A DNA stretch of 64,000 nt, taken from positions 23,175 to 87,174 of the forward strand of contig CAZQKI010000001.1 in NCBI GenBank assembly GCA_964592855.1. The letters are read 5' to 3'. Source of the stretch: an uncultured Lentisphaerales bacterium (GTDB taxonomy: Bacteria; Verrucomicrobiota; Kiritimatiellia; RFP12; JAAYLN01). Made by a program: the position numbers and the translations under genes. This document shows, piece after piece, positions 1 to 64,000 of this stretch. The notes under the pieces are model-generated. The model did no database searches and was not told the origin of the DNA. It worked only from the letters and a program-made list of their open reading frames with translations. Position 1 is the first letter of the stretch. Each line of letters opens with the position of its first letter.

Positions 1-437
1 ATTCGTCTGTTTCCCCGCTCAGCCCGACCCCCTTCTTCGCCACCGTCAGGCGCCAGCCCTGTTTCATGCGGGTCTTTTTAGCGGGCGCATCGAACGCCTC
101 GACCGCCAGGGCGCCGATCAGGATCGGCACCCGCTTGTCACCGGCAACGGGCGCATTCGTGGCGATTTCGATCGTGGCGCCGGACATCTTTCCGAGGTAA
201 TGGGCCAGATCGGTCACCGAGTCCCTCAGTCGCTGGCGTTTGACCTCCAGGTCGCGGGCCGGATTCTTCATCCACTGAAAATCGGAAGGATTGGCCGCCA
301 TGACGCCGGCCGGCACGACAATGACCGCCAGGGCGCGGCCCTCTTTCACCAGCGTCACGTCCGCGCAGACCGCTCCGCCCGCCATGACCAGCCCCACAAA
401 ACACCCGATCCCCGTCTTACGCCGATTGCTCATGAAA
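1..437 (-). CDS. Secreted protein, N-terminal part only (start codon at 435-437; the gene runs off the window start). Signal peptide MSNRRKTGIGCFVGLVMAGGAVCA followed by an alpha/beta N-terminal domain like that of the glycoside-hydrolase-like proteins at 5498 and 60531
   Basis: Manual reverse-complement translation of 1-437 gives an uninterrupted frame (MSNRRKTGIGCFVGLVMAGGAVCADVTLVKEGRALAVIVVPAG...ATIEIATNAPVAGDKRVPILIG...). It is not in the ORF track because it has no in-window stop. Hydrophobic signal peptide present. Confidence 0.5.
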
Positions 438-514
438 ATGCCCCTTCCTGAAATTACCTGTGTTGTTGATGGATTGCTCAATGAAGCTCACGCTTGCATA
501 TCGACGCGACGGCG

Positions 515-1597
515 TCAAGCGCAAGTTCCGGGAATTCGCTTGCCGGACGAAGCGACTAGGCCGCCGTACCGGTAGGCTTCATCGAACAACGCGTCCAGAC
601 TGGCCAGAGGCGTGTCCCCCGTGATCATATTTCCAGCCGTAAAGATCAGGCGCCCCTCCGGTCGGTAATAAGTGTCCATGAGATGTCGCACCTCTTTCCT
701 CACATCCTCGGGAGACCCGAAAGGAATGGTTTTCTGCACGTCGAAACCGGCCCAAAACGTGATCTTCCCGCCATATCGCCGGGCAACGTCCACCTCGTTC
801 ATGGCATACTTCTGGATCGGATGCAAGACGTCCAGCCCCAGATCGATCAGCTTCGGCAGCAGCGGCTCGATATTCCCGCAAGTGTGCATCCAGTAGTGCA
901 TGCCGAGTTCATGAATGCGCTTGAAAATCTCGCTATAATACGGCGCGAAAAAGGCGTCGAAGATTTCCGGCGAGAAAAACGGGGCTGTCTGCATTCCCAG
1001 GTCGTCCGTGGCATATACGGCATCGGCATGGACTTCGAATTTCGCCCGTTCAATGACGCGAAGGTAAAAAACGGTCAGGGCGCGATACAAGTGGTGGACG
1101 TCGTCCGGATTCGTATAAAAATCCATCAGCGCATTTTCCATCCCCCGTAACTGCCAATGGCGTTCAAAGAGGGTAAACCACCAATGCGCCACCCGGTATC
1201 GGCCATCGGGCGCAGGAGGATTGGGGAAAAGGCCCGGATAATTGGGGTCGGGAAAATCCGCCAAAACGGCGTCCAGCATCGCCCAATCGCTCAACGGGAC
1301 CTGGGCGTCCAGCGCGGCCGACATCTCCTGCCGGGGCATCGTGGAGGGCATCCAGCAATAGGACGGATCGTCCGCCGGCGCATCATACAGCGTGACATTC
1401 CTCCAGGGAATCAATTGCGCATCGCAGGGATAGGCGTCGAGAATGGCCCTCACCTGCGCCTGGGTCTCGGCGCCATTAAACATCTCGGGGTAGGTCAGAA
1501 AATGCAGCACCACCGGCACGCGTTTCGCGGCCCCGCGACCCTCCACCACCCTGATCATCTCTTCGCGCGTTATTGGTGCAATCGTTTGATGTGCCAT
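515..1597 (-). CDS. Uroporphyrinogen decarboxylase (URO-D)/MtaA-like family protein, paralogue 1
   Basis: 360-aa frame with URO-D-family length and sequence pattern, similar to the paralogues at 9380 and 49586 (e.g. C-terminal ...TFWAGFDVQKT... versus ...TFWCPVDIQKT...). Start trimmed to the ATG at 1597 (MAHQTIAPITREEM). Lies directly downstream of the GH51 gene. Confidence 0.8.
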   Translation of the reverse strand: MAHQTIAPITREEMIRVVEGRGAAKRVPVVLHFLTYPEMFNGAETQAQVRAILDAYPCDAQLIPWRNVTLYDAPADDPSYCWMPSTMPRQEMSAALDAQVPLSDWAMLDAVLADFPDPNYPGLFPNPPAPDGRYRVAHWWFTLFERHWQLRGMENALMDFYTNPDDVHHLYRALTVFYLRVIERAKFEVHADAVYATDDLGMQTAPFFSPEIFDAFFAPYYSEIFKRIHELGMHYWMHTCGNIEPLLPKLIDLGLDVLHPIQKYAMNEVDVARRYGGKITFWAGFDVQKTIPFGSPEDVRKEVRHLMDTYYRPEGRLIFTAGNMITGDTPLASLDALFDEAYRYGGLVASSGKRIPGTCA

Positions 1598-1651
1598 ACG
1601 TCCCCCCATCCGAAGGGCCGGCCCCGGGCCAGCCGGCGAATGATTCCCCAA

Positions 1652-3187
1652 TCATATCGTGAATTCAATTAACGTCAAACTGGCCGGCGGGAAGGTGATG
1701 GTGTCGGCCAAGGGCAACACTTGCGTCATCAACCCGACGCGGTCCGGGCGCTCCAGCGTATTTTCGGCCAACAAATCGTTTCCGCCGGTCAACCGATGCA
1801 GAATCATCGTTTGACCGGATGGCGAAATCCCGTTGAACGTCAAGCGGGTATCCAGCGACTCGCGTTCCGATTTGTTGATGACGGATACGGTCATCCGTTT
1901 GGCCGCATCGTCGATGCTGACCAGCACATCCAGCGCCGGAACAGCGGAAAAATGAATGAGCGAAGGCAGGGATTCGTCCCGGGCCCTTTCCGGGTCGACG
2001 ATGCCGCAGAAGAACCGTTCGTGCTTGGCGGAGAAAGCCGGCCCGTCCGCAACCGTTTCGACTACGCGCCCGGCGTGCTTTCGGCTGAGCAGGACATGGG
2101 GATAATAAATGGTTTGCCGCACGCAGCGGTCCCGGTCGGTGCGCAAGACACCCAGGACATTGGCCAATTCGGAAATGTTTGCCATCTTGATGGAATCGGC
2201 GTTGCGGAGGATGACATGAATCAACGAGGCGGCCGTTAACGCATCGGTATAGTTGTAGACCTCTTCCACGACCTGATGGGCCAGGTGTTTCTCGCGATAC
2301 CAGATATTCCATTCATCAAAGGCCAAACCCGGGCGGGCGGCAATGCCCAGATGCGCGTCCAGCGCTTCCGTTACATTCATGTTGGCCTGCTCGATCATAT
2401 GCTCGCAGACACAACTGGCCGCCATGCTGTCGCGGAAGATGGGGCGGCCGAAATAGTTGTGCACCGAAATGAGGTCGATGCGGTCGATCAGGCCGTTGAG
2501 CACCGTTCGATCCCATTGAGGGCCTGGCCGGCCGAGGCCGCAGACGATCGTCTTGATGGCCGGGTCGACCAGCTTCATCTGGTGAATGGCTTCCCGGCAC
2601 CACCGGACGTATTCGTCCGCCGTTTTGACGCCGGGCTGCCAATCGCCATAGATTTCGTTGCCCAGCCCGAAATACTTCACGCCATAGGGCGCTTCCCGTC
2701 CATGCGCCCGCCGTAAATCCGCCCACTTCGTGCGGGTGGTTCCGTTCAAATATTCAACCAGGTTGGCGGCGTCTTCCGGCGTCTGGGTGTGGGCATTCAC
2801 GGTCAGATAGAGTTCGGTCCCCAATTCCCGGCACAGCGCCCAGGCTTCGGGAATGCCGAAGGCTGGCGATTGACTGGACCATTTTTCCCGGAAATACTTG
2901 GCTCGGGGGCGTTCGCTGACAGGCCCGACCAGCTCCTGCCAATCGAAGTAGGCCACCGCACACCCGCCGGGATAGCGGAGATACGACGGCCGCAATTCCC
3001 GCAGCGCCTCCAGAACATCGGTTCGCAGCCCGTCGGAACGCGACCAGGGACTCGTCGGATCGTAAAGCCCGCCATTGATGCAGCGTCCGGTCAATTCAAT
3101 GAATTGCCCGAATAATAAATCGTGAATGACCCCTTGAGTCTTACGGGCAAAAACCGTTATCTCGGCACGATTAGACGATAGGTCCAT
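1652..3187 (-). CDS. alpha-L-arabinofuranosidase, GH51-like
   Basis: 511 aa; N-terminal beta-sandwich plus TIM-barrel pattern typical of GH51 (..GGLYDPTSPWSRSDGLRTDVLEALRELRPSYLRYPGGCAVAYFDWQ..). RBS-like gagagga upstream of the ATG at 3187. Confidence 0.8.
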   Translation of the reverse strand: MDLSSNRAEITVFARKTQGVIHDLLFGQFIELTGRCINGGLYDPTSPWSRSDGLRTDVLEALRELRPSYLRYPGGCAVAYFDWQELVGPVSERPRAKYFREKWSSQSPAFGIPEAWALCRELGTELYLTVNAHTQTPEDAANLVEYLNGTTRTKWADLRRAHGREAPYGVKYFGLGNEIYGDWQPGVKTADEYVRWCREAIHQMKLVDPAIKTIVCGLGRPGPQWDRTVLNGLIDRIDLISVHNYFGRPIFRDSMAASCVCEHMIEQANMNVTEALDAHLGIAARPGLAFDEWNIWYREKHLAHQVVEEVYNYTDALTAASLIHVILRNADSIKMANISELANVLGVLRTDRDRCVRQTIYYPHVLLSRKHAGRVVETVADGPAFSAKHERFFCGIVDPERARDESLPSLIHFSAVPALDVLVSIDDAAKRMTVSVINKSERESLDTRLTFNGISPSGQTMILHRLTGGNDLLAENTLERPDRVGLMTQVLPLADTITFPPASLTLIEFTI

Positions 3188-3564
3188 GATCGTATTTCCT
3201 CTCTAAATTGTTCCAGGGAGCGCAACATGTCATAACACTCCGAGAAAGTCCAGCGGGATTTATGTTTGAGCGTAAGGTGACCGTTCTGACCTCCTGTTAT
3301 GAAGATCTCAACATATTATTTTCTGCGAATGGTGGGGGGGTAGACAAGCTCATAGGAAAGTGCAAGAATAGTCCAATCATTTTTTGACGTGGCATTTTGC
3401 CACGCAGAAAACGAGTGGCGAGGACGGAAGGTTCAGCTTGCCCGTGTCGGGGTTCGATGACTTTTCAACAGGCAAAACGCCACGCCAAGCAAGCCGTCAG
3501 GCGCAGCTTGAAAGTGGTTTTTGCAAGAGACTCAAATGATCGAGGAATCAGAATAAGGAGCATC

Positions 3565-5166
3565 ATGAGGACGAAACACGCGTGGGTAAAAGCCGGATTC
3601 GCGATCGCCTGCCTGGCCATGCCGGTGCTGGGCAATGTCTGGGATGACGACAGCAACGACCACCTGTGGGACACCGCCGCCAACTGGAACCCCGCCGCCA
3701 AGCCCGGCCTTGGCAACTATGCAGAGTTCAACGACACCAAGGTCGGCCTCAGTATCGTCAGCACGGACTCCTCCGCTTGGGGGCTTGTTATCGAGAATAC
3801 GACCGGCGCACATGAAATGCAAATCGCGCCCGGTGCCACCGTGTCTGTCGGACCTAACGGCATCCGATTGGGCTATAACCAGGGCGTCAACCTCACCATG
3901 AACGGGGGAGGCGGGTTGCAAGGCGCAAGCGGCTATACGACCCCCTTGCGGGTGGGGCACCGTGAAGCCTTCATACAAAACGTTTACACCACCACCGTCA
4001 CGATAGCCAATTGCCGCCTGATTCTTGACCGTGTTTCCGAAATCACCGTCGGTTTCAATGGCGTGACAGGCTGGGGCGGGATCAGGAGCCTGCTTGATGC
4101 GAGCGGCGCCTCCTTCGTGTCGGGCTCGGCATCCAACCTGGTTCGCGTGCCCGTCATCAGTATCGGAAAAAACAATAATGCCAAAGGCACGTTGAAGCTC
4201 AATCCGGCTGTCACGAACATCACCGTCGACACGCTCGAAATGGGCAACCAATTCGGCACACAATCAGGCACCCTGGATTTGGGCGCCAATTCGCAATTAA
4301 AGACCCTGTCGGTCTCGAACAACCTCCTGCTCCCCTACGCCTACATCCTGTGCTACGACGGCTCCGGCACCTGCATAACGGGGTTCCCGGGGAATGTCGC
4401 GTTCAAGATGGGCTCTTCCAGCCAGCGCGCCGGAACATGGAGCATTGCGATTGGTGGCTTAGTGGATCCGACCGTATATTCATTCGGGCCGGGAATCAAG
4501 AGCGTCGAAGCCTATATCACCGCCCTGACGGTGGGCGATAATTCCAATACGCCAGGCCATTATCGGCACGGCACGCTCGATCTGCGGAAAGCGACAATCA
4601 ACAAGCTGGATGTCTCCGGCGCCGTGAAACTCGGCGGCAATAGCGGGTATGGCAAGCTGTATTTGCCCACGGGACGCGCCACCTGCGCCAGCCTGGATCT
4701 CGGCGTGAGCCTTGTCACCCATTATGGGCTGTGGGCATCAGGCCTGCTCTCCCTCAGCAACACCGAATTCGTGGTGTCGGGAAATGTGACCGTAGGCATG
4801 GGCGCAACCGATCCCTGGAGCACCGGAAAGATCGAAAGCCTGACCGACGGCAAGTCGTCCGGACTCGACATGACCAACCTGACCGCCACGCTGACCCTCG
4901 TGAACGCCGCCAATAAAATTGAGTTGACCTTTGCCGGTCCGCCCGCGGATCCCTTCAAGCCCTATTGGGGCTTGAGGATGGCCGGCAATACCTCCAGCCA
5001 GCTTACGACCCTGAACACCGCCGGAAAGCTGACGTGGACCATGCCCGGACTTACGAGCGAACAACAGGCAAAATGCGGCATCCACTACGACCCCGTCGGG
5101 AACGTCACGTATGTCGGGCTCCCGGCGGCGACGAAGCCTCCCGGCACGGTCGTTGTCGCACGGTGA
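3565..5166 (+). CDS. Secreted Gly/Thr/Asn-rich beta-helix or passenger-repeat-like protein
   Basis: ATG at 3565 preceded by aaggag. Signal peptide MRTKHAWVKAGFAIACLAMPVLG, then repetitive G/T/N/S-rich segments (..GTLDLGANSQLKTLSVSNN.., ..HGTLDLRKATINKLDVSGAVKLGGNSGYGKL..) typical of parallel beta-helix or autotransporter-associated repeats. Confidence 0.65.
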   Translation: MRTKHAWVKAGFAIACLAMPVLGNVWDDDSNDHLWDTAANWNPAAKPGLGNYAEFNDTKVGLSIVSTDSSAWGLVIENTTGAHEMQIAPGATVSVGPNGIRLGYNQGVNLTMNGGGGLQGASGYTTPLRVGHREAFIQNVYTTTVTIANCRLILDRVSEITVGFNGVTGWGGIRSLLDASGASFVSGSASNLVRVPVISIGKNNNAKGTLKLNPAVTNITVDTLEMGNQFGTQSGTLDLGANSQLKTLSVSNNLLLPYAYILCYDGSGTCITGFPGNVAFKMGSSSQRAGTWSIAIGGLVDPTVYSFGPGIKSVEAYITALTVGDNSNTPGHYRHGTLDLRKATINKLDVSGAVKLGGNSGYGKLYLPTGRATCASLDLGVSLVTHYGLWASGLLSLSNTEFVVSGNVTVGMGATDPWSTGKIESLTDGKSSGLDMTNLTATLTLVNAANKIELTFAGPPADPFKPYWGLRMAGNTSSQLTTLNTAGKLTWTMPGLTSEQQAKCGIHYDPVGNVTYVGLPAATKPPGTVVVAR

Positions 5167-5497
5167 TATTACATGAGGCTCATGCACCCCCCACCGAACG
5201 CTGCGCCAAACGGTCGCGTGGCGGGCGGCCGTTGCCACGCCAGCGGTAGACGAACGCTCCGAAATGTGGGATACTTATTTCGTTCGTTTTGGGCGCGGTG
5301 TGTTGCCACGCAGAAGACGATGGGGCGTAGGTTGGGGAGTCAGGCGAGACCACGGTGGGCAGCCGGGTGCTTCAATTTACAAAACGTCCCGGTCGCAAGC
5401 CGGTCTGTATGTCTATACAGGCAGACAGGACAGTCGGCGCAGCGACCGGGGGGTTTTGCTGGAGCCTCGTCTGTTTAGTCATCGGAGGTTGCTTTCC

Positions 5498-8400
5498 ATG
5501 TCACGAGCGAAACGTCTTTCTCCCGGCCGCTACATGGCGGTCTTGGGGAGCGGTCTTTTTCTGATTGCCGCAGGGTGTGCGAGGGAAACGAAGCTTGGGC
5601 CGGCCAAAGGTATTGAGCCGGCCGCCAATCTCCTCCACTTCGTGGCCGCCTCCCCCGAACCAGGCTTCGCACTGCCGCAAATCGTGCTCCAATACGACCC
5701 GGTGGCAAAAACCGGATCGGATGGGGCCCCGGCGTTGCAGTTTTGGGATGTCACGCCGCCGTTCATCATGAGCCGCGCCGCCTGCTACCTGCGCGAGGGA
5801 CTCCTGCGCATGACCGGTCGGTCGTTCACCATTATCAGCACAAACGACCTTTCGAAAGGCATCGTGCTCACGCTGCTCAACGGGGCGGACGCGTCGATCC
5901 GCAACGACCCCGACGTGCAGTCGGCGCTCCGGGCAGATCCGAAGGACGTCTATGCCAGCCAGGAGGCCTATTTCATCCGTTCGGAATCGAACCGCCTGCT
6001 GATCGTGGCCAACACCCCGGCGGGGCTGGCCAGCGGCGTCGTCGAACTGCTTGAATCGGTCGAATACGAAGTGCTCGGAATGGGGCCGGACTGGATCCAC
6101 GTGCCGGACTACCGCAACAAGCCCCTGGCGTTCGCGATTCGCCGCTCGGGCCGGCCAAGTTTCTATATCCGCGGGCTCATCGCCACCAGCGGACAATGCT
6201 ACGGCGTCGGCACGATCGTGTCCGGCCTGACCGATCCGGCGGACGAGCCCGTGACCGACAGCTACTGGCGCTGGCAGATCGGGGCGCGGCTCTTCGGAAC
6301 CTCGATGCCCGGCTTTCCCGGCCATGCGCTGCAGACTTATCACATCCCGGTCATCGACTATATGCGGACTAACAACGTGACCGAGGGCTTCCTCGCCCCC
6401 GGGACGATCATCACCCCCGAAGCCCGGCGGCCCGCCGCGGCCGCCGGAAATAATGGCTGGCTCTGGCTCGACTCGAAAAAAACGGCAGCCTGTTCCTCCG
6501 ACGGCAAAACGTGGGTGGCCAACGACTTGAACAACATCGCCTTCAACCTGGACCTGTCCATGCCCTTTGTCCGGGAGATCATCTTCCGGTCCCTCGCAAA
6601 CATGGCAGAGGCGGCCTTCGAAAAGGAGCCGGATGCGCTCGTGGTTTTTCCCATGGACGCCGAAGATGGTGCCGGCTACGGGAGTCTCGACACGTTGATG
6701 AAGAACAAGACCTGGTATCCCGATTACCTGGCTCATTCGGGCGCGGCCTTCGGCAAGCCCTATGTGCTGCATGGACATAACGGGCTGAATCAGCCGGTCG
6801 AGATCTGGGACCCGGCGGCCGCCAGCGACACGATGTTCGGCTTTGGCAACTATCTCCTGCGCGAATACGATAAATGGATCGACTCCCTTCCGGCGGAGAA
6901 GCGGATCACCGCCTCCGGCAAATCGAAAAAGGACCGGGTGCGCGCCAGCTTCTACAGTTACAACTATCACGACGTGCCGCCGAACTTCAACGTGGACCCC
7001 CGCGTTCGGGTCATGATCGCCAGCTACCCGAAGCACCGCGGCCAGGGCAAGTGGGAAAAATTCGCCTCGCAGGAGGACATGGCCCGCGCCTTCAAGGTCA
7101 TGCTGCCGCGGGAACCCTCCGGCGACTATCGCATCCTGACGCTTTCCTATTACCTCGATCCCGGGCCGGCCAACATCCCCGCCGCCTGGAGCGCGGCGCC
7201 GGCCGCGATCGCCGCCGACTACCGGCGGGCCTATGACGCCGGCTACCGCGCGATCAACTGCGAAACCGATTTCAACTTCGGCCGCTACGGACTCGCCTAT
7301 TACCTCATCGCCAAGTTCCTGTGGAACGCCGACCTGAAGCCGCACGAACTGGACCTTATCCGCGACCGCTGGTTCCGCCGCGCCTTCGGCGGGGCCTGGC
7401 GGGAGATGAAGGTCTACTATGACTTCATGCTGACCGACAACTACCCCGTCAACGGCCCCAACACCTGGGCGCAGGCCATCCGGCTGCTCGATGCCGCCGA
7501 CCGGAAACTAAATGGTGCACAGGAGCCGGCCGCCCAGAAACGCATCGATGACTGCAAGCAGTTCTGGTACCACCACTACCTGATGGACACCGGGCTCTAC
7601 ACGGTGGCGTCGCCCGAGGTCCGGGAATACCTGTGGAAGGGGCAGATGTCGTATATGGTCGCCCTGCACGTGCTGTGCCGGCGCGATTTCGGGAAGGACT
7701 CGGTGCTGGAGGCCCTCGGGCCGGAGGGCGCCAAGGGCCCCGCGCACTACACGCACGCCGAGACCCAGGTCTGGTGGGCGAAGATTCTGGCCCATTGGAC
7801 CGTCACGCCGGTAACCGAATGGACCGAGGCCAAGCTGGCCAATGGCAAGCCGGCGCGATCCGTGGACCTGAACGACCTGGTCAGGGTCAGGGAATTCCAG
7901 AGCGAAAAGAGCGATGCGCCCTTCTACTGGAACAGCGGCTTCATGAAGCCGGTCCCGTTCGTCACGATCGCGCGCCGCAAGGACGATATCGTTGGCTTCA
8001 AGCTCGTCTGGCCTTTCAACCCGAAGGACAGCTACTACATCGCCAAGAAACTGCCCTACGGCGTGGATATCTGGAATCCGGGGACAAAGGCGTGGGACGC
8101 CTGGGTCGACAAGACCATGATCGTCCAGCCGTCCGTCGAGATCACGAATGCTCAGGGGACCGCCATGCAGTTGGTGGATGTCCGGCTCAAGGCGCCGCGC
8201 CCAGGCACGTATCGCTTCGACCTCGGATATGGCGGAAATGCAAGCTTCCTGTCGAGCGTCGCCTACGATCCGGTGACGCAGACCTACACCAACGCCGCGC
8301 CGTTCACCTACACCACCTGCGCCGAAGGGCACACTCAGTCGGAGGTCTATTTCTACATTCCGAAGGGCGTTCAATCCCTTGACCTCGAAGTATGGGATGC

Positions 8401-8662
8401 GGCCCGCGGCAAGCAAATCACGTTTTACAAGGGGTTGCCGGACTGCAAACCCGAAGTTTCGCGCCGCGTAGACGTAACCGGAATGGGAACACACCGGGTG
8501 GCGTTGCAGGCCGGAGAGGACGGCACGGTGGTTTCCCTCTACGGGGACGGGTTCAGCTTTCCTTTCCTCTACTCCGTGCCGACCCTCTGGGCCAAGTCAC
8601 CCGGTGCCCTGCTGGTGCCGCGGGCCGTGGCCGAGGCTGACGGTCTGACGATCCTTCTTTAA
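5498..8662 (+). CDS. Large secreted lipoprotein (about 1054 aa) of unknown function; N-terminal alpha/beta domain resembles GH20/GH67/GH115-type N-domains; possibly DUF4838-like (low confidence)
   Basis: ATG at 5498 with ggaggtt RBS. Lipoprotein-type signal (MSRAKRLSPGRYMAVLGSGLFLIAAGCA). Long conserved-looking frame. The ORF track start at 5264 is probably too early. Confidence 0.7.
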   Translation: MSRAKRLSPGRYMAVLGSGLFLIAAGCARETKLGPAKGIEPAANLLHFVAASPEPGFALPQIVLQYDPVAKTGSDGAPALQFWDVTPPFIMSRAACYLREGLLRMTGRSFTIISTNDLSKGIVLTLLNGADASIRNDPDVQSALRADPKDVYASQEAYFIRSESNRLLIVANTPAGLASGVVELLESVEYEVLGMGPDWIHVPDYRNKPLAFAIRRSGRPSFYIRGLIATSGQCYGVGTIVSGLTDPADEPVTDSYWRWQIGARLFGTSMPGFPGHALQTYHIPVIDYMRTNNVTEGFLAPGTIITPEARRPAAAAGNNGWLWLDSKKTAACSSDGKTWVANDLNNIAFNLDLSMPFVREIIFRSLANMAEAAFEKEPDALVVFPMDAEDGAGYGSLDTLMKNKTWYPDYLAHSGAAFGKPYVLHGHNGLNQPVEIWDPAAASDTMFGFGNYLLREYDKWIDSLPAEKRITASGKSKKDRVRASFYSYNYHDVPPNFNVDPRVRVMIASYPKHRGQGKWEKFASQEDMARAFKVMLPREPSGDYRILTLSYYLDPGPANIPAAWSAAPAAIAADYRRAYDAGYRAINCETDFNFGRYGLAYYLIAKFLWNADLKPHELDLIRDRWFRRAFGGAWREMKVYYDFMLTDNYPVNGPNTWAQAIRLLDAADRKLNGAQEPAAQKRIDDCKQFWYHHYLMDTGLYTVASPEVREYLWKGQMSYMVALHVLCRRDFGKDSVLEALGPEGAKGPAHYTHAETQVWWAKILAHWTVTPVTEWTEAKLANGKPARSVDLNDLVRVREFQSEKSDAPFYWNSGFMKPVPFVTIARRKDDIVGFKLVWPFNPKDSYYIAKKLPYGVDIWNPGTKAWDAWVDKTMIVQPSVEITNAQGTAMQLVDVRLKAPRPGTYRFDLGYGGNASFLSSVAYDPVTQTYTNAAPFTYTTCAEGHTQSEVYFYIPKGVQSLDLEVWDAARGKQITFYKGLPDCKPEVSRRVDVTGMGTHRVALQAGEDGTVVSLYGDGFSFPFLYSVPTLWAKSPGALLVPRAVAEADGLTILL

Positions 8663-8691
8663 GCAACATGGATTCGTGGCCAACTGGCGGC

Positions 8692-8940
8692 ATGATGACG
8701 AAACGCGCGTGGGGAACGGCCGGATTCGCGATCGCCTGCATGGCCCTGCCGGTGCTGGGAAACGTGTGGACCGACGGGGGCGACGCGACACCCGGTACCG
8801 TCACCGTGAACGGAGGGGGAATCCTGCAAGTCGGCGGCGCCGCCCGAAGTCCGGGAATACCTGTGGAAGGGACAGATGTCCTACATGGTTGCCATGCACG
8901 TGCTGTGCCGTCGCCACGGCAGTTGAACTGGCACAAGCGC
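8692..8940 (+). pseudogene. Chimeric gene remnant: a paralogue of the N-terminus (signal peptide plus about 45 codons) of the 3565 gene, fused to an approximately 85-bp duplicate of an internal segment (7601-7690) of the upstream 5498 gene
   Basis: MMTKRAWGTAGFAIACMALPVLGNVWTDGGD closely parallels MRTKHAWVKAGFAIACLAMPVLGNVWDDDSND. Nucleotides 8831-8915 are about 90% identical to 7601-7690 (..GTCCGGGAATACCTGTGGAAGGG.CAGATGTC.TA.ATGGT.GCC.TGCACGTGCTGTGCCG..) but are read in a different frame, after which the frame terminates. Confidence 0.45.
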
Positions 8941-9055
8941 GAGTTCTACGGCTTTCTCCATTTCACCACCTAATGCGGGCTCCGCCCGCAACCCAATTGC
9001 ATGCCAATCTGGAACTCAAGAAGGAAAGGAGGACGACCGTAGGAAATCGTGATCC

Positions 9056-9128
9056 GTAGTCGTCGCCGTTGTCGTCCACCGGAAGGGGAAGATTCGGTCG
9101 ACGACTACGGCGACGACAACGGTGGACG
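9056..9128. repeat. Long imperfect inverted repeat (two tandem 12-mers ccgtWgtcgtcS, a 21-nt spacer, then two tandem inverted 12-mers); potential 24-bp stem hairpin
   Basis: ccgtagtcgtcgccgttgtcgtcc ... cgacgactacggcgacgacaacgg. The reverse complement of the downstream arm matches the upstream arm at 21/24 positions. Confidence 0.5.
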
Positions 9129-9379
9129 AGGGAGCGGGCTCGTGCCAGGTTCCGTCTTTCCGCCTGAGCGCGGACAGGGATCAGGAAGACGTGTTGTATG
9201 AGAAGCGCGCTCTGCGAGAGCAGTGAAACGGGGATGCGTCCGCCTCGCGACAGGCGTTCTTCCCTTGCCACGGTTGACGGGCTTCTCTATCATGTTGCGA
9301 TTACCGAGGGGATGGGCCTGCACGGAGTGATGGGTTTCTCCCTTGAGGCTTTCGACAATGAATCTGAGAGGATCTCCGC

Positions 9380-10537
9380 ATGACGAATCGTGAGCGCGCC
9401 CTGTCCGTACTTCGCTATCAACCGGTTGACCGCATGCCGCTGGTCTATTTCGGCTTCTGGCACGAAACGCTTCAGAAGTGGGCCGCAGAGGGGCACATCC
9501 GGGTGGAATTGGCGAAGGGGTGGGGGGACGGCAATGCGGCCGACTTCGAGATCGCCAAGCTGCTGGGTTTCGACTTCAACTGGCAGTCCTGCTTTTCAAT
9601 GGCCACTTTCCTGAAGCCGTATTTCGAGTCGGTGGTTATGGAAACGCTGCCGGACGGAACGCAGCACATCCGAAACGGGCTGGGTGTCACCGTCACGTCC
9701 AAGGCTGGCGCCGGCTCGATCCCCGCCGAAACCGACCATTTGCTGAAGGATCGTGCCTCCTGGGAGGAGCACTACAAACCGAGGCTGCAATGGGATCCCA
9801 GCCGCGTGGAGGAGGCCCGCGTCCGGATCGGCCAGCAACTCATTCCCTTCGGGCAGGGCGGGATGGAAGCCTTGCGGGATACGCCGCGGGACTGGCCGCT
9901 TTCGCTGCATTGCGGCAGCCTCATGGGAACCATCCGCAACATCGTGGGGATGGAGAACCTGTGCTATCTGGAAGTCGATGATCCCGACCTGTTGTTTGAA
10001 ATCATCGATACCGTCGCCGACCTGTGCTACCGCTGTGCCGAGCATGCGCTCAAGCGGGGCGGGGTCTTCGATTTCGGGCACTTCTGGGAGGACATCTGCT
10101 TCAAGAACGGACCGCTGGTCCGGCCGCAGCTGTTTGCCGAGAAGGTCGGCCCGCACTACCGCCGGATCACCGAACTGCTGAACCGGCATGGTCTGGACAT
10201 CGTCTCGCTCGATTGCGATGGTCAGATCGACGCGCTCATCCCCACGTGGCTGGACAACGGCGTCAACACGATGTTCCCGATCGAAGTGGGGACGTGGAAC
10301 GCCTCGATCGAACCCTGGCGCGCAACCTACGGGAAACGGATCCGCGGCGTCGGCGGGATGAACAAGACGGTGTTTTCCCGGGATCGGAAGGCCGTCGATG
10401 CAGAGGTGAGCCGGCTGATGAAGCTGGTGGAACTGGGCGGATTCATTCCCTGTCCCGACCACCGCATCGCTCCCGACGCGGAATGGGACAATGTCCGTTA
10501 CTACGCCGACCGGATGCGGGCGGTTCTGGGGGCGTAG
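9380..10537 (+). CDS. URO-D/MtaA-like family protein, paralogue 2
   Basis: 385 aa; ATG at 9380 with gagagga RBS; paralogous to 515-1597 and 49586-50584. Confidence 0.8.
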   Translation: MTNRERALSVLRYQPVDRMPLVYFGFWHETLQKWAAEGHIRVELAKGWGDGNAADFEIAKLLGFDFNWQSCFSMATFLKPYFESVVMETLPDGTQHIRNGLGVTVTSKAGAGSIPAETDHLLKDRASWEEHYKPRLQWDPSRVEEARVRIGQQLIPFGQGGMEALRDTPRDWPLSLHCGSLMGTIRNIVGMENLCYLEVDDPDLLFEIIDTVADLCYRCAEHALKRGGVFDFGHFWEDICFKNGPLVRPQLFAEKVGPHYRRITELLNRHGLDIVSLDCDGQIDALIPTWLDNGVNTMFPIEVGTWNASIEPWRATYGKRIRGVGGMNKTVFSRDRKAVDAEVSRLMKLVELGGFIPCPDHRIAPDAEWDNVRYYADRMRAVLGA

Positions 10538-10583
10538 CGGCTTCCTATAGGCGCATGCTATACCTCCGGTTTGTGCAAGCGGA

Positions 10584-10727
10584 GGGTTCAGGGTTCGGGG
10601 TTCAGTAAGGCCGCTGGCGGCCAGAGGCCGCCAGTTGGATCAAGGCAGAAGAACAAACTTTGTCGCGAGCTTTGTCGTGAGCTTTGTCGGCGGTGGTTCT
10701 CAGACCAGTGGGCCGTTGGATCAAGTA
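10584..10727 (+). repeat. Conserved intergenic element, copy A (about 95-bp core shared with 56023-56114); contains the triple direct repeat CTTTGTCG(c/t)gag, a duplicated ccagttggatcaag box and a GC palindrome gccgctggcggccagaggccgcc
   Basis: Direct comparison with copy B: gggttcag..gggttcagt(a/g)aggccgc..cagttggatcaa(g/c)gcag(a/g)agaacaaactttgtcgc(g/a)agctttgtc(g/t)tgagctttgtcg. Confidence 0.6.
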
Positions 10728-10893
10728 TGAGCCTTGCCGCATCGTCCTCGTCCTCATTCTCGTTCTCGAAATATCGCATCGAGGACGACGACGAGGACGA
10801 GGTCGCACTGGCCCCCGTCGTCCCCGTCGGTAGGCGAAAAAGCAGGACACAACGACGCATTTTTCACTACGGGCGAGGACGCCCGGCTCCAGA

Positions 10894-11175
10894 TCACCTT
10901 TGTCGCGATACGGAAAGAAAGTGCCCTTCTGGCTTCCAGGCGGCGCGGTCCGATACGTCCCGCGCTACTTTTACGGCCGCATTGATCCGGGCGTGAGCGG
11001 TAGAGCGGGACGTATTGGACCGCTCAAAGTCAATCGAGCGCATCCTGAACGTAAATGACTCACCACCGAGGGTCGCGCCGCGCCGCTGCATCAGTGCCAG
11101 CACATTGCGATCCCCGACATCGGTTTCATCGTTGGCGATGTCGCGAACGCCGTCGGTTCCGAACATTTTGCTCAT
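10894..11175 (-). pseudogene. Phosphoglucosamine mutase (glmM-like phosphohexomutase) N-terminal remnant
   Basis: MSKMFGTDGVRDIANDE matches the strongly conserved GlmM N-terminus (M.KYFGTDGVRGVANSE) and the active-site-proximal FGTDGVRG motif. Similarity is lost after about 40 codons and the frame stops at 93 aa. No other frame continues a roughly 450-aa mutase, and the space it would need is occupied by the convergent URO-D gene. Confidence 0.5.
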
Positions 11176-12350
11176 GGTGTGCCTGTTTCCCAGTGTCCTG
11201 CAACGGCATCCGCGATACGTTGCAGCCAGGCTGTGCCTGCCTGTCGGGCCGCCGCCGGCAGCGATTGGATGGCTTCGATATACGTTGGCTGGCGGTTGAT
11301 GGCGATTGCGGCCGTTAGTTCCTCCGGGGGGATGAAGCCGGCGGTTTTCGGGATGAAGATCATCTGCTCCAGCCTGGGGCGCAGGGCCAGCAGGCGCTGG
11401 TGCGACGCATGCGGGCCCGGGGCGTCGGCGATTTTTCCGGCCAATCTTTCCAGTTGAGTGGCGCGCTCGGCCGCCGCCGCCGCCAGCAGTTGCTGTGCGC
11501 CGCGCAGGCAGGCCTGTGCGTAGGGGTCACCGGGGGTGAGCAGGGGTCGGATGCAGGCGTACCAGGCGGCGAGCGCATGGAGGTTGCCGGCATACGTGAA
11601 ATTATTGCGGCAGACGCGGTCAATGTCGCCGTATTGATTCAGGTTGTATGGCGTCTCCGTCCGCTGGCCGCCGCCCGGTCCGCCGATGAGCAGCCCTTCC
11701 TCCACCACGTCGCGGCGCCAGACCGTCCCGGCGGCCAGCACGGTGCCGTAGGCGATCCGGACCGGCCCGACCAGCCCGCCCTGTCCGCCGAGGAAAATCG
11801 GGAGACGGTCGAGCATCACGCCGCGCGGAACATCGCCGATGAGCGAGGCGGTGGCCTTGTCCTGTCGGGCGGTGAAGTTGAAGTGGATATACGAGGACCC
11901 GACTTCGCTGTGTTCCTTGGGCCCGGTGCCGCCAGCCATCAGGCAGTCGCAGAAGTTGATCAGGCTGCCGAGCGTGACAAACGGCATCAGAATGGTCTGC
12001 TTGAGACCGACGGTATGGGCGCAGGACGCCTGCTCCTCGAGCAGGGTGCCGGGGCGGATGTGCGCACCGGAGCCGGCCGCCGCGCCGTCGAGGAACACCG
12101 CTTCCTCGGCGAAGCCGCCGCAGAAGCGCACCCCGCGGCCGAGACGGCAGTTGATCAGCGTCGCCGGCGCCTCCGCGCCGATGCGGCAGCCCGGGCCGAT
12201 GGAGGTGTCTCCGCCGCTGATGCGGCATCCGGGATGGATTTCCGCTCCGGGTGAAATCTGTTCCGGGGAAACGTCCAGCGTCACGGTTTCGGGATGGTGC
12301 ACCACCACGCCACGGTCAATGAACCACCGGTTGTCACTGGTTGTGAACAT
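11172..12350 (-). CDS. Left-handed beta-helix (hexapeptide-repeat) acyl/acetyltransferase-like protein with a C-terminal alpha-helical extension
   Basis: N-terminal hexapeptide repeats (GAEIHPGCRISGGDTSIGPGCRIG..., IRPGTLL..VGLKQTILMPFVTLGSLINFCDCLMAGG) resembling the GlmU C-terminal LbH domain; no nucleotidyltransferase domain; 392 aa. Confidence 0.7.
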   Translation of the reverse strand: MFTTSDNRWFIDRGVVVHHPETVTLDVSPEQISPGAEIHPGCRISGGDTSIGPGCRIGAEAPATLINCRLGRGVRFCGGFAEEAVFLDGAAAGSGAHIRPGTLLEEQASCAHTVGLKQTILMPFVTLGSLINFCDCLMAGGTGPKEHSEVGSSYIHFNFTARQDKATASLIGDVPRGVMLDRLPIFLGGQGGLVGPVRIAYGTVLAAGTVWRRDVVEEGLLIGGPGGGQRTETPYNLNQYGDIDRVCRNNFTYAGNLHALAAWYACIRPLLTPGDPYAQACLRGAQQLLAAAAAERATQLERLAGKIADAPGPHASHQRLLALRPRLEQMIFIPKTAGFIPPEELTAAIAINRQPTYIEAIQSLPAAARQAGTAWLQRIADAVAGHWETGTP

Positions 12351-12651
12351 ACGCCGCCTCTACTCTCCGCCGCCTTGCGGCGGCCTGCATAGCCAACAAT
12401 ACCGCACATTTCGAAAACGCCCCGATCCCCGGTCATGGTCGGCTGCTCATCGGCGACCCGATCCGCAGAAGCCCGAATCAGGTCGGAACCGATCAGCGAC
12501 ACCCATCCAAGAGCGTTAGCATGTCAAAAGCCTGTGCCGTCTGTCAAACGGGCTTTGCGATCAACGAAATCGCTTACGATGCCGAATAAGTTTTGTTATC
12601 ATGGCTGCGGTTCTGGTTGAAGAATGGATACGGACTAAGGGAGAGATTGAT

Positions 12652-13152
12652 ATGTCACAGACTGCATTCAAAGGTTCGGCCGTGCAACTTGCCGGCCAGT
12701 TTCCGCGGGTGGGTTCGCCAGCGCCGGGGTTTGCCTTGGTTGGCGGAGATCTCGGGAACTACGCCCTGGCTGACGCCAAGGGCAAGTGGACGGTTCTTAA
12801 TATCTTTCCGAGCATTGACACGGGGGTCTGCGCCCAGTCGGTCCGCCGGTTCAATGCGGACGCCACCAAGCGTCCGGATGCGCAGGTGCTGTGCATTTCG
12901 GCCGACCTTCCTTTTGCCCAGGGGCGGTTCTGCGCCGCGGAGGGGTTGGACCGCGTCAAGACGCTCTCCTGTTTCCGGTCGCCTGCGTTCGGCAGGGACT
13001 ACGGCGTTCTGATCGAGTCGTCGCCGTTGGCCGGTCTGCTGGCGCGCGCCGTGGTGGTGATGGATCCCGCAGGCGTCGTGCGCTATGTGCAACTGGTGCC
13101 GGAAATCACGCAGGAGCCGGATTACGACGCGGCGCTTCGCGCGATCCCCTGA
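12652..13152 (+). CDS. tpx: Thiol peroxidase (Tpx, atypical 2-Cys peroxiredoxin)
   Basis: 166 aa starting MSQTAFKG at the ATG at 12652 (RBS aagggagag). Tpx motifs ..SIDTGVCAQS.. and ..LCISADLPFAQGRFCAAEG.. Confidence 0.85.
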   Translation: MSQTAFKGSAVQLAGQFPRVGSPAPGFALVGGDLGNYALADAKGKWTVLNIFPSIDTGVCAQSVRRFNADATKRPDAQVLCISADLPFAQGRFCAAEGLDRVKTLSCFRSPAFGRDYGVLIESSPLAGLLARAVVVMDPAGVVRYVQLVPEITQEPDYDAALRAIP

Positions 13153-13182
13153 CGCGGATTCCTCATTTCTGGAGCGCATACT

Positions 13183-16100
13183 GTGAGTTTGATCATTTGG
13201 CAGGGCGGGGCGGCTTGCTCCCAGTTTCGTTTGGATGCCTTGTGCGAGGGGCTGGCCAGGTGTCTGCCCAAGCAGGGGAAGTTCACCGTCACCGCGGAGT
13301 TCATCTACTGTCTGGAAGCGGCGGATCCCCTGCCGGCGGCTGTCGAGAAGCGCTGCTGCGCCCTGCTGAATGCCCTTGCCCGGCCCCCGGCGGCCGGCGG
13401 ATTTCTGGTCGTGCCGCGCATGGGGACGATCTCGCCGTGGTCCTCCAAAGCGACCGTGATCCTGCAGAATTGCGGCATCACCGAGGTGCGCCGGGTGGAG
13501 CGGGGGATCCGGTATGTCGTCTCCGATCAGGCCGGGGACGTGGTTCCGCTGCCGGCGCTCGGTGCGGCGCTGCAGGTGTTTCACGACCGGATGACCGAGG
13601 GGGTCTACGAATCGCTCGATGCCATTTTCGACCACCGGCCCCCGGCCCCCGGCCGGAGCTTCGACGTGCTGGCCAGGGGACGCGCCGCGCTTGACGAGGC
13701 CAACCAGGAGATGGGCCTGGCCCTGAGCCACGAGGAAATCGTCTACCTGGCCAAGGCCTTCACCCAGGCCAAGCGCAATCCAACGGACACCGAGCTGGTC
13801 ATGTTCGGCCAGGTCAACTCCGAGCATTGCCGCCACAAGATCTTCAACTCGGCCTGGATCATCGATGGCGAGAAGCAGAGTGAATCGCTTTTCGGGATGA
13901 TCCGCAACACGCACAAGTGTCATCCGCAATACACGCTCTCGGCCTACAGTGACAATGCTGCGGTGGCGGAGGGACATGCCGCGCAAGCTTTCCGCATCGT
14001 GCCGGCCACGCATGAATATCGCTTCGAGCCGGATCAGCTCGACCTGGTGATGAAGGTCGAAACCCACAATCATCCGACCGCGATCGCCCCCTTCCCCGGT
14101 GCGGCCACCGGCGTGGGCGGAGAGATCCGCGACGAAAGCGCGACGGGGCGCGGCAGCCGGAGCAATGCCGGCCTTTCGGGGCTGATCGTTTCGAACCTGA
14201 ATGTCCCCGGCTACACGATGCCCTGGGAAAAGGAACTGGCGCCCTTTCCCGGACGTCTGGCATCGCCGCTATCCATCATGATCGACGGACCCCTCGGCGG
14301 CGCCGCCTTCGGCAACGAGTTCGGCCGACCCCAGCTCTGCGGCATCTTCCGCACCTACGAAGAACGGGTGGGGGATGTGCTGCGCGGCTACCACAAGCCC
14401 ATCATGATCGCCGGCGGCATGGGCGCGATCCGGCGGAGCCTGATCCACAAGCACGAGGTTCCGCCGGGAGCCCTGCTCGTTCAGATCGGCGGCCCCGCGA
14501 TGCGCATCGGTCTCGGGGGCGGCGCGGCCTCGTCCATGGCCTCCGGCAGCAACGCCGAAAACCTCGACTTCGACTCGGTGCAGCGCGGCAATCCCGAAAT
14601 GCAGCGCCGGTGCCAGGAGGTCATCGAGGTCTGCGTCGCCCTGGGCGAGGACAACCCGATCCACAGCATTCACGATGTCGGGGCGGGGGGACTTTCCAAC
14701 GCCTTTCCCGAACTCGTCGAGAAGTGCGGGGCCGACTTCCAGCTGCGCCAGGTCGGCAACGAAGAGCTGTCGATGAACCCCATGGAGATCTGGTGCTGCG
14801 AAGCGCAGGAGCGCTATGTGCTCGCCATCCGTCCCGATTCCCGCGCATCGTTCGCCGCCATCTGCGCCCGCGAGCGCTGCCCCGTGGCCTTCGTGGGTGT
14901 CGCCCGCGAGGACCGCCAGCTCGTGCTGGCGGACGCGCATTTCGGCAACCGCCCGATCGACATGGCGCTGGAGGTCTTCTTCGGCAAACCGCCCCGCATG
15001 CTCCGCGACGTGAAGCGCCAGAAGACGCCCCTGACCGACCTGGACTTCGCCGGCGTGACGCCGCGGGCGGCCCTGGAGCGGGTGCTGCGTCTGCCCGCCG
15101 TGGCCTCCAAGAGTTTCCTGGTCACGATCGCCGACCGCAGCGTGACGGGACTGGTGCACCGCGACCAGATGGTCGGCCCCTATCAGCTCCCCCTGGCCGA
15201 CTGCGGCGTGACGGTCACCGGCTATCAGGCCTGCGACGGAAGCGCGATGGCGATGGGCGAGCGGACGCCGATCGCGGTGATCGATGCGCCCGCCTCCGGC
15301 CGCATGGCCGTTGGCGAAGCCCTGACCAACCTGATGGGAACGGCCATCGGCCCCATCGGCCGCGTCAAGCTCTCCGCCAACTGGATGTGTGCGTGCGGCG
15401 AAGGCGGCGAGGACGTCGAGCTCTTCAACACCGTGAAGGCCGTCGGGCTGGATCTTTGTCCTGCACTGGGCCTCTCGATTCCCGTGGGGAAGGATTCGCT
15501 TTCGATGCGGACGCTGTGGAGCGGCCCAGACGGAACCGCCTACCGCCAGCATGCGCCGCTGAGCCTGATCGTGACGGCCTTTGCGGCCGTTTCGGATGTG
15601 CGGCTGACCGCGACCCCCGACCTGAAGCCCGGGAGTTCCGCCCTCCTGCTGATCGACCTGGGTTGCGGGAAGAACCGGCTCGGCGGAAGCGCGCTGGCGC
15701 AGGTCTTCAATCAGACCGGCAGCCCGTGCGTCGACCTGGACGATCCCGCGCGGTTCCGCAACCTGTTCGATGCCATTCAGGCGCTGATCGAGAACCGGAA
15801 GATCCTGGCCTATCATGACCGTTCGGACGGCGGCGCCGTCATCACGCTGGCCGAGATGGCGATGGCCGGAGGACGCGGCGTCACGGTCAACCTCCCCGGG
15901 GACCCCGAAAAACCGCTGCCCGCGCTCTTCAGCGAGGAGCTGGGCGTGATCCTGCAGGTTCTCGACAAGGATCTGGAGGAAGTCCATGTCTGCCTCGAGG
16001 CCCATGGCTTGCTGGATTGCACGCGCCTGATCGGCTCGGTGCGCGAGGATCGCGACTTCATCGTCCAGGTGGGCGGCGTGGCCGCGGTCAAGAGCAGCCT

Positions 16101-17067
16101 CCCCGCCCTCCGCGCGATGTGGTCGGAACTGAGCTGGCAGATGCAGCGGTTGCGCGACAATCCGGCCACCGCCGACTCGGAGTTCGAAATCGCCAAGGAG
16201 ACGGACGATCCCGGTCTGCAGTATCACCTGACCTACGGACCCGACGAACGCCCCGTTCCGCTGCCTTCCGCCGCCGAAGTGACGCAGCCGCCGCGCGTCG
16301 CGATCCTGCGGGAGGAAGGGGTGAACGGGCATGTCGAAATGGCCGCCGCCATGTCGCTGGCGGGACTTTGCTCCATCGATGTCCACATGACCGACTTGTC
16401 GGAGGGGCGGGCCGATCTTGCGGACTTCGCGGGGATGGTGGCCTGCGGCGGCTTTTCCTACGGCGATGTTCTGGGAGCCGGCTCGGGGTGGGCGCGCAGC
16501 ATCCTCTTCAGTGATCGGCTGTCGGCGATGTTCAAGACCTTTTTCCATCGGGCCGACACCTTCGCGCTCGGTGTCTGCAACGGCTGCCAGATGCTCTCGC
16601 AGCTCAGTGGCCTCATTCCCGGAGCCGAGCATTGGCCGAAATTCCAACGCAACGTCAGCGAGCAGTTCGAGGCCCGCCTGGCCACCGTCGAGATTCTGGA
16701 TTCGCCGTCGGTGCTGCTCAAGGGCATGGCCGGATCGCGTGTCCCCGTGGTCGTCTCGCACGGCGAGGGCCAGGCGGTCTTTGCCCGGGAGTCGGACCGC
16801 GAGACGATGATCGGCCGGCAGCTGACGGCCGTGCGCTACGTGGACGGCTCGGGCGCGGCCACCGAGCGGTTTCCGTGGAATCCGAACGGATCGTCTGGCG
16901 GGCTCACGGGATTCACGACGCGCGATGGACGCGCCACGATCATGATGCCGCACCCCGAGCGCGGGTTCCGCGCCGTGCAGGTCTCGTACCGCCCGGCGGC
17001 CTTTTTCACGGGAGAGGCGGGCCCCTGGATGCGGTTGTTCCGAAATGCGCGTGCGTTCTGCCGCTGA
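13183..17067 (+). CDS. purL: Phosphoribosylformylglycinamidine synthase, large single-chain form
   Basis: 1294 aa with PurL N-terminal, AIR-synthase-like duplicated domains and a C-terminal glutaminase domain (..[12 protein letters not shown]..); GTG start. Confidence 0.95.
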
Positions 17068-17083
17068 TCAGGAGTCAATAGCG

Positions 17084-17707
17084 ATGTTCGAAAAGAGTTT
17101 GCGGGTTGTTCAGTGCTGGGATGACGGACGGGAGCAGGATCTTCAACTGTGCGACATTCTGCGCCGCCAGGGGGCCACGGCCACGTTCAATCTGAACGCC
17201 AGCGTCCTGGATCAGCCCAACCGGGCGTGGAGCCGGAACCGCGCGGTTTACGACGACTTCACCGTGGCCAACCACAGTCTCACGCACCCGCATCTGGAAT
17301 CGATCCCGATCACGGCGGCACGGGCGGAGATCGTCGATGGACGGAAGCGCCTGCAGGATATCTTTGGACGCCCCGTGCTCGGTTTCGCCTATCCTTACGG
17401 GACGTACACGCCCGCCGTGATGGATGCGCTGCGCGAAGCCGGCCATGTCTATGCGCGGACGACGGTTCCTGTCGAGCAGTGCTTTCCGCCGCAGGAGCCG
17501 ATGGCCTTCCATCCGAACTGTCATTTTCTGGCTCCCGATTTCTGGGAGCGCTACGAACGGTCGCGGGCCTGCGGCGTATTCTACTTCTGGGGGCATTCCT
17601 ACGAGATCAAGACGGACGAGATGTGGCAGGCCTTCGAGGCGGCGATGGCGCGGATCAGCCGCGACCCGCAGGCGGCGTGGACGGAACTCGTCGATTTGTT
17701 TCGCTAG
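17084..17707 (+). CDS. Polysaccharide deacetylase (CE4 / NodB-homology) family protein
   Basis: 207 aa; ATG at 17084 with aggagt RBS; NodB-like motifs (..CWDDGRE.., ..ANHSLTHPHL.., ..GFAYPYG..). Confidence 0.7.
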   Translation: MFEKSLRVVQCWDDGREQDLQLCDILRRQGATATFNLNASVLDQPNRAWSRNRAVYDDFTVANHSLTHPHLESIPITAARAEIVDGRKRLQDIFGRPVLGFAYPYGTYTPAVMDALREAGHVYARTTVPVEQCFPPQEPMAFHPNCHFLAPDFWERYERSRACGVFYFWGHSYEIKTDEMWQAFEAAMARISRDPQAAWTELVDLFR

Positions 17708-17859
17708 CCGGCCCCGTGCGTTGCATCCGCTGTCTTCAAACGCGAAGCGTTCCGCCACGGACGTTGAAAATGTTATGGCGAAACCGGGTGAGAACGGATA
17801 ACATGAACCTGCTTTGAGTGTTTATTCATCCTGTGCGTAGCGACAAAGGGAGTTCGATC

Positions 17860-18483
17860 ATGACATTGAAAAAGTTGGACATTGCGGACGAAATGCGTAA
17901 GGGTTGGGCTCTTTTCCGGCCGAACATGGGCCTGATGATTATCGCCGGGTTGATTGCAACCTTGCTTTCGGCTGTAACCTGCGGGATTCTCTCCGGTCCT
18001 TTGGCTGCGGGCATGTTTCTCCTGGTGCGGCGCGTGATCAAGAACGACCCCGTCAAGCCCCAGGCGGGCGACATCTTCAAGGGATTCGACTTTTTTGCGC
18101 AGGCGCTTCTGGTGTCCGTCATTTGCCTGGTCGCGATCATCCTGCTGTCGATGATCCCGGTTCTTGGACAATTGGCGGGACTCGTGGTCGCCTCGGTGAT
18201 GATGTGGGCCATGCTGTTTGTGGTGCATCAGAAGATGAAGGCCATCGATGCGTTCAAGAAGGTCTTCGGATACCTGCAAACCGGGGAATTCACGATGCCG
18301 TTGCTCTTTGCCCTCCTGACCAGCGTGGTTTCGGGACTGGGGGCGATTGCCTGCGGGATCGGCGTTTTCTTCACGATTCCGCTCAGCTACTGCATGCTCG
18401 CCTGCGCCTATGAAACACTTTTTGGCGATGCGACCGAAGGGGATGCGTCCGTTCCTCCCCCGTCAGCCGACCTGCGTATGTAG
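17860..18483 (+). CDS. Integral membrane protein of unknown function
   Basis: ATG at 17860 with aaagggag RBS; several hydrophobic helices; no recognisable catalytic motif. Confidence 0.6.
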   Translation: MTLKKLDIADEMRKGWALFRPNMGLMIIAGLIATLLSAVTCGILSGPLAAGMFLLVRRVIKNDPVKPQAGDIFKGFDFFAQALLVSVICLVAIILLSMIPVLGQLAGLVVASVMMWAMLFVVHQKMKAIDAFKKVFGYLQTGEFTMPLLFALLTSVVSGLGAIACGIGVFFTIPLSYCMLACAYETLFGDATEGDASVPPPSADLRM

Positions 18484-18517
18484 AGGCCGCCCGCTGCGGG
18501 TTGCCTGTTGAAAAAGT

Positions 18518-20131
18518 ATGGCGTATGAAGTTCTAGCGCGCAAGTGGCGGCCTCGGCAGTTTGTCGATGTCATCGGCCAGGAGCATGTAACCCGCACCCT
18601 CGAGCACGCCATCGCGAGCGGGCGCGTGGCGCATGCCTACCTGTTCGTCGGACCGCGCGGCATCGGCAAGACCACGCTTTCCCGTCTCTTTGCCAAGGCG
18701 CTGAATTGCGTGAAGGGACCGACGGCCAACCCCTGCGACGAATGTGATCTGTGCCGCGAGATCATGGGCGGCAACTCGCTGGATGTCATCGAAATCGACG
18801 GCGCATCCAACAATGGCGTGGACAACATCCGCGAGTTGCGCGACGCCGTTCAGTTCGCCCCCGCCCGCGCACGCTTCAAGATCTTCATCATCGACGAAGT
18901 CCACATGCTCTCCACGGGGGCCTTCAATGCGCTGCTGAAGACCCTCGAGGAACCGCCGCCCCACGCGAAGTTCATCCTGGCGACAACGGAGGTGGACAAG
19001 CTCCCCGCCACGATCATTTCGCGCTGCCAGCGGTTTGATCTGCGCCGCATCCCCACCGCGCTGATTGTCGAGACCCTGCGCCGCATCGCGACCAGCGAGC
19101 AGGTGGCGGCCGATACCGATGCCCTCCTGGCCATCGCCCGCGGCGCGGAAGGCGGCATGCGCGACGCCTTGTCCGCGCTGGATCAGATCATCTCCTTCAA
19201 GGGTTCGCCCGTCACGGAGGCCGATGTCTTAGCCATCTTCGGCCTGGTCTCCCGCGAAAACCTCGAACGACTCGCCACGGCCATTCTGAAGGGCGACATG
19301 GGCGGCGGACTTCAGATCATCGACGAACTGGACCGCGGCGGCAAGGATCTGCGCCGGTTGGTGCTGGAGTTGCTGGAACATTTCCGGAACCTGCTGGTGC
19401 TCCAGCACCTGGGCGACAAGACGGCGGCTTTGGATGTGACCCCCGAGCAGCTGGCGGCACTCGACATGCAGGCCAGTCTAGCGGACAGCGGGCGCGTGCT
19501 GCGCGTGGCCGAGCATCTCGCCGAACTGGAGGGACGCATCCGTCACGCGCTCTCGCGGCGAACCTTGTTCGAAACGGTTTTTGTCCGCTGCTGCCGGGCG
19601 ACGACGGTATCGACCATCGACCAGTTGATCCGTCAGCTTGCCGCCCTGCAGGGCGAAACCCCCGCCGCCATGGGTTCGGCCCCGTCCCCGGTCGACGCTC
19701 CCGCGCCCGCGCCTGCTGCGGCGCCGGCGGTCGCTCAAAGTACCGCTCCGGTCCCGGCCCCCGCCCGGGCCCCCGCCGCCATGGGTTCGGCCCCGTCCCC
19801 GGTCCATGCTCCCGCGCCCGCGCCTGCTGCGGCGCCGGCGGTCGCTCAAAGTCCCGCTCCGGCCCCGGCCCCCGCCCGGGCCCCCGCCGCTGGTTCGCTG
19901 CCTGCGGCCGTTTCCACGGTTTCGGCGGCACCGGTGGTCGCACGTGTTCCCGCTCCGGCTCCGGTTCCACCCCCTCCCAAGCCCGTTGTGGCGCCCCCGG
20001 CGCCCAAGCCGCCGCCCACCGTCTCCAAGCCTGCTTCGGCGAAGCGCGATCCGCTGGAGGACAAGGGCGTCAAGGCGGCCGTCGATCTTTTCAATGGACA
20101 AGTTGTCCGGGTCGAGGAAGCCCCGGCATGA
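18518..20131 (+). CDS. dnaX: DNA polymerase III subunit gamma/tau
   Basis: AAA+ clamp-loader motifs (GPRGIGKTT Walker A, DEVHML Walker B, SRC-motif region), a Cys4 zinc module (CVKGPTANPCDECDLC), then a Pro/Ala-rich C-terminal linker. Conserved synteny dnaX-ybaB-recR. Confidence 0.9.
   Translation: MAYEVLARKWRPRQFVDVIGQEHVTRTLEHAIASGRVAHAYLFVGPRGIGKTTLSRLFAKALNCVKGPTANPCDECDLCREIMGGNSLDVIEIDGASNNGVDNIRELRDAVQFAPARARFKIFIIDEVHMLSTGAFNALLKTLEEPPPHAKFILATTEVDKLPATIISRCQRFDLRRIPTALIVETLRRIATSEQVAADTDALLAIARGAEGGMRDALSALDQIISFKGSPVTEADVLAIFGLVSRENLERLATAILKGDMGGGLQIIDELDRGGKDLRRLVLELLEHFRNLLVLQHLGDKTAALDVTPEQLAALDMQASLADSGRVLRVAEHLAELEGRIRHALSRRTLFETVFVRCCRATTVSTIDQLIRQLAALQGETPAAMGSAPSPVDAPAPAPAAAPAVAQSTAPVPAPARAPAAMGSAPSPVHAPAPAPAAAPAVAQSPAPAPAPARAPAAGSLPAAVSTVSAAPVVARVPAPAPVPPPPKPVVAPPAPKPPPTVSKPASAKRDPLEDKGVKAAVDLFNGQVVRVEEAPA
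19668..19889 (+). repeat. Near-perfect 111-bp tandem duplication (x2) inside the dnaX Pro/Ala-rich linker
   Basis: gccatgggttcggccccgtccccggtc...gcccgggcccccgcc occurs twice back to back (19668-19778 and 19779-19889) with about 3 mismatches. Encodes AAMGSAPSPV(D/H)APAPAPAAAPAVAQS(T/P)AP(V/A)PAPARAP x2. Confidence 0.8.
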
Positions 20132-20186
20132 CGTTCCGCGGCGCTGACCCTATTTATCACAACCCCCTCAGCTCAGGAGAATTGAC

Positions 20187-20510
20187 ATGGCGAATATGTT
20201 TGACCAGGTGAAGCAGGCGATGCAGATGCGCAAGGAGGCGAAGCGCATGCAGGCCGAGATCGAGAAGATTACATGCGAATATGCCAACGGCGGCATCTCG
20301 GTTGTCGTGCGCGGCGACTTCACGGTCGTTTCGGTCAAGGTGGCCCCCGAGGCCCTGACGGAAGTGATCGCCGGCAAGTCCGACCGGTTTGAAACGATGC
20401 TCTTGAACGTGGTCAACGGCGCCATGAAGTCGGTGAAGCAGAAGACCCAGGAGCACATGGCCAAGCTGATGAAAGGTTCCGACCTCGCTTCCATGCTGGG
20501 CGGCGGCTGA
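20187..20510 (+). CDS. ybaB: Nucleoid-associated protein YbaB/EbfC
   Basis: 107 aa; typical YbaB sequence and its position between dnaX and recR. Confidence 0.9.
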   Translation: MANMFDQVKQAMQMRKEAKRMQAEIEKITCEYANGGISVVVRGDFTVVSVKVAPEALTEVIAGKSDRFETMLLNVVNGAMKSVKQKTQEHMAKLMKGSDLASMLGGG

Positions 20511-20523
20511 GGTTGCGCTCTGG

Positions 20524-21123
20524 ATGGATGCGCCGCTGGACAATCTCATTCGCGTGCTGGCGCGCCTGCCCGGACTGGGCCGGCGTTCGGCGGAGCGCGC
20601 GGCGTTGGCGCTGGTGCGTCGCCCGGACGGGTTGATGCAGGAGCTGCAGTCCGCCCTGGAACAAGCACGCGCGACGGTCTGCTGCTGCAGCGTCTGTGGC
20701 GGCTTCACGGTGCGGGCGGCCAATCCCTGCCCGCTCTGCACGGATCTCCGGCGGGATGCGACGATCCTCTGCGTCGTCGAGGAGCCGGGCGACATCCTGG
20801 CCATCGAGCGCGCCGGCGTCTATACCGGCCGCTACCACGCGCTGCACGGCAAGGTCTCCGCCGCGCGGGCGACGGGTCCTGGAGATTTGCGGCTGAAGGC
20901 GCTGGTCGAGCGTCTGTCGGGCGATGCGGTGCGGGAGGTCGTCCTGGCGCTGAGCACCGACCTGGAAGGCGATGCCACCGCGGCGTATGTCCGCGAACTG
21001 CTCCGGGCGACGCCGGGCATTCGCGTCACCCGGCTGGCCTTCGGGCTCCCCGTCGACAGCGGGGTCGGGTATTCCGATCCGCTGACCCTCAAACGCGCCC
21101 TCGGCGGCCGCCAGGACGCGTAA
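20524..21123 (+). CDS. recR: Recombination protein RecR
   Basis: 199 aa; HhH motif, C4 zinc finger (CSVCGGFTVRAANPCPLC) and Toprim domain. Confidence 0.9.
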   Translation: MDAPLDNLIRVLARLPGLGRRSAERAALALVRRPDGLMQELQSALEQARATVCCCSVCGGFTVRAANPCPLCTDLRRDATILCVVEEPGDILAIERAGVYTGRYHALHGKVSAARATGPGDLRLKALVERLSGDAVREVVLALSTDLEGDATAAYVRELLRATPGIRVTRLAFGLPVDSGVGYSDPLTLKRALGGRQDA

Positions 21124-21146
21124 TTCGAAACAACAAGGACTCCACG

Positions 21147-22145
21147 ATGATCTATCAAGCCAATCCCGAACGTTACAACGCCGCCATGACCTACAACCGG
21201 TGCGGACGCAGCGGACTGCTGCTGCCCAGGCTGTCGTTGGGCCTCTGGCATAATTTCGGGGGGATCGACGCCTTCGAAAATGGGCGTGCAATGCTGCGAC
21301 GGGCCTTTGATCTCGGCATCACCCACTTCGACCTGGCGAACAACTATGGTCCGCCCCCGGGGTCCGCCGAGGAGAATTTCGGCGCCATCCTGCGCAAGGA
21401 TCTCGCGGTGTACCGCGACGAACTGGTCATCTCGACCAAGGCCGGGCACAAGATGTGGAACGGTCCCTACGGCGAGTGGGGCAGCCGCAAGTATCTGCTG
21501 GCCAGTCTGGAGCAGAGTCTCAAGCGCATAGGGCTGGACCATGTGGACATCTTCTATTCGCATCGTCCCGACCCCAAGACGCCGTTGGAGGAGACGATGG
21601 GCGCGCTGGATACCGCCGTCCGCCAGGGCAAGGCCATCTACGCCGGCATCTCCGCCTACAGTCCCGAGCAGACGCGCGAGGCCGCGCGCATTCTGCGGGC
21701 GCTCGGAACGCCCTGTCTTATCCATCAGCCCAGCTATTCGATGCTGAACCGCAAGGTCGAGGAGCTTGGTCTGCTGGATGTGCTGGAGGAGGCGGGGATG
21801 GGGGCGATCGCCTTCTGTCCGCTGGCGCAGGGCGTTTTGACCAGCCGCTATTTAAACGACATTCCCGCCGATTCGCGGGCCGGCAAGCCCGGGACGTTCC
21901 TGAAGCGCGAGGCCTTGACGCCGGAGCTGCTCGGGAAAGTCAAGGGGCTCAATGCTGTCGCCCAGGCGCGCGGGCAGACGCTGGCGCAACTGGCGTTGAC
22001 GTGGGTGCTGCGCGATGCCCGCGTGACCTCGGCGCTGATCGGTGCCAGCCGTGTCTCGCAGATCGACGAGAACGTGGCGGGTTTGGCCTGTGCGCCGCTC
22101 GGCGCGGAAGAGATCCAGGCCATCGACGCGATTCTCAAAGGCTGA
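21147..22145 (+). CDS. Aldo/keto reductase (Kv-beta / YghZ-like)
   Basis: 332 aa; AKR motifs (..FDLANNYG.., ..ISTKAG.., ..IDIFYSHRPDP..). Confidence 0.85.
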   Translation: MIYQANPERYNAAMTYNRCGRSGLLLPRLSLGLWHNFGGIDAFENGRAMLRRAFDLGITHFDLANNYGPPPGSAEENFGAILRKDLAVYRDELVISTKAGHKMWNGPYGEWGSRKYLLASLEQSLKRIGLDHVDIFYSHRPDPKTPLEETMGALDTAVRQGKAIYAGISAYSPEQTREAARILRALGTPCLIHQPSYSMLNRKVEELGLLDVLEEAGMGAIAFCPLAQGVLTSRYLNDIPADSRAGKPGTFLKREALTPELLGKVKGLNAVAQARGQTLAQLALTWVLRDARVTSALIGASRVSQIDENVAGLACAPLGAEEIQAIDAILKG

Positions 22146-23901
22146 TGCTGTTGAACACGGGGGCCAGGGCACCCGTGTTGTCCTTGTGTTCGCGAAAGCG
22201 CTCGGCGTTCTGCGCCTGCAGGGCGAGCATGCAGAAGATCGCGTGCTCGGCGGCGGTCCGGGCGTCCGGGAGCCAGCGGAGTTGTTCCGCGGCATCCAGC
22301 TTGTCGATCATGAATGAAACCGGGCGGCTGCTGCCATCGTTCGCGATGAATGCCGCCTGCAGTTCGCCGTCGGCAATGGCCTTGGGGATGATCTTGCGAT
22401 CATGTCCGAGATAGCGGATGACGATCTCCTTGCCGATCTGAGACTGGAGTCCCTTTTCAACAGCGCTCAAGGGTGTGGGCAGCGTGTTCAATGCGGTGCG
22501 GATCGCCTCGAGTTCGGCCGAGGGACGAGGGGCGGCTTTGGCCAGTTCCGTCATTTTCCGGCGGGCTTCCGTGATGTCGCCGGCGCCCAGCGCCGTCGCG
22601 ATATCCGCCAGCATCGGGTTGGACAGCGGGGAGCGTGTATCCGCTTGGGAAGAGGCATCCGACAGGGACGATCCCTCCTGAGTCGGTGTGGCCGAGGCGG
22701 GACTCGCCACGGGTGCGGCTGCCGCACCGGTTCGCGGTTGCAGCGCGGTCCGTGCACGCTGGGGTGCCCGTTGCGCCGGGGATGAAGCTGCCGGGGCGGT
22801 GCTGAACAGCGCCGGTAGTCGGATCGGGACCAAAAGTACGGCTGGCAGCCCCATCGGGTTGTTCAGCCGCCCGTTGGCCAGCCAGGTAAACCAGAGCATC
22901 AGCAGAAGCCAGAGGACAAAGTGGTCCTTCCCGCGCACGTTCTCCGCGCGGGGTCCCGGGCCCGCCGGCGGCAGCGCGGTCGGCGGATCACCGGCGCGCG
23001 GTTGCGCCAGCTTGAGGCCTCCCGCATACGCCGCGATCGTGCTGGCGGCGTGTTTTGGCGCATGGCCGGGCAGGTCCTTGTTGGCCAGCAGACGCTTGAT
23101 ATCCTTGGTCACCGCGGACCAGTCGGCATAGCGATCCTTGGGCAGCTTCATCATCAGGCGCGTGATCAGGTGGCAGACGGCATGCGGCAGCTGGTTGTTC
23201 ATGGTGCGCGGATGCGGGATCTGACCCGACACCTGCTGCTTGAGAATCTCGTTCTGGTCCATCCCTTCAAAGGGCGACTTGGCCGTCACCAGAAAATAGA
23301 GGATCGTTCCCAGCGCGTACATGTCGGAGCGGGTGTCGATCACGGGGGCCGCGCGCGCCTGCTCGGGCGAGATGTAGTGCGGCGTTCCAACGACGCTGCC
23401 GTGGTCGATGCGGGTCAGGTCGAAGCCGGGCACCATCTGCACGGCGAGCCCGAATTCGGAAATTTTCAGGATGCCCTGGGCATTGGCGCGGAGATTCTGG
23501 GGCTTCAGGTTCCGGAAGACGATCTGCGACTGCGCCCAGGCATAGTCCAGGGCTTCCGCCAGTTGTTGCACGAGGCGCAGCGCCTGCGTGGCCTTCAGGG
23601 GACCCGTTCCTGCGACCATTTCGGACAGCGAGGCGCCTTCAACATGTTCCATGACGACATACGTGCACGAAGCTTCCGTCACAATGTCGAAGGTCTGTGC
23701 GATGCTCGGGTGGCTCATTTTCGCGAGCGTCCGCGAAATGGACAGAAAGTGTTCGGTCTGTTCCGGAGGTGCGTCGTGCTGCAGGATCTTGACGTCGACT
23801 TCGCGCTGCAGCGATTCCTGAATGGCCTTCCATGTGGTGAACGTGCCGCCGCGGTTGAGGAGCGCCGTGCACTGCAGACCGGGAATTTCAGGCAGGTTCA
23901 T
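22135..23901 (-). CDS. Serine/threonine protein kinase with a transmembrane segment and a C-terminal extracytoplasmic domain
   Basis: Hanks-type kinase subdomains (..VDVKILQ.., HRNLKPQNL, ..ISEFGLA.., ..GTPHYISPEQ..); hydrophobic helix (FVLWLLLMLWFTWLA); about 230-aa C-terminal domain. Confidence 0.8.
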   Translation of the reverse strand: MNLPEIPGLQCTALLNRGGTFTTWKAIQESLQREVDVKILQHDAPPEQTEHFLSISRTLAKMSHPSIAQTFDIVTEASCTYVVMEHVEGASLSEMVAGTGPLKATQALRLVQQLAEALDYAWAQSQIVFRNLKPQNLRANAQGILKISEFGLAVQMVPGFDLTRIDHGSVVGTPHYISPEQARAAPVIDTRSDMYALGTILYFLVTAKSPFEGMDQNEILKQQVSGQIPHPRTMNNQLPHAVCHLITRLMMKLPKDRYADWSAVTKDIKRLLANKDLPGHAPKHAASTIAAYAGGLKLAQPRAGDPPTALPPAGPGPRAENVRGKDHFVLWLLLMLWFTWLANGRLNNPMGLPAVLLVPIRLPALFSTAPAASSPAQRAPQRARTALQPRTGAAAAPVASPASATPTQEGSSLSDASSQADTRSPLSNPMLADIATALGAGDITEARRKMTELAKAAPRPSAELEAIRTALNTLPTPLSAVEKGLQSQIGKEIVIRYLGHDRKIIPKAIADGELQAAFIANDGSSRPVSFMIDKLDAAEQLRWLPDARTAAEHAIFCMLALQAQNAERFREHKDNTGALAPVFNSISL

Positions 23902-23913
23902 GCGGTCGGTTTC

Positions 23914-24591
23914 CTAGTTGCCGAATTTGCAGACGGTGCAGTTCCGGCAATCGATCTGGAGCGGCGGGGGGAGGGCCTTGCCCGAGCGAACGGCGGCGCG
24001 CGCCTGCAGGTGATTCATCAGCCCCAGCAGGCAGCCCAGCGTGATGAACCCGCCTGCGGGGAGGATGAAGAGAATCATGTTGGCGTTGAGCGGGACGCTG
24101 AACTTGAGGGCGCCCCAGACCGTCAGCGTGCTCATGCCCAGGATCTCGCGGATGGCGGCGATCAGGGAGAGGGCCAGCGTAAAGCCGATGCCCATGCCGA
24201 TGCCGTCGGCGCAGCTCTGCATCACCGGGTTCTTGCTGGCGAAGGATTCCGCGCGGGCAAAGATGATGCAGTTGACGACGATGAGCGGGATGAAGATGCC
24301 GAGCCGCTCCGAGAGCGCCGGGGTGTAGGCCTGCATCAGCAGGTCGACGATGGTCACAAACGTCGAGATGATGACGACGAAGCAGGGAATGCGGATGGCG
24401 GAGGGAATCACCCGCCGGACGGCCGCGATGGCCATGTTGGACCCGCAGAGGACGAAGGTCGTGGCGGCGCCCATGCCGATGGCGTTCTCCAGCGACGTGG
24501 TCGTGGCCAGGGTGGGGCACATCCCCAGCACCAGGCGGAAGGTGGGATTTTCGCGGACAATGCCGCGGGTGAGATTCGTGTACAGGCTCAT
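23914..24591 (-). CDS. rnfE: Rnf electron-transport complex subunit E
   Basis: RnfA/E-family membrane protein (MSLYTNLTRGIVRENPTFRLVLGMCPTLA...). Its ATG overlaps the rnfG stop (ATGA). Last gene of the rnfABCDGE operon. Confidence 0.85.
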   Translation of the reverse strand: MSLYTNLTRGIVRENPTFRLVLGMCPTLATTTSLENAIGMGAATTFVLCGSNMAIAAVRRVIPSAIRIPCFVVIISTFVTIVDLLMQAYTPALSERLGIFIPLIVVNCIIFARAESFASKNPVMQSCADGIGMGIGFTLALSLIAAIREILGMSTLTVWGALKFSVPLNANMILFILPAGGFITLGCLLGLMNHLQARAAVRSGKALPPPLQIDCRNCTVCKFGN

Positions 24592-25193
24592 GGCGTGGCA
24601 GTCGCTCCCGGAGATTCCTTGAGGGTGTTGAATTGCGTCACGGCATCGCGGATGGCCTCCAGCGCCGCCCGCGACGAGATGGTCGCGGCGGTAATGGCAT
24701 CGACCTCGCCGGCGTCCTTCTTGACGAACCATTTGGTGCCGGCGGGACGTCCGCAGATTCCCGCCCGGAAGCCGGGTGAATCGATCTTGGAGCCGAGACC
24801 GGGGGTCTCCTGGGCCTCCAGGACGGCGAAGTTGAGGAGAGTGCCGTCGGCGGCGAAGCCGACCATGAGCGTGATGTCGCCGCCGTAGCCGTTGGCCGAG
24901 CGGCCCTTGACGGCTGCGGCGACGAGGTTGCCGTACGCGTCCAGCGACACGAAGTGGACCGCCTCGCCGACGGTTCGCTTTTCGGGGGCCGGCGCGTCGG
25001 CGGGGAGAACCTTGCGGACCGCGGCGTTCTCCTTTTCGGCCTTGGAGACCGCGATGGGCGCCTGGGTGACGGAGTTGACGCCGGCCAGCAGGGCCACGCA
25101 GACGGCGCAGATGAACGTCAGGATGAAGACCAGCTTGATGATTTCTCTCATAGGACGTTCAGCTCCCTCGCGAAGGTTGTGGCCGTTGGCCAA
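24588..25193 (-). CDS. rnfG: Rnf complex subunit G (FMN-binding)
   Basis: About 200 aa; N-terminal TM helix then an FMN-binding domain (..GYGGDITLMVGF..DGTL.., ..VDAITAATISS..). The true start may be the internal MREIIKL at about 25151. Confidence 0.8.
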   Translation of the reverse strand: MANGHNLREGAERPMREIIKLVFILTFICAVCVALLAGVNSVTQAPIAVSKAEKENAAVRKVLPADAPAPEKRTVGEAVHFVSLDAYGNLVAAAVKGRSANGYGGDITLMVGFAADGTLLNFAVLEAQETPGLGSKIDSPGFRAGICGRPAGTKWFVKKDAGEVDAITAATISSRAALEAIRDAVTQFNTLKESPGATATP

Positions 25194-26178
25194 ACACCCG
25201 GTTGCGGGTGGCGCGGTTGATGAGCGGCGTGAAGGCGTTCATGATGAGGATGGCGAAGCTGACGCCTTCGGGGTAGGCGCCCGACTTCACCGTGCGGAGC
25301 ACCATCGTCAGAACGCCGCAGCCGATGCCGAAGAGGATGCGGCCGCGCGGCGTGGTCGGCGTGGTGACCATGTCGGTCGCCATGAAGCAGGCGCCCAGCA
25401 TGAGGCCACCGGTCAGCAGGTGGAAATGCACGGGCATCGAGGCCGCCGGCGCGAAGAAGTGGAGCACGGCGGCGTAGAGGGCGGCCGTTGCCACGTAGGC
25501 CACGGGCGTGTGCCAGGCGATGACGCGACGGTGGAGCAGGTAGAGCGCGCCCAGCAGGATGGCGATGGCCGAGGTCTCCCCGATGCAGCCGTTCATGTTG
25601 CCGACGAAAAAGTCGACGCTGCGCGCGGCGTCCATGACCATCGGCGCCGGGGCGCCGGCCTTGAAGGCCTCCTTGACCATGCCAAGCGGCGTCGCGTGGG
25701 TCGTGGCGTCGATGAGCGAGACGCTCCAGGTCGTCATGGGCCCCGTGAAGCAGATCAGCAGGAAAGCCCGCCCGATGAGGGCCGGGTTGAAGGGGTTGTA
25801 GCCGAGGCCGCCGAAGACCTGCTTGGCGAGGCCGATCGCGAAGAGGCTGCCGACGGCGGCCATCCAGCTGGGCAGGGCGGGTGGGAGGTTGAAGGCCAGC
25901 AGGAGTCCCGTGACGATGGCGCTGTAGTCGCCCAGGCTGTTCCCGCGCCGCATGAGCCGGCGGCAGATCCATTCGGCGGCCATGCAGGCGACCACGCAGA
26001 CGACGATGAGCCGGGCCGCGTTCCAGCCGAAGAAGTAGAGGGCTGCGGCCGTGGCCGGAATCAGCGCGATCAGCACGTCCAGCATGATGCGCGCGACGCT
26101 GGCGCCGGAATGGATGTGCGGCGATGATCCCACCACCAGGGGACGCTCGGGCGGGGTTGGCTGTGTTTCCGTGTTCAA
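25159..26178 (-). CDS. rnfD: Rnf complex subunit D (NqrB/RnfD family)
   Basis: 339-aa polytopic membrane protein with NqrB/RnfD-family pattern (..SPHIHSG.., ..MLDVLIALIPA..). Confidence 0.85.
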   Translation of the reverse strand: MNTETQPTPPERPLVVGSSPHIHSGASVARIMLDVLIALIPATAAALYFFGWNAARLIVVCVVACMAAEWICRRLMRRGNSLGDYSAIVTGLLLAFNLPPALPSWMAAVGSLFAIGLAKQVFGGLGYNPFNPALIGRAFLLICFTGPMTTWSVSLIDATTHATPLGMVKEAFKAGAPAPMVMDAARSVDFFVGNMNGCIGETSAIAILLGALYLLHRRVIAWHTPVAYVATAALYAAVLHFFAPAASMPVHFHLLTGGLMLGACFMATDMVTTPTTPRGRILFGIGCGVLTMVLRTVKSGAYPEGVSFAILIMNAFTPLINRATRNRVFGQRPQPSRGS

Positions 26179-26190
26179 AGATTTCTCCCG

Positions 26191-27543
26191 TTACTTCTTC
26201 TGCTGCGCGGCGCGGCGGCGTTGCGTGATGATCGCCTTCGCGCGGCGCATGTGCTGCACCAGCGGGCGGTGGGCGGGACAAAGGTAGGCGCAGGCGCCGC
26301 ATTCGAAGCAGTCCATCACGTTGCGCCGCTCCGCCTCCTCGATGTCGTCGGCCTCGATGGCCTGGCTGAGTTCGGTCGGCATCAGCCGCAGGGGGCAGGC
26401 GTCGACGCAGCGGCCGCAGTTGATGCAGGCGTGCGAACACCAGGTGGCGATGCGCGCGGCCGAGAGCAGCAGCAGGCCGGAAGAGGTCTTGCTGATGGGA
26501 ATGTCGAGCGAGGGCTGCGCAAAGCCCATCATGGGACCGCCGGCCACGATTTTGGCGAGTTCCCCCCGGATCCCGCCCGAGGCCGCCACGAGATCGGCAA
26601 AGGTCGCGCCGACGGGGGCGATCCAGTTGGCCGGCGCGTTCACGGCGTCGCCGGAGACCGTGATGGCCCGCGTGGTCAGCGGCCGGCCGTTGACCACGGC
26701 ATCCCAGATGGCGTAAGCCGTGCCGGCATTCTCGACCACGCAGCCGACATCCATTGGCAGCCCGCCCATCGGGACGGTGCGCCCGGTGACCGAGAAAATT
26801 TGCTGTTTTTCGCTGCCCTGGGGGTAGAGCGTCTTCAGGATGTGAAGCTGCGTGTCGCCAGCCGCGTCCTTCAGGGCGGCGAACATCGCGGCGCCGGCCT
26901 GCGGCTTGTTATCCTCGATGGCAATGCACAGGGTCTTGGCACCGAGAATCTTCCGGATGATCTCGCACCCCTCGCGGATTTCGGCGGCATGCTCGATCAT
27001 CAGCCGGTTGTCTCCGTTCAGGTAGGGCTCGCATTCGGCGCCGTTGAGGATGACGGTGTCGATCGGCTTGTCGCTGGGCGGCGAGAGTTTGACCTGAGTC
27101 GGAAAGCCGGCCCCGCCCATGCCCACGATGCCCATCTCGGCGATGCGAGCCACCAGCGTCTTGGCATCCTGGGTGCGCCAGTCCGGCATCGGCTTGCAGG
27201 TCTCGTCGCGCGCGGTCTCGTCACGGTTGGTCTCGATGACGATGGCCGGCGCATCGCGTCCGGTCGGCGTCGGCGCCGCCTGGATCGCCACGACGGTGCC
27301 CGACGCGGGCGCGTGGACCGTGGCCGAGATGAAGCCGTTGGCCTTGGCGATCAACTGACCGGCAAGCACGCGGTCGCCAGGTTGCACGCACGGTGTGGCG
27401 GGGGCGCCCAGATGCTGCAGCGTCGAGATGACGAGGCGCGCGGGGACGGGGAGCGGGCGCAGCGGGGTGTCCGCCGTCGCCTGCTTGAACCCGGGCGGGT
27501 GGGTGCCGCCTTTGAAGGCGAAGAGTGCCGCAGAGACTTTCAT
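26191..27543 (-). CDS. rnfC: Rnf complex subunit C (NADH-binding, 2x[4Fe-4S])
   Basis: 450 aa; RnfC N-terminal barrel-sandwich region and a C-terminal tandem ferredoxin motif (CINCGRCVDACP ... CFECGACAYLCP). Confidence 0.9.
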   Translation of the reverse strand: MKVSAALFAFKGGTHPPGFKQATADTPLRPLPVPARLVISTLQHLGAPATPCVQPGDRVLAGQLIAKANGFISATVHAPASGTVVAIQAAPTPTGRDAPAIVIETNRDETARDETCKPMPDWRTQDAKTLVARIAEMGIVGMGGAGFPTQVKLSPPSDKPIDTVILNGAECEPYLNGDNRLMIEHAAEIREGCEIIRKILGAKTLCIAIEDNKPQAGAAMFAALKDAAGDTQLHILKTLYPQGSEKQQIFSVTGRTVPMGGLPMDVGCVVENAGTAYAIWDAVVNGRPLTTRAITVSGDAVNAPANWIAPVGATFADLVAASGGIRGELAKIVAGGPMMGFAQPSLDIPISKTSSGLLLLSAARIATWCSHACINCGRCVDACPLRLMPTELSQAIEADDIEEAERRNVMDCFECGACAYLCPAHRPLVQHMRRAKAIITQRRRAAQQKK

Positions 27544-27544
27544 G

Positions 27545-28333
27545 CTAGACCTTGTGAATGCATTTCCCGGGACATTTCCCGATGACGGCTTCGTTTTCCA
27601 GCGGCAGGTCGTAGTTCACGACCGCCAGTGCGCCGTCCATGGCAATGGCGCCATCCGAGAGCTTCATGCAGATGCGGCAACCGATGCAGCCGACGCTGCA
27701 GAGCTTCCGGACGACTGCGCCCGGATCCTTCGAACTGCAGAGGACATGGATGGTGCGGCTCGTGGGAACCATGCGGATCACGCGCCGCGGGCAGTTGGCG
27801 ACGCACTTGCCGCAGCTGATGCAGCGGTCGGGATGAATGCGCGCGATGCCGTCCTGGATGGCGATGGCGTTGACGGGGCAGATGCGGACGCACGAGCCGT
27901 AGCCCAGGCAGCCGTAGCTGCAGGCCTTGTCGCCGCCGCCCACGGATGCGGCTGCGGCGCAGTCGATCAGCCCGTCGTAAGCGAAGCGCTTGCGCGCCTG
28001 GGTGTCGGTCCCCCCGCAGAGGACTATGGCCACCTGGCGATCGGCCGCGGCAACGGCGGCAATGCCGAGCACGCCTGCGATCTTTGCCGATGCGTCCGAC
28101 GCACAGGAGGGACAGCGGCCCGCCGGCGCCGAGCCGGCGACGAGGGCCACGGCGTAGCCGGCGCAGCCGGCAAAGCCGCAGGCGCCGCAGTTGGCCCCCG
28201 GCAGCAGCTGCATCACGGTTTCGACGCGCGGATCCTCCGGCACGCAGAAATATTTGTCTCCGAAGGCCAGGGCCAGTCCGCAGACCAGGCCGATGGCCGC
28301 GATCGAAAAAATGGCGATAAGTATCAGTTCCAT
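27545..28333 (-). CDS. rnfB: Rnf complex subunit B (polyferredoxin)
   Basis: 262 aa; N-terminal TM helix, CGACGFAGC cluster and multiple CxxCxxCxxxCP ferredoxin motifs. Confidence 0.85.
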   Translation of the reverse strand: MELILIAIFSIAAIGLVCGLALAFGDKYFCVPEDPRVETVMQLLPGANCGACGFAGCAGYAVALVAGSAPAGRCPSCASDASAKIAGVLGIAAVAAADRQVAIVLCGGTDTQARKRFAYDGLIDCAAAASVGGGDKACSYGCLGYGSCVRICPVNAIAIQDGIARIHPDRCISCGKCVANCPRRVIRMVPTSRTIHVLCSSKDPGAVVRKLCSVGCIGCRICMKLSDGAIAMDGALAVVNYDLPLENEAVIGKCPGKCIHKV

Positions 28334-28340
28334 GGCGTGC

Positions 28341-28919
28341 TCACTTGACCAGGCCGCTAAAGCCCATGAAGGCCAGGCTCAACAGCCCCGCCGTCACCAG
28401 GGCGATGGCGACGCCGCGGAAGGCGCGAGGCGGGTCGGACCGGTCGATCTTCTCCCGCAGCCCCGTGAAGATCGATAGCGCCAGCGCAAAACCAAGCCCG
28501 GCGGAAAAGGAAAAAAGCACGGACTCGAAAAAGCCGCCGTTGCGCTTGACGTTCATGACGGCCACGCCGAGCACGGCGCAGTTGGTCGTGATGAGCGGCA
28601 GGTAGATGCCCAGTGCGGCGTGCAGCGGGGGAACGAAGCGCTTGAGCAGCAGTTCGACCAGTTGGACGAAGGTGGCGATCACCAGGATGAAGACGATGGT
28701 TTCAAGGTATTCGAGGTGGGCCGGGACGAGCACGTAATGATCGAGGCACCAGGTCACGGCGGCGGCGCAGGTCATGACAAAAATCACCGCGCCGGACATG
28801 CCGAGCGATGTTTCCAGCCGTTTGGACACGCCGAGAAAAGGGCAGATGCCGAGAAAACGGTTGAGCACGAAATTGTTGACGAGGATCGCGCCAATGACGA
28901 GGAGTAGGGTTGATGTCAT
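28341..28919 (-). CDS. rnfA: Rnf complex subunit A
   Basis: Near-collinear match to RnfA (..LVNNFVLNRFLGICPFLGVSKRLETSLGM.., ..LPLITTNCAVLGVA.., ..ALVTAGLLSLAFMGFSGLVK). Start trimmed to MTSTLLL (ATG at 28917-28919). Confidence 0.85.
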   Translation of the reverse strand: MTSTLLLVIGAILVNNFVLNRFLGICPFLGVSKRLETSLGMSGAVIFVMTCAAAVTWCLDHYVLVPAHLEYLETIVFILVIATFVQLVELLLKRFVPPLHAALGIYLPLITTNCAVLGVAVMNVKRNGGFFESVLFSFSAGLGFALALSIFTGLREKIDRSDPPRAFRGVAIALVTAGLLSLAFMGFSGLVK

Positions 28920-29092
28920 GGTTGTTTTCGAGTGGAAACGATTTGTCAAAAAGCAGTTTTGTATTTTACGCCAAGGCCTGTGAGAATGCAAGGATCGTTG
29001 CAGTGCGAAATTTTCCGGGCATTTCGTGGTTCTCGTCAATTATTTGGTCCATTTCGCGGTCCATTCCGCTCGGTTCATTTCATAAATTGCTG

Positions 29093-29121
29093 TTGGATAT
29101 GGCAACGGATTCTGCTACAAT
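29093..29121 (+). promoter_or_regulatory. Candidate sigma-70-type promoter for the ompA-like gene (TTGGAT-N17-TACAAT)
   Basis: Hexamers at 29093-29098 and 29116-29121 with 17-bp spacing, about 36 bp upstream of the ATG at 29157, in an unusually AT-rich divergent intergenic region. Confidence 0.35.
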
Positions 29122-29156
29122 CACCCCGCTTTCACGTTGATCCTGGAGTTAATAAA

Positions 29157-30461
29157 ATGAAATCGAGCGATTATTGCACGCACACAATAAAGGTCCTGCT
29201 GCTAGCCGCAACCTGCTTGACGGCCCAACTGCATGCCGAGGATGAGGATTACGCCCGCTGGTACTTCAGCCCCGGGGCTGGTTTTTACCTGACCGAAGGG
29301 GATGAACCGGTTGAGGACGGGTTCATCCTGAACGCCCGTTTGGGCTATGACTACAACGAATGGTGGAGTCTTGAGGGCGGACTGCTGCTCGCTCCGAGTT
29401 TGGACGAACAATTCTATCCTGCGGAATACGGCGGCCACTCCTGCGTGGACGACAAACCGGGGGAGCGGTTCGGCAGCACCTGGATGGCCACCATCTACGG
29501 TGACGCGCTTTTCCACTTCACGCGCTGGGAGCGGCTGGACCCCTATCTCGCCGGCGGCCTGGGCTTCATCCTCTATGGAGATGACGTCCTGGATCATGGC
29601 GAGTCGAGTTCCGCTTTCGTGCTGCGCGCGGGTGCCGGACTCATGTACCATTTCAACGACGCCTGGGCCTTTCGGACCGATTGGCGCCTGCTCCTGACCT
29701 CGGACAACACCGAGTTCAACACGGTTGCCGACGTAGGCGTCGTCTGGACCTGGGGCGCCGGTGTTCCGCCGGACATCCTGGCGACGGACGGTCCGATCGA
29801 CAGCGATGGCGACGGCCTCGCGGACGATCACGAGCGTCGCATCGGCACGGATCCCTACGATCCCGACACCGACAAGGATGATTTGACCGATGGGCAGGAA
29901 GTCCTGACCTACAAGACCGATCCGCTCAATCCCGACACCGATTTCGATCTGTTGAAGGATGGCGCCGAAGTTCTGACCCACAAGACCGATCCGCTGAACC
30001 GCGACACCGATGCGGGCGGCGTCTACGACGGACATGAAGTCCTCGAAGATAATACGAACCCCCTGTACGGTCCCGACGATTTGATGATGTTCGAGCTGAA
30101 CATCAATTTCGATTACGACAAGTCGATCATCAAGCCGGTCTACTTTGATGACCTGAACAAGATTGTCAAGGTTTTGACGCGGCATCCCGAAGCCACGGCG
30201 CTGATCGAAGGGCATGCCGACCGTCTGCGGACGTCCAAGGCGGCCTACAATCGCCGTCTCTCCGAACACCGTGCCGAAGCCGTGCGCCAGTACATCGCCG
30301 GCAAGGGTGTTGGCGCCAACCGCATGCGTGCCGTCGGGTATGGTTTCGACCGTCCCAAGGCGGCGCAGAATCTGGAAACCGGAACGCCGGCCAATCGTCG
30401 CGTCGAGGTCTACATTCGCGGCATCGACCGGGCGGCCGTGCTGAATACGCTGAAGCAATAG
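29157..30461 (+). CDS. OmpA-family outer-membrane protein with thrombospondin type-3 (calcium-binding) repeats and a C-terminal OmpA/peptidoglycan-binding domain
   Basis: Signal peptide; N-terminal beta-barrel-like region; repeated D.DGDG.aDd..D.dp motifs (DSDGDGLADDHE..TDPYDPDTDKDDLTDGQE..TDPLNPDTDFD..); OmpA C-like motif (..NINFDYDKS.I..., ..ALIEGHADR.., ..NRRLSEHRAEAV..). Confidence 0.8.
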   Translation: MKSSDYCTHTIKVLLLAATCLTAQLHAEDEDYARWYFSPGAGFYLTEGDEPVEDGFILNARLGYDYNEWWSLEGGLLLAPSLDEQFYPAEYGGHSCVDDKPGERFGSTWMATIYGDALFHFTRWERLDPYLAGGLGFILYGDDVLDHGESSSAFVLRAGAGLMYHFNDAWAFRTDWRLLLTSDNTEFNTVADVGVVWTWGAGVPPDILATDGPIDSDGDGLADDHERRIGTDPYDPDTDKDDLTDGQEVLTYKTDPLNPDTDFDLLKDGAEVLTHKTDPLNRDTDAGGVYDGHEVLEDNTNPLYGPDDLMMFELNINFDYDKSIIKPVYFDDLNKIVKVLTRHPEATALIEGHADRLRTSKAAYNRRLSEHRAEAVRQYIAGKGVGANRMRAVGYGFDRPKAAQNLETGTPANRRVEVYIRGIDRAAVLNTLKQ

Positions 30462-30476
30462 CGTGTCGGACAACCC

Positions 30477-30518
30477 AAAGGCCGCGCAGGGGAAACCTTC
30501 GCGCGGCTTTTCTGTTTT
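30477..30518 (+). terminator. Rho-independent terminator after the ompA-like gene
   Basis: aaaGGCCGCGCaggggaaaccttcGCGCGGCtttTcTgTTTT: a GC-rich stem of 7 to 10 bp, a 13-nt loop, then a T tract. Confidence 0.55.
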
Positions 30519-30526
30519 CAACCCGC

Positions 30527-31657
30527 ATGAAAATTCTGCAACGCTATGTGACCAGCAGTTTTCTGGCGGCATTTCTTTTGGGAATGTTGGTTCTGACCTT
30601 CGTCCTTTCGGTGGGCTTGCTGGTCAAGGCGACAGAACTGGTCGTGCGCGGGCTGGCACCGTCGTTGGTGGCGCAGTTTCTGCTGGTCAGCATTCCGCAG
30701 TCGTTTACCTTCACGGTTCCCCTGGCGGCACTGGTCAGTGCGCTCCTGCTCTTTGGACGTCTCTCGGCCGACGGAGAGATCAGCGCAATGAAGGCCTGCG
30801 GCGTCAACATCTGGCGCGTGATGCTGCCGCTGGCCGGGCTCGGCGTGCTGATGTCCCTGCTGTCGATCTACGTCAACAACGAGATCTCGCCTCAAAGCTA
30901 TCTGGCTCGGAGAAGCCTCACGGCCATGGCCGGTTCAGGTGTCGGCTTGAAATTGCTGCAACCAGGCCATTTCATCCAGGAGTTTCCGGGAATGACTTTC
31001 TGGTTTGCGCGGCGCGAGGGCAATGAACTGTTCAATCTGCTGATCTTCGATAAATCCAAAAATAACAGCAACCGTGAGATCCGGGCCGACCGGGCGCTGG
31101 TGGAGGTCCGTGGCGAGGACATCTGGCTGGACATGCATCAGGTGCGGATCGAGCCTTTCTCCGATACGCAGCCGGGCGCGGTCACCGCTGACCGGCTGAC
31201 GCACATCATTCCCGATGCCATGAAGCCGCGGGGATACAAGCCAACCGTTGCCTCGTTCCGCTTCGACGCCTTGACGCGCAATGTCCAGGAACTTCGGGCC
31301 GAGGAGACCGCAACGGTCGTCGATGCACTGAGAAATCCAACCGAACGGGAACTGGCGCTGGCCGATGTCCGTAAGCGGCTCTCGCTGGCACGCACGGAGT
31401 TTCATCGTCGCATCGCGCTGGGGCTTGCGCCCCTCGTCTTCGTTCTGCTGGGAATGCCGCTGGGTATCCGGTCGCACCGTCGGGAGTCGAACCTCGGGAT
31501 TGCCATCAGCATGGGCGTCATGGTGCTTTACTATTCGCTGCTCATCGTGACCAAGACCCTCGCCAAGCGGCCGGAGTATTATCCGCACCTGCTGATCTGG
31601 GTTCCCACAGTCATCTGCGGCGTGCTCGCCTTCATCCTGATCCGCCAAAACCGTTAG
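30527..31657 (+). CDS. LptF/LptG-family LPS export permease (YjgP/YjgQ)
   Basis: 376 aa; N-terminal TM helices, a central periplasmic beta-jellyroll region, C-terminal TM helices; family-typical MKILQRYV... start. Confidence 0.75.
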   Translation: MKILQRYVTSSFLAAFLLGMLVLTFVLSVGLLVKATELVVRGLAPSLVAQFLLVSIPQSFTFTVPLAALVSALLLFGRLSADGEISAMKACGVNIWRVMLPLAGLGVLMSLLSIYVNNEISPQSYLARRSLTAMAGSGVGLKLLQPGHFIQEFPGMTFWFARREGNELFNLLIFDKSKNNSNREIRADRALVEVRGEDIWLDMHQVRIEPFSDTQPGAVTADRLTHIIPDAMKPRGYKPTVASFRFDALTRNVQELRAEETATVVDALRNPTERELALADVRKRLSLARTEFHRRIALGLAPLVFVLLGMPLGIRSHRRESNLGIAISMGVMVLYYSLLIVTKTLAKRPEYYPHLLIWVPTVICGVLAFILIRQNR

Positions 31658-31670
31658 TCCCGCAATGCGG

Positions 31671-32579
31671 TCAGCGGTCTTCGGCCTCGGCCCAGAGGTC
31701 GGCCAGCGTGCGGTCAAAGGGGAACCTCGGCTTCCACCCGAGCATTCTCAAACGCGAAGTGTCCAGTTCCGGCATGGCATCGGTGGGCCGGTAAAGCGAG
31801 GGATCGACGGAGACGACGGGTTCCACCGCTCCCATCGCGGCAATGCGTGCCAGCAGTTCGCCGATCTGCAGGTGCACGCCCGCCGAAATGTTGTAGATGC
31901 CGTTGATCTCGCCCTTTTGAACGAGGGTCAGATAGGCGGAGACGACATCCCGGACATCCGTGAAATCACGCTCACTCTCGAGGTTGCCGACGGCAATCGT
32001 CGCTTGCTTGCCATCGCGGAAACGGCGGATGGAGCGAATGAAGGCCGGCACCACGAATTTGGGCGACTGCCCGGGGCCTGTGTGATTGCCCGGTCGTGCG
32101 ATGATCACCGCCAATCCCTGCCGGGCGGCGCGCTCCAGAAGTGCAGTCTCCGCTTGCGCCTTGGAAATCGCGTAAGGGGATCCCGGACGCAGAGGATCGG
32201 CTTCGGTCATCGGCTCGGGACGGTACTTGTAGCCATAGACCTGGGCGCTGGAGACGAAAAGCATCCGTGCGCGGGGGGCATGGCGCAGGAGTGCGTCCGC
32301 CACATGAATCGGTCCTTTCACATTGATGGCGTTGAGCGCCGTGGGATCACGGGCCGCGTCCGGGACGAAGGCGACGCCGGCCAGGTGGATGCAGGCGTCG
32401 GGCATTAGCGCCTGCACCGCCTCGTTCACGGCGGTTGCGTCGCAGATGTCCAAGGCGCAGATCCCGGCGCCCGGATCGGCGAGCATATCCGTCAACAGGG
32501 GCTCATGCCGGTTGGCCTTGAGGACGGTTACGACATGCCGGCCCACGAAACCCGCTGCACCTGTAACCAGCACTCGCAT
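31671..32579 (-). CDS. rmd: NAD-dependent epimerase/dehydratase, probably GDP-4-dehydro-6-deoxy-D-mannose reductase (Rmd-like)
   Basis: 302-aa short-chain dehydrogenase/reductase (TGAAGFVG Rossmann motif; Y..xK active site in ..PYAISKAQAE..) with a near-collinear pattern to Pseudomonas Rmd; immediately downstream of gmd. Confidence 0.6.
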   Translation of the reverse strand: MRVLVTGAAGFVGRHVVTVLKANRHEPLLTDMLADPGAGICALDICDATAVNEAVQALMPDACIHLAGVAFVPDAARDPTALNAINVKGPIHVADALLRHAPRARMLFVSSAQVYGYKYRPEPMTEADPLRPGSPYAISKAQAETALLERAARQGLAVIIARPGNHTGPGQSPKFVVPAFIRSIRRFRDGKQATIAVGNLESERDFTDVRDVVSAYLTLVQKGEINGIYNISAGVHLQIGELLARIAAMGAVEPVVSVDPSLYRPTDAMPELDTSRLRMLGWKPRFPFDRTLADLWAEAEDR

Positions 32580-32584
32580 GGTCG

Positions 32585-34503
<1,919 letters not shown>

Positions 34504-34523
34504 CGGGCCCCCGGCGGGAAATA

Positions 34524-34565
34524 TGGAAAAGGAAAAGGCTCTCAAGAGACTTGCTCAAGAGAGCC
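34524..34565 (-). terminator. Rho-independent terminator downstream of rpsU
   Basis: On the minus strand: GGCTCTCttgagcaagtctcttGAGAGCC followed by TTTTCCTTTTCC. Confidence 0.5.
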
Positions 34566-34589
34566 CGGGCGTTCGTGCTTTCGCAAACG

Positions 34590-34787
34590 CTAGACCACTG
34601 CGCGACGGGACATGTTGCGGGAGCGGGCTCGTGCCGACTTGCGGCGCTGCTTCTCGCTGGGCTTCTCGAAATAGCGGTTGGCGCGAAGTTGCTTCATCAA
34701 ACCCTCCTTGTCGAGGATCTTCTTCAGCCGCTTTAGCCCGCGATCAACCGTCTCGCCACGTTTTAACCGGATCTGGATCACTACCAT
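34590..34787 (-). CDS. rpsU: 30S ribosomal protein S21
   Basis: 65 aa; MVVIQIRLKRGETVDRGLKRLKKILDKEGLMKQLRANRYFEKPSEKQRRK... is a typical S21. Confidence 0.9.
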   Translation of the reverse strand: MVVIQIRLKRGETVDRGLKRLKKILDKEGLMKQLRANRYFEKPSEKQRRKSARARSRNMSRRAVV

Positions 34788-34932
34788 TCACCCCCTTAGG
34801 GACAGCGTTGCAGCCTGCACGCGCAGATTCTGCCTTAGAGCTGTAAAAAGAGAATGTATCATTTAAAATGGCCGCCTGTCAAACGGCATTCTTGAAGAAT
34901 CGAAATTGGGGGTCGTCAACCTCTTGCGTTTT

Positions 34933-36681
34933 TCAGATCCGTTCGGGGGTGGCGATTCCGAGCAGGTCGAGCCCCTCGTGCAGCACCTGCGCCACAAGGG
35001 TGCAAAGATGGGCGCGGCTGTCGCGGATGGCGGCGTCGGCTTTGAGGATGGGAAAGCGCTGGTAAAAGCTGCTGTAGAGCTGCGCGAGGGCGAACAGATA
35101 GTCGGCCAGCACGCTGGGCTTGAACGCCTCGGACGCGCGGACGACGGCGGACGCATACTGCAGGATGTGGAGGGCCAGTTGCTTCTCGACCGTTTCGTCG
35201 AGGAGCAGCGGGGCGCTGCGGGGATCTTGGCCGGGGTGGGCCGCGCGGTACTTGTCCAGGAGGCTGCGGATTCGCGCGTAGGCGTACTGCAGGTAGGGGC
35301 CGGAATTGCCGTCGAGGGCGAGGGCGCGGTCCCAGGTGAAGACGATCATGTTCTGGGGGTCGTGGCTCAGGTCGGCATATTTCACCGCGCCGATGCCGAT
35401 GTCGCGGGCGAGGGATTGCTGCTGTTCGGGCGGCATTTCGGGCGAGGACTCCTGAATGATGGCGAGCGCACGGCGCTCGGCTTCGTCCAGCAGGGCTTCG
35501 AGCTTGATGACATTGCCCTGGCGTGTCGAGAAGGTCCCCTCCGGCAGACGCATCAGCCCGAACCAGACATGTTCGAGCCGCGTGGTGCAGCCGATCTTCT
35601 TGCAGACTGTGAAGAACTGCCTGAAATGGAGCTGCTGGCGCTCGTCGGTCACGTAGATGATGCGGTCGGGCTTGAACTCCTCCTCGCGGCACCGCACGGT
35701 GGCGATGTCGGTGGTGGCGTAGTTGAAGCCGCCGTCGGACTTGCGGACGATGCAGACGGGCATCCCCTCGTCCTCCAGCGGCACGACGATCGCCCCTTCG
35801 CTCGCCTTGGCCAGCCCCTGTTTTTCAAGGAGGTCGACCGTTTCCGCGAGGCGGCTGTTGTAGAAGCTCTCGCCGCGGTAGAGGTCGAAGTGGACATTCA
35901 GCCGCGTGTAGATGCGCGCGAACTCGTTCAGGCTGAGGTCGATGAACTGGCGCCACTGGGCGAGGTTCTCCGGGTCGCCCTGCTGGAGCTTGACCAGTTC
36001 GGCGCGGCAGGCGTCGATCCAGGTGGGGTCGGTCTTGGTGCGATTGTAGCTTTCGACGTAGACGCGCTCGAGTTCCTCGATGGGCGACTCCTTCAGGCGG
36101 TCGGGGTTGGCGAAGTTGCGGAAACCGAGGATGAGGATGCCGAACTGGGTGCCCCAGTCGCCGAGGTGGTTGTCGGCGATGGTCGTGTAGCCGAGGGCTT
36201 TGTAGATGCGGTAGAGGGCGTTGCCGATGATCGTCGAGCGGATGTGGCCGATGTGCATGGGCTTGGCGACATTGGGGCTCGAGTAGTCGATGATGATCGT
36301 GCGCCCCTGGCCGAGGTCGGGGAGGCCCGTGCGGGGGAGGGCGGCCACGGCGGCCAGCTGCTCCGCCAGCCAGCCGGGCGAGACGACGAGGTTGATGAAC
36401 CCGGGGCCGGCGACGGTCGCGGTGGCGATGGCGATGGCGGGGTCGGTATCGAGCGCCTCGACGATCCGGGTGGCGATGACGCGCGGCGGCAGGCGCAGCA
36501 CTTTGGAGAGCCCCATGGCGTCGTTGCATTGATAATCGCCAAACGCGGGATCGGTGGAGGGGACGACGCGGAGTCGCGTTTCGCCGCCGGCATCGCCAAA
36601 GGCCTTCTGGAAGGCGGCTTGCAGCCAGGCGGTCAACTGGGTCTCGTTGTTTTCAGGGGATGATGGCGGAATGCTTGTCAT
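34933..36681 (-). CDS. argS: Arginine--tRNA ligase
   Basis: 582 aa; class-I HIGH-type motif (..PNVAKPMHIGHIRSTIIG..), anticodon-binding DALR domain; N-terminal Arg-tRNA-synthetase additional domain. Confidence 0.9.
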   Translation of the reverse strand: MTSIPPSSPENNETQLTAWLQAAFQKAFGDAGGETRLRVVPSTDPAFGDYQCNDAMGLSKVLRLPPRVIATRIVEALDTDPAIAIATATVAGPGFINLVVSPGWLAEQLAAVAALPRTGLPDLGQGRTIIIDYSSPNVAKPMHIGHIRSTIIGNALYRIYKALGYTTIADNHLGDWGTQFGILILGFRNFANPDRLKESPIEELERVYVESYNRTKTDPTWIDACRAELVKLQQGDPENLAQWRQFIDLSLNEFARIYTRLNVHFDLYRGESFYNSRLAETVDLLEKQGLAKASEGAIVVPLEDEGMPVCIVRKSDGGFNYATTDIATVRCREEEFKPDRIIYVTDERQQLHFRQFFTVCKKIGCTTRLEHVWFGLMRLPEGTFSTRQGNVIKLEALLDEAERRALAIIQESSPEMPPEQQQSLARDIGIGAVKYADLSHDPQNMIVFTWDRALALDGNSGPYLQYAYARIRSLLDKYRAAHPGQDPRSAPLLLDETVEKQLALHILQYASAVVRASEAFKPSVLADYLFALAQLYSSFYQRFPILKADAAIRDSRAHLCTLVAQVLHEGLDLLGIATPERI

Positions 36682-36721
36682 GCGTGAAAATTAGCTTTTA
36701 CAGCGGCGAAAGGCAAGTGTT

Positions 36722-38239
36722 ATGCTTGATCGCATGCTTTACGCGATCATCTCCGATATTCATGCCAACCTCCCCGCGTGGAAATCTGTGCTGGCCGATT
36801 TGACGAGCCTGGGTGCCCAGCGCATCATCTGCCTGGGGGACGTCGTGGGCTATGGACCCCAGCCGCAGGAGGTGCTGGCCTCGTTGTACCGTCACGTGGA
36901 TGCTTTTGTCATGGGCAATCACGACGCCGTGGTTTGCGGGAAGATGACCCCCGAGCGTTTCAACAAGCAGGCCCGCGTCCTGGTGGAGTGGAGCACCGAA
37001 CAGGTTTCGCGCAAGGGGAAGGAGTTCCTGGCTGCGGCGGCGCTTTCGATTACGGGCGATGGCTTCACCTGCGTGCATGGCGAAATGGGGCAGCCCGAAG
37101 CCTTCCGCTACATCGTCGGACCGGAGGACACGCAGCAGACGTGGCAAGCGACTCCGGTCCCGATCGTTTTCGTCGGCCATACGCACCGTGCGTGCATGTT
37201 CGTCCGCGGCGCCAGCGGCGTCCCGCACCCCCTGCCGCCCGGGGATTTTGTGCTGGAGGATGGCAAGCGCTACATCGTCAATGTCGGCTCGGTCGGCTAC
37301 CCGCGCGACGGCGACCCCCGCGCGAGCTATTGTCTCTACGACACCGAGGACCAGGTCGTCCGCTTCCGACGCGTACCCTTCGACTACGAGGCGTTGCGCC
37401 TCGCGGTGCAGGCGGCGGGACTGGAAACGAAGACGATGCCGCTGCTCAACCACGATCCGCTGCAGATGCACCGGCCGGTCCGCGACCAGTTGGAGTTCGA
37501 TCCCGCCGACACCGATGCGCAGATGGCCAAGGGCGTGACGGTCTCGCGCGATCTGATGCGGCTGCGGAAGAGCAATCGCCGCTGGCGCAAGGTGGCGGTG
37601 GCGGGCATGGTCCTCGCCGCACTGATGGCGGGGGTCGCGGCGGCGTTTGCCCTGCACCGGTCCACGGTGGCCGAAACGGCCTTCCCCGACAAGCCGCTGC
37701 CGGTCCGCGAGGCCGTAGTCCCCTCGGATGTCTCCGGCAATCTTCTCCCGCCGCTTCCCTACGGCCTGTCGGGCAGGCTGGTGGCAGGGTGGCGCTACAG
37801 CTTCAATCGGCCGGACGACCAGAACCTGACGATCGAGAGCGACTTCTCGGGGCCTTCGCCACGCGTGCAGCTCGTCCATGTCAAACGCGCCCAGTTGCGT
37901 CTGGAGGCCCCCGAGTGGGTCCTCAACAACACGGCGGACGGACGGCTGCGAGCGACCATCAATGCCTGGCGCGGCGAAGACTTCGTCGGCACGGTGAAGA
38001 TCGTCGTGGTGGTGGATGAGCGCCTGGCCGCCACGGACAAGCATCCGCGCGAACGCGTCGTGTTGAACTTCGATCTGGCCTTGAACCGGAAGGCGTCCTG
38101 GGAAGAGACCAAGCGGATCATGGACATCAAGAAGCCCGCAATCTCCGGCAAGACCGAACGGGTGCGCTACCGCGTCGAGGCGGACTTCACCGGAACGCTC
38201 TCCCTCGCCGACCTCTCGCTCGTGCTGAGCAGGGAATGA
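36722..38239 (+). CDS. Metallophosphoesterase (calcineurin-like, YfcE/MJ0936-type) with a transmembrane helix and an uncharacterised C-terminal domain of about 190 aa
   Basis: N-terminal ..YAIISDIHANL.., ..LGDVVGYGP.., ..GNHD.., ..GHTH.. metallophosphatase motifs; hydrophobic helix (VAVAGMVLAALMAGVAAAFAL); the C-terminal region has no recognisable motif. Confidence 0.75.
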   Translation: MLDRMLYAIISDIHANLPAWKSVLADLTSLGAQRIICLGDVVGYGPQPQEVLASLYRHVDAFVMGNHDAVVCGKMTPERFNKQARVLVEWSTEQVSRKGKEFLAAAALSITGDGFTCVHGEMGQPEAFRYIVGPEDTQQTWQATPVPIVFVGHTHRACMFVRGASGVPHPLPPGDFVLEDGKRYIVNVGSVGYPRDGDPRASYCLYDTEDQVVRFRRVPFDYEALRLAVQAAGLETKTMPLLNHDPLQMHRPVRDQLEFDPADTDAQMAKGVTVSRDLMRLRKSNRRWRKVAVAGMVLAALMAGVAAAFALHRSTVAETAFPDKPLPVREAVVPSDVSGNLLPPLPYGLSGRLVAGWRYSFNRPDDQNLTIESDFSGPSPRVQLVHVKRAQLRLEAPEWVLNNTADGRLRATINAWRGEDFVGTVKIVVVVDERLAATDKHPRERVVLNFDLALNRKASWEETKRIMDIKKPAISGKTERVRYRVEADFTGTLSLADLSLVLSRE

Positions 38240-38314
38240 CATAATTGTGTTCCCTCGTGCGCGAAAAGGACGTAAGATGTTGTGTACTTTAATGATGGAA
38301 TCGGGAGACTGAAT

Positions 38315-38716
38315 ATGAAACGCGATAAAAGTGATGAAAGCCGTCGCTCACGGGTTGGTTTCACCTTGGTGGAACTGTTGCTGGTCGTCACGATTCTGGG
38401 CATTCTGGCCGCCGTGGTGGTAGTCAATTTCGCCGGACAGGGCGAGGAGACGCGCCGCAACACGACACGGGCCAGCATCGCGGCGATCGGCACGGCGATC
38501 CAGGCCTACGAAGTGCGGATGGGCCGCTACCCGGAGAACCTCGACGACCTGACGGTCGCCACGGAATCGATGGCCCCGTTGCTGGACAAGAGCCGCCTGG
38601 CGGACTCGTGGGGTGTGGCCTTCCAGTACAAGAAGACGGGCAAGTTCGAATTCGAAATCCGTTCGGCGGGGCCGGATGCCCAGATGAACACCGAAGATGA
38701 CATCACCAGCAAATAG
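38315..38716 (+). CDS. gspG: Type II secretion major pseudopilin GspG-like
   Basis: Prepilin N-terminus (RVGFTLVELLLVVTILGILAAVV) and GspG-like C-terminus (..AIQAYEVRMGRYPENLDDL.., ..DSWGVAFQYKKTGKFEFEIRSAGPD..). Confidence 0.8.
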   Translation: MKRDKSDESRRSRVGFTLVELLLVVTILGILAAVVVVNFAGQGEETRRNTTRASIAAIGTAIQAYEVRMGRYPENLDDLTVATESMAPLLDKSRLADSWGVAFQYKKTGKFEFEIRSAGPDAQMNTEDDITSK

Positions 38717-38785
38717 CCCGGGTCTCCGCCGGTCCGCTCCGGCAATGAACCTGGCAGAACGAACTGCCGACGCGAAAAGAGCCAG

Positions 38786-39439
38786 ATGACGTTAGTCTCG
38801 AACCGGCTGAAGCAAGGGTTCACCCTCCTTGAACTGCTGATGGTGGTGATCATTCTCGGCGTGATCACGGCCGTGCTGGTGCCTCAAATCGGTGCAGGCC
38901 TGGCCAGCACGCGGCTGGCCGCCGCGGCGCGGACGTCGATTCAGGCGGCCCGCTATGCCCGGACGATGGCGTTGCTCAATCAGGCCGAGACGGATCTGAT
39001 CCTCGGCCTGAAAAGCGGCGGGATCACGGTCATGGCCGCCGAGCGCACGGGAGAGAACGCCGTTCCCGCGGGGAGCGGCCTGCCGCAGACGACGCTCGCC
39101 GGCGATCCGGGTGCGGCGGAGAGCTCGGGAGAGACAGAGGAGGACGCAAGCCGCACCAACCGTCCCGCCGCCGTAGTGACTGCCCAGAATTTTGCCGACG
39201 AACTCAAGGCGGAATACCAATGCGAAGGGGTTCAGTTCCGCTTCCTCGGCTATGCCGACAGCCTGGATGCAAAGGACTTGCCGGTGATGGACGACGAGGC
39301 CGTGGAGGCCCGGATCCGCTTCAGGAGCAATGGCACCTGCCGTCCGTTCAAGCTCCGCGTGCTGTTCGACGAAGAGGAATGGATGGACGTTGAGTTCGAT
39401 GTGACCGGCTCCGGAAAGGTTCTGGAAGATGCGAACTGA
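38786..39439 (+). CDS. gspH: Minor pseudopilin, GspH-like
   Basis: Prepilin-type N-terminus (QGFTLLELLMVVIILGVITAV); size and order consistent with GspH. Confidence 0.6.
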   Translation: MTLVSNRLKQGFTLLELLMVVIILGVITAVLVPQIGAGLASTRLAAAARTSIQAARYARTMALLNQAETDLILGLKSGGITVMAAERTGENAVPAGSGLPQTTLAGDPGAAESSGETEEDASRTNRPAAVVTAQNFADELKAEYQCEGVQFRFLGYADSLDAKDLPVMDDEAVEARIRFRSNGTCRPFKLRVLFDEEEWMDVEFDVTGSGKVLEDAN

Positions 39440-39842
39440 CGGTCAGGGAAAATCGGGGATGACCTTGATCGAGGTCCTGCTTGCCGCAACCATTCTGGGG
39501 CTCGGACTGGTGACGCTGCTGAGTGGCATCTCGAGTTGCCTGGCCGTCATGCGTGCCTCGCGCGAGTATCAGGCGGCGCAATGGGCGCTGAGCCTTGGCG
39601 AACTGACCCACCCGATGACCGAGGTGAAGGAAATCGATGATGTGAAAGTCGATGCCGACGGAGGCCTGGTCGAAGGTTTCGTGTTTGAGCGCACCGTCGA
39701 TTCCAAAGAGGTCGCGGACGAACTGACGGACGATGGACTTTATGTTGTGCGGACACGCATCTCCTGGGGGACAGGTGGCGAAGGTCAAGCCGAAGAACTG
39801 GTGAGCTACCTCTGGCACAAGGGAGGCGGCAGCGTGAGATGA
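39429..39842 (+). CDS. gspI: Minor pseudopilin, GspI-like
   Basis: Prepilin-type N-terminus (GMTLIEVLLAATILGLGLVTLL); about 130 aa; the start may be the internal ATG at about 39459. Confidence 0.6.
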   Translation: MRTDGQGKSGMTLIEVLLAATILGLGLVTLLSGISSCLAVMRASREYQAAQWALSLGELTHPMTEVKEIDDVKVDADGGLVEGFVFERTVDSKEVADELTDDGLYVVRTRISWGTGGEGQAEELVSYLWHKGGGSVR

Positions 39843-40732
39843 GTACCCTGTACGACTTCCAGCCCCGGCGCCGGGGATTCACGTTGATCGAGCTGATGCT
39901 CGCGGTCACCCTGATGGCCGCCATCGCGGCGGTGACCTATTTCAGCTTTGATGCAGGCACCCGCGCCTGGCGCACCGGGACGGAACTCGCGAACAGCCTG
40001 CACCACGCCGACTATGTCCTGGAGCAGCTGGCGATGGGGCTGCGTTCGGCCTGCTACCCCGATGCCGCCACGCCGACCGGCCGTTACGGCCTGACCCTGG
40101 TGAACAACGGCGACGGTGAGCAGGCGCGCGACACGCTGGGCTGGGTGAAACTGGGGACGGCGCTTGTCGGGGCCGATTCGCCCATTGTGGGAACGCCCCA
40201 CCGCGTCGAGGTATCGGTCATGGACCCCGGCCAGAGCGAAGTGCCCGGCCAGGAAGCAGGCGGCCTGTCGGTCATCGCCTGGCGGATCGTGGCGCTGTCG
40301 GAGGATTTTGATCCGAAGGACTCGGTTAAGCCGATGATCCTGACCTCCCGCGTCATTGGGTTCAACTGCCGCGTGCTGAATCCCGAGAACAATCTGCAGG
40401 AAGGCGATGCCCCGTCGGCGGACGATGAACTGAAGTGGGACGACGAGTGGGAGAACGACTTCACGAACCGCCTGCCGTATGCCGTCGAACTGAGTCTCTA
40501 TCTCGAGCCGGCGCGCGAGCGCGAGCCTCCGCTGGAGGTGAAGCGCATCGTGGAGATTCCGCTGGCGCCACTTTCTTGGTCCGACAAGGGCGCCGCAGGG
40601 GGGCGCGCAGGCGCCGCGGGGTCGTCGGGAGGCGGTGCGAATCGCACGCGAAACGTGCGACAGGGTGCGGACGGAGCGAACGGCCAGGGGCTTTCGCCTC
40701 GGCCCCCCAAGACGGATGGCACGACCCCGTAG
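39839..40732 (+). CDS. gspJ: Minor pseudopilin, GspJ-like
   Basis: Prepilin-type N-terminus (RGFTLIELMLAVTLMAAIAAV); about 300 aa; overlaps gspI by 4 nt. Confidence 0.6.
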   Translation: MSTLYDFQPRRRGFTLIELMLAVTLMAAIAAVTYFSFDAGTRAWRTGTELANSLHHADYVLEQLAMGLRSACYPDAATPTGRYGLTLVNNGDGEQARDTLGWVKLGTALVGADSPIVGTPHRVEVSVMDPGQSEVPGQEAGGLSVIAWRIVALSEDFDPKDSVKPMILTSRVIGFNCRVLNPENNLQEGDAPSADDELKWDDEWENDFTNRLPYAVELSLYLEPAREREPPLEVKRIVEIPLAPLSWSDKGAAGGRAGAAGSSGGGANRTRNVRQGADGANGQGLSPRPPKTDGTTP

Positions 40733-40739
40733 ACGGGGC

Positions 40740-42029
40740 TCACAGCCGCTGGATGAGCACAGCCATCGTGGTGGCGTAGAGATCGCCACCGGTGGTGCGC
40801 CAGCAGTCATCCGCAAGCCAGCGAGCGCCGCCTTTGCCTGTCGTGACGCACTGCGTCGAAAGACGTTCGGAAATTTCCTCCATCGTTTGCCGGTCGTCCA
40901 TCCGGGTCGAAACGCGCGCCAGAAAGTAGTCGCGGTAGTAGTCCTCGCGCGTGGTGTCTTGCTTGGCGCGGAGCGTCCGGAGCAGGGAGGCGGCCGCATC
41001 GGCGGCGGGTTGCAGGGCGGGGTAGGTGCGTGCCGCGTCGAGCAGGGTGGCGGTGGCCATCGCGCTAAGCGTGAACCCGGCTTGTCCGGAAACGGGAACG
41101 CCCGGCGCACGATAGCCGAACTCGTGCCCGTTCGATTGCTGCTGCAACCAGGCCAGGCCGCGGCGGAGGTGGCCCTGGCTGTCCTGCCAGCCTTGCGCTC
41201 GAGCCTGCGTCAGCAGCGCGATTTGCCAGACGGTGAGCGCGGTGTTGCCGGGACCCTCGCGGTCGTAATCCCATCCGCCCTGGGCATTCTGCATGCTCAA
41301 CGAAAAGGCGATGGCCCGTTCGCGCGCCGCCTGCACCGCCGGCGACCGGGCCAGAGCCGGCGGCATGGCGAGCAGCGCGTAGGAGGCCAAAGCGTGATTG
41401 TAGAGCCGTGCGCCTTTCGTCCTGCAGAAGGCGCCCTCGTCGGTCTGCATGGCGACCAAGGCCCCGATGCCGCGCTGGATGGCACCGGCATAGTGTGCCG
41501 GCGCCTGCTGCTGCAGGGCCAGGAGCGACAAGGCGGTCAGGGCGGGACGGTAGGCGTCGTTGCCGCCCGTCTGCGAGGGTTGCCAGGTTCCATCCGTCTC
41601 CTGCTGTCCGGCGATCCAGTCGGCGGCTGCGCGGGTGTGGCGATCCAGGGCCATCGCGCGCTGCGCCGCGGTTTCCGCGTTGTGCGTGCCGATTCGCGAA
41701 AAGAGATAAAGCCCGAGCAGGACGGCAAGCGAGGCGGCCATCGCGAGGCGAACGGGGGTGAACGCCAGACGCAGGACCGGTGCCGGCCGGGCGGCCTCGC
41801 CGGGAATCGCCCGCAGGATGCGCGCGGTCAGATCCGCGCCCGGATCGCGGGTTGGAACGGCGCGCAGCGCGGAGACCGTTGCCTTCGTTGCCGCGACTTC
41901 CGCCGCGCAAACGGGGCAGGAGGACAGATGGGCCTTGAAGCGCGTGGACGCCTGAGCACCCAATGCGCCCAAAGCCCATGCCGAGGCATCGGCGCGCCGA
42001 CGACACGTTTTCGGTTGTTCGCTAGTCAT
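40740..42029 (-). CDS. Anti-sigma factor (zinc-finger, ChrR/RsrA-like N-terminus) with a TM helix and a C-terminal prenyltransferase/terpene-cyclase-like alpha-alpha-toroid repeat domain
   Basis: N-terminal HLSSCPVCAAE zinc motif; TM helix (LAMAASLAVLLGLYLF); C-terminal QW-like repeats (..QQETDGTWQPS.., ..MQTDEGAFCRT.., ..MQNAQGGWDYD..). Start overlaps the ECF sigma gene. Confidence 0.7.
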   Translation of the reverse strand: MTSEQPKTCRRRADASAWALGALGAQASTRFKAHLSSCPVCAAEVAATKATVSALRAVPTRDPGADLTARILRAIPGEAARPAPVLRLAFTPVRLAMAASLAVLLGLYLFSRIGTHNAETAAQRAMALDRHTRAAADWIAGQQETDGTWQPSQTGGNDAYRPALTALSLLALQQQAPAHYAGAIQRGIGALVAMQTDEGAFCRTKGARLYNHALASYALLAMPPALARSPAVQAARERAIAFSLSMQNAQGGWDYDREGPGNTALTVWQIALLTQARAQGWQDSQGHLRRGLAWLQQQSNGHEFGYRAPGVPVSGQAGFTLSAMATATLLDAARTYPALQPAADAAASLLRTLRAKQDTTREDYYRDYFLARVSTRMDDRQTMEEISERLSTQCVTTGKGGARWLADDCWRTTGGDLYATTMAVLIQRL

Positions 42030-42582
42030 GGCTTTCAGCTCTGGTTTCCAAGTGTTGCCGCAGTTCGCGCAGGCCGTTGAACATGCGCGACTTCACCGTT
42101 CCCACCGGTATTCTCAAGATCTTCGCCACTTCCGAATATTCCAGTTCCTGCAAGACCCCGAGCGTAATCACCTCCCGGAGGCGGGGCGACAGCCGCGCGA
42201 GCGCCTGCTGCAATTCATCCGACAAGCCGGCGGGCGCCCGGGTCTCGGCCGCTTCAGCCGCGACTTCGGCCAGCTCCGTCATCTTTTCCCGCAGCCGTTT
42301 CCGCCGTTGGCGGCGCCGGAGTTCATCGATCCAGACCTGCCGGGCCAGCAGGTAGAGAAAGGTCGTGAACTTGGCGCTTGGCCGATAGCGGTTCCGGTAG
42401 CGGTAGAGCCGTACAAAAGTCTGCTGAACCAAGTCTTCCGCATCTCTATCAACGCCGGACCGCAGGAAAAAGTTCAATAAGGGGCGTTGATGCCGACGGA
42501 CAAGGGACTCGAAAGCCTCGCGATTGCCGTCGCGGGTGAGCAGCATGAGCGAGGTGTCGTTGTCGGAAGGAGGGTCGGACAT
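42022..42582 (-). CDS. ECF-type RNA polymerase sigma-70 factor
   Basis: 186 aa; region 2 (..LVQQTFVRLYRY..) and region 4 HTH (..LEYSEVAKILRIPVGTVKSRMFNGLRELR..). Confidence 0.85.
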   Translation of the reverse strand: MSDPPSDNDTSLMLLTRDGNREAFESLVRRHQRPLLNFFLRSGVDRDAEDLVQQTFVRLYRYRNRYRPSAKFTTFLYLLARQVWIDELRRRQRRKRLREKMTELAEVAAEAAETRAPAGLSDELQQALARLSPRLREVITLGVLQELEYSEVAKILRIPVGTVKSRMFNGLRELRQHLETRAESHD

Positions 42583-42605
42583 GAGCGGGTTGGTCCGGGC
42601 TTCGC

Positions 42606-43391
42606 CTAGTTTTCGGGTTTGCGTTGAGCGAAGAACCAGGCCAGAACGGATTTGTCGGCGTAGGTCACGCCCCAGACGCCATGGCCCTGCCCCGGATATT
42701 CACGGTACTGGACCGGGGCGCCAAGCGCCTGCAGCGCGGCGTACATGTCGCGGCCGCGGCACACAGGGACGGCTCCGTCCATTTCTCCGTGAAAGATCCA
42801 GATCGGCAGATGCCTGAGCCGGGGCGACTCAGCCGTGTCGCCGCCGCCGCAAACGATCAGAGCTGCCGCAAAGCGCGCGGGATAGCGCTGGATGGCGTCC
42901 CAAGTGCCATAGCCGCCCATCGAAATACCCGTCACATAAATGCGCTGGGGGTCGACGGGCAGCGTGGCGCACTGTTGTCCGAAAAGCTCCAGCGCCAGGC
43001 GCATCGGGGCCGACGGGGTCTCGGGCATGGTATGCCGCGGCAGCGACCAGGGCGTGTCAACCCATTGACGTCCCGCGGGACATTGGGGAACGATCAGGAT
43101 CGCCGGGTCGTTGCTGATGCCTCCGTATTGAATGAGCGAAGCGATGCCATGCACGAGCTGGCTGGTGTTGTTTGTTCCGCGCTCACCCGCGCCATGGAAG
43201 AACAGCACGATCGGCAGCTTCCGACCGGGCGCGATGCCCGCGGGAAGGTAGCGGCGGAAAAGCAGCGTTTCTCCCGTCGGAGAGGTGTAGATCTCGGGGG
43301 TGGTGACCTCAGTGGGTTTTTCAGCCCGGACAGCCGTGGCGATCATGGTCAATGCTCCTAACGCCAACAGGATTCGAAAACTCGCCATCAT
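42606..43391 (-). CDS. Secreted alpha/beta-hydrolase esterase (phospholipase/carboxylesterase or PHB-depolymerase-like)
   Basis: Start trimmed to MMASFRILLALGALTMIATAVRA (aggagg RBS); GISMGG nucleophile elbow; ..LFFHGAGERG.. oxyanion region; His near the C-terminus. Confidence 0.75.
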   Translation of the reverse strand: MMASFRILLALGALTMIATAVRAEKPTEVTTPEIYTSPTGETLLFRRYLPAGIAPGRKLPIVLFFHGAGERGTNNTSQLVHGIASLIQYGGISNDPAILIVPQCPAGRQWVDTPWSLPRHTMPETPSAPMRLALELFGQQCATLPVDPQRIYVTGISMGGYGTWDAIQRYPARFAAALIVCGGGDTAESPRLRHLPIWIFHGEMDGAVPVCRGRDMYAALQALGAPVQYREYPGQGHGVWGVTYADKSVLAWFFAQRKPEN

Positions 43392-43401
43392 CCCTCCTGA
43401 T

Positions 43402-44307
43402 TTATCGTTGCTGGACCATGCGCTCGACGGCGCGCAGAGCGGGCAGACGGATGGATTCGGGTACCGTGACCACATGCTGCATGTCTTCGAGCGACCAGAG
43501 CACTTTCTCGAGGGTGATCCGCTTCATGTTCGGACAGACGAGGAGCTCGGATGCGGCAAAGAAGGTTTTGCCGGGGTTCTCCTTGCGCAGCCGGTGCAGC
43601 ATGTCGGTTTCCGTCGCGACGATAAAGGATGTGGCCGAAGATTCCTTCGGGTAGCGCAGCATGCCGCTGGTCGAAAGGACGGCATCCGCCAGCGCGACGA
43701 CCTCGGCGCGGCATTCGGGATGGGCCATCACGGCAGCTCCGGGATGGGCCTTGCGCGCGGCCACGATGTCGTCCGGTGATAGCCTGGCATGTGTCGGACA
43801 AAATCCCGGATACAGGATCATCCTGCGGCCGGTGACCTTCTGGACATAGCTTCCGAGGTGCTGGTCGGGAACGAAGAGGATCTCCCGTTCAGCAGGAATC
43901 TCCGCCACGATCTTGGCCGCATTGGCGGATGTGCAGCAGATGTCGCTCTCGGCTTTGACCTCGGCGCTGGAGTTGACGTAGGTCACCACGATGGCGCCGG
44001 GGTGCTTGGCCTTGAGCGCGCGGACGGCCTCCACGGGCGCCATGGTCACCATGGGGCATCCCGCATGCAGGTCCGGAATGAGGACGGTCTTCTTCGGACT
44101 CAGAATGGCCGCGGTCTCGGCCATGAAATAGACGCCGCAGAAGACGATGACCTCCGCATCCGTGTCGGCGGCCTTGCGGCTGAGTTCGAGCGAGTCGCCG
44201 CAGAAATCGGCGACATCCTGAACCTCGGGGATCTGGTAGTTGTGCGCCAGAATGACAGCCTTGCGGACCTGCGCGAGTTCGCGGATGCGTTCGGGAAGGG
44301 GCTTCAT
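43402..44307 (-). CDS. nadA: Quinolinate synthase A
   Basis: Start trimmed to MKPLPERIRE...; NadA motifs (..ILAHNYQ.., ..FCGVYFMAET.., ..HPECR.., ..GSTSGM..). The 77-aa upstream extension in the ORF track is basic and low-complexity, and is rejected. Confidence 0.9.
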   Translation of the reverse strand: MKPLPERIRELAQVRKAVILAHNYQIPEVQDVADFCGDSLELSRKAADTDAEVIVFCGVYFMAETAAILSPKKTVLIPDLHAGCPMVTMAPVEAVRALKAKHPGAIVVTYVNSSAEVKAESDICCTSANAAKIVAEIPAEREILFVPDQHLGSYVQKVTGRRMILYPGFCPTHARLSPDDIVAARKAHPGAAVMAHPECRAEVVALADAVLSTSGMLRYPKESSATSFIVATETDMLHRLRKENPGKTFFAASELLVCPNMKRITLEKVLWSLEDMQHVVTVPESIRLPALRAVERMVQQR

Positions 44308-44326
44308 GTAGTTTTTACGGCGGCGT

Positions 44327-45814
44327 TCACACGGGAGGCCCAGCCTCCGCGGGGGCTGCACCACCGGAAGAAACACCCTCGCCGTCAGGTGCCCGGCGCG
44401 CGTGCCGGCGTCCGCCGCGGCGCTTGCGTCTGCGGTTGTGCCCGGCAGGGGCGTCGCCCTCCGTTTGCCCGCCCTCCGCCGCTTCGGCGGGTGCGTCGTC
44501 GCGGACGACTTGTTCAGGCGTTTCCGCGTCAGGATCATCCGGGTGCGGACGCGGGTGACGACGGGGGTTTTCGCTCGGGTGGTCGGCGTGATGGTGAACC
44601 GCGGGCATCAGCGCCTGCCAGACATCCAGAATATGCATGGACTCGCCCGTCAACGCCAAACGGATGCGGGCCAGGCACAGCGCATCGGCGAACTCCGCCG
44701 CGCGCCCCGCGCGGATCCGCCGGCCGGGGGCCGGCATCGCACTGAAGCGCTGCTGGTCGTCCAGCAGATGCACGGCGTGGAAGTAAATGGCTTTGGGCAC
44801 CTTGAAGCGGGTGTTGAAATCCTCCAGGCACCGCTCGGCAATCTCCAGCTGGTTGATGTTCCGCGCGTCGGCCTTCCGGGCGGTTTCGACGGCCGCCTGG
44901 AAAATCGGATACGCCAGCACGGCGAGGTGCAGTCCGTTCGAAAAGTCCCCGCCGGCCCGCCGCTCCAGTTCGTCCATCTGGGCGAGATAGCTCCAGAGGG
45001 GCGACTTCTCCTTGCCGGACTGCTTGACGTAGCGGTCGAGATGGGGCATCAGGGCTGCCATCATGCGCGTCTCCCAGAGCAGCTTGAACGTCTTGGCGGA
45101 GGCGTTGAAGCCGAAGAGGCGGAAGATCTCTTCCAGTACGCGGGCGTCCGAGGCCTGCGCAATCTCCTGGTGATGGGTGCAGATGGCGCGATAGGTCTTC
45201 TTTTCGATAGTCAGGTCGAGGCGCGCCGCCAGGCGGACGGCCCGCATCATCCGTACGGGATCTTCACGGAAGCGGACGTTGGGATCGCCGATGGCCCGCA
45301 GCGTCCGCTGATCCAGATCGTGCAATCCACCGACATAATCGATGATGTCAAAGCTCTTGATGTCGTAGAAGAGACCATTGACGGTGAAGTCGCGTCGCTT
45401 CGCATCCTCCTCCGGGGTGCCGAAGGTGTTGTCGCTGTTCTGGTAGAGGGCGCCCGGAGCATTCTCGTCCGCAACCGTCACGGTTTCGTCGGGTTGTTTG
45501 CGGAAGGTGCTGGTTTCGATGACCTGGTTGCCGAAAATAACATGCGCCAGGCGGAAGCGGCGGCCGATGAGAAAGCAGTTGCGGAAGAGCCGCTTGATTT
45601 CCCGGGGTTGGGCGTCGGTACTGACGTCGAAGTCCTTGGGCTGCCGGCCCAGCAGGAGGTCGCGGACGCTGCCGCCGACCAGATAGCCTTTGAATCCGGC
45701 CTCATTGAGGCGGTAAAGCACCTTGAGCGCTTCGGGCGCGATGTTCTTGCGTGAAATAGGATGTTCGGCGCGTGGCCGGATGACAACCTGTTTGGGTTTT
45801 CGGAAAAATAGCAT
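44327..45814 (-). CDS. pcnB: Poly(A) polymerase I / tRNA nucleotidyltransferase-family protein
   Basis: ..GYLVGGSVRDLLLGRQPKDFDVSTDAQP.. head domain of the polymerase-beta nucleotidyltransferase superfamily; about 495 aa with a basic Arg-rich C-terminal tail typical of PcnB. Confidence 0.8.
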   Translation of the reverse strand: MLFFRKPKQVVIRPRAEHPISRKNIAPEALKVLYRLNEAGFKGYLVGGSVRDLLLGRQPKDFDVSTDAQPREIKRLFRNCFLIGRRFRLAHVIFGNQVIETSTFRKQPDETVTVADENAPGALYQNSDNTFGTPEEDAKRRDFTVNGLFYDIKSFDIIDYVGGLHDLDQRTLRAIGDPNVRFREDPVRMMRAVRLAARLDLTIEKKTYRAICTHHQEIAQASDARVLEEIFRLFGFNASAKTFKLLWETRMMAALMPHLDRYVKQSGKEKSPLWSYLAQMDELERRAGGDFSNGLHLAVLAYPIFQAAVETARKADARNINQLEIAERCLEDFNTRFKVPKAIYFHAVHLLDDQQRFSAMPAPGRRIRAGRAAEFADALCLARIRLALTGESMHILDVWQALMPAVHHHADHPSENPRRHPRPHPDDPDAETPEQVVRDDAPAEAAEGGQTEGDAPAGHNRRRKRRGGRRHARRAPDGEGVSSGGAAPAEAGPPV

Positions 45815-46024
45815 GATTGAAGGAGAGTCAAACCGTGTTAAGCGATGCCAGGACAAGAAAGATGTCCCTGGCAAAATGTGCAGACATAATAGAGCAGGGG
45901 CGCGGAAGGATCAAGAAGCGATTTTTTGCGATTGCATGAACTGCAAATGATCTTGCTCCGCCATCCGGGTATCATGCTATAGTCGTAGCGCCAAAATTGG
46001 CATGGGATAGTAGCGAGCAATTGC

Positions 46025-47044
46025 ATGGTAATTGATCATTTTCTGGCAGTCGACGCGGGGGGGACTAAATGCGAGGCGCTCCTGATGACGGCGCAGGGGG
46101 AGGCCATCGCCTTCCACGTCGTATACCCCGGTCAGGTTTCCGTGACCGGTGACTATGGGCGCGGGCGCGATTCAGCCGCATCGCTGGCGGCCATTCAAGG
46201 TGTGTTGCGGACGGCAAATCCAGCCGGGGTGATCCATTTCGTGACCGGCAACGGCGCCATGACGCATGACTTCCGGCACACCCTGAAGGCGCGTCGCGTC
46301 ACCTTGTGGCATGCCGCTGAGGCGGAGGCGGCGCAGGCCTGGGCCGGGGTCGAAGACGCGCTGGTGGCTTTGTCGGGCACCGGTGCGTTCGGCCATCTTT
46401 GCCTGGCCGGACAGAACTGGCACGCCGATGGTCTCGGCCCCCTGATGGGCGACTGGGGCGGCGCCTACCAGATCGGCCGGGAGGGCCTGCGCACCGCGTT
46501 GCGCGCCAAGGGTCCCCCCAGTCTCAATGCGGCACTGCGTGGCGCGCTGGCGCGCGAGATGGGCCTCCTCGAAGACTCAGGGCAATTGCAGAACATGATG
46601 ATCCGCGAGGGGATCCGGATCTTTGCGGACCGGACGGCGGTGGCGCATTATGCGGGGATGGTGGACCGGACGGCGCGTGCGGGCGATGCGGCGGCGGTCG
46701 GCATCCTCGAAACGGCCGCCGCTGACCTGGCGGAAACGCTGCGTTCCCTGGTCGAGCAGGCCGGCGTCGCAACGGCTGTTGCTCTGCCATTCATCGGTAC
46801 CGGTGGCGTGATTTACGGTTCGGACATCTACTGGAATCGTCTGGTGCAGTGCGTCTCAACCTTCCTGCCCAATATTCGGCCCCTGCGGCAGAATTTACCG
46901 CAGGCTGCCGGGTTGGCGCTGACAGGGTTGTGCCAGGCGGTCCACGCGGGCGAAGTGAAAGCGGATGTGGCGCGCGTCAGAGAACGGCTCTGCGCGACGC
47001 TGCCCGCCCTGTTGCAGGCATCGGATGGAAAGGGATCAAAATGA
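46025..47044 (+). CDS. BadF/BadG/BcrA/BcrD-type ATPase (N-acetylglucosamine-kinase-like sugar kinase)
   Basis: N-terminal phosphate-1 motif LAVDAGGTK; ASKHA fold length (339 aa); first gene of a five-gene operon with ATGA overlap into the next gene. Confidence 0.75.
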   Translation: MVIDHFLAVDAGGTKCEALLMTAQGEAIAFHVVYPGQVSVTGDYGRGRDSAASLAAIQGVLRTANPAGVIHFVTGNGAMTHDFRHTLKARRVTLWHAAEAEAAQAWAGVEDALVALSGTGAFGHLCLAGQNWHADGLGPLMGDWGGAYQIGREGLRTALRAKGPPSLNAALRGALAREMGLLEDSGQLQNMMIREGIRIFADRTAVAHYAGMVDRTARAGDAAAVGILETAAADLAETLRSLVEQAGVATAVALPFIGTGGVIYGSDIYWNRLVQCVSTFLPNIRPLRQNLPQAAGLALTGLCQAVHAGEVKADVARVRERLCATLPALLQASDGKGSK

Positions 47045-47784
47045 CGGCGGCATTGGATTATCTGAATACGGTCCGGGGTGTCCTGGATCATTACGAACGC
47101 ACCCAGTTGACGAACGTCGAGCGGGCGGCCGCGCTGGTCGCGGACAGCGTGTTGAACGGAGGCACGGTGCATCTGGCGGCCATCGGACACAGCAACGAGC
47201 AGGATTTCATCAACCGCGCCGGCGGGCCGGCCTTTCTGCAGCCGCTGAGTTTTTCGCTGACCCTCAATGACCCGGTTGCCGATTGTCTGAAGGCGCGGCC
47301 CCGGCCGGAGCCCTTCGACCGCGAGGTTGAGACGGTCCGGCTGGCGCTGAAGGCCGGCAACCTGCGTTCCGGCGACATCGTGGCCGTGGGCTCGGTGTCC
47401 GGCCGCAACGTCCGACCCGTCGCCATCGCGCTGACCTGCCGTGAAATGGGCATCCGGACCATCGCCTTCACCGCGCTCGCCTACACGGGCAAGGTGGACT
47501 CCGCACATCCCTCCGGCAAGAAACTGGCCGAGGTGGCCGATGTGGTGATCGACAGCGGCGCACCCTATGGCGACGCGGCCGTGACGATACCGGGCTACGA
47601 CATCGCACTCCTGCCGGTCTCGGGAGCATCGATGGTGGTGGGCGGCTGGCTGGTCTGGGGGCGGGCACTGGAACTGATGGCCGCGAAGGGCAAGCCGGCA
47701 TCGGCATTCATGAGCGTGAACCGTCCGGATGGACAGGACTACTACAACAAAAGCCTGGCGCGCTATCAGCAGCTGGGCTATTAG
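47041..47784 (+). CDS. SIS-domain sugar-phosphate isomerase-like protein 1
   Basis: 247 aa; SIS motifs (..GGTVHLAAIGHS.., ..GDIVAVGSVSGRN..); paralogous to the next gene. Confidence 0.7.
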   Translation: MTAALDYLNTVRGVLDHYERTQLTNVERAAALVADSVLNGGTVHLAAIGHSNEQDFINRAGGPAFLQPLSFSLTLNDPVADCLKARPRPEPFDREVETVRLALKAGNLRSGDIVAVGSVSGRNVRPVAIALTCREMGIRTIAFTALAYTGKVDSAHPSGKKLAEVADVVIDSGAPYGDAAVTIPGYDIALLPVSGASMVVGGWLVWGRALELMAAKGKPASAFMSVNRPDGQDYYNKSLARYQQLGY

Positions 47785-47798
47785 CACAGGAGCGCACC

Positions 47799-48539
47799 AT
47801 GTCTGCGGATGTCTATTTTAAAGAAGCGGCGGCGGCCTTGGCTCGCGTGGCGGAGACCCAGCGCGACGCGATCAGCAAGGCCGCCGGCTTGATGGTGGAT
47901 GCCATCCTGGCGGATCGGTGCCTCTTTTCCTTCGGCGCCACGCATTCATTCATTCTCACCGAGGAGCTGGTCTACCGCACCGGCGGACTCATGCTGATCA
48001 ATCCGATCTACCCGCACGGCATGAACCTGTCGGTGCGCCCCATGACCCAGACCTCGCGATTCGAACGCATCCCGGGGCTGGGCGCGGAACTGCTGGCGGG
48101 AACGCCGGCGAAGCGGGGCGACGTGCTGATCCTCGCCTCCACGTCGGGACGCAACGCCGTCACGATCGACATGGCGCTTGCGGCGCGGGAAAAAGGCCTT
48201 CGGACGATCGGCATTACGGCCATGGCTTACACGCTGGCGGTCGCCAGCCGCCATTCGTCCGGCAAAAAACTGGTCGACCTGTGCGATGTGGTGATCGACA
48301 ACGGCGCACCCTATGGCGACGCCGCCGTGGACATCCCGGGTTTTCCGCAGAAGGTGGGCCCCCTGTCCTCGCTGACCGGAATCGCGATCGTCAACGCCCT
48401 GGCGGCCGAGACGGCAGCGCGGCTCATGGCGGCAAATGTCACCCCGCCGGTCTTCATGAGCGCCAATGTGGACGGCGGCGACGCGCACAACGCCGCACAA
48501 CTCAAGGCCAATGCGCACCGCATCCACTACATGAGCTGA
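47799..48539 (+). CDS. SIS-domain sugar-phosphate isomerase-like protein 2
   Basis: 246 aa; ..RCLFSFGATHS.., ..GDVLILASTSGRN..; shares the ..SGKKL.(E/D).(A/C)DVVID.GAPYGDAAV.IPG.. block with SIS-1. Confidence 0.7.
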   Translation: MSADVYFKEAAAALARVAETQRDAISKAAGLMVDAILADRCLFSFGATHSFILTEELVYRTGGLMLINPIYPHGMNLSVRPMTQTSRFERIPGLGAELLAGTPAKRGDVLILASTSGRNAVTIDMALAAREKGLRTIGITAMAYTLAVASRHSSGKKLVDLCDVVIDNGAPYGDAAVDIPGFPQKVGPLSSLTGIAIVNALAAETAARLMAANVTPPVFMSANVDGGDAHNAAQLKANAHRIHYMS

Positions 48540-48683
48540 GCGCGCTCTTTTGGAATGTCCTTTTGGGCTTGACGCTGGGCCGCGGCTCAATTACGGTTGT
48601 CGGCTCGCGGGCATGCTCCGTCACGGTGACGGTGGGTGCTTTCGCATGGAATCAGCGTGCGCGCGGAAAAAGAGAAGGCAATC

Positions 48684-49526
48684 ATGAAGTCTTTCAAGAT
48701 CGGTGTCATGTCGGATGGTTTTCGCCTCCCTCCTCTGGAGGGTATTCGAAAGGCCGCTGAAATCGGCGCGCAGGGCGTCCAAATCTACACCGTCCGCGGA
48801 CCCATGGGGCCCGATGAGATGACGGTGGCGAGGCGCGCCGAGCTGCGCAAGCTGGTCGCCGACCTGGGCATGGTGATTTCCGCGTTGTGCGGCGACCTGG
48901 GCGGCGGTTTCCGCGATGCCGCGAAGAACCCCGAGAAGGTTGCGCTCTCGAAGCGCATCGTCGATCTGGCCGCCGATGTCGGCACGACCGTCGTGACCAC
49001 CCACATCGGCGTAACCCCCGAAGACCGCACCTGCCCGACCTACAAGACCATGCTGGCGGCGTGCCGCGAGCTGGCCGACTATGCCGCGAGCCGGAAAGTC
49101 ACCTTTGCCGTCGAAACCGGCCCGGAGACGGCCTCCGTGCTCAAGCAGTTTCTCGATGACATCGACAGCAAGGGCCTGGGCGTCAACCTGGATCCGGCGA
49201 ACCTGGTCATGGTTTCGGGCGACGACCCCGTGGCGGCGGTGCACACGCTCAAAAAGTACATCGTCCACACCCATGCGAAGGACGGCATTCAAATCAAGCC
49301 CGGCAGCGTCGAGGCGGTCTACCATGGCGCCGCGGCCAGCTCACAGCCCGCCGCCAAGTTCAAGGAAGTCCCCCTCGGCGAAGGCCAGGTCGACTGGCCC
49401 CGCTACCTCGATGCGCTGGAGCAGATCGGCTACAAGGGATTCCTGACGATCGAGCGCGAAGTCGGCGCCAATCCCGCGGCGGACATCGCCAAGGCGATCG
49501 AGTTCCTGCGCGCGAAGATCGCCTAG
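48684..49526 (+). CDS. Sugar phosphate isomerase/epimerase (xylose-isomerase-like TIM barrel)
   Basis: ATG at 48684 (agagaagg RBS); ..AVETGPE.., ..NLDPANLVM.., ..HTHAKDG.. TIM-barrel metal-site pattern. Confidence 0.75.
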   Translation: MKSFKIGVMSDGFRLPPLEGIRKAAEIGAQGVQIYTVRGPMGPDEMTVARRAELRKLVADLGMVISALCGDLGGGFRDAAKNPEKVALSKRIVDLAADVGTTVVTTHIGVTPEDRTCPTYKTMLAACRELADYAASRKVTFAVETGPETASVLKQFLDDIDSKGLGVNLDPANLVMVSGDDPVAAVHTLKKYIVHTHAKDGIQIKPGSVEAVYHGAAASSQPAAKFKEVPLGEGQVDWPRYLDALEQIGYKGFLTIEREVGANPAADIAKAIEFLRAKIA

Positions 49527-49585
49527 TTGCGACGCCAGGCCCGGTCGGTCGGCTCTGCTTGTTTCCGTCATCATTGGGGAGTATC

Positions 49586-50584
49586 ATGACATCCAGGGAT
49601 ATCATTCGCCACACGCTGGAGTATTCGGGACCGGAGCGGGTCGCCCGGTCGTTTGGCGACTCGGACTTCCGCGGTGCCGGCTGTACCGTCAAGACCCATG
49701 CCACAGAATGGCAGGAGGTCGGCGGCGGACGCTGGGAGCGGATCGACGAGTGGGGCAACACCTGGGCGCGTCTCGAATCGACTTCGAAAGGCGAGGTGGT
49801 CAAGGGCGTCCTCGCCAGCATGGACGACGCACGCACGTACCGGTTTCCCGATTACTCGAATCCCGCCGACTACGCCGTCGCCGTGGAGAACCGGGCCAAG
49901 TTCGCCGACAAGTGGCTGATCGGCAGCATGCCCGGCTTCACCTTCAACATCGCCCGGAAAATGCGGAAACTGGACCAGTATCTCGTGGACCTCCTGCTGG
50001 AGCCGGAGGCGATGCATGCCTTCCATGACCGGATCGATGTGCTGCTGGGGGACATGATCCGCAACTACGCGGCCGCCGGCGTCGATGCCGTCATGTTCCC
50101 CGAGGACTGGGGCACCCAGACGCAGACGCTCGTCAGCCCCGACTTGTGGTGCGAGGAGTTCTTCCCCCGCTTCGTCAAGCTGTGCGGCCTGGCCCACGAC
50201 CTCGGCATCAAGGTGTTCATGCACTCCTGCGGACAGATCGAGGCGATCGTCCCGGGGCTGATGGAGGCCGGCATCGACCTGCTGCAGTTCGACCAGCCCG
50301 ACCTCCATGGCATCGACATCCTGGCCGGGCATCAGGAGCGGGGCAAGATCACCTTCTGGTGTCCGGTCGACATTCAGAAGACCCTGCAGCAGCGCGACGA
50401 GCAGGTGATCCGCGCCAAGGTCCGGGAGATGCTCGACAAGCTCTGGCGCGGCCGGGGTGGGTTCATTGCGGGCTTTTACGGCGACAATGTCTCGATCGGC
50501 CTTGATCCGAAGTGGCAGGAAATCGCCTGCGATGAGTTCACGAAGGTCGGGCTAGCCGCGAATTACGTGGAACGTGATGCGTGA
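49586..50584 (+). CDS. URO-D/MtaA-like family protein, paralogue 3
   Basis: 332 aa from the ATG at 49586; URO-D-family pattern (..AGVDAVMFPEDWGTQ.., ..HSCGQIEAIVPGLMEAGIDLLQFDQP..); last gene of the kinase-SIS-SIS-TIM operon. Confidence 0.8.
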   Translation: MTSRDIIRHTLEYSGPERVARSFGDSDFRGAGCTVKTHATEWQEVGGGRWERIDEWGNTWARLESTSKGEVVKGVLASMDDARTYRFPDYSNPADYAVAVENRAKFADKWLIGSMPGFTFNIARKMRKLDQYLVDLLLEPEAMHAFHDRIDVLLGDMIRNYAAAGVDAVMFPEDWGTQTQTLVSPDLWCEEFFPRFVKLCGLAHDLGIKVFMHSCGQIEAIVPGLMEAGIDLLQFDQPDLHGIDILAGHQERGKITFWCPVDIQKTLQQRDEQVIRAKVREMLDKLWRGRGGFIAGFYGDNVSIGLDPKWQEIACDEFTKVGLAANYVERDA

Positions 50585-50627
50585 ACTCCAAAGGTAGGGC
50601 GAGGCGTCCCCGCCGAGCCGCATGCGG

Positions 50628-51845
50628 TCAATCAATGGTCGCAAGAAATCCCGGGGCCAGCCTCGCCGCGAAAACCTGCGGGATGCCGTGCGGGGCGGAG
50701 TTGTAGATCACGTAGCGGTTGTCGGCGGTCAGATAGGGGTGCGTGTGCGTGCATTGGTTGCCGCCTCCCACACACCCGACATCCTCGACCAGGGTCCGGA
50801 ATTTGCCGTTCTCAAGATTGCCGATCACCAGCGAGGCCGGCTTGCTCTGGCCGTTCTCGAACAGACCCGTTCCGGTGTGTGAATCGGCGATGAAGTAGCG
50901 TCCGCACCGCGACGCGCTGATGTGGTTGAACCGGTGCTGGGGCGCCTCGAACACCGTCGGCTTGCGGTCGCCCGGCTTCGCCGTGAACAGGTTGCCTTGC
51001 GGATGCAGCGGACTGTGCCGCCAGTCGTACTGGCTGTGATGAACCCACCCGGCTGAGAACAGGACGCGCCCCGTGTCGGCGACGAAGCATTCATGCCCGG
51101 TGACGCCGTGCGTGACCGGGGGGCCCGCCGGAACGAAGCGCTGGTTCCTGCCGTCCTGATCAATCACGAACAGCTTGCACCCCGCCGTCTGGTAGGCGTC
51201 CCGCGAGCCGTCCTTCTTCAGCCGGATGCCGGCGTTGTTCTGCACGAGGATCTGCCGGCCGTGCACGGGGTTGAACTGCAGATGCGGGTTGCAGATCTCG
51301 GGATGCTCGAAGATCACCTCGCGGATCTTCTTCTCGAGGTCGAGGCGGAGGATCTGGAACACCGGCGCCCCTTTGCCTTTTAAACGGGGGTTCATCCAGA
51401 TCATGTAGCGTTGATCGGGCGAGATGGAACTGCCGCCGCCGCCGACCGGAAGGGGGGCGTCCGGATCATCCTCGGCATAGACTTCCTTCTGCTCCAGTGT
51501 CATCAGCGAGAGCTGCATCAGCCGCCGCTCGGGCGTCCAGTAGTACATCAGGCCGCTCCACGCGGAGGTGCAGACGGTCCGCACGCCCATGGCCCGCCGC
51601 ACGACCATCGTGATGGCCAGCCGGTCCAACTCGTGCACGAGCAGCGCACCCTCCGTGTCCCAGCAGAAATCCTGGCAGCGGGCGATGATGATCCGCTTGC
51701 CGTCGGGCGAGGTGTAGGGCTGCTCCCCGTAGATGTTGTTGCTGATCGCGGCCGCGCTGGTCAGCTGCTGGATCCGCGCGCCGCTGACGGGATCGTCCCG
51801 CAGGTCGGCCGATTCGTGTGCCCATTGGATTGGCTGGTTGCTCAT
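50628..51845 (-). CDS. Oligogalacturonate lyase-like (PL22-like) beta-propeller protein
   Basis: About 405 aa; TolB-like propeller pattern with an N-terminal ..RIQQLTS..NNIYGEQPYTSPDGKRIIIAR.. resembling PL22 Ogl; start provisionally at MSNQPIQW (51845) to avoid overlap with the giant gene stop. Confidence 0.5.
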   Translation of the reverse strand: MSNQPIQWAHESADLRDDPVSGARIQQLTSAAAISNNIYGEQPYTSPDGKRIIIARCQDFCWDTEGALLVHELDRLAITMVVRRAMGVRTVCTSAWSGLMYYWTPERRLMQLSLMTLEQKEVYAEDDPDAPLPVGGGGSSISPDQRYMIWMNPRLKGKGAPVFQILRLDLEKKIREVIFEHPEICNPHLQFNPVHGRQILVQNNAGIRLKKDGSRDAYQTAGCKLFVIDQDGRNQRFVPAGPPVTHGVTGHECFVADTGRVLFSAGWVHHSQYDWRHSPLHPQGNLFTAKPGDRKPTVFEAPQHRFNHISASRCGRYFIADSHTGTGLFENGQSKPASLVIGNLENGKFRTLVEDVGCVGGGNQCTHTHPYLTADNRYVIYNSAPHGIPQVFAARLAPGFLATID

Positions 51846-51864
51846 ATTCCCCGCTTGCCGCAGA

Positions 51865-54800
51865 CTACTTTTCCGCGAATTTGTCATGTGTGATCAGTTC
51901 AAACGCCCGGGAAGGCTTGGATTCCCGTTTCTCGGCATTCACCGTCGTCATAAATAGATACATCTTCGTCTCTGGCCGCAGCCCCGTGATCGACTGGTTG
52001 TCCTTCAAGCCCTTGGCCAGAAGGTCGGCGCCGCGTCCGTCCGCATACCGGCTGAGATAAAGGTTGTAGGTCAACGCCGGGTCTTGATCGAACCGGATCA
52101 GCATGTTCCGTCCGTCGTTGAAGTGCTGTGGCTCCTCGAACCGCTTGATCGCCGGCGCGTTCCCCATCCCTTCGGCGGAGAGCCGGGCGATCGGATTCTC
52201 CGACGGGCCCGTCCACTCGGGCATTGGCGTGCGAAGGCGGCTCGTGGCAACAGCCGGGTCGGCGGCCTGTTCTTCCGACGCATACTCTGCGACCAGGCCG
52301 GCCAGCGTGTAGCTACGTTCCTTCACGAGCTGCATGACGCCAAGCACCGGCACTTCGTTGCGGGCCTCGACGATGATCTTCTCCAGCTTCAATGGCAGAT
52401 CGACCGCGCCATCGCCACCCCGCGAACCCCACCAGGTGGTCTCCAGGTCGCGCGCACCGTCCCCGGGCTTGCTGCCGGGCAGCGGAAAACGCACGTAACG
52501 CCAGCCATCGAAGCTCACGTACGACCAGGCATGGGTGTCGTCGCAGTTCCAGTCGTTGCGGGTGCCCACGGATGTCCAGACTTCGCCCTTGGCGTCGCGG
52601 CACTGGTACACGATACGGCCCCACGAGGAATTGCCTTTGATCCAGACCCCCAGCGCCTCGGCCTTGCCGGGGATCGTGACGGGCTTCTTCAACTTCAACT
52701 GTCCGTAGCGCGTGGCCATCGGCCGGTCGCCCGGTTCGACGGGCAGCGTGACGGCCACCGCATCGGCATGTCCCGCCTCGCCCGGGCCGAACTCGGCTTT
52801 CAAGTTCGGGTCCGTGATCCGCCGCATCGCAAAATGATTCTCCGCATACTCCTTGTCAGCCGATCCGTCGTAGACCCACTGCCCGGCGGTGAAGGGGGCC
52901 AGCGGACGCGTGACCGCGGCGGGCGCCTCGGTGTACCGCGACGGCGCGAGCGTGATCGCTTCGATCACTCCGGCCCCCGTGAGCCAGACCGGCAGGGAGG
53001 TGAGCGTGATCGTGAAGGCGCCTTCCTTGACGGGGCAGGGGACGGCATTGCCCATGGAGTCGGTGACGACCGGCCGGGCCCCGTTCATCGTGACCGTCGC
53101 CTCGCTGGTGCCGTTGACCCGCCACATGGCGTAGATCATCGCCTGATCCGCTGTCCGCTTGAATGCCAGGCAATAGGCCGTCAGGGATCCGGTGTCCACC
53201 GGGCCGACGACATCGGCGCCGCAGAGCATGGCGGTGGCGGTGGCCACGGCGGCCACGGCCGGCTTCGGATTCTCCAGGGGCCGGCGATGGAAGATGCCGG
53301 CGCCGTAGTGCTCGGCCCCGTAGTAGTTCCCGGCGTCCTGCGGCACAATGCCGGCCTCGAACTGCTCGACCCCGTAAGCCAGCGCAAGAAGCGTGTAGCG
53401 GATCTGGTACTCGGCCTGCTCACGCTCGGTCAGTGCTCCGGGCTGCGTGGGAAAAAACGGCCCTTCGCACCAGGCAATCGGCAGGTTCGGCCAGCCCAGC
53501 TTGGCGGCTTGCTGACGCAACGCCCACAGCAGATTGATCGACCCGGTGACGTTGGAAATCTCTGGCAGCAGCTCGAATTGCGGCGCGTCCATGCCGTATA
53601 GGTCGACCAGCTCCTTCGGCATGCCGGCGCGCATGTAGGCGATCGTCCCCTGCGGCGCTCCCCATTGCAGGACCAGCCGGGTTTCGGGACGCTTCGCACG
53701 GACACCCTTGCCGATGGCCGTGAAGATCTTCACGTGCCGCCCGGCATTGGCCTGCTCGATGTCGGTCAGCCCCCGGTCGCCTTCGTCCGTGTAGGCCGGC
53801 CACGGCGCGTACTGCACCGCTTCGCTGATGGCCCACTCGCCGCCGTAGAAGTAGGAAGTGCCGGTGAAATTGGAGGCGATGCTGGCTACTTCGCCGGCAA
53901 CGGCCTCCGCCATGGCCGCGCCATCCACGGTGCCGTCCGGCAAGACCGTCTTGCTGAACTGGTTGCCGACCGTATGGGGTCCGTTGGGGATGAAATCCAG
54001 CCGCTTGAGCAAGCCGGCATTGACAAAAGATTCATGTAGGCTGGTGCGGCGCAGCCCGAGGCGGCGGTACAACGCCAGCGTCCGCTCGTTCGCTGCAAGA
54101 TCGCCGGCCTTCATCGCGGCGTAGTGGCCGAACAGTTCCCAGATGCCAAAGCGTGTTTCATTGGCCGCGTTTCCATACGTGCGGCGGTTGGGCGGCAACA
54201 CGACCAGGCTCAGATCGGCTTCGCGCTTGACGCCGGCCCCTTCGACCTCGACCTTGAGCCCGTGCCAGCCCAATGTCTTCAGGTCGAACGTCAGCGCGAC
54301 GTTCTCCGCCCGGCCGGGCTGGACAACGGCACTCGCCTTGACGGTACGCGTTTCGGTCCCGTCATAGCTGCTCGATGTCACCCGGACCTCCGCCTGGATG
54401 GCCTTTGTCGTCGTATTGGTCACGGCGATGTCCAGAACCGGCTTTTCGGGGCTTTCAAACACAAAATGCGTCTGCCGGGGCGTGACCTGGAAACCGAAGG
54501 GCGCCTCCTCCAGCGTGATCCCGACGATGTGCAGCGAACTGGGAAGCCCGGCGGGATGGTAGCCGTAGTAGATCGGGTCCGGGTAGCTACGGCCCAGTTC
54601 GACCGGCTTGCTCAGTTCGAACTCCAGGAACTGGTCGGCCATGTCGCGCATGCCGTACAACCCCGCCGTGTTCACCGGCACCCGGATCAGATAGAGCGGC
54701 TTGCCGTCCGCCGTCTGCTTCGCCAGCTTCTTCACAAGGCCTTTGCGAATGGCCTCGTCGGTGATCTCCAGATCGGTGCTGGTGGGAAAACCCGCATGCT

Positions 54801-55839
54801 CCTTGAAAAACCGCAGCGTGCCTCTGGGTACCGTGTCGGGCCGTGCCTCGCTCCAGGCCAGCAGCCAGATGTTCTGGTAGTTCCGGTACGGCACGCGGAA
54901 GGTCAGCGAAGCGGGGTCGGCCTGAAATGAACCGGGCCAGGAACACTGGCCGTTCACATACCCGACATCGGGGCCGCTGCCATGGGTGAGTCGGTAGCGG
55001 TAGAGCGAATCGCCGAGGTTGATGTCGGGTGTCCCCGTTTTCGGCAGACGCAGGGGAATCGACTCCACCGTCTCTAGCGTGCTCGCGGGCCGGGCCGCCT
55101 GCGCCTGGCGGGCGTGGCTGTAGGCCTCGAGCGGCAGGGGGAGGAAGCGGCCGTGGTCCGGCGGTGCGGAGAATCCGGCCGAGAGCAGGCTGGCCGTCCC
55201 GGTGAGTTGAACCACCCACCGCACCGGATGCTCCGCGGCGATCCGCTCCTCCGCCACCAGCCGGTCATCCAGCCAGATCTGGCGCGTGTCCCGGGTCAGC
55301 GTCATCCGTACCGTAAACACCTTCTCCGCGAACGGCACGCACGCGGCGTAGGCCGAGCCGATCTCCCGGAGGTCGCGTTCGTCCCAGAGGTTCTTCACTT
55401 TCGGGAACCGCCAGCGATAGGCGATCGCGCCGCCCTTGTCGTCCGGCGTTCCCCAGAATCGGCTGGAGACCGCATCGGTTGCCATGAGTCGCCCCGCCGC
55501 GTTCGCCCGGACGGACGCCTGATTGGGGCCGGTTGGCCGGAACACGCACTCCAACAGCGGCTTGGGCTCATTTGTCGGCCCGACCGCACGGAGCGTGAGT
55601 AGATCGCCATCCGCGGCACGGAGGCGGAAGACCGCCTCGACCGGCAACGGCATTGCCACCTTCGTCTGGAGTTCAAGCGGTGCGCCCCCCTTCGCCTGGA
55701 CAACACGACCCGTTTCGGTCTGGCCTTTGACGACGGTCCATCCCTCCGGCGCGAAGGTGTTCTCAAACGATGGCGGCGCCGCAGGAATGGCCGTAGCCAC
55801 CAATGCCGCTGCAAGTCCGATAATCAAGCGCACGTTCAT
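51865..55839 (-). CDS. Very large secreted protein (about 1324 aa) of unknown function, paralogue A; C-terminal FN3-like module
   Basis: Start trimmed to MNVRLIIGLAAALVATAIPAAPP (ATG at 55837-55839 with aggaga RBS). Shares conserved blocks with the 56398 gene (..SLYRYRL../..SLYRYRM..; ..GYHPAGLPSSLHIVGITLEEAP../..GYQAGGLPSSVRIYGLTLEEAP..). Confidence 0.75.
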   Translation of the reverse strand: MNVRLIIGLAAALVATAIPAAPPSFENTFAPEGWTVVKGQTETGRVVQAKGGAPLELQTKVAMPLPVEAVFRLRAADGDLLTLRAVGPTNEPKPLLECVFRPTGPNQASVRANAAGRLMATDAVSSRFWGTPDDKGGAIAYRWRFPKVKNLWDERDLREIGSAYAACVPFAEKVFTVRMTLTRDTRQIWLDDRLVAEERIAAEHPVRWVVQLTGTASLLSAGFSAPPDHGRFLPLPLEAYSHARQAQAARPASTLETVESIPLRLPKTGTPDINLGDSLYRYRLTHGSGPDVGYVNGQCSWPGSFQADPASLTFRVPYRNYQNIWLLAWSEARPDTVPRGTLRFFKEHAGFPTSTDLEITDEAIRKGLVKKLAKQTADGKPLYLIRVPVNTAGLYGMRDMADQFLEFELSKPVELGRSYPDPIYYGYHPAGLPSSLHIVGITLEEAPFGFQVTPRQTHFVFESPEKPVLDIAVTNTTTKAIQAEVRVTSSSYDGTETRTVKASAVVQPGRAENVALTFDLKTLGWHGLKVEVEGAGVKREADLSLVVLPPNRRTYGNAANETRFGIWELFGHYAAMKAGDLAANERTLALYRRLGLRRTSLHESFVNAGLLKRLDFIPNGPHTVGNQFSKTVLPDGTVDGAAMAEAVAGEVASIASNFTGTSYFYGGEWAISEAVQYAPWPAYTDEGDRGLTDIEQANAGRHVKIFTAIGKGVRAKRPETRLVLQWGAPQGTIAYMRAGMPKELVDLYGMDAPQFELLPEISNVTGSINLLWALRQQAAKLGWPNLPIAWCEGPFFPTQPGALTEREQAEYQIRYTLLALAYGVEQFEAGIVPQDAGNYYGAEHYGAGIFHRRPLENPKPAVAAVATATAMLCGADVVGPVDTGSLTAYCLAFKRTADQAMIYAMWRVNGTSEATVTMNGARPVVTDSMGNAVPCPVKEGAFTITLTSLPVWLTGAGVIEAITLAPSRYTEAPAAVTRPLAPFTAGQWVYDGSADKEYAENHFAMRRITDPNLKAEFGPGEAGHADAVAVTLPVEPGDRPMATRYGQLKLKKPVTIPGKAEALGVWIKGNSSWGRIVYQCRDAKGEVWTSVGTRNDWNCDDTHAWSYVSFDGWRYVRFPLPGSKPGDGARDLETTWWGSRGGDGAVDLPLKLEKIIVEARNEVPVLGVMQLVKERSYTLAGLVAEYASEEQAADPAVATSRLRTPMPEWTGPSENPIARLSAEGMGNAPAIKRFEEPQHFNDGRNMLIRFDQDPALTYNLYLSRYADGRGADLLAKGLKDNQSITGLRPETKMYLFMTTVNAEKRESKPSRAFELITHDKFAEK

Positions 55840-56022
55840 GTCAAGGGTTCTCCTCTTGGACGATCCGGCCCCGGCCCGCGCCGGCGAGGTCGCAATTTCG
55901 TGTCGGGACGATGCGGTCGAAAAAATTGTCGACCGGAAAAACTCATACAGTATGCTGAATTGCAGCCGGGTCGTCAATCTGCGCGGCAAAAAAGACGCGT
56001 CAACTTCGTTGCCACGCCCCAA

Positions 56023-56114
56023 GGGTTCAGGAAACAGGGTTCAGTGAGGCCGCCAGTTGGATCAACGCAGGAGAACAAACTTTGTCGCAAGCTTTGTCTT
56101 GAGCTTTGTCGACC
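56023..56114 (+). repeat. Conserved intergenic element, copy B (see 10584-10727), between the divergent giant paralogues
   Basis: aagggttcaggaaacagggttcagtgaggccgccagttggatcaacgcaggagaacaaactttgtcgcaagctttgtcttgagctttgtcgacc, about 90% identical to the core of copy A. Confidence 0.6.
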
Positions 56115-56397
56115 TATTGCAGGCCGCCGCGCGGACCGCCTACGATCGATCATTCGCAGCTTCCTGCAAAAGACGCATGGGCAGGCTTTCTAAGCGTCGC
56201 ATTGTAGTCCTTACACGGAATATCTGAATAATCCTGTAAATCCTGTAATCTTGTCTGAGACAATTTCAAGACGCTTGGACTCTAAATAATCCGCTTGTCA
56301 CCCATTCACAGTCGGCATACACTCGCCGCACGCGAGATGAAACGCCATTCGTAGTGGACCGCACCCGGACGCGCAGATCCGGGCAAAGGACGATGCC

Positions 56398-59300
56398 ATG
56401 ATACGCAGGACGACGACGATTGCAGGGTATGCCTTGATGGCGGGATTGGCCGCGTTCGCCGCGGAACGCCGCGCGCCGGTGGCCGCGCTGCCGATGGAGC
56501 CGGCCGCCGTGAGCGAAGCCTGGGTGGTCAACGATGAAACCAGCACCTTCGCCCTGGGCGTGATCCGCGACGACCTGCTGGCCCGCCCGGTGTTGGAGGT
56601 CGCGTCGCGCAACCTCGACACGCGCGCGGTGCGCAACAAACAGCATGAATACCGGCTCACCTCCCGGGCGACCGCCAAGGGCGCTTACGTCGTCGAGGCG
56701 CTGCTGCGGTTTCCCGATCTGCCGCGGCTGGATGAGCGCGGACGCCCGGTGCGAGCCCGACCCCGTGCCAGCCTGTCGGTCGGATTGCTCACCAACGACC
56801 TGCCCGCCTTTGTCCTGGAGGGGGGGACGGGCGTTTCGCCGCTGTTCATCTGGTCGGTGAAGCGTGGCGACGACCCGCCGAAGGCGAAGCCGGTTTCCGG
56901 GAGCCTGAAGGCGAATGTCACGCCCGACATCTCGCCGCTCTCGCCAGAAGCGTTCCGGTTGGAATCGGAAGCCGAACTGGCCCGCATGCCCCGGCCGGAG
57001 AACTGCTGGATTCCGGTGCGCATCGAGGTCGGTGCCTCCCACCTGCGCTTTTACTTCAACGGCTGCCTGGCGCTGGAACGGCTGCGTGAAGCCGGTACCG
57101 ACGGCCCCGTCACGCTGACCCTGCGCGACCGCGTCCGCATCGCCTCGCTGGAGGTGCGCCCGCTGCCCGGCGACAACGCCCCCTTCGTCACCGTCCCGCT
57201 CGACTCCCGCTGCAATGCCGCGGCGACGCTCGCCTCAGACGCCCTGGCTGCCGTCCGCCAGACCGGCGCCGTACACGGTGTCCCCTTTGTGTTCCCGGCC
57301 ACCGTGCCGTTTGACCACGTCGACGTCGGGCAGAGCCTCTACCGCTACCGGATGGGCACCTCCTATACCGCCGACTACGATCCCCGCATCACCGCGCCCA
57401 GCCCCGCCGAGTTCGAGCCGGGGCGCATCCTGCTGACCGTGCCGAAACGCGCCTACCGGCGGGCCTGGCTGCTGGCCGGCGCCGACGGCCGGGAACACCA
57501 CGTGCCGCTGGTCACGCTGCGCTTCTACAAGCCGTTCACCGGTTGGTCCACCGACACCGCGGTGACGGTCCCCGCCTTCGCATCCAGAGATGGCGGGACG
57601 GCCAAGCCCGTCGCGGTGCGGGATGCCGCCGGCCAGGCGGTGAACCTCTGGCTGGTTCCGGTCGATCTCGACGCTGCGGCACTGGCCGCCGACTTCACCG
57701 GCGATGTGATGCACATCGAACTGACCAAGGCGGTCAAGCCGAACCTCGCCTATCCCGATCCCGCGAACTACGGCTACCAGGCCGGAGGACTGCCGAGTAG
57801 CGTGCGCATCTACGGCCTCACGCTTGAGGAGGCGCCGGTGCAGGCCGTCGCCTCGGGCGACTTGTTCGGCAACACCTACACTGACCCCGAGCAACTGGTC
57901 TGGCAGGTCACGGTACAAAATCGGACGGCCGACACGCTTCCCGTCGAAATCACGGTCGCGGCCACCGATCCCTACGGACTAGCCGCCGCGCCGACGGTCA
58001 AGCGGCTGGCGCTCAAGCCGGGCGAGACGCAGGTGCCGGCCTTTCCCTTGAAGCCCGCCGTCCTGGGCCTCCATGCGGTTCGCACCACCGTCAAGGCCGG
58101 CGACTGGAGCCAATCCCGCGAGGGTTACTTCCTGCGCCTCCCGGCCTTCGCCCGCCGCGAGACCGGCGTCACCAGCCCCTGGGGCGTGTGGAACTGGGGC
58201 GGCACGCACGCCACGCATGGCGACCTCGACGACAACGGCCGGCTGCTGAAGGCTGTCGGCGCCATCAACAATCACGATCTGACGGCGTCGCCCGCCCGCG
58301 GCCAGCCCGCCGTCAATCTCAACGAGTTCAGGAAAAAATGGGGGCTGGGGGCGACGCATGACCGCATCATTCCGCGCGATCCGCCACTCTGGGCCGCCAA
58401 GGATCCGGTCGATCCGGCCGAGCGCGAAGCCTACAAGGAGGTGATCGGAAAACGGGCCCGGCAGTTGAAGGACGACCATCCCGACTTCCAGTACGTCAAC
58501 TGCTTCGCCGAGAATTCCGTCTCGCTTCGCTTGACCCATGGCGTCCGCGCCTCGGCCTTCGGCCTGCCGGAATACGAATTCAACGAGAAGGAACTGGCCC
58601 GCTTGCGCCACCTGCTGACCGCCGCACTGGCGGGGGCCGAGGGCGTTCGCCAATACGCTCCCGAGGTCAAGTTCATCTTCGGGCACGGCGCCGCCAATTT
58701 CGCATGGCCCTTCTTCACGCAGCCGGACTGGAACTTCGACCTCTTCGCCGGCATCGGACTCGATCTGCCGCAGTTCGAGCGGATGCCGGAACGCCAGCCG
58801 CGCGCGACCGAGCCGAGCCTCCTCTATTTTCTCCGGGAGGAACTGAAGGCGCGCGGCCAGATCGACAAGGAACTCGTCCATCTCGAATCCTACTTCCCGG
58901 GAAGCCACGAACTGGCGCTGGGACTCCGGGGACAGGCCGACAGCATCGTCCGCACTGCAGTCCTCTCCCTGGCGCTGGGCACGACCAAGTTCATGCATAC
59001 GTGGAGCCTGCAGGACTGCGCCGACCGCTGGGGCAGCCAGCACTACGGCGGATGCGGGCTCTACGCCCGCATCCCGGAGAGCAATCCCAAGCCCGCCGCG
59101 GCCGCCTTCGCCACGATGACCCGCGTGCTGGACCGGGCCCGCTTCGACGGCTGGATCGATACGGGCAGCCTCAGCACGTTCTGCATCCGCTTCAAGGGCG
59201 AAGACCGGCTGGTCTACGCCGTCTGGACCATCCGCGGCACGCGTCCGCTGGAGGTCGTCGTGAACGCCGGGTCGGCCGGGATTGAACGGATTGATGATAA

Positions 59301-60516
59301 CGGGAACACCTTCCCGGTTGCCGTTGCCGGCGGCAAGGCCGTCGTGCCACTCGCCCCGACACCCTGCTGGATCGTGGTCCGGGGTGGTGCGCTGGCTTCG
59401 GCGGCGGCCGGCGAACCGGTGCATGCCGAGGCGCCCGGCGAGCGCGTCGTGATGCTTGACGACTTTGAAACGCGCGACTGGCAATATGCACCCGGCGCCT
59501 ATGATCGTTACGGCAGCAACAGCTGGGACATGGCCCGCGAGCCGACCGTCCTGGAACAGTCCCGCGTCCGTTCGGAAGTGCGCGGCTCGACCGTCTGGCG
59601 CGTGAGCGCCCGCGCGCTCAAGCTCGACCGTCCCTGTGCCGGACAGTACGGCGTCTTCACGCCCCCCCGGCCGATCCCGATTCCCGGGCAGGCCAGGGCC
59701 ATTGGCATCCGCGGCAACGGCCGCTCGCAATGGTTCCGCCTGGTCTACGAGCTGCAGGACGCACGGGGCGAAACGTGGATCAGCTGCGGGCCGAAGGATG
59801 CCTGGAATTCGGACGACATCCACTCACGCTCCTTCATCAATCACGACGGCTGGCGCTACATGGAGTTCCCGCTGCCTGCCAGCGCCCCGGGCGACAACTA
59901 CCGGGAGATCGGCTGCTACTCGTGGGGCGGTTCGGACGACGGCATCGTCGACCTGCCGCTGAAGCTGACCCGGATCATCGTCGAGATGCGCAGCCATGTG
60001 GTCTACGCTAACGAGATGCTCCCCGTTCCGCCGGAGGACTGGACCCTTGAGCTGGATGATCTGGTCGCCGTCTACGAACGGCCGGAAGATCAGACGGATG
60101 CGCCGGTGAAGCTACAGGCGACGACCAAGGACGTCTGGCGGCCCCGCCGCGTCGATTTGGACCTGCCGAATCCGATCGAGCGGCTGCGTGAGGCGGGCGT
60201 CGGGAACGCCGCCGTCATCGAGAAGATCTATCCGCCCGAGGTGATGGCCGGCGGCGACCAGGTGTATGTCCGCATCCATCCCGTCGCGGATGCGCAGAAG
60301 TATACGGTCTATGTCTCCGCCTACGAAAATGGCACGGGCGCGCAGGTGACGGGGCAGATGCAGAGCAAGGACGAGCCGTCGACGATCTGGGTCCGCAAGC
60401 TGCAGCCCGCGATACCGATGTACTTCTTCGCCACGTACACGGACAAGGACGGCAAGGAATCCAAACCGTCGGTTGTCCGCAAGACGATCTTGCGCGACGA
60501 ATTCCCGTTCAAGTAG
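56398..60516 (+). CDS. Very large secreted protein (1372 aa) of unknown function, paralogue B; C-terminal FN3-like module
   Basis: Signal peptide MIRRTTTIAGYALMAGLAAFAA; collinear conserved blocks with paralogue A; C-terminal ..YTVYVSAYENGTG...SKPS.. FN3-like end. Confidence 0.75.
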   Translation: MIRRTTTIAGYALMAGLAAFAAERRAPVAALPMEPAAVSEAWVVNDETSTFALGVIRDDLLARPVLEVASRNLDTRAVRNKQHEYRLTSRATAKGAYVVEALLRFPDLPRLDERGRPVRARPRASLSVGLLTNDLPAFVLEGGTGVSPLFIWSVKRGDDPPKAKPVSGSLKANVTPDISPLSPEAFRLESEAELARMPRPENCWIPVRIEVGASHLRFYFNGCLALERLREAGTDGPVTLTLRDRVRIASLEVRPLPGDNAPFVTVPLDSRCNAAATLASDALAAVRQTGAVHGVPFVFPATVPFDHVDVGQSLYRYRMGTSYTADYDPRITAPSPAEFEPGRILLTVPKRAYRRAWLLAGADGREHHVPLVTLRFYKPFTGWSTDTAVTVPAFASRDGGTAKPVAVRDAAGQAVNLWLVPVDLDAAALAADFTGDVMHIELTKAVKPNLAYPDPANYGYQAGGLPSSVRIYGLTLEEAPVQAVASGDLFGNTYTDPEQLVWQVTVQNRTADTLPVEITVAATDPYGLAAAPTVKRLALKPGETQVPAFPLKPAVLGLHAVRTTVKAGDWSQSREGYFLRLPAFARRETGVTSPWGVWNWGGTHATHGDLDDNGRLLKAVGAINNHDLTASPARGQPAVNLNEFRKKWGLGATHDRIIPRDPPLWAAKDPVDPAEREAYKEVIGKRARQLKDDHPDFQYVNCFAENSVSLRLTHGVRASAFGLPEYEFNEKELARLRHLLTAALAGAEGVRQYAPEVKFIFGHGAANFAWPFFTQPDWNFDLFAGIGLDLPQFERMPERQPRATEPSLLYFLREELKARGQIDKELVHLESYFPGSHELALGLRGQADSIVRTAVLSLALGTTKFMHTWSLQDCADRWGSQHYGGCGLYARIPESNPKPAAAAFATMTRVLDRARFDGWIDTGSLSTFCIRFKGEDRLVYAVWTIRGTRPLEVVVNAGSAGIERIDDNGNTFPVAVAGGKAVVPLAPTPCWIVVRGGALASAAAGEPVHAEAPGERVVMLDDFETRDWQYAPGAYDRYGSNSWDMAREPTVLEQSRVRSEVRGSTVWRVSARALKLDRPCAGQYGVFTPPRPIPIPGQARAIGIRGNGRSQWFRLVYELQDARGETWISCGPKDAWNSDDIHSRSFINHDGWRYMEFPLPASAPGDNYREIGCYSWGGSDDGIVDLPLKLTRIIVEMRSHVVYANEMLPVPPEDWTLELDDLVAVYERPEDQTDAPVKLQATTKDVWRPRRVDLDLPNPIERLREAGVGNAAVIEKIYPPEVMAGGDQVYVRIHPVADAQKYTVYVSAYENGTGAQVTGQMQSKDEPSTIWVRKLQPAIPMYFFATYTDKDGKESKPSVVRKTILRDEFPFK

Positions 60517-60530
60517 CCGCGTGATAAACT

Positions 60531-62165
60531 TTATAGCGGTGGACGGACACACGGTTCGGCGCGCTGGGCGTGGTAGAGCGTGATCAACTCGGCAAAGGTC
60601 CGGTTGCAGGTCGCGTTCGGCTTGCCCCCGTTCAGCTTGAGTTCGGCGTCCAGCAGCGCCCGCAGGTAGAGCTGCCGCCAGCGCCAGGAGTGGCGGGCCT
60701 GGGGTGTCAGTTGCGCATCGACACGCTGCAGGGTCGCGTAGGCCGCCTCCGCGCCGGCGTCCTCGCGGGGCGCCGCATTGCGCGACGGGAACCAGTTCAG
60801 CGGCAGGACCACCCCGTCGAGTTTGCCCGGCCACCAGCGCATATGGTGGTTCCGCTCCAGCGTCTCCACCACCTGGAGCACCGGTTCGACCGCCGCCGGC
60901 GCAAATTCGAAGGCGATGTACTCCCGCACCGTTTCGACGGCCGGCCGGCCGCTCCAGTAGAACTGGCTGTAGACGGCCTTCGTGAGGTCTTCGTAGATGC
61001 CTTCGGAATAGGGGAAGCCGCCGGCGCTGAGGTGCTTGACGTCGTCCCATTGCCGCTGCGCCCGGCCCGTCAGCGGCGTGGCGCCAAACCCGCCCCAGGG
61101 GAAGGTCTCGTGCATGCTGATCTCGGGGAAGCCGACCATCGGCAAGCCGCCGGGCGTCGGGCGCTTCGTCCCCTCCGCCAGGATATAATCGACGAACGGC
61201 TTTTCCGCCGCAAAGGCCTGATCGAGACCCTGCCGTTCAGCCTCGTTGAAAAACCAGGTCGAGAGGATCAGCCGGCAATCGGCCAGCTTGCGCCGGGCCA
61301 GATCGGCGACCGACTCGGCGAGCTTTAAGAATCCATTGTTTCCCCAAGGCTGGCAGGCGGCGCAGCCGCATCCGCCCTGATCGTAGGGCCAGATCGCCAG
61401 GTAGCGGGGGTGAAGATCGGCCGCCCAGTCGAACAACTGGCCGATCAAGTTCAGTATGTAGGCCTTGCCCCCGGGAACGCTCGGGCAGACCGTGCAGTCA
61501 TACCAGCCGCCGCGCCGGGCACTGGGATCGGCCCGCAAGGCCGTCGGCGAGTTGTTGTAGGCCTCATTGGCGAGCGCGAAAAACGCGACATCCAGGCCGA
61601 TGCGCCGCGCCGCGCTGCAGATCGCGTGCAACCGGGTCCGGTACGCAACGGCTTCGGGATCGTCGAATCCGTTGAAGTGGTGCATGTCGTTCCACACGGC
61701 CAGGACATTGAAACCCCAGAGACCCAGATCCTCGACGTAGTGCTGAACCTCCTCGACCGGAGCGTCGTGGTAGAAGTTGTGGAAGTGCGTGGCGAGGTAG
61801 ATGCCTCGCACGGGCTTTTCCGGGACGGATGTTCCGCGCCATGTCCCGGCGGTGACGTTTCCCTGATCGCCGCGCGAAGTCCGGAGGAACTTGCCCACGC
61901 CGTAAAGCACGCCGCGCTCGCCGTCGCCCGCGATCCGCACGCCGCCGCCGGGACGATCCTCGATGAGGAAGCCGTCGGCGCCGATGCCCGATGCGAGCGT
62001 CAGTTCCACCGTCAGCGGCGCATCGCCGGCGAAGACAACCTCCACCGGGCCCCGCTCCGTCAGTTGCCGCGCCAGCAACGCCGCGATCGTTTTCATGACC
62101 GCCGATGCGTCGTTCTCCATCACGATCCTGACGCGGTTCACCGGGACAAGTTTTGCAGTTTTCAT
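60531..62165 (-). CDS. Putative glycoside hydrolase-like protein (N-terminal alpha/beta domain plus TIM-barrel-like region; GH20-like fold or DUF4838-like, unconfirmed); no signal peptide
   Basis: 544 aa; N-terminal ..AVMKTIAALLARQL..VEVVFAGD..TVELTLASGIGADGFLIEDRPGGGVRIAGDGERGVLYGVGKFLR.. domain typical of GH20/67/115-type N-domains; Cys cluster CGCAAC. Confidence 0.55.
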   Translation of the reverse strand: MKTAKLVPVNRVRIVMENDASAVMKTIAALLARQLTERGPVEVVFAGDAPLTVELTLASGIGADGFLIEDRPGGGVRIAGDGERGVLYGVGKFLRTSRGDQGNVTAGTWRGTSVPEKPVRGIYLATHFHNFYHDAPVEEVQHYVEDLGLWGFNVLAVWNDMHHFNGFDDPEAVAYRTRLHAICSAARRIGLDVAFFALANEAYNNSPTALRADPSARRGGWYDCTVCPSVPGGKAYILNLIGQLFDWAADLHPRYLAIWPYDQGGCGCAACQPWGNNGFLKLAESVADLARRKLADCRLILSTWFFNEAERQGLDQAFAAEKPFVDYILAEGTKRPTPGGLPMVGFPEISMHETFPWGGFGATPLTGRAQRQWDDVKHLSAGGFPYSEGIYEDLTKAVYSQFYWSGRPAVETVREYIAFEFAPAAVEPVLQVVETLERNHHMRWWPGKLDGVVLPLNWFPSRNAAPREDAGAEAAYATLQRVDAQLTPQARHSWRWRQLYLRALLDAELKLNGGKPNATCNRTFAELITLYHAQRAEPCVRPPL

Positions 62166-62291
62166 AACGATGCCTTTTTGACAGGAGGAACGTTACGAGG
62201 CGGCGGTGTGAAAGTCAATCGCCGTCGTAGGGCGGTGCTCCGCGCCGCCTATTCCCCGACTGGCCTCAAAGAAGCGGCGCCGGCGGACTTG

Positions 62292-62756
62292 CTACGTCCT
62301 ACGGACTTCGCTGCGTCCAAAATGCGCGAGTTTCGGCGCGAGAATGTCATCCAGGCGCGACTTGTCCTCGGGATAGAGCGAGATCAGGCGTTTGCCTGCA
62401 TGCATATAGAGATCCTGCTTGAGATACATACCCGCTTTGTAGCGGGGGGTGTCCATCCCCCAGTACTCGATATAGACGTCGTACTCAGGCAGGTAGAAAT
62501 CGGGGCGGATCTGGAAGCCCTCGATGATACGCAGGCGGGCGTCGTAGCGGTAGACGATGCCGTGCGACGCGAACCACTCGGTGATGCGGCGCTCACCGTC
62601 GGACTGCACGAGCGTGCCGTCCACGGTGCGAATATGCTTTTGGTCCTCGATGCGGGTCTCCTTGTTGACCAACTCCGGCAAGGCGCCCGCTTCGGCGCTC
62701 TCGCCCAGTTCCTTGGCGCGAGCTGCCAGTTGTTTTTCTGTGGCATAGAGCATGGT
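62292..62756 (-). CDS. Small hypothetical protein with a possible Vsr/DUF559-like PD-(D/E)xK nuclease fold
   Basis: ATG at 62754-62756 with aaggag RBS; ..RPDFYLPEYDVYIEYWG.. resembles the (PD)..(I/V)E.DG motif of Vsr/DUF559-family endonucleases; weak. Confidence 0.4.
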   Translation of the reverse strand, partial: TMLYATEKQLAARAKELGESAEAGALPELVNKETRIEDQKHIRTVDGTLVQSDGERRITEWFASHGIVYRYDARLRIIEGFQIRPDFYLPEYDVYIEYWGMDTPRYKAGMYLKQDLYMHAGKRLISLYPEDKSRLDDILAPKLAHFGRSEVRRT

Positions 62757-62930
62757 CACTCCTTGTTGCGGCTCGTTTCGTCCGGCGGACTCCACCGCGC
62801 CGCCATGGCGTCCGTAGGGAGTCCGAAGGACGAACCGCAGGACACGTGCCGTACTTCGCCCCCGCCCAACACCCAGCATACTAATTGAAGCGACTAAGCG
62901 TGAGATCAAGTGTGGCGAAAAAATGTGCTC

Positions 62931-64000
62931 CTACCCCATTGGTGTCGCGGCCTGGCACAGGCGGTACATGGCGAGCAAGGGCGCATGGCCCAGATAATCG
63001 CGGCAGGGGCCGGTGGGGGAGCCCTTGCGGCCCAGGGGTTCGATGGCCGCGCCCGTGGAGTTGTAAAACTCGAAGATGTGTCCGTAGGTCTGGAAGGCTT
63101 CCGCCGACCGCTTGAGCGCTTGCTGCCCGATCGTCGCCGCCGCGTCGGTGAACCCGTAATCGGCCAGGGCGCGCATGATCCAGTAGGTCATGGAGTTCCA
63201 CGCCGGACCGCGCCAGCAGTCGAGCTTGAAGGTCGCTTCGTTGACCGCGACCGTGGCCAGTGGGTGATAGCTGAAGAAGGTGCGCGGATCGAGCGCATGG
63301 TCGCGGAGGCGGCGGGCCTGTTCCGGGGTGGCCAGATGCGCCAGCAGCGGGAAGAACCCTTCGAAACTGAAGATGGGTTTCACACGCCCGTCAGTCATCC
63401 ATGTGTCGAAGAAGAAACCGAGCCGCTCATCCCACATCGTGTTCCGGACCAGGCTCTCCGCCGCCCGGATGTCCCCCCGCAGATCGACGGTGGGATCGCC
63501 CAGGGTGTCAGCCCAGCGCTGCAGGTGAATCATCATGCCCGCCAGGTGGCTCGTGGCGTCGACACAGGCGCAGGGCTCGGCCGGCGCCTGGATGAAGCGG
63601 ACGCCGTCATCCACGCCGCTTTCCCACAGCCGCCGGACGATATCGAAGTAGAAGAACCCGCCATCGGGCGTGCCCCGCCGGCTTTTCCACCAGGCCAGGT
63701 TCTTCAGCCCCTGCTTCAGACAAAAGGCCAAAAAGGTCCGGTCCTTCGTCTGCGCATAGTAGTCTTCGACCAGATGCGGCCAGAGCGGCGGATGCGACCA
63801 CTGGCGCGACCAATGGCAGCCGTCCCGCTCGTACCAGAGCGCCGGATCCCACGTCTGGTTGGCGCCCAGGGCTTTCGGCCCGTAGACGGTTCCCGGCATC
63901 TGGCCGTCCTCCCCGATGAATGACAGGTACATCTTGAGTTGCTGCCGGACCATCTCCGGGGCGTATGGGAGGAGATTGAGGCATTCATGGATCAGGTCCC
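62931..64000 (-). CDS. Six-hairpin (alpha/alpha)6 glycosidase, GH63/GH37-like; N-terminus beyond the window end
   Basis: ..LDCWRGPAWNSMTYWIMRAL.. and overall (alpha/alpha)6-barrel pattern; the frame remains open upstream of the first in-window Met (manual translation to position 64000 shows no stop). Confidence 0.65.
   Translation of the reverse strand, partial: DLIHECLNLLPYAPEMVRQQLKMYLSFIGEDGQMPGTVYGPKALGANQTWDPALWYERDGCHWSRQWSHPPLWPHLVEDYYAQTKDRTFLAFCLKQGLKNLAWWKSRRGTPDGGFFYFDIVRRLWESGVDDGVRFIQAPAEPCACVDATSHLAGMMIHLQRWADTLGDPTVDLRGDIRAAESLVRNTMWDERLGFFFDTWMTDGRVKPIFSFEGFFPLLAHLATPEQARRLRDHALDPRTFFSYHPLATVAVNEATFKLDCWRGPAWNSMTYWIMRALADYGFTDAAATIGQQALKRSAEAFQTYGHIFEFYNSTGAAIEPLGRKGSPTGPCRDYLGHAPLLAMYRLCQAATPMG

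Follow-up and report, generated by a model that had tools for sequence, protein, structure and literature searches.

Substrate-specific MT I methyltransferases such as OdmB and VdmB of Acetobacterium dehalogenans, MtvB of Moorella, MtoB of Methermicoccus and CdmB (PDB 9RUI) are cytoplasmic TIM-barrel proteins of the UroD superfamily. They occur in anaerobes, with multiple paralogues per genome, and, compared with a His-Cys-Cys sphere, their metal site varies or is reduced. Within the superfamily, His-Cys-Cys is the mark of the S-methyltransferases, and one or both Cys are replaced in the O-methyltransferases (PMC10418091). Characterised MT I genes are usually clustered with genes for a corrinoid protein, an MT II and an activase (PMC13222342). 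Other described members are the methylcobamide:coenzyme M methyltransferases MtaA, MtbA and MtsA (PDB 4AY7), the Mlp proteins of type 1 mlp gene clusters, MetE and uroporphyrinogen decarboxylase (HemE). For carbohydrates, the sole demethylase that we found in the literature searched is an O2-requiring cytochrome P450, the 6-O-methyl-D-galactose demethylase of marine Bacteroidetes, which accounts for aerobic carbohydrate demethylation and is encoded in a polysaccharide-utilisation locus (PMC6292453). In the literature searched we found nothing on UroD-like proteins in sugar loci, corrinoid-dependent sugar demethylation or the fate of 4-O-methyl-glucuronate, nor any description of methylated-sugar handling by strict anaerobes.

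The window analysed here, which is the whole 64-kb stretch of DNA, encodes three proteins of this superfamily as intact ORFs, as the initial annotation had recognized. We refer to them as para1, para2 and para3, and list them with the neighbouring features on which the comparison draws:

2-481, minus strand: DUF4838 protein, N-terminal part of 785 aa, 33 bp downstream of para1 and running off the window end
515-1597, minus strand: para1, UroD-superfamily protein of 360 aa (PF01208 and AF2 model)
1652-3187, minus strand: GH51-like alpha-L-arabinofuranosidase, directly upstream of para1 (Alpha-L-AF_C, E 1e-26; ArfA model, E 2e-96)
9380-10537, plus strand: para2, UroD-superfamily protein of 385 aa, the most divergent of the three
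11172-12350, minus strand: GlmU-C-terminal-like hexapeptide acyltransferase-domain protein, next to para2 (NCBIfam GlmU models)
46025-47044, plus strand: BadF/BadG/BcrA/BcrD-type ATPase, sugar-kinase-like, opening the para3 cluster (PF01869, E 3.9e-15; weak NagK match)
~47056-47784, plus strand: SIS-domain sugar isomerase-like protein (SIS_2, E 2.1e-17; PRK02947, 164.6 bits, cut-off 135)
47799-48539, plus strand: second SIS-domain sugar isomerase-like protein (SIS_2, E 1.2e-37; PRK02947, 288 bits)
48636-49526, plus strand: xylose-isomerase-like TIM barrel, sugar-phosphate epimerase/isomerase-like, directly upstream of para3 (AP_endonuc_2, E 1.2e-40)
49586-50584, plus strand: para3, UroD-superfamily protein of 332 aa (PF01208)
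50628-51887, minus strand: convergent neighbour of para3 with a weakly oligogalacturonate-lyase-like C-terminus (PF14583, 31.0 bits, cut-off 30)
62931-63953, minus strand: MGH1-like/GH63-like glycoside hydrolase, partial at the window end (PF22422, E 7e-30)

All three proteins score above the gathering cut-off of Pfam PF01208 (URO-D; 23.9 bits), with 77.3 bits (E 1.4e-21) for para1, 40.2 bits (E 2.8e-10) for para2 and 50.3 bits (E 2.3e-13) for para3, and judged by these profile scores the matches are not due to chance. An NCBIfam scan (E<=0.01) returned matches restricted to the MtaA, CmuA, MtbA and PRK06252 models, plus PRK00957 for para3. The best scores of 45.2, 17.9 and 35.1 bits, against cut-offs of 235-600 (MtaA/MtbA/CmuA: TIGR01463, NF040654, NF041608), place all three proteins 5- to 30-fold under the family cut-offs. 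Neither the single paralogues nor the para1 family profile obtained a usable match in PDB sequence searches, the one HemE match being marginal and C-terminal. A three-subfamily profile at E<=10 was required for alignments to MtaA, HemE and CdmB in the PDB, and the matches to MtaA 4ay7 (E 0.014) and to CdmB 9RUI, the only one of the MT I set compared by sequence (E 0.14 over profile positions 201-334), are marginal. Pairwise identity among the three is merely 25-29%, and they are thus old paralogues that represent three separate subfamilies. Members of these subfamilies were found in PVC bacteria, Clostridia, Treponema, Anaerolineae and Sumerlaeota, and the closest homologues suggest that the window itself is of PVC-like origin. 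Cultured carriers include Faecalicatena contorta JCM 6483, Marvinbryantia formatexigens, Neglectibacter timonensis, Merdimmobilis hominis and Treponema sp. TIM-1. The para1 query alone retrieved 8186 50%-identity clusters at E<=1e-3, with relatives in 187 of the GTDB representative species scanned, cultured human-gut Clostridia among them, and the para3 family retains 70-79% identity across phyla. The named carriers appear to be anaerobic, from gut, rumen, termite, sediment and digester habitats. The three subfamilies are well-conserved branches of the UroD/MtaA/MetE TIM-barrel superfamily that have yet to be characterised, and their members are routinely misnamed 'uroporphyrinogen decarboxylase'.

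HemE is recognised by an MRQAGR motif (human Arg37/Arg41), a catalytic Asp86 and the active-site His of a C-terminal 'GHG' (human His339). No HemE family model was returned for any of the three paralogues in the NCBIfam scan, and no N-terminal substrate-binding motif of the RQAGR type is visible in the three translations. The Pfam alignments begin at profile positions 134-160 and cover merely the C-terminal ~55% of the URO-D profile. In hhalign comparisons with human UROD (in a sequence with residues 37, 41, 50, 86, 164, 219 and 339 as expected), para1 aligned over its C-terminal half only, para2 and para3 only over short stretches of their C-terminal parts, and the N-terminal substrate-binding region of HemE was not alignable. 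The position of the 'GHG' His holds an invariant Asn310 in the para1 family and is deleted in para3; para2 keeps a His (His361). The AF2 models of para1 and para2 (pLDDT 92.4 and 89.4) both show the UroD TIM barrel and thus the fold of HemE. In Foldseek searches with these two models, HemE and MtaA stand at about the same distance (TM 0.57-0.69, 12-17% identity): HemE structures are the top matches (many of them at E 1e-13 to 1e-8 and TM 0.55-0.69), MtaA reaches TM 0.57-0.66 at 14% identity, and MetE comes next (TM 0.41-0.48).

A His-x-Cys motif is present as MHTCG in para1 (His225 and Cys227 in the 347-aa numbering) and MHSCG in para3, with His and Cys invariant in the alignments of both families. 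In the profile alignment, 'wlHsCGkIe' of para1/para3 falls exactly on 'vLHiCGNvn' of MtaA, which places the His-x-Cys-Gly of MtaA, MtbA, MtsA and Mlp on the same strand. Unlike in those enzymes, the second zinc-ligand Cys is missing, with TAGN in para1 and a gap in para3 at its position. In para2, Asp replaces the His of the zinc motif (Asp-Cys-Asp) and there is an additional Cys358; the Cys of the motif is at a position invariant in all three families. At the positions equivalent to the MetE Zn ligands His-Cys-Glu-Cys, para2 has Asp/Cys/Glu/Cys, and para1 and para3 have His/Cys/Gln/none, so that neither arrangement is that of MetE, which is also a two-barrel protein of ~750 aa whereas the paralogues are single barrels of 332-385 aa. 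None of the three has the His-Cys-Cys sphere as defined in PMC10418091. Family alignments further show the blocks DGRYR, FERHW.LRGM, DD.G.Q, DV.HP.QK, GFDVQ and GN....D to be invariant in the para1 family, and Cys178, Cys240, Asp278-Cys279-Asp280, Glu302 and Cys358-Pro-Asp360-His361 in the para2 family. A '..K.TFW...D.QKT..' block, which had been described for all three proteins, is indeed found in para1 (GKITFWAGFDVQKT) and para3 (GKITFWCPVDIQKT), but para2 has GKRIRGVGGMNKT there.

In the window, para1 is co-directional with, and sandwiched between, the GH51-like gene and the DUF4838 gene. The gap to the GH51-like gene is 54 bp, as noted earlier, with a para1 start at 1597 only; from the start at 1558 that public gene calls use, para1 has 347 aa and the gap is 93 bp. 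The DUF4838 protein is known from Pfam-annotated gene calls on identical contigs. In its C-terminal domain it is similar to the sugar-binding domain of GH2 beta-glucuronidases; that it could be an alpha-(methyl)glucuronidase is a guess. Para3 is the final gene of a one-strand cluster that consists of the BadF/BcrAD kinase, the two SIS genes (the first with an approximate start, in an ORF from 46849 with the domain from residue 70), the xylose-isomerase-like gene and para3, and no terminator-like site was found within it. In the convergent neighbour of para3, the PF14583 match spans residues 372-410 only, and there is no NCBIfam match. The window also seems to encode Rnf subunits, judged by eye from the translations. 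The initial annotation had each paralogue embedded among glycan-active genes, and in the window this setting is seen for para1 and para3 only, because the large proteins beside para2 (3397-5166 and 5264-8662) match no Pfam or NCBIfam family. The gene on the other side of para2 (11172-12350), formerly taken for a decayed glmM, matches solely the C-terminal hexapeptide acetyltransferase half of GlmU; the GlmU models cover residues 9-223 only (E 4e-16, far under cut-off), and there is no Pfam match.

The association with carbohydrate genes had been proposed as a test in related genomes, and there it is kept: orthologues of all three paralogues lie in carbohydrate loci in many phyla. The counts that follow come from a home-made, self-trained codon-score gene caller with UroD matches forced in and depend on that caller. 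Among the nearest neighbours at 80 para1-family loci are AraC regulators (19/140), BPD_transp_1 (9) and URO-D (7), and among the second neighbours BPD_transp_1 (16/126), URO-D (8), ABC_tran (6) and ThuA (4). GH51 homologues are near para1 orthologues in five further loci (L029, L031, L037, L039 and L089). The GH63-like family of the partial gene at 62931-63953 supplies the next gene after the para1 orthologue in locus P0027 and appears twice among the second neighbours in the 80 loci. Orthologues of para3 adjoin AP_endonuc_2 genes (7 among 144 neighbouring ORFs, nearest and some second-nearest), as well as GH43, GH38, sulfatase and GH26 genes. Para2 orthologues lie after GH106, within a LacI-GFO-GH4 operon and near GH5, and in three of four loci they directly follow, or lie within, glycoside hydrolase or sugar-oxidoreductase genes (GH106, LacI-GFO-GH4, ADH-AP_endonuc_2). 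Sugar ABC permeases, GH4, GH63 and esterases also feature in the orthologue loci of the three. The families occur together as well: extra UroD genes are present in 13 of 80 para1 loci and 12 of 80 para3 loci, para3-type and para1-type genes are side by side in L150, a single sugar operon (L045) holds four UroD genes, and para2-like genes stand beside para3 and para1 orthologues in L136, L158, L035 and L038.

Clustering of the MT I type, with corrinoid protein, MT II or activase, was not found in the window and occurs in a minority of the orthologue loci (L011, L114, L119, L138, L120, L168 and P0027). Searches with phmmer, whose sensitivity is limited because the queries were single sequences, detected no corrinoid protein, pterin-binding methyltransferase, DUF1638, MetH reactivation domain or S-methyltransferase among the six-frame ORFs of the 64-kb window, and no cobamide-gene homologues in the 80 para1 loci beyond two distant S-methyl_trans matches. 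In Sumerlaeota locus L011, the order is S-methyl_trans, Met_synt_B12, B12-binding corrinoid protein, para3 orthologue, canonical URO-D and MFS transporter. L119 has Pterin_bind, URO-D, URO-D, DUF1638, para3 orthologue and GH38, and L114 has GH26, URO-D, a Met_synt_B12-like gene, URO-D and para3 orthologue. DUF1638, which genetic data tie to B12 reactivation (PMC5764234), is likewise an adjacent gene in L138 and L120. In L168/L169, CobA/BtuR is divergently adjacent to the orthologue. P0027, a para1-orthologue locus, has an MttB-family gene on the same strand as three URO-D genes and GH63-like genes. Overall, cobamide-linked neighbours were found in ~8 of ~85 para3-family organisms; the MttB gene of P0027 is the sole case for the para1 family, and para2 has no such neighbour in any of its four loci. 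Thus, the earlier suggestion that these enzymes remove methyl groups from sugars gains circumstantial support from the cobamide methyl-transfer genes beside some orthologues, but none from the window, where such genes were not detected; the companion suggestion of carboxyl-group removal gained no support.

We favour the reading, at a probability of roughly 40%, that the three paralogues are cytoplasmic cobamide-dependent methyltransferases that would demethylate sugars and act as an MT I-like substrate-specific component. From the sequences and their settings we infer that a metal is bound, that a cobamide is used, in which direction the methyl group moves and what kind of substrate is involved. 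In favour of this reading are the superfamily membership and fold, the conserved His-x-Cys of the MtaA zinc motif, the carbohydrate setting across phyla, the cobamide neighbours of some orthologues, the co-clustering of paralogues, which resembles multi-methyltransferase systems, and the apparently anaerobic carriers together with the putative Rnf subunits of the window. Against it, cobamide genes were not detected in the window and are scarce in the orthologue loci, and the sequence similarity to any characterised methyltransferase is marginal. The paralogues also differ from the MT I set in that they sit beside genes for glycoside hydrolases, sugar transporters and sugar kinases instead of aromatic or halomethane genes, and in their presumed alkyl methyl ether sugar substrate, which is unprecedented there. 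Cleavage of such alkyl ethers is chemically more demanding than that of the aryl methyl ethers known for the UroD superfamily.

In the proposed mechanism, glycoside hydrolases and esterases from neighbouring genes would free sugars or oligosaccharides, and ABC, MFS or SSF transporters would bring these into the cell. The UroD-like enzyme would bind the methylated sugar at the C-terminal face of the barrel, where a metal on His-x-Cys (para1, para3) or on Asp-Cys/Glu/Cys-x-x-His (para2) could polarise the ether oxygen. The acceptor of the methyl group would be cob(I)amide, in free form or bound to a corrinoid protein whose gene lies elsewhere; from there the group would pass to tetrahydrofolate by a pterin-binding methyltransferase or to homocysteine by an S-methyltransferase domain. 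The demethylated sugar would enter ordinary catabolism, which in the para3 cluster could proceed via the kinase, the SIS isomerases and the epimerase. Our guesses at substrates, made from the neighbouring genes, are 4-O-methyl-glucuronate, O-methyl-mannose and the methyl sugars of RG-II.

A serious though somewhat less probable alternative is that the three are cobamide-independent, metal-dependent sugar-converting enzymes, which reuse the UroD barrel for further steps of catabolic operons. Possible activities are those of an isomerase or epimerase, a dehydratase or lyase, a sugar-acid decarboxylase, or a hydrolase of a non-methyl decoration. Most orthologue neighbourhoods contain sugar genes only, without cobamide parts: AraC, ABC permeases, GFO_IDH_MocA, ThuA, PfkB and mannitol dehydrogenase, and also RuBisCO-like protein, GH4 and UxuA-like/AP_endonuc_2 genes. 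The marginal similarity to known methyltransferases points the same way. The conserved active-face residues of the para1 and para2 families are rich in Asp, Glu, Trp and Tyr, as in sugar-binding barrels, and generic TIM-barrel sugar epimerases are among the weak Foldseek matches of the para1 model. However, no enzyme of the UroD superfamily is known for any of these sugar-converting activities. The strict conservation of the MtaA His-x-Cys motif also argues against this alternative, as does the range of superfamily activities in PMC10418091, which are decarboxylation and alkyl/methyl transfer only. It further leaves unexplained why genes for corrinoid protein, pterin-binding methyltransferase, DUF1638, MetH reactivation domain, CobA and MttB are found repeatedly beside orthologues.

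It is unlikely that the three have unrelated roles, with para1 and para3 linked to sugars and para2 a lineage-wide housekeeping enzyme of PVC bacteria, Hydrogenedentes and relatives, with a Cys-rich metal or Fe-S site and only incidental proximity to glycan genes. Para2 is just 25-26% identical to para1 and para3, has >5000 homologues at 62-66% identity across phyla, and looks largely monocistronic in its four loci, where the neighbours vary. Its four invariant Cys are located at or just past the predicted strand ends of the barrel in the AF2 model, and its window neighbours are without recognisable glycan function. These points are countered by the three para2 loci at GH106, LacI-GFO-GH4 and ADH-AP_endonuc_2 genes and by the para2-like genes that accompany para3 and para1 orthologues.

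We consider it more improbable still that the paralogues are MtaA-like MT2 enzymes, that is, methylcobamide:thiol or selenol methyltransferases that would serve, as the Mlp proteins of type 1 gene clusters do, in methionine salvage or methyl-sulfur metabolism. The best, if weak, NCBIfam matches are indeed to the MtaA/MtbA/CmuA models, S-methyl_trans and MetH-derived parts adjoin some para3 orthologues, and para2 retains two Cys and the Glu at the MetE/MtaA ligand positions. But those scores lie far under the cut-offs, para1 and para3 lack the His-Cys-Cys sphere of S-/Se-methyltransferases (PMC10418091), sulfur-metabolism genes are absent among the enriched neighbours of their orthologues, and the paralogues have no methanogenesis neighbours. 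Their identity to MtaA, 14%, lies well under the >25% that defines Mlps. In L011, the canonical URO-D next to the para3 orthologue scores 180 bits on PF01208 and is the better MT2 candidate. Lastly, that at least one of the three is the organism's real HemE is rejected as highly improbable: the Pfam family name, the automatic JGI name 'uroporphyrinogen decarboxylase', the lead of HemE structures in the Foldseek lists and the His of para2 are outweighed by the missing HemE model match and N-terminal motif, the lost 'GHG' His of para1 and para3, the C-terminal Pfam alignment, the low identity to HemE structures and among the three copies, and the absence of haem genes nearby, and the earlier view that these are not genuine HemE proteins is well supported.

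Methyl ethers block sugar catabolism, and strict anaerobes are the main fermenters of plant fibre and algal glycans. It is possible, if doubtful, that the three families are the missing anaerobic route for the demethylation of methyl-ether sugars, as UroD-type cobamide-dependent MT I enzymes in polysaccharide-utilisation loci. Candidate substrates would be 4-O-methyl-glucuronate from glucuronoxylan, the 2-O-methyl-fucose and 2-O-methyl-xylose of RG-II, and O-methyl-mannose or O-methyl-galactose. Sugar-derived methyl groups would then feed the folate or methionine pools of anaerobes in gut, rumen, termite and sediment. Para2 might, in addition, hold a four-Cys site for a metal or an Fe-S cluster of a kind not described before in a UroD barrel. 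Enzymes of the proposed route would play, without oxygen, the part that the P450 sugar demethylase plays in aerobes: by analogy, both would clear a methyl ether that blocks sugar catabolism, but they belong to different protein families, and the P450 uses haem and O2 and releases formaldehyde oxidatively whereas the route proposed here would use a cobamide and methyl transfer. Assigning a function to the three families would correct a widespread annotation error and give polysaccharide-utilisation loci a new enzyme class. If that function is cobamide-dependent, B12 availability and one-carbon metabolism would be tied to fibre degradation in guts and sediments.

Three URO-D genes lie in the window where the initial annotation had placed them (para1, para2 and para3). 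Each is an intact open reading frame scoring above the PF01208 gathering threshold.

515-1597, minus strand: para1, PF01208 URO-D, 77.3 bits, E 1.4e-21
9380-10537, plus strand: para2, PF01208 URO-D, 40.2 bits, E 2.8e-10
49586-50584, plus strand: para3, PF01208 URO-D, 50.3 bits, E 2.3e-13

The profile aligned over the C-terminal ~55% only (from position 134-160 on) in all three. Pairwise BLASTP identities are 29% for para1/para3 (E 3e-27), 26% for para1/para2 (E 3e-9) and 25% for para2/para3 (E 1e-6), and judged from sequence these are old paralogues rather than a recent local duplication. A 'GKITFW...D[VI]QKT' block, previously described as shared by the trio, is common to para1 and para3, but para2 lacks it and carries GKRIRGVGGMNKT instead. 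By eye, none of the N-termini looks like a signal peptide, suggesting cytoplasmic proteins. The G+C content of the window is 58-67%.

The neighbours of these genes in the window include the following:

2-481, minus strand: start of a DUF4838 protein, downstream of para1 (785 aa; full gene on identical contigs)
1652-3187, minus strand: GH51-like arabinofuranosidase, upstream of para1 (Alpha-L-AF_C, E 1e-26; ArfA model, E 2e-96)
11172-12350, minus strand: GlmU-C-terminal-like protein, 392 aa
51865-56022, minus strand, and 56398-60516, plus strand: 1385-aa and 1372-aa divergent giant proteins, directly downstream of the para3 cluster

GH51 and para1 are 54 bp apart (93 bp with the para1 start of the public gene call) and para1 and DUF4838 33 bp, with no terminator-like site in either gap. 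A sigma70-like -35/-10 match (10/12; 1651-1678, minus strand) lies inside the GH51 3' end, just upstream of para1, so para1 may also be transcribed alone. The last ~130 residues of the DUF4838 protein (full gene at L001 3005-5362; another such protein at L181 1056-3410) are similar to the GH2 beta-glucuronidase sugar-binding domain (6eca, E 4.5e-9). The para3 gene ends a five-gene plus-strand cluster, following a BadF/BcrAD-type sugar kinase, two SIS proteins and a xylose-isomerase-like TIM barrel; both SIS 'sugar isomerase domain' proteins score above the PRK02947 cut-off. The immediate neighbours of para2 matched no family. In the supposed decayed glmM beside it (11172-12350), the match proved to be confined to GlmU's C-terminal half, the left-handed beta-helix acetyltransferase (E 4e-16, well under the cut-off); the ~170 C-terminal residues beyond it have no assignment. 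The giant proteins match no Pfam family and appear by eye to be mutual paralogues, with common blocks such as 'GLPSS.HI.G.TLEEAP'. The products of 3397-5166 (plus), 5264-8662 (plus) and 60531-62165 (minus), 544-1132 aa long, had no Pfam or NCBIfam match. Signal-peptide-like N-termini were seen by eye in 3397-5166, 5264-8662 and the short ORF 8668-8973; the last of these is similar to 3397-5166 at its N-terminus (..AWGTAGFAIACMALPVLGNVW..). By eye, the remainder of the window holds ordinary housekeeping genes, Rnf-subunit-like genes and pseudopilin-like proteins of the type typical for PVC bacteria.

The three queries bring up separate, large sets of close homologues: 769 for para1 (the best 120 of 769 at 53-68% identity), 1347 for para3 (top matches 70-79% identical across phyla) and more than 5145 for para2 (62-66% identity). 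Among the source names are Lentisphaerae, Kiritimatiellae, Planctomycetota, Phycisphaerae, Verrucomicrobia, Hydrogenedentes, Sumerlaeota, Armatimonadota and Clostridia. Against 1.84 billion representatives, searched exhaustively with phmmer, para1 hits 8186 clusters at E<=1e-3; 3756 of these remain at E<=1e-10, and 153 at E<=1e-30. Among GTDB species representatives, para1 relatives occur in 187 stretches, with named carriers among Planctomycetaceae, Victivallales, Anaerolineae, termite-gut Treponema and many gut Clostridia; they include the cultured Merdimmobilis hominis, Neglectibacter timonensis, Faecalicatena contorta and Treponema sp. TIM-1, and a MAG assigned to Marvinbryantia formatexigens. 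The family alignments contain dense invariant motifs at the C-terminal ends of consecutive predicted strands:

para1 family: DGRYR, WW..FER.W.LRGM, DD.G.Q, H.CG, DV.HP.QK, GFDVQ, GN....D
para2 family: CGSL, HFWEDIC.K.GPL, SLDCDG, GVNTMFPIEVG.W, RGVGG, PC.DHR
para3 family: DEWGN.W, GF.FNIARKMRKL, EDWG.Q, MHSCG, FDQP.LHG, F.CPVDIQ

The only residues invariant in every one of the three families are, in para1 numbering, R13, D46, D179, D186, C227, G228, G241 and G302.

AlphaFold models of para1 (pLDDT 92.4, pTM 0.90) and para2 (pLDDT 89.4, pTM 0.89) form UroD-type barrels that resemble HemE (uroporphyrinogen decarboxylase) and MtaA (methylcobamide methyltransferase) about equally (TM 0.55-0.69, 12-17% identity); the MetE catalytic barrel is the next-best match (TM ~0.45). 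PDB sequence searches were essentially empty. In a three-subfamily profile, 'wlHsCGkIeallp' aligned to 'vLHiCGNvnpiLs' of MtaA (4AY7), the His-x-Cys zinc motif, and the invariant 'GNG' of para1 to the HemE 'GHG'.

We fetched 80 para1-family and 80 para3-family loci, called genes with a self-trained codon-score caller and scanned neighbours against Pfam. Nearest neighbours in the para1 family (n=140) are AraC-type regulators (19), BPD_transp_1 sugar ABC permeases (9), URO-D (7), GFO_IDH_MocA (4) and alpha-L-fucosidase (3); second neighbours (n=126) are BPD_transp_1 (16), URO-D (8), ABC_tran (6), ThuA (4) and MGH1-like GH (2). Five further genomes (Bacillota, Anaerolineae) have a GH51 homologue close to the para1 orthologue, and two or more UroD-superfamily genes are present in 13 of the 80 loci. 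A Clostridia MAG (L045; CALWNQ010000003.1, 525-12980) has an operon with four UroD-like genes, reminiscent of branched-sugar (apiose-type) catabolic clusters. These loci read:

L045, one strand: unknown, RuBisCO-like protein, PfkB, mannitol dehydrogenase, cupin, URO-D, unknown, para1 orthologue, URO-D, URO-D, GH4
L023: SASA esterase, RHGA-like beta-helix, unknown, URO-D, URO-D, para1 orthologue
P0027 (ENA ERZ1426840): URO-D, beta-helix, ..., URO-D, 866-aa protein, para1 orthologue, GH63-like, MttB-family methyltransferase, SASA, GDSL, GH63-like

In four loci, para2 orthologues follow GH106, lie inside a LacI-GFO-GH4 operon, adjoin a 3-keto-disaccharide-hydrolase-like gene, or follow ADH-AP_endonuc_2 with GH5 nearby. 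Neighbours in the para3 family (n=144) are URO-D (8), AP_endonuc_2 (7, as in the window), and GH43, GH38, sulfatase, CobA/BtuR and DUF1638 (2 each). In another genome, a 79%-identical para3 orthologue follows DUF4838 (three genes upstream), GFO and a Pel9A-like gene and overlaps an AXE1/GCE-like esterase, with KDPG aldolase and PfkB upstream.

Cobamide-linked genes lie near para3 orthologues in about eight independent organisms of ~85, on mostly short contigs. In a Sumerlaeota locus (L011), S-methyl_trans, Met_synt_B12 and a corrinoid protein (B12-binding_2 + B12-binding) precede the para3 orthologue, which is followed by a canonical URO-D (180 bits) and an MFS transporter; this is a split methionine synthase with UroD-type genes in place of the pterin module. 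Two further para3-family loci are ordered Pterin_bind, DNA_alkylation, URO-D, URO-D, DUF1638, para3 orthologue, GH38 (L119) and GH26, URO-D, Met_synt_B12-like, URO-D, para3 orthologue (L114). DUF1638, which fitness data connect with the reactivation of B12 in split methionine synthases (PMC5764234; PMC12478193), directly adjoins the para3 orthologue on three metagenome contigs that are unrelated to one another (L119 4701-5456, L138 2376-3155, L120 239-901). CobA/BtuR is divergently adjacent to para3 orthologues in L168/L169, S-methyl_trans lies three genes from the orthologue in L009, and two B12-dependent mutase genes flank that in L008. Phmmer queries for the cobamide-related genes had no match in the 64-kb window and only two distant S-methyl_trans matches in the 80 para1 loci.

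We tentatively propose, with a probability of about 0.4, that these families carry out methyl transfer on sugar-derived substrates, like MT I, the substrate-specific methyltransferase of cobamide-dependent chains. This is favoured by superfamily membership and the conserved MtaA-type metal motif with an 'O-type' ligand set, the apparent cytoplasmic location and tandem paralogue arrays, carriers that appear anaerobic from record names and habitats, the persistent sugar-transport, glycoside-hydrolase and esterase context, and the adjacency to cobamide methyl-transfer parts, which recurs, though in a minority. Against it stand the lack of visible cobamide genes in the window, only marginal similarity to characterised methyltransferases and, to our knowledge, no precedent for alkyl methyl ether chemistry in this superfamily. 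The first, the main counter-argument, is weakened by the P0027 locus: there, a glycan-esterase/GH63 cluster that also holds three UroD-like genes contains a non-pyrrolysine MttB-superfamily gene (locus coordinates 10962-12356) that has no corrinoid protein within 8 kb, so cobamide methyltransferase genes need not adjoin a corrinoid-protein gene in these organisms.

A cobamide-independent sugar enzyme is possible, if on balance unlikely; a sugar-converting activity accounts equally well for most loci. That para2 alone does something else is rather improbable. It carries Asp-Cys, Glu302 and Cys358/His361, and a further two Cys are likewise invariant; Cys178, Cys240, Cys279 and Cys358 are invariant in 25 family members and, together with Glu302, Asp278/280 and His361, lie at the predicted ends of barrel strands or immediately past them. 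The four Cys could form a Cys-rich Zn site or bind Fe-S, an unusual feature for a UroD barrel. We consider a methylcobamide:thiol methyltransferase (MT2) more doubtful still: His-Cys-Cys marks the S-/Se-methyltransferases of the superfamily and loss of a Cys ligand its O-methyltransferases (PMC10418091), and para1 and para3 have His-Cys without the second Cys. A genuine HemE, already doubted in the initial annotation, is hardly credible, as no NCBIfam HemE model matched any paralogue (only MtaA/CmuA/MtbA, sub-threshold at 18-45 bits versus cut-offs of 235-600), none of the three translations has HemE's Arg-rich motif at the N-terminus, and hhalign to a human UROD sequence with consistent diagnostic residue numbers aligned the C-terminal half only.

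For MT I-like methyl transfer, neighbouring genes prompt guesses at substrates: 4-O-methyl-glucuronate (GH51, GH43, GH4, GCE-like esterase, UxuA-like genes, KdgK/KdgA), O-methyl-mannose (GH26 and GH38) or RG-II methyl sugars (RLP/apiose-like operon and GH106). The literature searched describes Mlps, enzymes that O-demethylate aromatics and MT I enzymes for haloalkanes in this superfamily, and no sugar-linked members; the only carbohydrate demethylase found there is an aerobic P450 (PMC6292453). The sugar-linked UroD-like families thus represent a real, widespread variant of this enzyme superfamily, whose function is testable and potentially important.

What the first reader, a model, noticed from the sequence alone, without database searches (positions are those of the whole stretch)
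10584..10727. Conserved intergenic element of about 95 bp in two copies, with a triple CTTTGTCG direct repeat
The core gggttcag..gggttcagtRaggccgc..cagttggatcaaSgcagRagaacaaaCTTTGTCGcRagCTTTGTCKtgagCTTTGTCGRc occurs at 10584-10727 and 56023-56114 with about 90% identity, in the same orientation and in non-coding DNA. It has several internal features. There are three tandem (R)AGCTTTGTCG units at 11 to 12 bp spacing, which is iteron or transcription-factor-array-like. There are two GGGTTCAG boxes. Copy A also carries a duplicated CCAGTTGGATCAAG box and a GC palindrome. Copy A lies beside the decayed glmM. Copy B lies in the control region between the giant paralogues. Possible identities are a regulator binding array, a small RNA, or a miniature repeat element.
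Basis: seen in the sequence. Interest (0 to 1): 0.6.

Follow-up and report, generated by a model that had tools for sequence, protein, structure and literature searches.

The report
Orphan arms of an IVS-like repeat
The two conserved intergenic copies are real and belong to an apparently undescribed repeat family of Verrucomicrobia-type (PVC) bacteria, three CTTTGTCG units spaced 12 bases apart, which in related genomes forms the inverted arms around small "four-helix-bundle" genes like those found in ribosomal RNA intervening sequences; the window holds only solitary arms with no gene.

Summary
There are two same-strand, non-coding copies (10584-10727 and 56023-56114). Their 66-bp core is 94% identical, and each ends in three CTTTGTCG units at an exact 12-bp period.

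They are not a private duplication. One capped pattern scan of reference genomes returned about 63 arrays of the same kind, (CTTTGTCG-NNAN)x2-5, nearly all from Verrucomicrobia, Lentisphaerae/Victivallales and Kiritimatiellae MAGs. A metagenome scan found four more elements with the window's own left box.

There is no Rfam match, no significant fold, no coding signal and no linked transposase.

The key result concerns tandem four-helix-bundle genes (PF05635/TIGR02436, the S23p/Avd-like "23S rRNA intervening-sequence protein"). In Verrucomicrobia and Kiritimatiellia MAGs the same arrays bracket these genes at fixed offsets: three forward units 22-46 nt before the ATG, three reverse units in the inter-domain linker (translated as DKARDKARDK), and three reverse units just after the stop. 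Array-derived peptides occur in 72 of 120 family proteins and 0 of 120 controls.

This is the layout of the Coxiella and Leptospira rRNA intervening sequences (terminal stem plus S23p ORF), but placed between protein-coding genes.

The window copies are one-armed and gene-less, so they are most likely relics. A role as protein-binding sites is not excluded.

The parts
10584..10605 (+). Copy A: two GGGTTCAG boxes with a GGGTTCG unit between them (G-rich heptamer tandem repeat)
   Evidence: The same heptamer lies upstream of arrays in L012, L071, L121 and L122.
10607..10634 (+). Copy A only: a roughly 17-bp insertion that forms a perfect 9-bp GC hairpin, CTGGCGGCC-AGA-GGCCGCCAG (10614-10634)
   Evidence: (I16). 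Other family members carry different GC palindromes at this same spot.
10631..10657 (+). Copy A: left box CCAGTTGGATCAAGGCAGAAGAACAAA, ending in the A-run that precedes the array
   Evidence: The box is shared with L018 and L119-L122 (leader comparisons z=5.4-17.9).
10658..10689 (+). Copy A: array of three CTTTGTCG units at a 12-bp period (spacers CGAG, TGAG)
   Evidence: With its AACAAA prefix, 38 of 40 bases match the 5' arm of the L143 four-helix-bundle cassette.
10695..10708 (+). Copy A: right-flank box GGTTCTCAGACCAG. In hairpin-type relatives it follows the inverted arm, which is missing here.
   Evidence: Compare L119 and L121.
10705..10725 (+). Copy A: second, interrupted left box CCAGT[GGGCCG]TTGGATCAAG, probably the stub of an adjacent unit
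   Evidence: D6.
56023..56044 (+). Copy B: two GGGTTCAG boxes
   Evidence: D12.
56046..56079 (+). Copy B: left box GGCCGCCAGTTGGATCAACGCAGGAGAACAAA
56080..56111 (+). Copy B: array of three units (CTTTGTCG, CTTTGTCT, CTTTGTCG) at a 12-bp period. It lies between the predicted divergent promoters at 55977-55949 (-) and 56295-56323 (+).

Best explanation
Both copies are solitary, gene-less arms of a dispersed repeat family typical of Verrucomicrobiota in the broad sense (Verrucomicrobiae, Lentisphaeria, Kiritimatiellae).

The family's hallmark is a block of two to five units, usually three, of a 12-nt repeat: CTTTGTCG plus a loose NNAN spacer, preceded by an A-run.

In its complete form, a forward block and a reverse block act as inverted arms around a roughly 400-nt four-helix-bundle ORF (PF05635/TIGR02436, S23p/Avd-like), or around a tandem pair of such ORFs. 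In the RNA these arms can pair into a stem of about 32 bp. That is the design of the ORF-carrying intervening sequences (IVS) of 23S rRNA, whose stems are cut by RNase III. Here the element sits between protein-coding genes rather than in rRNA.

Shorter versions, with forward and reverse blocks around a 4-30-nt loop, look like ORF-less derivatives. One-armed versions such as the two in this window look like further decay products.

I infer that the window copies do nothing essential for the host and persist in permissive intergenic DNA.

**Shown:** family membership, the architecture in relatives, and the absence of a partner arm or ORF in the window.

**Inferred:** RNA-stem function and RNase III processing, selfish spread, and the inertness of the solo arms.
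For: **The copies are real and non-coding**.

**The family is widespread.**
About 63 arrays of the CTTTGTCG-N4 type were found, essentially all in PVC MAGs.
- Three units is the commonest count (60 of 103 arrays). The commonest spacer is CGAG, and A occurs at position -2 in 68%.

**The window's subtype recurs elsewhere.** It is found in L018 and L119-L122. In L119 and L121 it is a full palindrome, with fold z-scores of -5.3 and -4.9.

**The arrays bracket four-helix-bundle genes.**
- L093 has forward arm, tandem PF05635 ORF, reverse arm.
- L143 (Verrucomicrobia) and L146 (Kiritimatiellia) have forward units at -46/-34/-22 from the ATG, reverse units at +401/+413/+425, and reverse units 6 nt after the stop.
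- L032 is a single-domain unit between a forward and a reverse block.
- 72 of 120 family proteins carry array-encoded peptides such as DKARDK, RQSSRQ and TKLATK, against 0 of 120 in a control family.
- Many family genes sit on contigs of about 1 kb, which suggests that assemblies break at their borders.

**RNA pairing is plausible.**
- In the L143 RNA fold the 5' arm pairs 32/32 with the linker arm (z=-4.45).
- Differences between arms are mostly G.U-compatible on the sense strand, about 10 against 2-3.

**The window copies are incomplete.** They have no reverse units within about 700 nt, and the window has no PF05635 gene.

**The known precedent matches.** The Coxiella IVS is a 428-nt selfish element with a 28-bp terminal stem cut by RNase III, an S23p ORF, and three tandem heptamers before the ATG (PMC4990558).
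Against: - Only 2 of about 60 array loci carry the gene. So the arrays could be the primary element and the ORF an occasional passenger.
- Similarity between the window's left box and the cassette leader is weak (z=2.5 and 1.1). The link therefore rests on the array and its AACAAA prefix.
- No target-site duplication, empty site or mobility enzyme was found.
- A 94% identical core between A and B, and an invariant 8-mer across three classes, could also mean selection on solo arrays.
- Direct arrays usually have their 5' side facing the nearest gene. A purely inert relic does not predict that.
- The strand test on hairpin-type arrays was inconclusive: 4 for, 2 against.
Confidence: 0.6

Rival explanations
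1. The 12-bp-phased units are recognition sites for a sequence-specific nucleic-acid-binding protein. The candidate is the tandem four-helix-bundle protein encoded by the complete cassettes, or else a conserved host factor. On this reading, solo arrays such as A and B are working binding platforms at gene boundaries, acting as operator, insulator or roadblock, or as decoys.
For: - The 8-mer is invariant while the 4-nt spacers drift, and the spacers of paired arms are often not complementary.
- Arrays occur in direct or inverted orientation, with a preferred count of three.
- B lies 46 bp upstream of a predicted -35 and between divergent promoters.
- The 5' side of an array faces the nearest gene in most loci.
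- Avd-type proteins are known nucleic-acid binders (background cited).
Against: - No binding data exist.
- Copy A lies between convergent 3' ends with no promoter.
- Flanking genes share no functional theme.
- Arrays are sparse: none in about 65 kb of unbiased Verrucomicrobiota DNA.
- 12 bp is off the helical repeat.
- G.U-type differences in the arms favour RNA pairing.
Confidence: 0.22
2. The element acts in RNA as part of the upstream gene's 3' UTR or as a small RNA. It would be a single-stranded CUUUGUCG platform, for example for a termination or stability factor.
For: About 13 direct arrays lie 13-120 nt after a same-strand stop codon, against at most 2 in antisense orientation. Copy A lies 47 nt after the URO-D-like stop.
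Against: - B has no upstream same-strand gene and lies outside the predicted transcripts.
- About 8 arrays face a gene start divergently.
- There is no fold, no Rfam family, and no consistent C-rich tract downstream.
- Only about 1 array occurs per 30 kb or more, so this is not a general terminator.
Confidence: 0.1
3. The pair is a chance or purely local duplication, or a miscalled coding region.
For: There are only two copies in 64 kb.
Against: - Chance expectation is 0.00.
- Dozens of related arrays occur in other genomes.
- The 17-bp indel breaks any reading frame, and variation is not in a period of three.
- The GC-frame gene caller places both copies outside genes.
Confidence: 0.01

Closest known systems
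ORF-containing intervening sequences (IVS) of 23S rRNA (Coxiella burnetii, Leptospira, Brucella, Xanthomonas) encoding S23p / PF05635
   Same: In complete relatives, terminal inverted repeats give a stem of about 28-32 bp that encloses a roughly 120-aa four-helix-bundle ORF. Short tandem direct repeats lie just upstream of the ATG: three GACAGAT units in Coxiella, three 12-mers here. ORF-less versions exist. Both appear selfish or of unknown function.
   Different: These elements are inserted between protein-coding genes, not in helix 25 or 45 of 23S rRNA. The arms are built from a 12-nt repeat conserved across three bacterial classes. Many genes are tandem two-domain fusions whose linker is the translated array. 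The window copies have one arm and no ORF. RNase III cleavage was not tested.
MITE-like small palindromic repeats (Correia/NEMIS, ERIC, RUP)
   Same: They are dispersed, intergenic and multi-copy, with hairpin-forming versions, a tendency to sit at contig ends, and mosaics with other small motifs.
   Different: There is no terminal inverted repeat in the usual sense, no target-site duplication and no partner transposase. Only an internal 12-mer block is conserved across classes, while the flanks differ completely.
REP / BIME / REPIN elements with RAYT transposases
   Same: Both are extragenic, often lie just after stop codons, and occur as inverted doublets with a short loop and as mosaic arrangements.
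   Different: The single unit is a direct repeat, not a palindrome. There is no GTAG or CGTC head (PMC3733652) and no RAYT-like neighbour.
Iteron or centromere-type protein-binding arrays (omega heptads, ParR parC 11-mers, TubR tubC 12-mers; recalled from memory)
   Same: Both are short phased direct repeats usable in direct or inverted orientation, with a conserved core and free spacers.
   Different: The copies are chromosomal and dispersed. No adjacent partition, replication or regulator gene is present, and binding is untested.
Cyanobacterial STRR heptamer tandem repeats (recalled from memory)
   Same: G-rich heptamer tandem repeats in intergenic DNA of unknown function, like the GGGTTCA, GGGCTAG, GCAGACT and GCGAGTT runs upstream of arrays.
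   Different: They occur in a different phylum with different sequences, and here they are an accessory to the 12-mer block.

Membership tests
PVC CTTTGTCG 12-nt array repeat (family defined here) | At least two in-phase units of CTTTGTC(G) at a 12-nt period, with an NNAN spacer and a preceding A-run, in non-coding DNA | tested here: met
   A starts at 10658/10670/10682 and B at 56080/56092/56104. Spacers are CGAG/TGAG and CAAG/TGAG, with an AACAAA prefix.
PVC CTTTGTCG 12-nt array repeat (family defined here) | Occurrence in several unrelated loci and genomes of the same bacterial group | tested here: met
   About 63 arrays were found in Verrucomicrobia, Lentisphaerae/Victivallales, Kiritimatiellae and 'PVC group' MAGs. 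The window subtype occurs in L018 and L119-L122.
IVS-like S23p / four-helix-bundle cassette | Two inverted terminal arms able to form a long stem | tested here: not met
   The window copies have no reverse units (at up to 2 mismatches, in phase) within about 700 nt. The feature is met in relatives L143, L146, L093, L032, L119 and L121.
IVS-like S23p / four-helix-bundle cassette | A PF05635/TIGR02436 ORF between the arms | tested here: not met
   A family HMM finds no hit in the six-frame translation of the window. The feature is met in L093, L143, L146, L151 and L032.
IVS-like S23p / four-helix-bundle cassette | Insertion in 23S rRNA (helix 25 or 45) | tested here: not met
   The window has no rRNA. 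All cassettes examined lie between protein-coding genes.
IVS-like S23p / four-helix-bundle cassette | Excision or processing of the stem by RNase III | not testable with these tools
   This needs RNA-seq, RACE or an in vitro cleavage assay.
MITE | Terminal inverted repeats plus a target-site duplication | tested here: not met
   Neither copy has matching direct repeats at its borders or an inverted partner.
MITE | A related autonomous element encoding a transposase | tested here: not met
   No protein family recurs next to the 57 array loci. The only associated ORF is the four-helix-bundle gene.
REP/REPIN | A 20-40-nt imperfect palindrome with a GTAG or CGTC head, and a RAYT gene | tested here: not met
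   The unit is a direct repeat with no such head and no RAYT.
Small RNA or known Rfam family | A match to a covariance model, or a conserved structure with a promoter and terminator | tested here: not met
   There are no Rfam hits. Fold z-scores are +1.06 and -2.1. Copy A has no promoter or terminator.
Transcription-factor operator or iteron array | Phased repeats placed at a regulated promoter or origin and bound by a cognate protein | tested here: inconclusive
   B lies between divergent predicted promoters. A lies between convergent 3' ends. No binding data are available.

The most novel reading that the evidence does not exclude
The CTTTGTCG 12-mer blocks are the cis sites of a self-contained selfish system. 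The tandem four-helix-bundle (S23p/Avd-like) protein would recognise the blocks as RNA or DNA and promote processing, copying or spread of its own cassette. The far more numerous hairpin and solo arrays, including the two here, would be non-autonomous passengers or decoys. This would give the first function for the stand-alone S23p family and a mechanism for how IVS-type elements arise and move.
Probability: 0.25. Interest if true: 0.85.

Novelty: new variant of a known kind. Interest (0 to 1): 0.6.

Why it matters
Intervening sequences with S23p ORFs have been known for about 30 years, yet their origin, mobility and the role of the protein are still open. Stand-alone "four helix bundle protein" genes are very common and unexplained.

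This family offers a defined handle on those questions. It has a short, invariant, countable cis motif, tied at fixed offsets to the gene and even translated in frame as its linker. It also comes with natural gene-less and one-armed derivatives.

That makes direct tests possible, such as protein-array binding, RNase III cleavage and presence/absence mapping.

For annotation, recognising the motif explains recurrent contig breaks. It also explains spurious small ORFs (DKARDK..., RQSSRQ..., LSRALS...) in Verrucomicrobia, Lentisphaerae and Kiritimatiellae MAGs.

Tried and rejected
- **Coding region:** six-frame reading of both copies shows that the 17-bp indel breaks frame and that variable positions (9, 10, 12 of the unit) are not in a period of three.
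- **Known RNA:** Rfam at gathering and E-value thresholds, on the window and on 20 family loci, gave nothing on the element. It returned only an adjacent Acido-Lenti-1 motif and a TPP riboswitch. There are no tRNAs.
- **RNA structure of the window copies:** not significant.
- **Rho-type rut site:** there is no consistent C>G tract downstream. Only a G-rich tract upstream is consistent, with mean skew +0.25 in 22 of 27 arrays.
- **General terminator:** arrays are too sparse.
- **Sigma-70 or Bacteroidetes-type promoter readings of the array:** spacings do not fit (by inspection).
- **Linked transposase or RAYT:** none found.
- **Orthologous-locus comparison:** four metagenome contigs of the same population are 100% identical. 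The nearest URO-D homologues (79% and 75%) lack synteny.
- **Plasmids and viral contigs:** no true arrays. The two viral hits are AT-rich coding repeats.
- **Literature by sequence string:** nothing found.
- **Homology between the window's left box and the cassette leader:** weak (z=1.1-2.5), so it is not claimed.
- **Strand test by G.U asymmetry on hairpin-type arrays:** inconclusive, 4 against 2.
- **Similarity of GTTGGATCA(C)+GGAG to the 16S rRNA 3' end:** noted, and treated as probable coincidence.
- **Defence-system link of the ORF:** no PADLOC hit.

Full report
**1. Observation**

- BLASTN aligns 10624-10689 with 56046-56111 at 93.9% over 66 bp. A 35-mer from this core occurs only at these two places, even with three mismatches, against 0.00 expected.
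- Each copy ends in three units starting with CTTTGTCG at an exact 12-bp period (10658/10670/10682; 56080/56092/56104). The middle unit of B reads CTTTGTCT.
- Each begins with two GGGTTCAG boxes 14 bp apart.
- Copy A carries a roughly 17-bp insertion that makes a perfect 9-bp GC hairpin (10614-10634). After the array it has a box GGTTCTCAGACCAG and an interrupted second copy of the GTTGGATCAAG box.
- Outside the two arrays the 8-mer is at background frequency.

**2. Setting in the window**

Copy A lies 47 nt after the stop of a URO-D-like gene (9380-10537). It sits upstream of the stop of a convergent 93-aa ORF that overlaps a GlmU-C-terminal-like gene. A strong hairpin made of hexamer-like repeats follows at 10735-10807 (z=-4.26).

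Copy B lies between the divergent starts of two 1324-aa and 1372-aa paralogues, which are 30% identical over 1142 aa. It sits between predicted sigma-70-like promoters at 55977-55949 (-) and 56295-56323 (+).

A GC-frame gene caller that reproduces the window's long genes puts both copies outside genes.

**3. What it is not**
- There is no Rfam family at gathering or permissive thresholds and no tRNA.
- The RNA folds are unremarkable: B z=+1.06, A z=-2.1 (owed to its private GC hairpin), and the reverse strands z=-1.55 and +0.69.
- The indel breaks any reading frame, and the variable positions of the unit (9, 10, 12) do not follow codon periodicity.

**4. A large family**

Hexamer-type coding repeats were set aside. 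That left about 63 arrays of the type CTTTGTCG-NNAN, nearly all from MAGs labelled Verrucomicrobia, Lentisphaerae/Victivallales, Kiritimatiellae or 'PVC group', often several per MAG and often at contig ends.

Across 103 arrays:
- three units is the mode (60 arrays, partly by ascertainment); 39 arrays have two units;
- the commonest spacer is CGAG;
- A occupies position -2 in 68%.

The 50 nt upstream are G-rich (mean GC skew +0.25, positive in 22 of 27). They are often built of heptamer tandem repeats that differ between genomes: GGGTTCA as here, and also GGGCTAG, GCAGACT and GCGAGTT. Downstream composition is not consistent.

In many loci a forward block faces a reverse block across a 4-30-nt loop. 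The pair is almost always convergent, and the spacers of the two arms are frequently not complementary. Higher-order tandem arrays also occur (L096, L043, L071, L009).

**5. The window's own subtype**

A metagenome scan that required the left box plus two units found four contigs, L119-L122. Together with L018 they share GGGTTCAG boxes, a variable GC palindrome, and CCAGTTGGATCAAGCAGGAGAACCCA before the array (leader z=5.4-17.9).

L119 and L121 are complete palindromes, with z=-5.3 and -4.9. Their inverted arm is followed by GGTTCTCAGACC, the box that copy A retains without the arm. So A looks like such an element that lost its second arm, and B like a bare first arm.

**6. Context statistics**
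- Direct arrays near a stop codon follow it in the sense orientation: about 13 cases at 13-120 nt, against at most 2 antisense.
- About 8 arrays face a gene start divergently, as B does. In general the 5' side of the array faces the nearest gene.
- The flanking genes are functionally diverse, and no protein family recurs.
- Arrays are sparse. There are two in this 64-kb window, and none in about 65 kb of Verrucomicrobiota DNA sampled without regard to arrays.
- No true arrays occur in plasmid records or in 2.9 million viral contigs.

**7. The link that explains the family**

In L093 the triple array sits 10 nt before the ATG of a tandem PF05635 (23S rRNA intervening-sequence protein / TIGR02436 four-helix-bundle) ORF, and reverse units lie at its end. 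A search with that ORF returned 392 homologues at E<=1e-10. Those with names were mostly from Kiritimatiellia and Verrucomicrobia. Many sit on contigs of about 1 kb, barely longer than the gene.

DNA was fetched for five further family members:
- **L143 (Verrucomicrobia) and L146 (Kiritimatiellia)** have the same offsets. Forward units lie at -46/-34/-22 from the ATG. Reverse units lie at +401/+413/+425, between the two domains. Reverse units also begin 6 nt after the stop.
- **L151** has forward units, linker units and one terminal unit.
- **L139**, the orthologue of the L093 locus, has degenerate units.
- **L161** sits between two complete hairpin elements.
- **L032**, from the original scan, is a single-domain ORF between a forward and a reverse block.

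The linker block is translated in frame as DKARDKARDK. 72 of 120 family proteins carry array-derived peptides (DKxxDK in 61, RQSSRQ in 8, TKLxTK in 3, LSRxLS in 2), with 0-5 units. None of 120 control proteins does.

In the folded L143 transcript the 5' arm pairs 32/32 with the linker arm (z=-4.45). Differences between arms are mostly G.U-compatible on the sense strand, about 10 against 2-3. This is suggestive, not conclusive.

With its AACAAA prefix, the window A array matches the L143 5' arm at 38 of 40 bases. Similarity further upstream is weak (z=1.1-2.5) and is not claimed.

The window has no PF05635 gene and no reverse units near either copy.

**8. Comparison with what is known**

The Coxiella burnetii IVS is a 428-nt selfish element in 23S rRNA. 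A 28-bp stem of terminal inverted repeats is cut by RNase III. It carries an S23p (PF05635) ORF and has three tandem heptamers just before the ATG. Similar ORF-bearing IVSs exist in Leptospira, Brucella and Xanthomonas. Their origin, mobility and the role of the protein are unresolved (PMC4990558). PF05635 is homologous to the DGR accessory protein Avd (PMC10053308).

The family described here has the same design but differs in four ways:
- it lies between protein-coding genes;
- it uses a 12-nt repeat conserved across three classes as its arms;
- it often fuses two ORFs through a translated block;
- it has many gene-less and one-armed derivatives.

I found no paper containing the motif and no Rfam family for it.

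**9. Interpretation**

Most likely (0.6), the window copies are orphan first arms of this IVS-like family, kept in DNA where they do no harm. Complete members would act through an RNA stem, probably as an RNase III substrate. That step is inferred from the precedent, the perfect pairing and the wobble bias.

The main rival (0.22) is that the units are protein recognition sites, perhaps for the four-helix-bundle protein itself, so that even solo arrays work as binding platforms. The invariant 8-mer with free spacers, the preference for three units, and the consistent facing of arrays towards genes keep it alive. A 3'-UTR or small-RNA role (0.1) fits copy A but not copy B, and has no structural support.

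**10. Limits**
- The genome scan was truncated and the metagenome scan was narrow.
- Gene calls in fetched loci are my own heuristic, except where contigs came with calls.
- Only six independent cassettes were seen at the DNA level.
- No close relative of the source organism was available for presence/absence tests.
- No expression or binding data exist.

Noticed in passing
window 10735-10807: A strong imperfect hairpin built from TCGTCC/TCGTTC-type hexamer repeats and their complement (MFE -50.5 kcal/mol, z=-4.26). It lies between the convergent genes, 45 nt after copy A, and has no U-tract. Similar pyrimidine-rich short tandem repeats follow arrays in L027, L076 and L021.
   Followed up: partly
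window 10898-10908: A fourth, isolated CTTTGTCGCGA unit on the + strand. It lies inside the 3' end of the convergent 93-aa ORF, 209 bp beyond the array of copy A.
   Followed up: no
window 10634-10652 and 56056-56074: The left box reads GTTGGATCA(A/C), followed by an SD-like GGAG (AGAAG in copy A). It resembles the 16S rRNA 3' end, GGUUGGAUCACCUCCUU, with the anti-SD replaced by its complement. L018 and L119 read GGATCAC. This is probably coincidence.
   Followed up: no
window 56230-56263: A tandem AATCCTGTA x2 (56230-56247) and a palindrome TTGTCTGAGACAA (56251-56263) lie in the AT-richer stretch just upstream of the predicted promoter (56295-56323) of the 1372-aa gene.
   Followed up: no
window 51865-55839 (-) and 56398-60516 (+); also 5264-8662 (+): These are divergent large paralogues with no Pfam or NCBIfam domain (30% identity over 1142 aa). 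A third large domain-less ORF lies upstream of copy A; its relation to the other two was not tested.
   Followed up: partly
L116 7292-7336; L084 6622-6667 and 6763-6808: Acido-Lenti-1 RNA motifs (RF01687, 40-49 bits) occur in array loci, in L116 immediately next to an array. This suggests that these intergenic regions collect several kinds of small repeats.
   Followed up: no
L122 884-983: A TPP riboswitch (RF00059, 68.9 bits) lies about 200 nt downstream of the window-type element on this metagenome contig.
   Followed up: no
L096 636-1221; L043 7564-7709; L071 6663-6877; L009 3251-3425: Higher-order tandem repeats in which the whole unit (array plus heptamer-rich spacer, 63-94 bp) is repeated up to about 8 times, in a satellite-like manner.
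   Followed up: partly
Proteins P0121-P0240: Gene callers translate the arrays in several frames. They appear as inter-domain linkers (DKAR)n with 0-5 units, as C-terminal tails (RQSSRQSS..., TKLATK...) and as N-terminal extensions (LSRALSRALS). Because the repeat is 12 nt, changes in unit number stay in frame.
   Followed up: yes
window 9380-10537: The URO-D-like protein has more than 5000 homologues at E<=1e-30. They are about 62-66% identical across Lentisphaerae, Kiritimatiellae, Planctomycetota, Hydrogenedentes and others, but only two are closer (79% and 75%). This suggests a widely exchanged gene and a sparsely sampled source lineage.
   Followed up: partly

Follow-up and report, generated by a model that had tools for sequence, protein, structure and literature searches.

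A kinase-SIS-SIS gene trio and a neighbouring TIM-barrel/URO-D-like gene pair are probably separable units in an uncultured Lentisphaerales bacterium

NagS of Streptomyces (SCO4393; PDB 9EOL, 9F7O and 9F7V), a member of the UPF0309/NF002805 family with a single SIS_2 fold of ~250 aa, was described in 2025 as a GlcNAc-6-phosphate dehydratase (PMC12680351). It is a homodimer with active sites at the interface, to which one chain contributes H53, S91, E94 and D179 and the other chain R64 and N228 (PMC12680351). NagS orthologues are defined by at least 58.7% identity, and non-Streptomycetaceae homologues that are 26–36% identical to NagS lack the dehydratase activity (PMC12680351). BH3325 of Bacillus halodurans (PDB 3CVJ, ‘putative phosphoheptose isomerase’) is a structural-genomics member of the same family, without an assigned function. 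In murTKQ of Tannerella forsythia, a PF01869 kinase is followed by a single-domain SIS etherase that acts on the resulting 6-phosphate (PMC5790795). The SIS fold also occurs in the isomerase domain of GlmS and in AgaS, FrlB and NagB-II, which carry two PF01380 domains per chain with one site and perform aldose-ketose or deaminase chemistry on amino-sugar phosphates. The UroD superfamily, which includes HemE, MtaA/MtbA/CmuA, MetE and epoxyalkane:CoM transferase, has a (β/α)8 fold (PMC10418091).

We analysed a 64,000-nt stretch of DNA (the window) from an uncultured Lentisphaerales bacterium, in which a first-pass annotation had proposed that five adjacent genes form one sugar catabolic pathway. 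All five plus-strand ORFs are present, and profile searches (PF01869, PF13580 twice, PF01261 and PF01208) agreed with every domain that had been assigned to them. The features of the block are as follows.

45927..48547, + strand: 2,621-bp segment with the leader, kinase, SIS-1 and SIS-2, missing from the collinear contig L100
45927..46024, + strand: 98-bp leader upstream of the kinase, inside the same segment, with pcnB divergent upstream
46025–47044, + strand: BadF/BcrAD-family sugar kinase, 339 aa (PF01869, E 3.9e-15)
47041–47784, + strand: SIS-1, 247 aa (PF13580, E 1.2e-17; NCBIfam NF002805, 165.7 bits, cut-off 135)
47799–48539, + strand: SIS-2, 246 aa (PF13580, E 1.2e-37; NF002805, 288.2 bits)
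48548..48683, + strand: conserved non-coding region upstream of the TIM-barrel gene, 92% identical in L100
48684–49526, + strand: xylose-isomerase-like TIM barrel, 280 aa (PF01261, E 1e-40)
49586–50584, + strand: URO-D-superfamily protein, 332 aa (PF01208, E 2.3e-13, partial match)

The genes had been described as tightly packed, and this holds for the first three: the kinase and SIS-1 genes overlap in an ATGA (47041–47044), and the spacer between SIS-1 and SIS-2 is 14 nt and contains AGGAG. However, the range of 14 to 60 bp given for the remaining gaps does not fit that between SIS-2 and the TIM-barrel gene, which is 96 bp to a GTG at 48636 (giving a protein of 296 aa) or 144 bp to the ATG at 48684, the latter being preceded by the better ribosome-binding site (GAGAAGG). 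A further 59 bp separate the TIM-barrel gene from the URO-D-like ATG at 49586, for which a TTG at 49559 is an alternative start. We found no terminator-like site within the five-gene block; since none separates SIS-2 from the TIM-barrel gene, read-through co-transcription is possible in the strain of the window.

By their profile matches, SIS-1 and SIS-2 are single-domain SIS_2 proteins of the UPF0309/NagS family. They are 38% identical to each other, and thus paralogous as annotated; SIS-2 is a canonical member of the family and SIS-1 a divergent one. Among solved structures, NagS is closest to SIS-2 (9eol, E 3.4e-48), followed by BH3325 (3cvj, E 7e-44), whereas BH3325 is closest to SIS-1 (3cvj, E 2e-28; 9eol, E 2e-22) and has the same catalytic residues. 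The suggestion that the pair is a GlmS/AgaS/FrlB-type two-SIS enzyme split over two genes was rejected, because each protein is a full-length PF13580/NF002805 unit and not part of a PF01380 pair, which leaves a possible functional analogy to those enzymes. SIS-2 keeps all nine substrate-contacting or catalytic side-chain residues of NagS (H53, S54, R64, S91, E94, S119, S121, D179 and N228), as do 10 of 10 orthologues. In SIS-1, only S91 is lost from this set, position 94 being Asp or Glu; across 112 orthologues, the equivalents of H53, R64, S119, S121, D179 and N228 are invariant, Asp occupies position 94 in 54 and Glu in 50, and position 91 is Pro in 91.

Since the description of NagS, the family can no longer be called wholly uncharacterised, but homologues at this level of identity lacked NagS activity in that study (PMC12680351). 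SIS-2 is 40% identical to NagS, far under the level that defines NagS orthologues, and given the inactivity of distant homologues, the NagS reaction is not transferable to it. The locus also differs from that of NagS in lacking a dmdR1 neighbour and in encoding two tandem conserved paralogues with a kinase, where NagS and BH3325 are each a single gene. A dimer with interface-shared active sites is probably common to NagS, SIS-1 and SIS-2. The first-pass annotation had suggested that SIS-1 and SIS-2 may form a heterodimer. This is plausible, since both have the catalytic residues of NagS and always co-occur in the related loci examined. Each paralogue retains the residues of either half of the interface site, so that the sequences fit a heterodimer or two homodimers alike.

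The kinase, which carries a DAGGTK motif at its N-terminus, appears to be a distant NagK/MurK-like ASKHA kinase. It scores only 37 bits against NCBIfam NagK_SO3507 (cut-off 370), and the solved structures most closely related to it are those of MurNAc/GlcNAc kinase 8zo3 and hexokinase 2e2n. The combination of kinase and SIS genes does resemble MurK/MurQ, as had been noted, and C2-proton removal, the first chemical step there, would also be expected for the trio. We considered whether the trio is a non-orthologous replacement of MurK/MurQ for cell-wall sugar recycling, in which MurNAc-6-phosphate formed by the kinase would lose its 3-O-lactyl ether to the SIS pair through elimination and hydration. 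Apart from the kinase match and the gene layout shared with murTKQ (PMC5790795), this reading draws on the published phylogeny, in which NagS is related to MurQ, on the three serines that bind phosphate in NagS as in MurQ (PMC12680351), and on the frequent location of the trio among housekeeping genes (thyA, DFP), which would fit recycling. However, the kinase matches 8zo3 only weakly and over part of its length (E 9e-7, residues 100–294) and is only remotely MurK-like; neither SIS protein, both of the SIS_2/NagS type, matched a MurQ family model at E ≤ 0.01 in the NCBIfam search; no MurNAc or other transporter adjoins the trio; and a single MurQ-type protein is enough elsewhere, which leaves two conserved paralogues unexplained. 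We consider a role as MurK/MurQ replacement unlikely.

The order kinase, SIS-1, SIS-2 is common to 12 related loci examined from Lentisphaerae-like bacteria, Armatimonadota and Chthonomonadales (seen in L087–L089, L091, L092, L094–L098 and L101; the contigs of L090 and L093 are too short for the whole trio to show). Identity across these loci is 54–75% for SIS-1, 64–86% for SIS-2 and 31–60% for the kinase, and the 4-nt overlap of kinase and SIS-1 recurs in L087, L088, L094–L096 and L098. We conclude that the trio is a widely conserved three-gene unit across distant lineages. Its surroundings vary: a YdjC-like deacetylase gene comes next in L092 and GH20 and DUF4838 genes in L096, four loci have a divergent GH2 gene upstream, and others adjoin thyA/DFP, GH78 or GH95. 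The YdjC-like, GH20/DUF4838 and GH2 neighbours may hint at amino sugars, but they are variable and confined to a few loci.

A direct view of how the block comes apart is given by L100, a contig that is ~92% identical to the window in DNA, lacks exactly 45927–48547 and keeps the TIM-barrel and URO-D-like genes. In blastn comparisons, L100:1–204 corresponds to 45723–45926 and L100:201–2225 to 48548–50584, with the junction within a short TTTT run; we found no flanking repeats or mobile-element signature at the segment. The equivalent of 48548..48683 directly follows the pcnB upstream region in L100. This region contains TTGACG-N17-TACGGT in addition to the ribosome-binding site ahead of ATG 48684, both as predicted sites, and is a probable independent promoter of the TIM-barrel and URO-D-like genes. 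The leader at 45927..46024 is presumed to be the promoter region of the trio; a sigma-70 consensus scan of it found no strong plus-strand site. The TIM-barrel protein is 98% identical in amino acids to its copy in L100, and dN/dS between window and L100 is 0.05 for the TIM-barrel gene and 0.23 for the URO-D-like gene, indicating that both are under purifying selection in L100.

The proposed five-gene route would run from phosphorylation through SIS conversion and TIM-barrel epimerisation or isomerisation to a step in which the URO-D-like enzyme takes a methyl or carboxyl group off a modified sugar, with all five genes in one operon. In its favour, the genes share a strand and a block free of terminator-like sites, and the layout is found on several contigs, although only on those with identical encoded proteins (L001–L003). 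The gene just ahead of the kinase likewise encodes a URO-D-superfamily protein in L088 (367 aa) and L094/L095 (357 aa), genes for a PF01261 TIM barrel and for a Gfo/Idh/MocA protein lie upstream of the trio in L092, and members of the two families are thus found close to the trio in 3 to 4 of ~8 lineages. However, these URO-D genes are dissimilar by BLAST to the window gene and to one another, and chance adjacency is not rare, given how common URO-D and PF01261 genes are in these genomes (of ~45 genes in the window, three are of the URO-D type). Moreover, the orthologues are not conserved together, whichever unit is taken as the starting point: 80 genomes have neither a kinase nor a SIS gene up to 10 kb away from the URO-D-like orthologue, none of 103 immediate neighbours of that orthologue encodes a SIS or BadF domain, and a window-type TIM-barrel or URO-D-like gene is absent from all 12 trio-carrying loci. 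Such absence had been named beforehand as refuting the pathway, and together with L100, in which the pair persists with its own conserved upstream region, it makes a single five-gene route improbable.

The URO-D-like protein shares the (β/α)8 fold of the UroD superfamily, and its AF2 model (pLDDT 92) has UROD, MtaA and MetE as best Foldseek matches (TM 0.55–0.66, 13–18% identity); no PDB entry was matched by sequence. As had been supposed, it is not a conventional HemE. PF01208 matches only its C-terminal half (residues 120–296, profile positions 147–322 of 346), the N-terminal region of HemE is replaced by a β-rich insert (residues 28–73), and the gene lacks a corrinoid partner or haem context. 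Its homologues number more than 1,300, with 69–92% identity among the top 120, and the clade, which has 488 occurrences in a collection of one genome per species, retains 52–92% identity across phyla. On these comparisons it is placed in a highly conserved, phylum-spanning and uncharacterised clade of its own, with an acidic, Trp-rich pocket and an FDSW-like E173-D174-W175-G. The URO-D genes that directly precede the kinase in L088 and L094/L095 belong to other subfamilies and may reflect a link at superfamily level.

At the end of a strand, the URO-D-like protein has an HxC motif resembling that of MtaA/MetE, which raises the question of whether it is an MtaA-type zinc-dependent methyltransferase that would act together with a corrinoid protein from another locus, for example in demethylating O-methylated sugars, a role that adjacency to sugar genes would reflect. 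The motif (H213-x-C215-G; H213-S-C215-G in the window protein) is kept in 92–99 of 101 family representatives and, aligned by eye, coincides with the HTCG of a neighbouring MtaA-like protein in L005. MtaA/CmuA models give weak matches, the Foldseek matches include MtaA 4ay7 and MetE zinc enzymes, and a Sumerlaeota orthologue adjoins genes for a corrinoid protein, a Met_synt_B12 reactivation domain, an S-methyltransferase, a second URO-D protein and an MFS transporter. However, MtaA/CmuA models are matched at only 23–35 bits (cut-offs 235–600; ~10% of the cut-off for MtaA), solved methyltransferases are unmatched at the sequence level, the candidate third ligand C259 occurs in only 49 of 101 relatives, and a B12-binding domain is found in 2 of 103 immediate neighbours and in none of the called genes of the window. 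We regard a methyltransferase of this type as doubtful. The TIM-barrel protein matches the NCBIfam models for L-ribulose-5-P 3-epimerase, IolE, IolO and psicose epimerase weakly, all far under their cut-offs, and its best solved relative is the uncharacterised protein 3tva.

We favour, with a probability of about 60%, a block of two separable units side by side rather than one pathway, the first combining a hexosamine-type kinase with a NagS-like pair. This first unit (46025–48539) would be a translationally coupled trio of a BadF/NagK-like kinase and two paralogous NagS-family SIS_2 proteins; the second (48548–50584) would comprise the TIM-barrel and URO-D-like genes with an upstream region of their own. 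The URO-D-like clade has no conserved gene neighbour, and its gene context and a GH38 fusion found within it place it loosely in glycan breakdown. As for the trio, the kinase would make a sugar 6-phosphate, most likely from an (N-acetyl)hexosamine-type sugar freed by nearby glycosidases. SIS-1 and SIS-2 would pair up as in NagS, probably as a heterodimer whose two interface active sites differ from each other, and this dimer would open the ring and take off the C2 proton. A C3 substituent may then be eliminated, by dehydration or by MurQ-like ether cleavage, or the sugar phosphate may be isomerised or deaminated.

At 46025-50584 the window carries five plus-strand ORFs with GC3 of the coding type. 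The first-pass annotation had read them as a candidate five-gene sugar catabolic pathway, and each of its five domain calls was borne out by Pfam and NCBIfam scans.

Genes of the five-gene block, with Pfam matches
46025-47044, plus strand: BadF-type kinase (PF01869, E 3.9e-15)
47041-47784, plus strand: SIS-1 (PF13580, E 1.2e-17)
47799-48539, plus strand: SIS-2 (PF13580, E 1.2e-37)
48684-49526, plus strand: TIM barrel, xylose-isomerase-like (PF01261, E 1e-40)
49586-50584, plus strand: URO-D-like protein (PF01208, E 2.3e-13, C-terminal half only; weak, sub-threshold MtaA/CmuA matches)

The 4-nt ATGA overlap between the kinase and SIS-1 genes is present in the sequence. Elsewhere in the block, gaps of 14 to 60 bp had been described; this holds for the 14-nt SIS-1/SIS-2 spacer, which contains an AGGAG, but the gap between SIS-2 and the TIM-barrel gene is larger: 144 bp if measured to the ATG at 48684, which has the better ribosome-binding site, and 96 bp if measured to a GTG. 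The block lies between a divergent pcnB on its 5′ side and a convergent gene for a 419-aa beta-propeller protein on its 3′ side. The TIM-barrel protein scored 140.5 bits against PF01261 (gathering score 31.1), which places it in the superfamily, and it came near the cut-off of no NCBIfam equivalog (best score 47 bits, cut-off 200). The kinase gene includes a 36-nt tandem direct repeat (46627-46698; copies 72% identical) that encodes a short duplicated peptide.

We examined co-conservation of the block from two ends, the URO-D-like gene and SIS-1, and the neighbourhoods of these two genes do not support a single five-gene pathway, since the orthologues are not co-conserved. In 80 URO-D-like loci, each covered for 10 kb on either side, tblastn gave no match to the window's kinase, SIS-1 or SIS-2, and only two weak matches to its TIM-barrel protein. 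Neighbour clustering and a Pfam census of 103 immediate URO-D-like neighbours likewise revealed no partner that is conserved; most frequent were another URO-D (6), ABC transporter (5) and SSF (4) genes, followed by GH78 (3), MFS (3), PF01261 (3), GH43 (2) and B12-binding (2). With a PF01261 gene adjacent in 3 of 103 cases, and only the two weak TIM-barrel matches in 80 loci, we rejected a conserved pairing of the TIM-barrel and URO-D-like genes beyond the closest relative.

Seen from SIS-1, whose orthologues are 54-81% identical, the picture is of a fixed trio. Every informative related locus (L087-L089, L091, L092, L094-L098 and L101) has its genes in the order kinase, SIS-1, SIS-2, and the 4-nt kinase/SIS-1 overlap recurs in six trio loci. 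None of these loci contains a TIM-barrel or URO-D gene of the window's type. The trio is usually followed on its 3′ side by thyA and a DFP flavoprotein gene, and its other neighbours include GH2, GH20/DUF4838, GH78, GH95 and YdjC-like deacetylase genes. A metagenome scan with SIS-1 as a single-sequence query yielded 4 loci, and an alignment-based query would reach further. We conclude that the conserved object is a three-gene unit of a kinase and paired NagS-like proteins, a variant of a recently described enzyme family, and that the link of the URO-D-like gene to the trio is specific to the window's strain. The practical value of this negative is that an adjacency in one strain had pointed to a pathway for which the comparative data give no support.

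A collinear contig that lacks the trio (L100, GCA_036681025.1) is approximately 92% identical to the window at the DNA level. Its positions 1-204 match window 45723-45926, comprising the start of pcnB and the region upstream of it, and its positions 201-2225 match window 48548-50584; the 2,621 bp absent from it (window 45927-48547) are exactly the trio and a 98-bp leader. The junction sits in a TTTT run. We found no mobile-element signature at this 2.6-kb indel, with no flanking direct or inverted repeats above chance, and insertion is indistinguishable from deletion. The contig retains the TIM-barrel and URO-D-like genes behind the same 136-bp non-coding region, with dN/dS values of 0.05 and 0.23, respectively, indicating purifying selection. 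Because both genes remain under purifying selection without the trio, we conclude that the trio and the TIM-barrel/URO-D-like pair can exist and function apart. A second indel relative to this contig, of 1.09 kb (window 50765-51854), falls inside the beta-propeller gene (50628-51887, minus strand), of which the contig encodes the last 49 residues only. The 419-aa product of the window's gene has only a weak match, to Pectate_lyase22 (oligogalacturonate lyase).

The alternative, that all five genes form one operon, is unlikely, although several observations are in its favour. We found no terminator-like site within the block; L092, a related trio locus, has a PF01261 gene upstream of the trio; and URO-D-superfamily genes unrelated to the window's lie between a GH2 gene and the trio kinase in L088 (5740-6843) and in L094 (3360-4433, equivalent to L095 5776-6849). 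These last genes, which come from different lineages, share one position between the kinase and a divergent GH2 beta-galactosidase gene, a position that is empty in L087; BLAST shows no similarity between them, nor between either and the window's gene. However, the window contains two more URO-D-family genes, so that in this genome it is not rare for a URO-D gene to lie next to any sugar gene.

Further URO-D-family genes of the window
515-1651, minus strand: second URO-D gene (PF01208, E 1.6e-21)
9380-10537, plus strand: third URO-D gene (PF01208, E 2.8e-10)

The gene at 515-1651 abuts a GH51 alpha-L-arabinofuranosidase gene (1652-3187) with zero gap, and has the HxCG, DD, D262 and Q264 motifs in common with the URO-D-like gene of the block. 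The URO-D family appears to have expanded in this genome and to be linked to glycoside hydrolases.

Both SIS proteins of the trio are members of NCBIfam NF002805 (UPF0309; cut-off 135), with scores of 165.7 bits for SIS-1 and 288.2 bits for SIS-2, and their closest solved relatives are NagS (SCO4393; 9EOL) and BH3325 (3CVJ). The two had been proposed to be a split form of the GlmS/AgaS/FrlB architecture. We found instead that each is a complete PF13580 SIS_2 unit of NF002805; whereas GlmS, AgaS and FrlB have two PF01380 SIS domains forming one site, SIS-1 and SIS-2 do not correspond to N- and C-terminal halves. Over their whole length the two share 38% identity; SIS-2 is 40% identical to NagS, and SIS-1 less so.

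A description published in 2025 identified NagS as a homodimeric GlcNAc-6-phosphate dehydratase with two sites at the interface, the product of its reaction being 6P-chromogen I (PMC12680351). Each site is built from His53, Ser54, Ser91, Glu94, Ser119, Ser121 and Asp179 of one chain and Arg64 and Asn228 of the other, and His53, Arg64, Glu94 and Asp179 are essential (PMC12680351). We read the conservation of these residues (NagS numbering) from a 125-sequence MAFFT alignment. SIS-2 and 10 of its 10 orthologues keep the NagS site residues, including H53, R64, S91, E94, D179 and N228. In SIS-1, H53, R64, both Ser residues, D179 and N228 are kept in 112/112 orthologues, position 91 is Pro in 91/112, and two residues are deleted after the H-S motif. 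Position 94, the placement of which depends on the alignment, is Asp (54 sequences, and the window's protein), Glu (50) or Asn (3). Given this retention of the NagS residue pattern, both paralogues look catalytically competent, with different sugar pockets. A catalytically dead SIS-1, suggested by an Arg at position 94 in a HMMER pairwise alignment, was dropped once the MAFFT alignment put a conserved Asp/Glu there, although this choice still depends on the alignment.

True NagS proteins have at least 58.7% identity to the S. coelicolor enzyme, synteny with dmdR1 and an origin in Streptomycetaceae, and three homologues at 26-36% identity were inactive or nearly so on GlcNAc-6P (PMC12680351). 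SIS-2 is not a strict NagS orthologue: in addition to its low identity, it has pcnB upstream and comes from a PVC-like organism. Given the identity threshold and the inactive homologues, we conclude that the NagS reaction is not transferable to the SIS pair.

The kinase has ASKHA motifs, with DAGGTK near the N-terminus. Its sequence points to no convincing orthologue among characterised kinases: it scored 37 bits against NagK_SO3507 (cut-off 370), and the solved structures closest to it are those of the MurNAc/GlcNAc kinase 8zo3 (E 9e-7, covering residues 100-294 only) and a hexokinase. In murTKQ of Tannerella forsythia, a PF01869 kinase gene adjoins that of a SIS etherase (PMC5790795), and the window's kinase gene similarly adjoins, and overlaps, SIS-1. 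We rejected assignment of the SIS proteins to the MurQ etherase family: they matched no MurQ model in NCBIfam at E <= 0.01, and a PDB sequence search with them returned only NagS, 3cvj and GmhA.

For the three-gene unit we propose that the kinase would make a sugar 6-phosphate, on which the SIS pair, probably as a heterodimer, would open the ring and remove the C2 proton, as NagS and MurQ do. The pair might then eliminate the C3 substituent, or isomerise or deaminate the sugar phosphate. A heterodimer is probable because the SIS-1 and SIS-2 genes always occur together in the loci seen. Some loci have YdjC-like deacetylase, GH20 or GH2 neighbours, which weakly indicate an (N-acetyl)hexosamine substrate. 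A more ambitious version is quite unlikely: that SIS-1 and SIS-2 form an obligate heterodimer with two chemically different sites, performing consecutive steps on a hexosamine-type 6-phosphate made by the kinase, for example 2,3-dehydration and then hydration or deamination, and that the recurrent URO-D genes beside the trio reflect a real modular link, with each URO-D-like enzyme stripping a different sugar modification (e.g. O-methyl) before or after the trio acts.

The clade to which the URO-D-like protein belongs is large, conserved and uncharacterised. Its homologues number more than 1,300, the top 120 at 69-92% identity, and an exhaustive representative search gave 4,128 clusters at E <= 1e-3, with 116 at E <= 1e-30. 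A scan of one genome per species located a relative at 488 places in PVC, Chloroflexota, Bacillota, Hydrogenedentota, Sumerlaeota, Planctomycetota and other phyla, with 52-75% identity across phyla. As had been surmised, it is not a conventional HemE: PF01208 covers only profile positions 147-322 of 346, there is no HemE among its NCBIfam matches, and its identity to solved HemE structures is 14-18%. Unlike HemE, it has neither a full-length model match nor the HemE N-terminal substrate-binding region, in place of which lies a beta-rich insert. Phmmer and profile searches gave no meaningful match to any PDB chain, and its AlphaFold2 model (pLDDT 92) matches HemE, MtaA and MetE at the fold level only (TM 0.55-0.66; 13-18% identity).

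Residues invariant in orthologues (own numbering) are E173-D174-W175-G, H213-S-C215-G, D231, D236, C259, D262, Q264 and D300. Among 101 wider relatives (28-55% identity), D174, H213, C215, G216, Q264, D27 and D262 persist, with H213 in 99/101 and C215 in 92/101; C259, the candidate third ligand of a possible His-x-Cys ... Cys zinc site like that of MtaA/CmuA enzymes, is kept in only 49/101. Neither this URO-D clade nor the trio turned up in our literature search, in which only the NagS and MurK work was relevant. Of the enzymes of anaerobic glycan degraders that lack an assigned function, this clade is one of the more strongly conserved.

Scores against the MtaA/CmuA models (35.1, 26.4, 24.0 and 22.9 bits) fell below all of the cut-offs (244, 235.4, 600 and 400, respectively), and we found no B12-binding domain among the window's called genes. 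With B12-binding in only 2 of the 103 neighbours, we rejected a general role for the protein in a corrinoid system. One locus is an exception, and the only clear corrinoid context seen: in a Candidatus Sumerlaeota contig (L005, JAFGJS010000158.1; 6530-12593), a 71%-identical orthologue lies in a full corrinoid methyltransferase set, with a B12-binding corrinoid protein, a Met_synt_B12 reactivation domain, an S-methyltransferase, a second MtaA-like URO-D and an MFS transporter.

One homologue from the exhaustive representative search (P0330, 1,323 aa) has the N- and C-terminal domains of a GH38 alpha-mannosidase followed by a URO-D-like domain at its C-terminus, which shares 31% identity with the window's protein. 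This candidate fusion, possibly a gene-calling artefact, may be a Rosetta-stone link to glycan processing. In L099 (JGI 3300044991; 6104-9323), from the same metagenome as the window's contigs, a 79%-identical gene runs 20 bp into the start of a 746-aa AXE1/glucuronoyl-esterase-like gene, and is preceded by DUF4838, Gfo/Idh/MocA and beta-helix genes with a sulfatase nearby, a different, polysaccharide-type context.

Elsewhere in the window, four large ORFs with GC3 of the coding type, at 51865-56022 (minus strand), 56398-60516 (plus), 5264-8662 (plus) and 60531-62165 (minus), encode proteins of 1,385, 1,372, 1,132 and 544 aa, respectively, none with a Pfam match at E <= 0.001. Glycoside hydrolase genes lie nearby, among them a GH63/MGH1-like gene at 62931-63953. 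Rnf complex genes at 23914-28333 (minus strand; RnfB-like, RnfC, RnfD and an Rnf-Nqr membrane subunit) indicate an anaerobic, ferredoxin-based energy metabolism in the source organism.

Once a reaction is assigned to the URO-D-like clade, many PVC, Chloroflexota, Bacillota and candidate-phylum genomes could be better annotated. The NagS family received its first assigned function only in 2025, in a study that found relatives outside Streptomycetaceae to lack activity on GlcNAc-6P; a kinase-coupled pair of NagS-like paralogues that is conserved in at least two phyla offers a concrete, testable system for the general role of the family. The SIS-1/SIS-2 pair would also test whether SIS_2 enzymes make asymmetric heterodimers. 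If the more ambitious version of the trio's mechanism were true, the unit would represent an undescribed amino-sugar entry route in Lentisphaerae-like and Armatimonadota bacteria, replacing NagA/NagB or MurQ.
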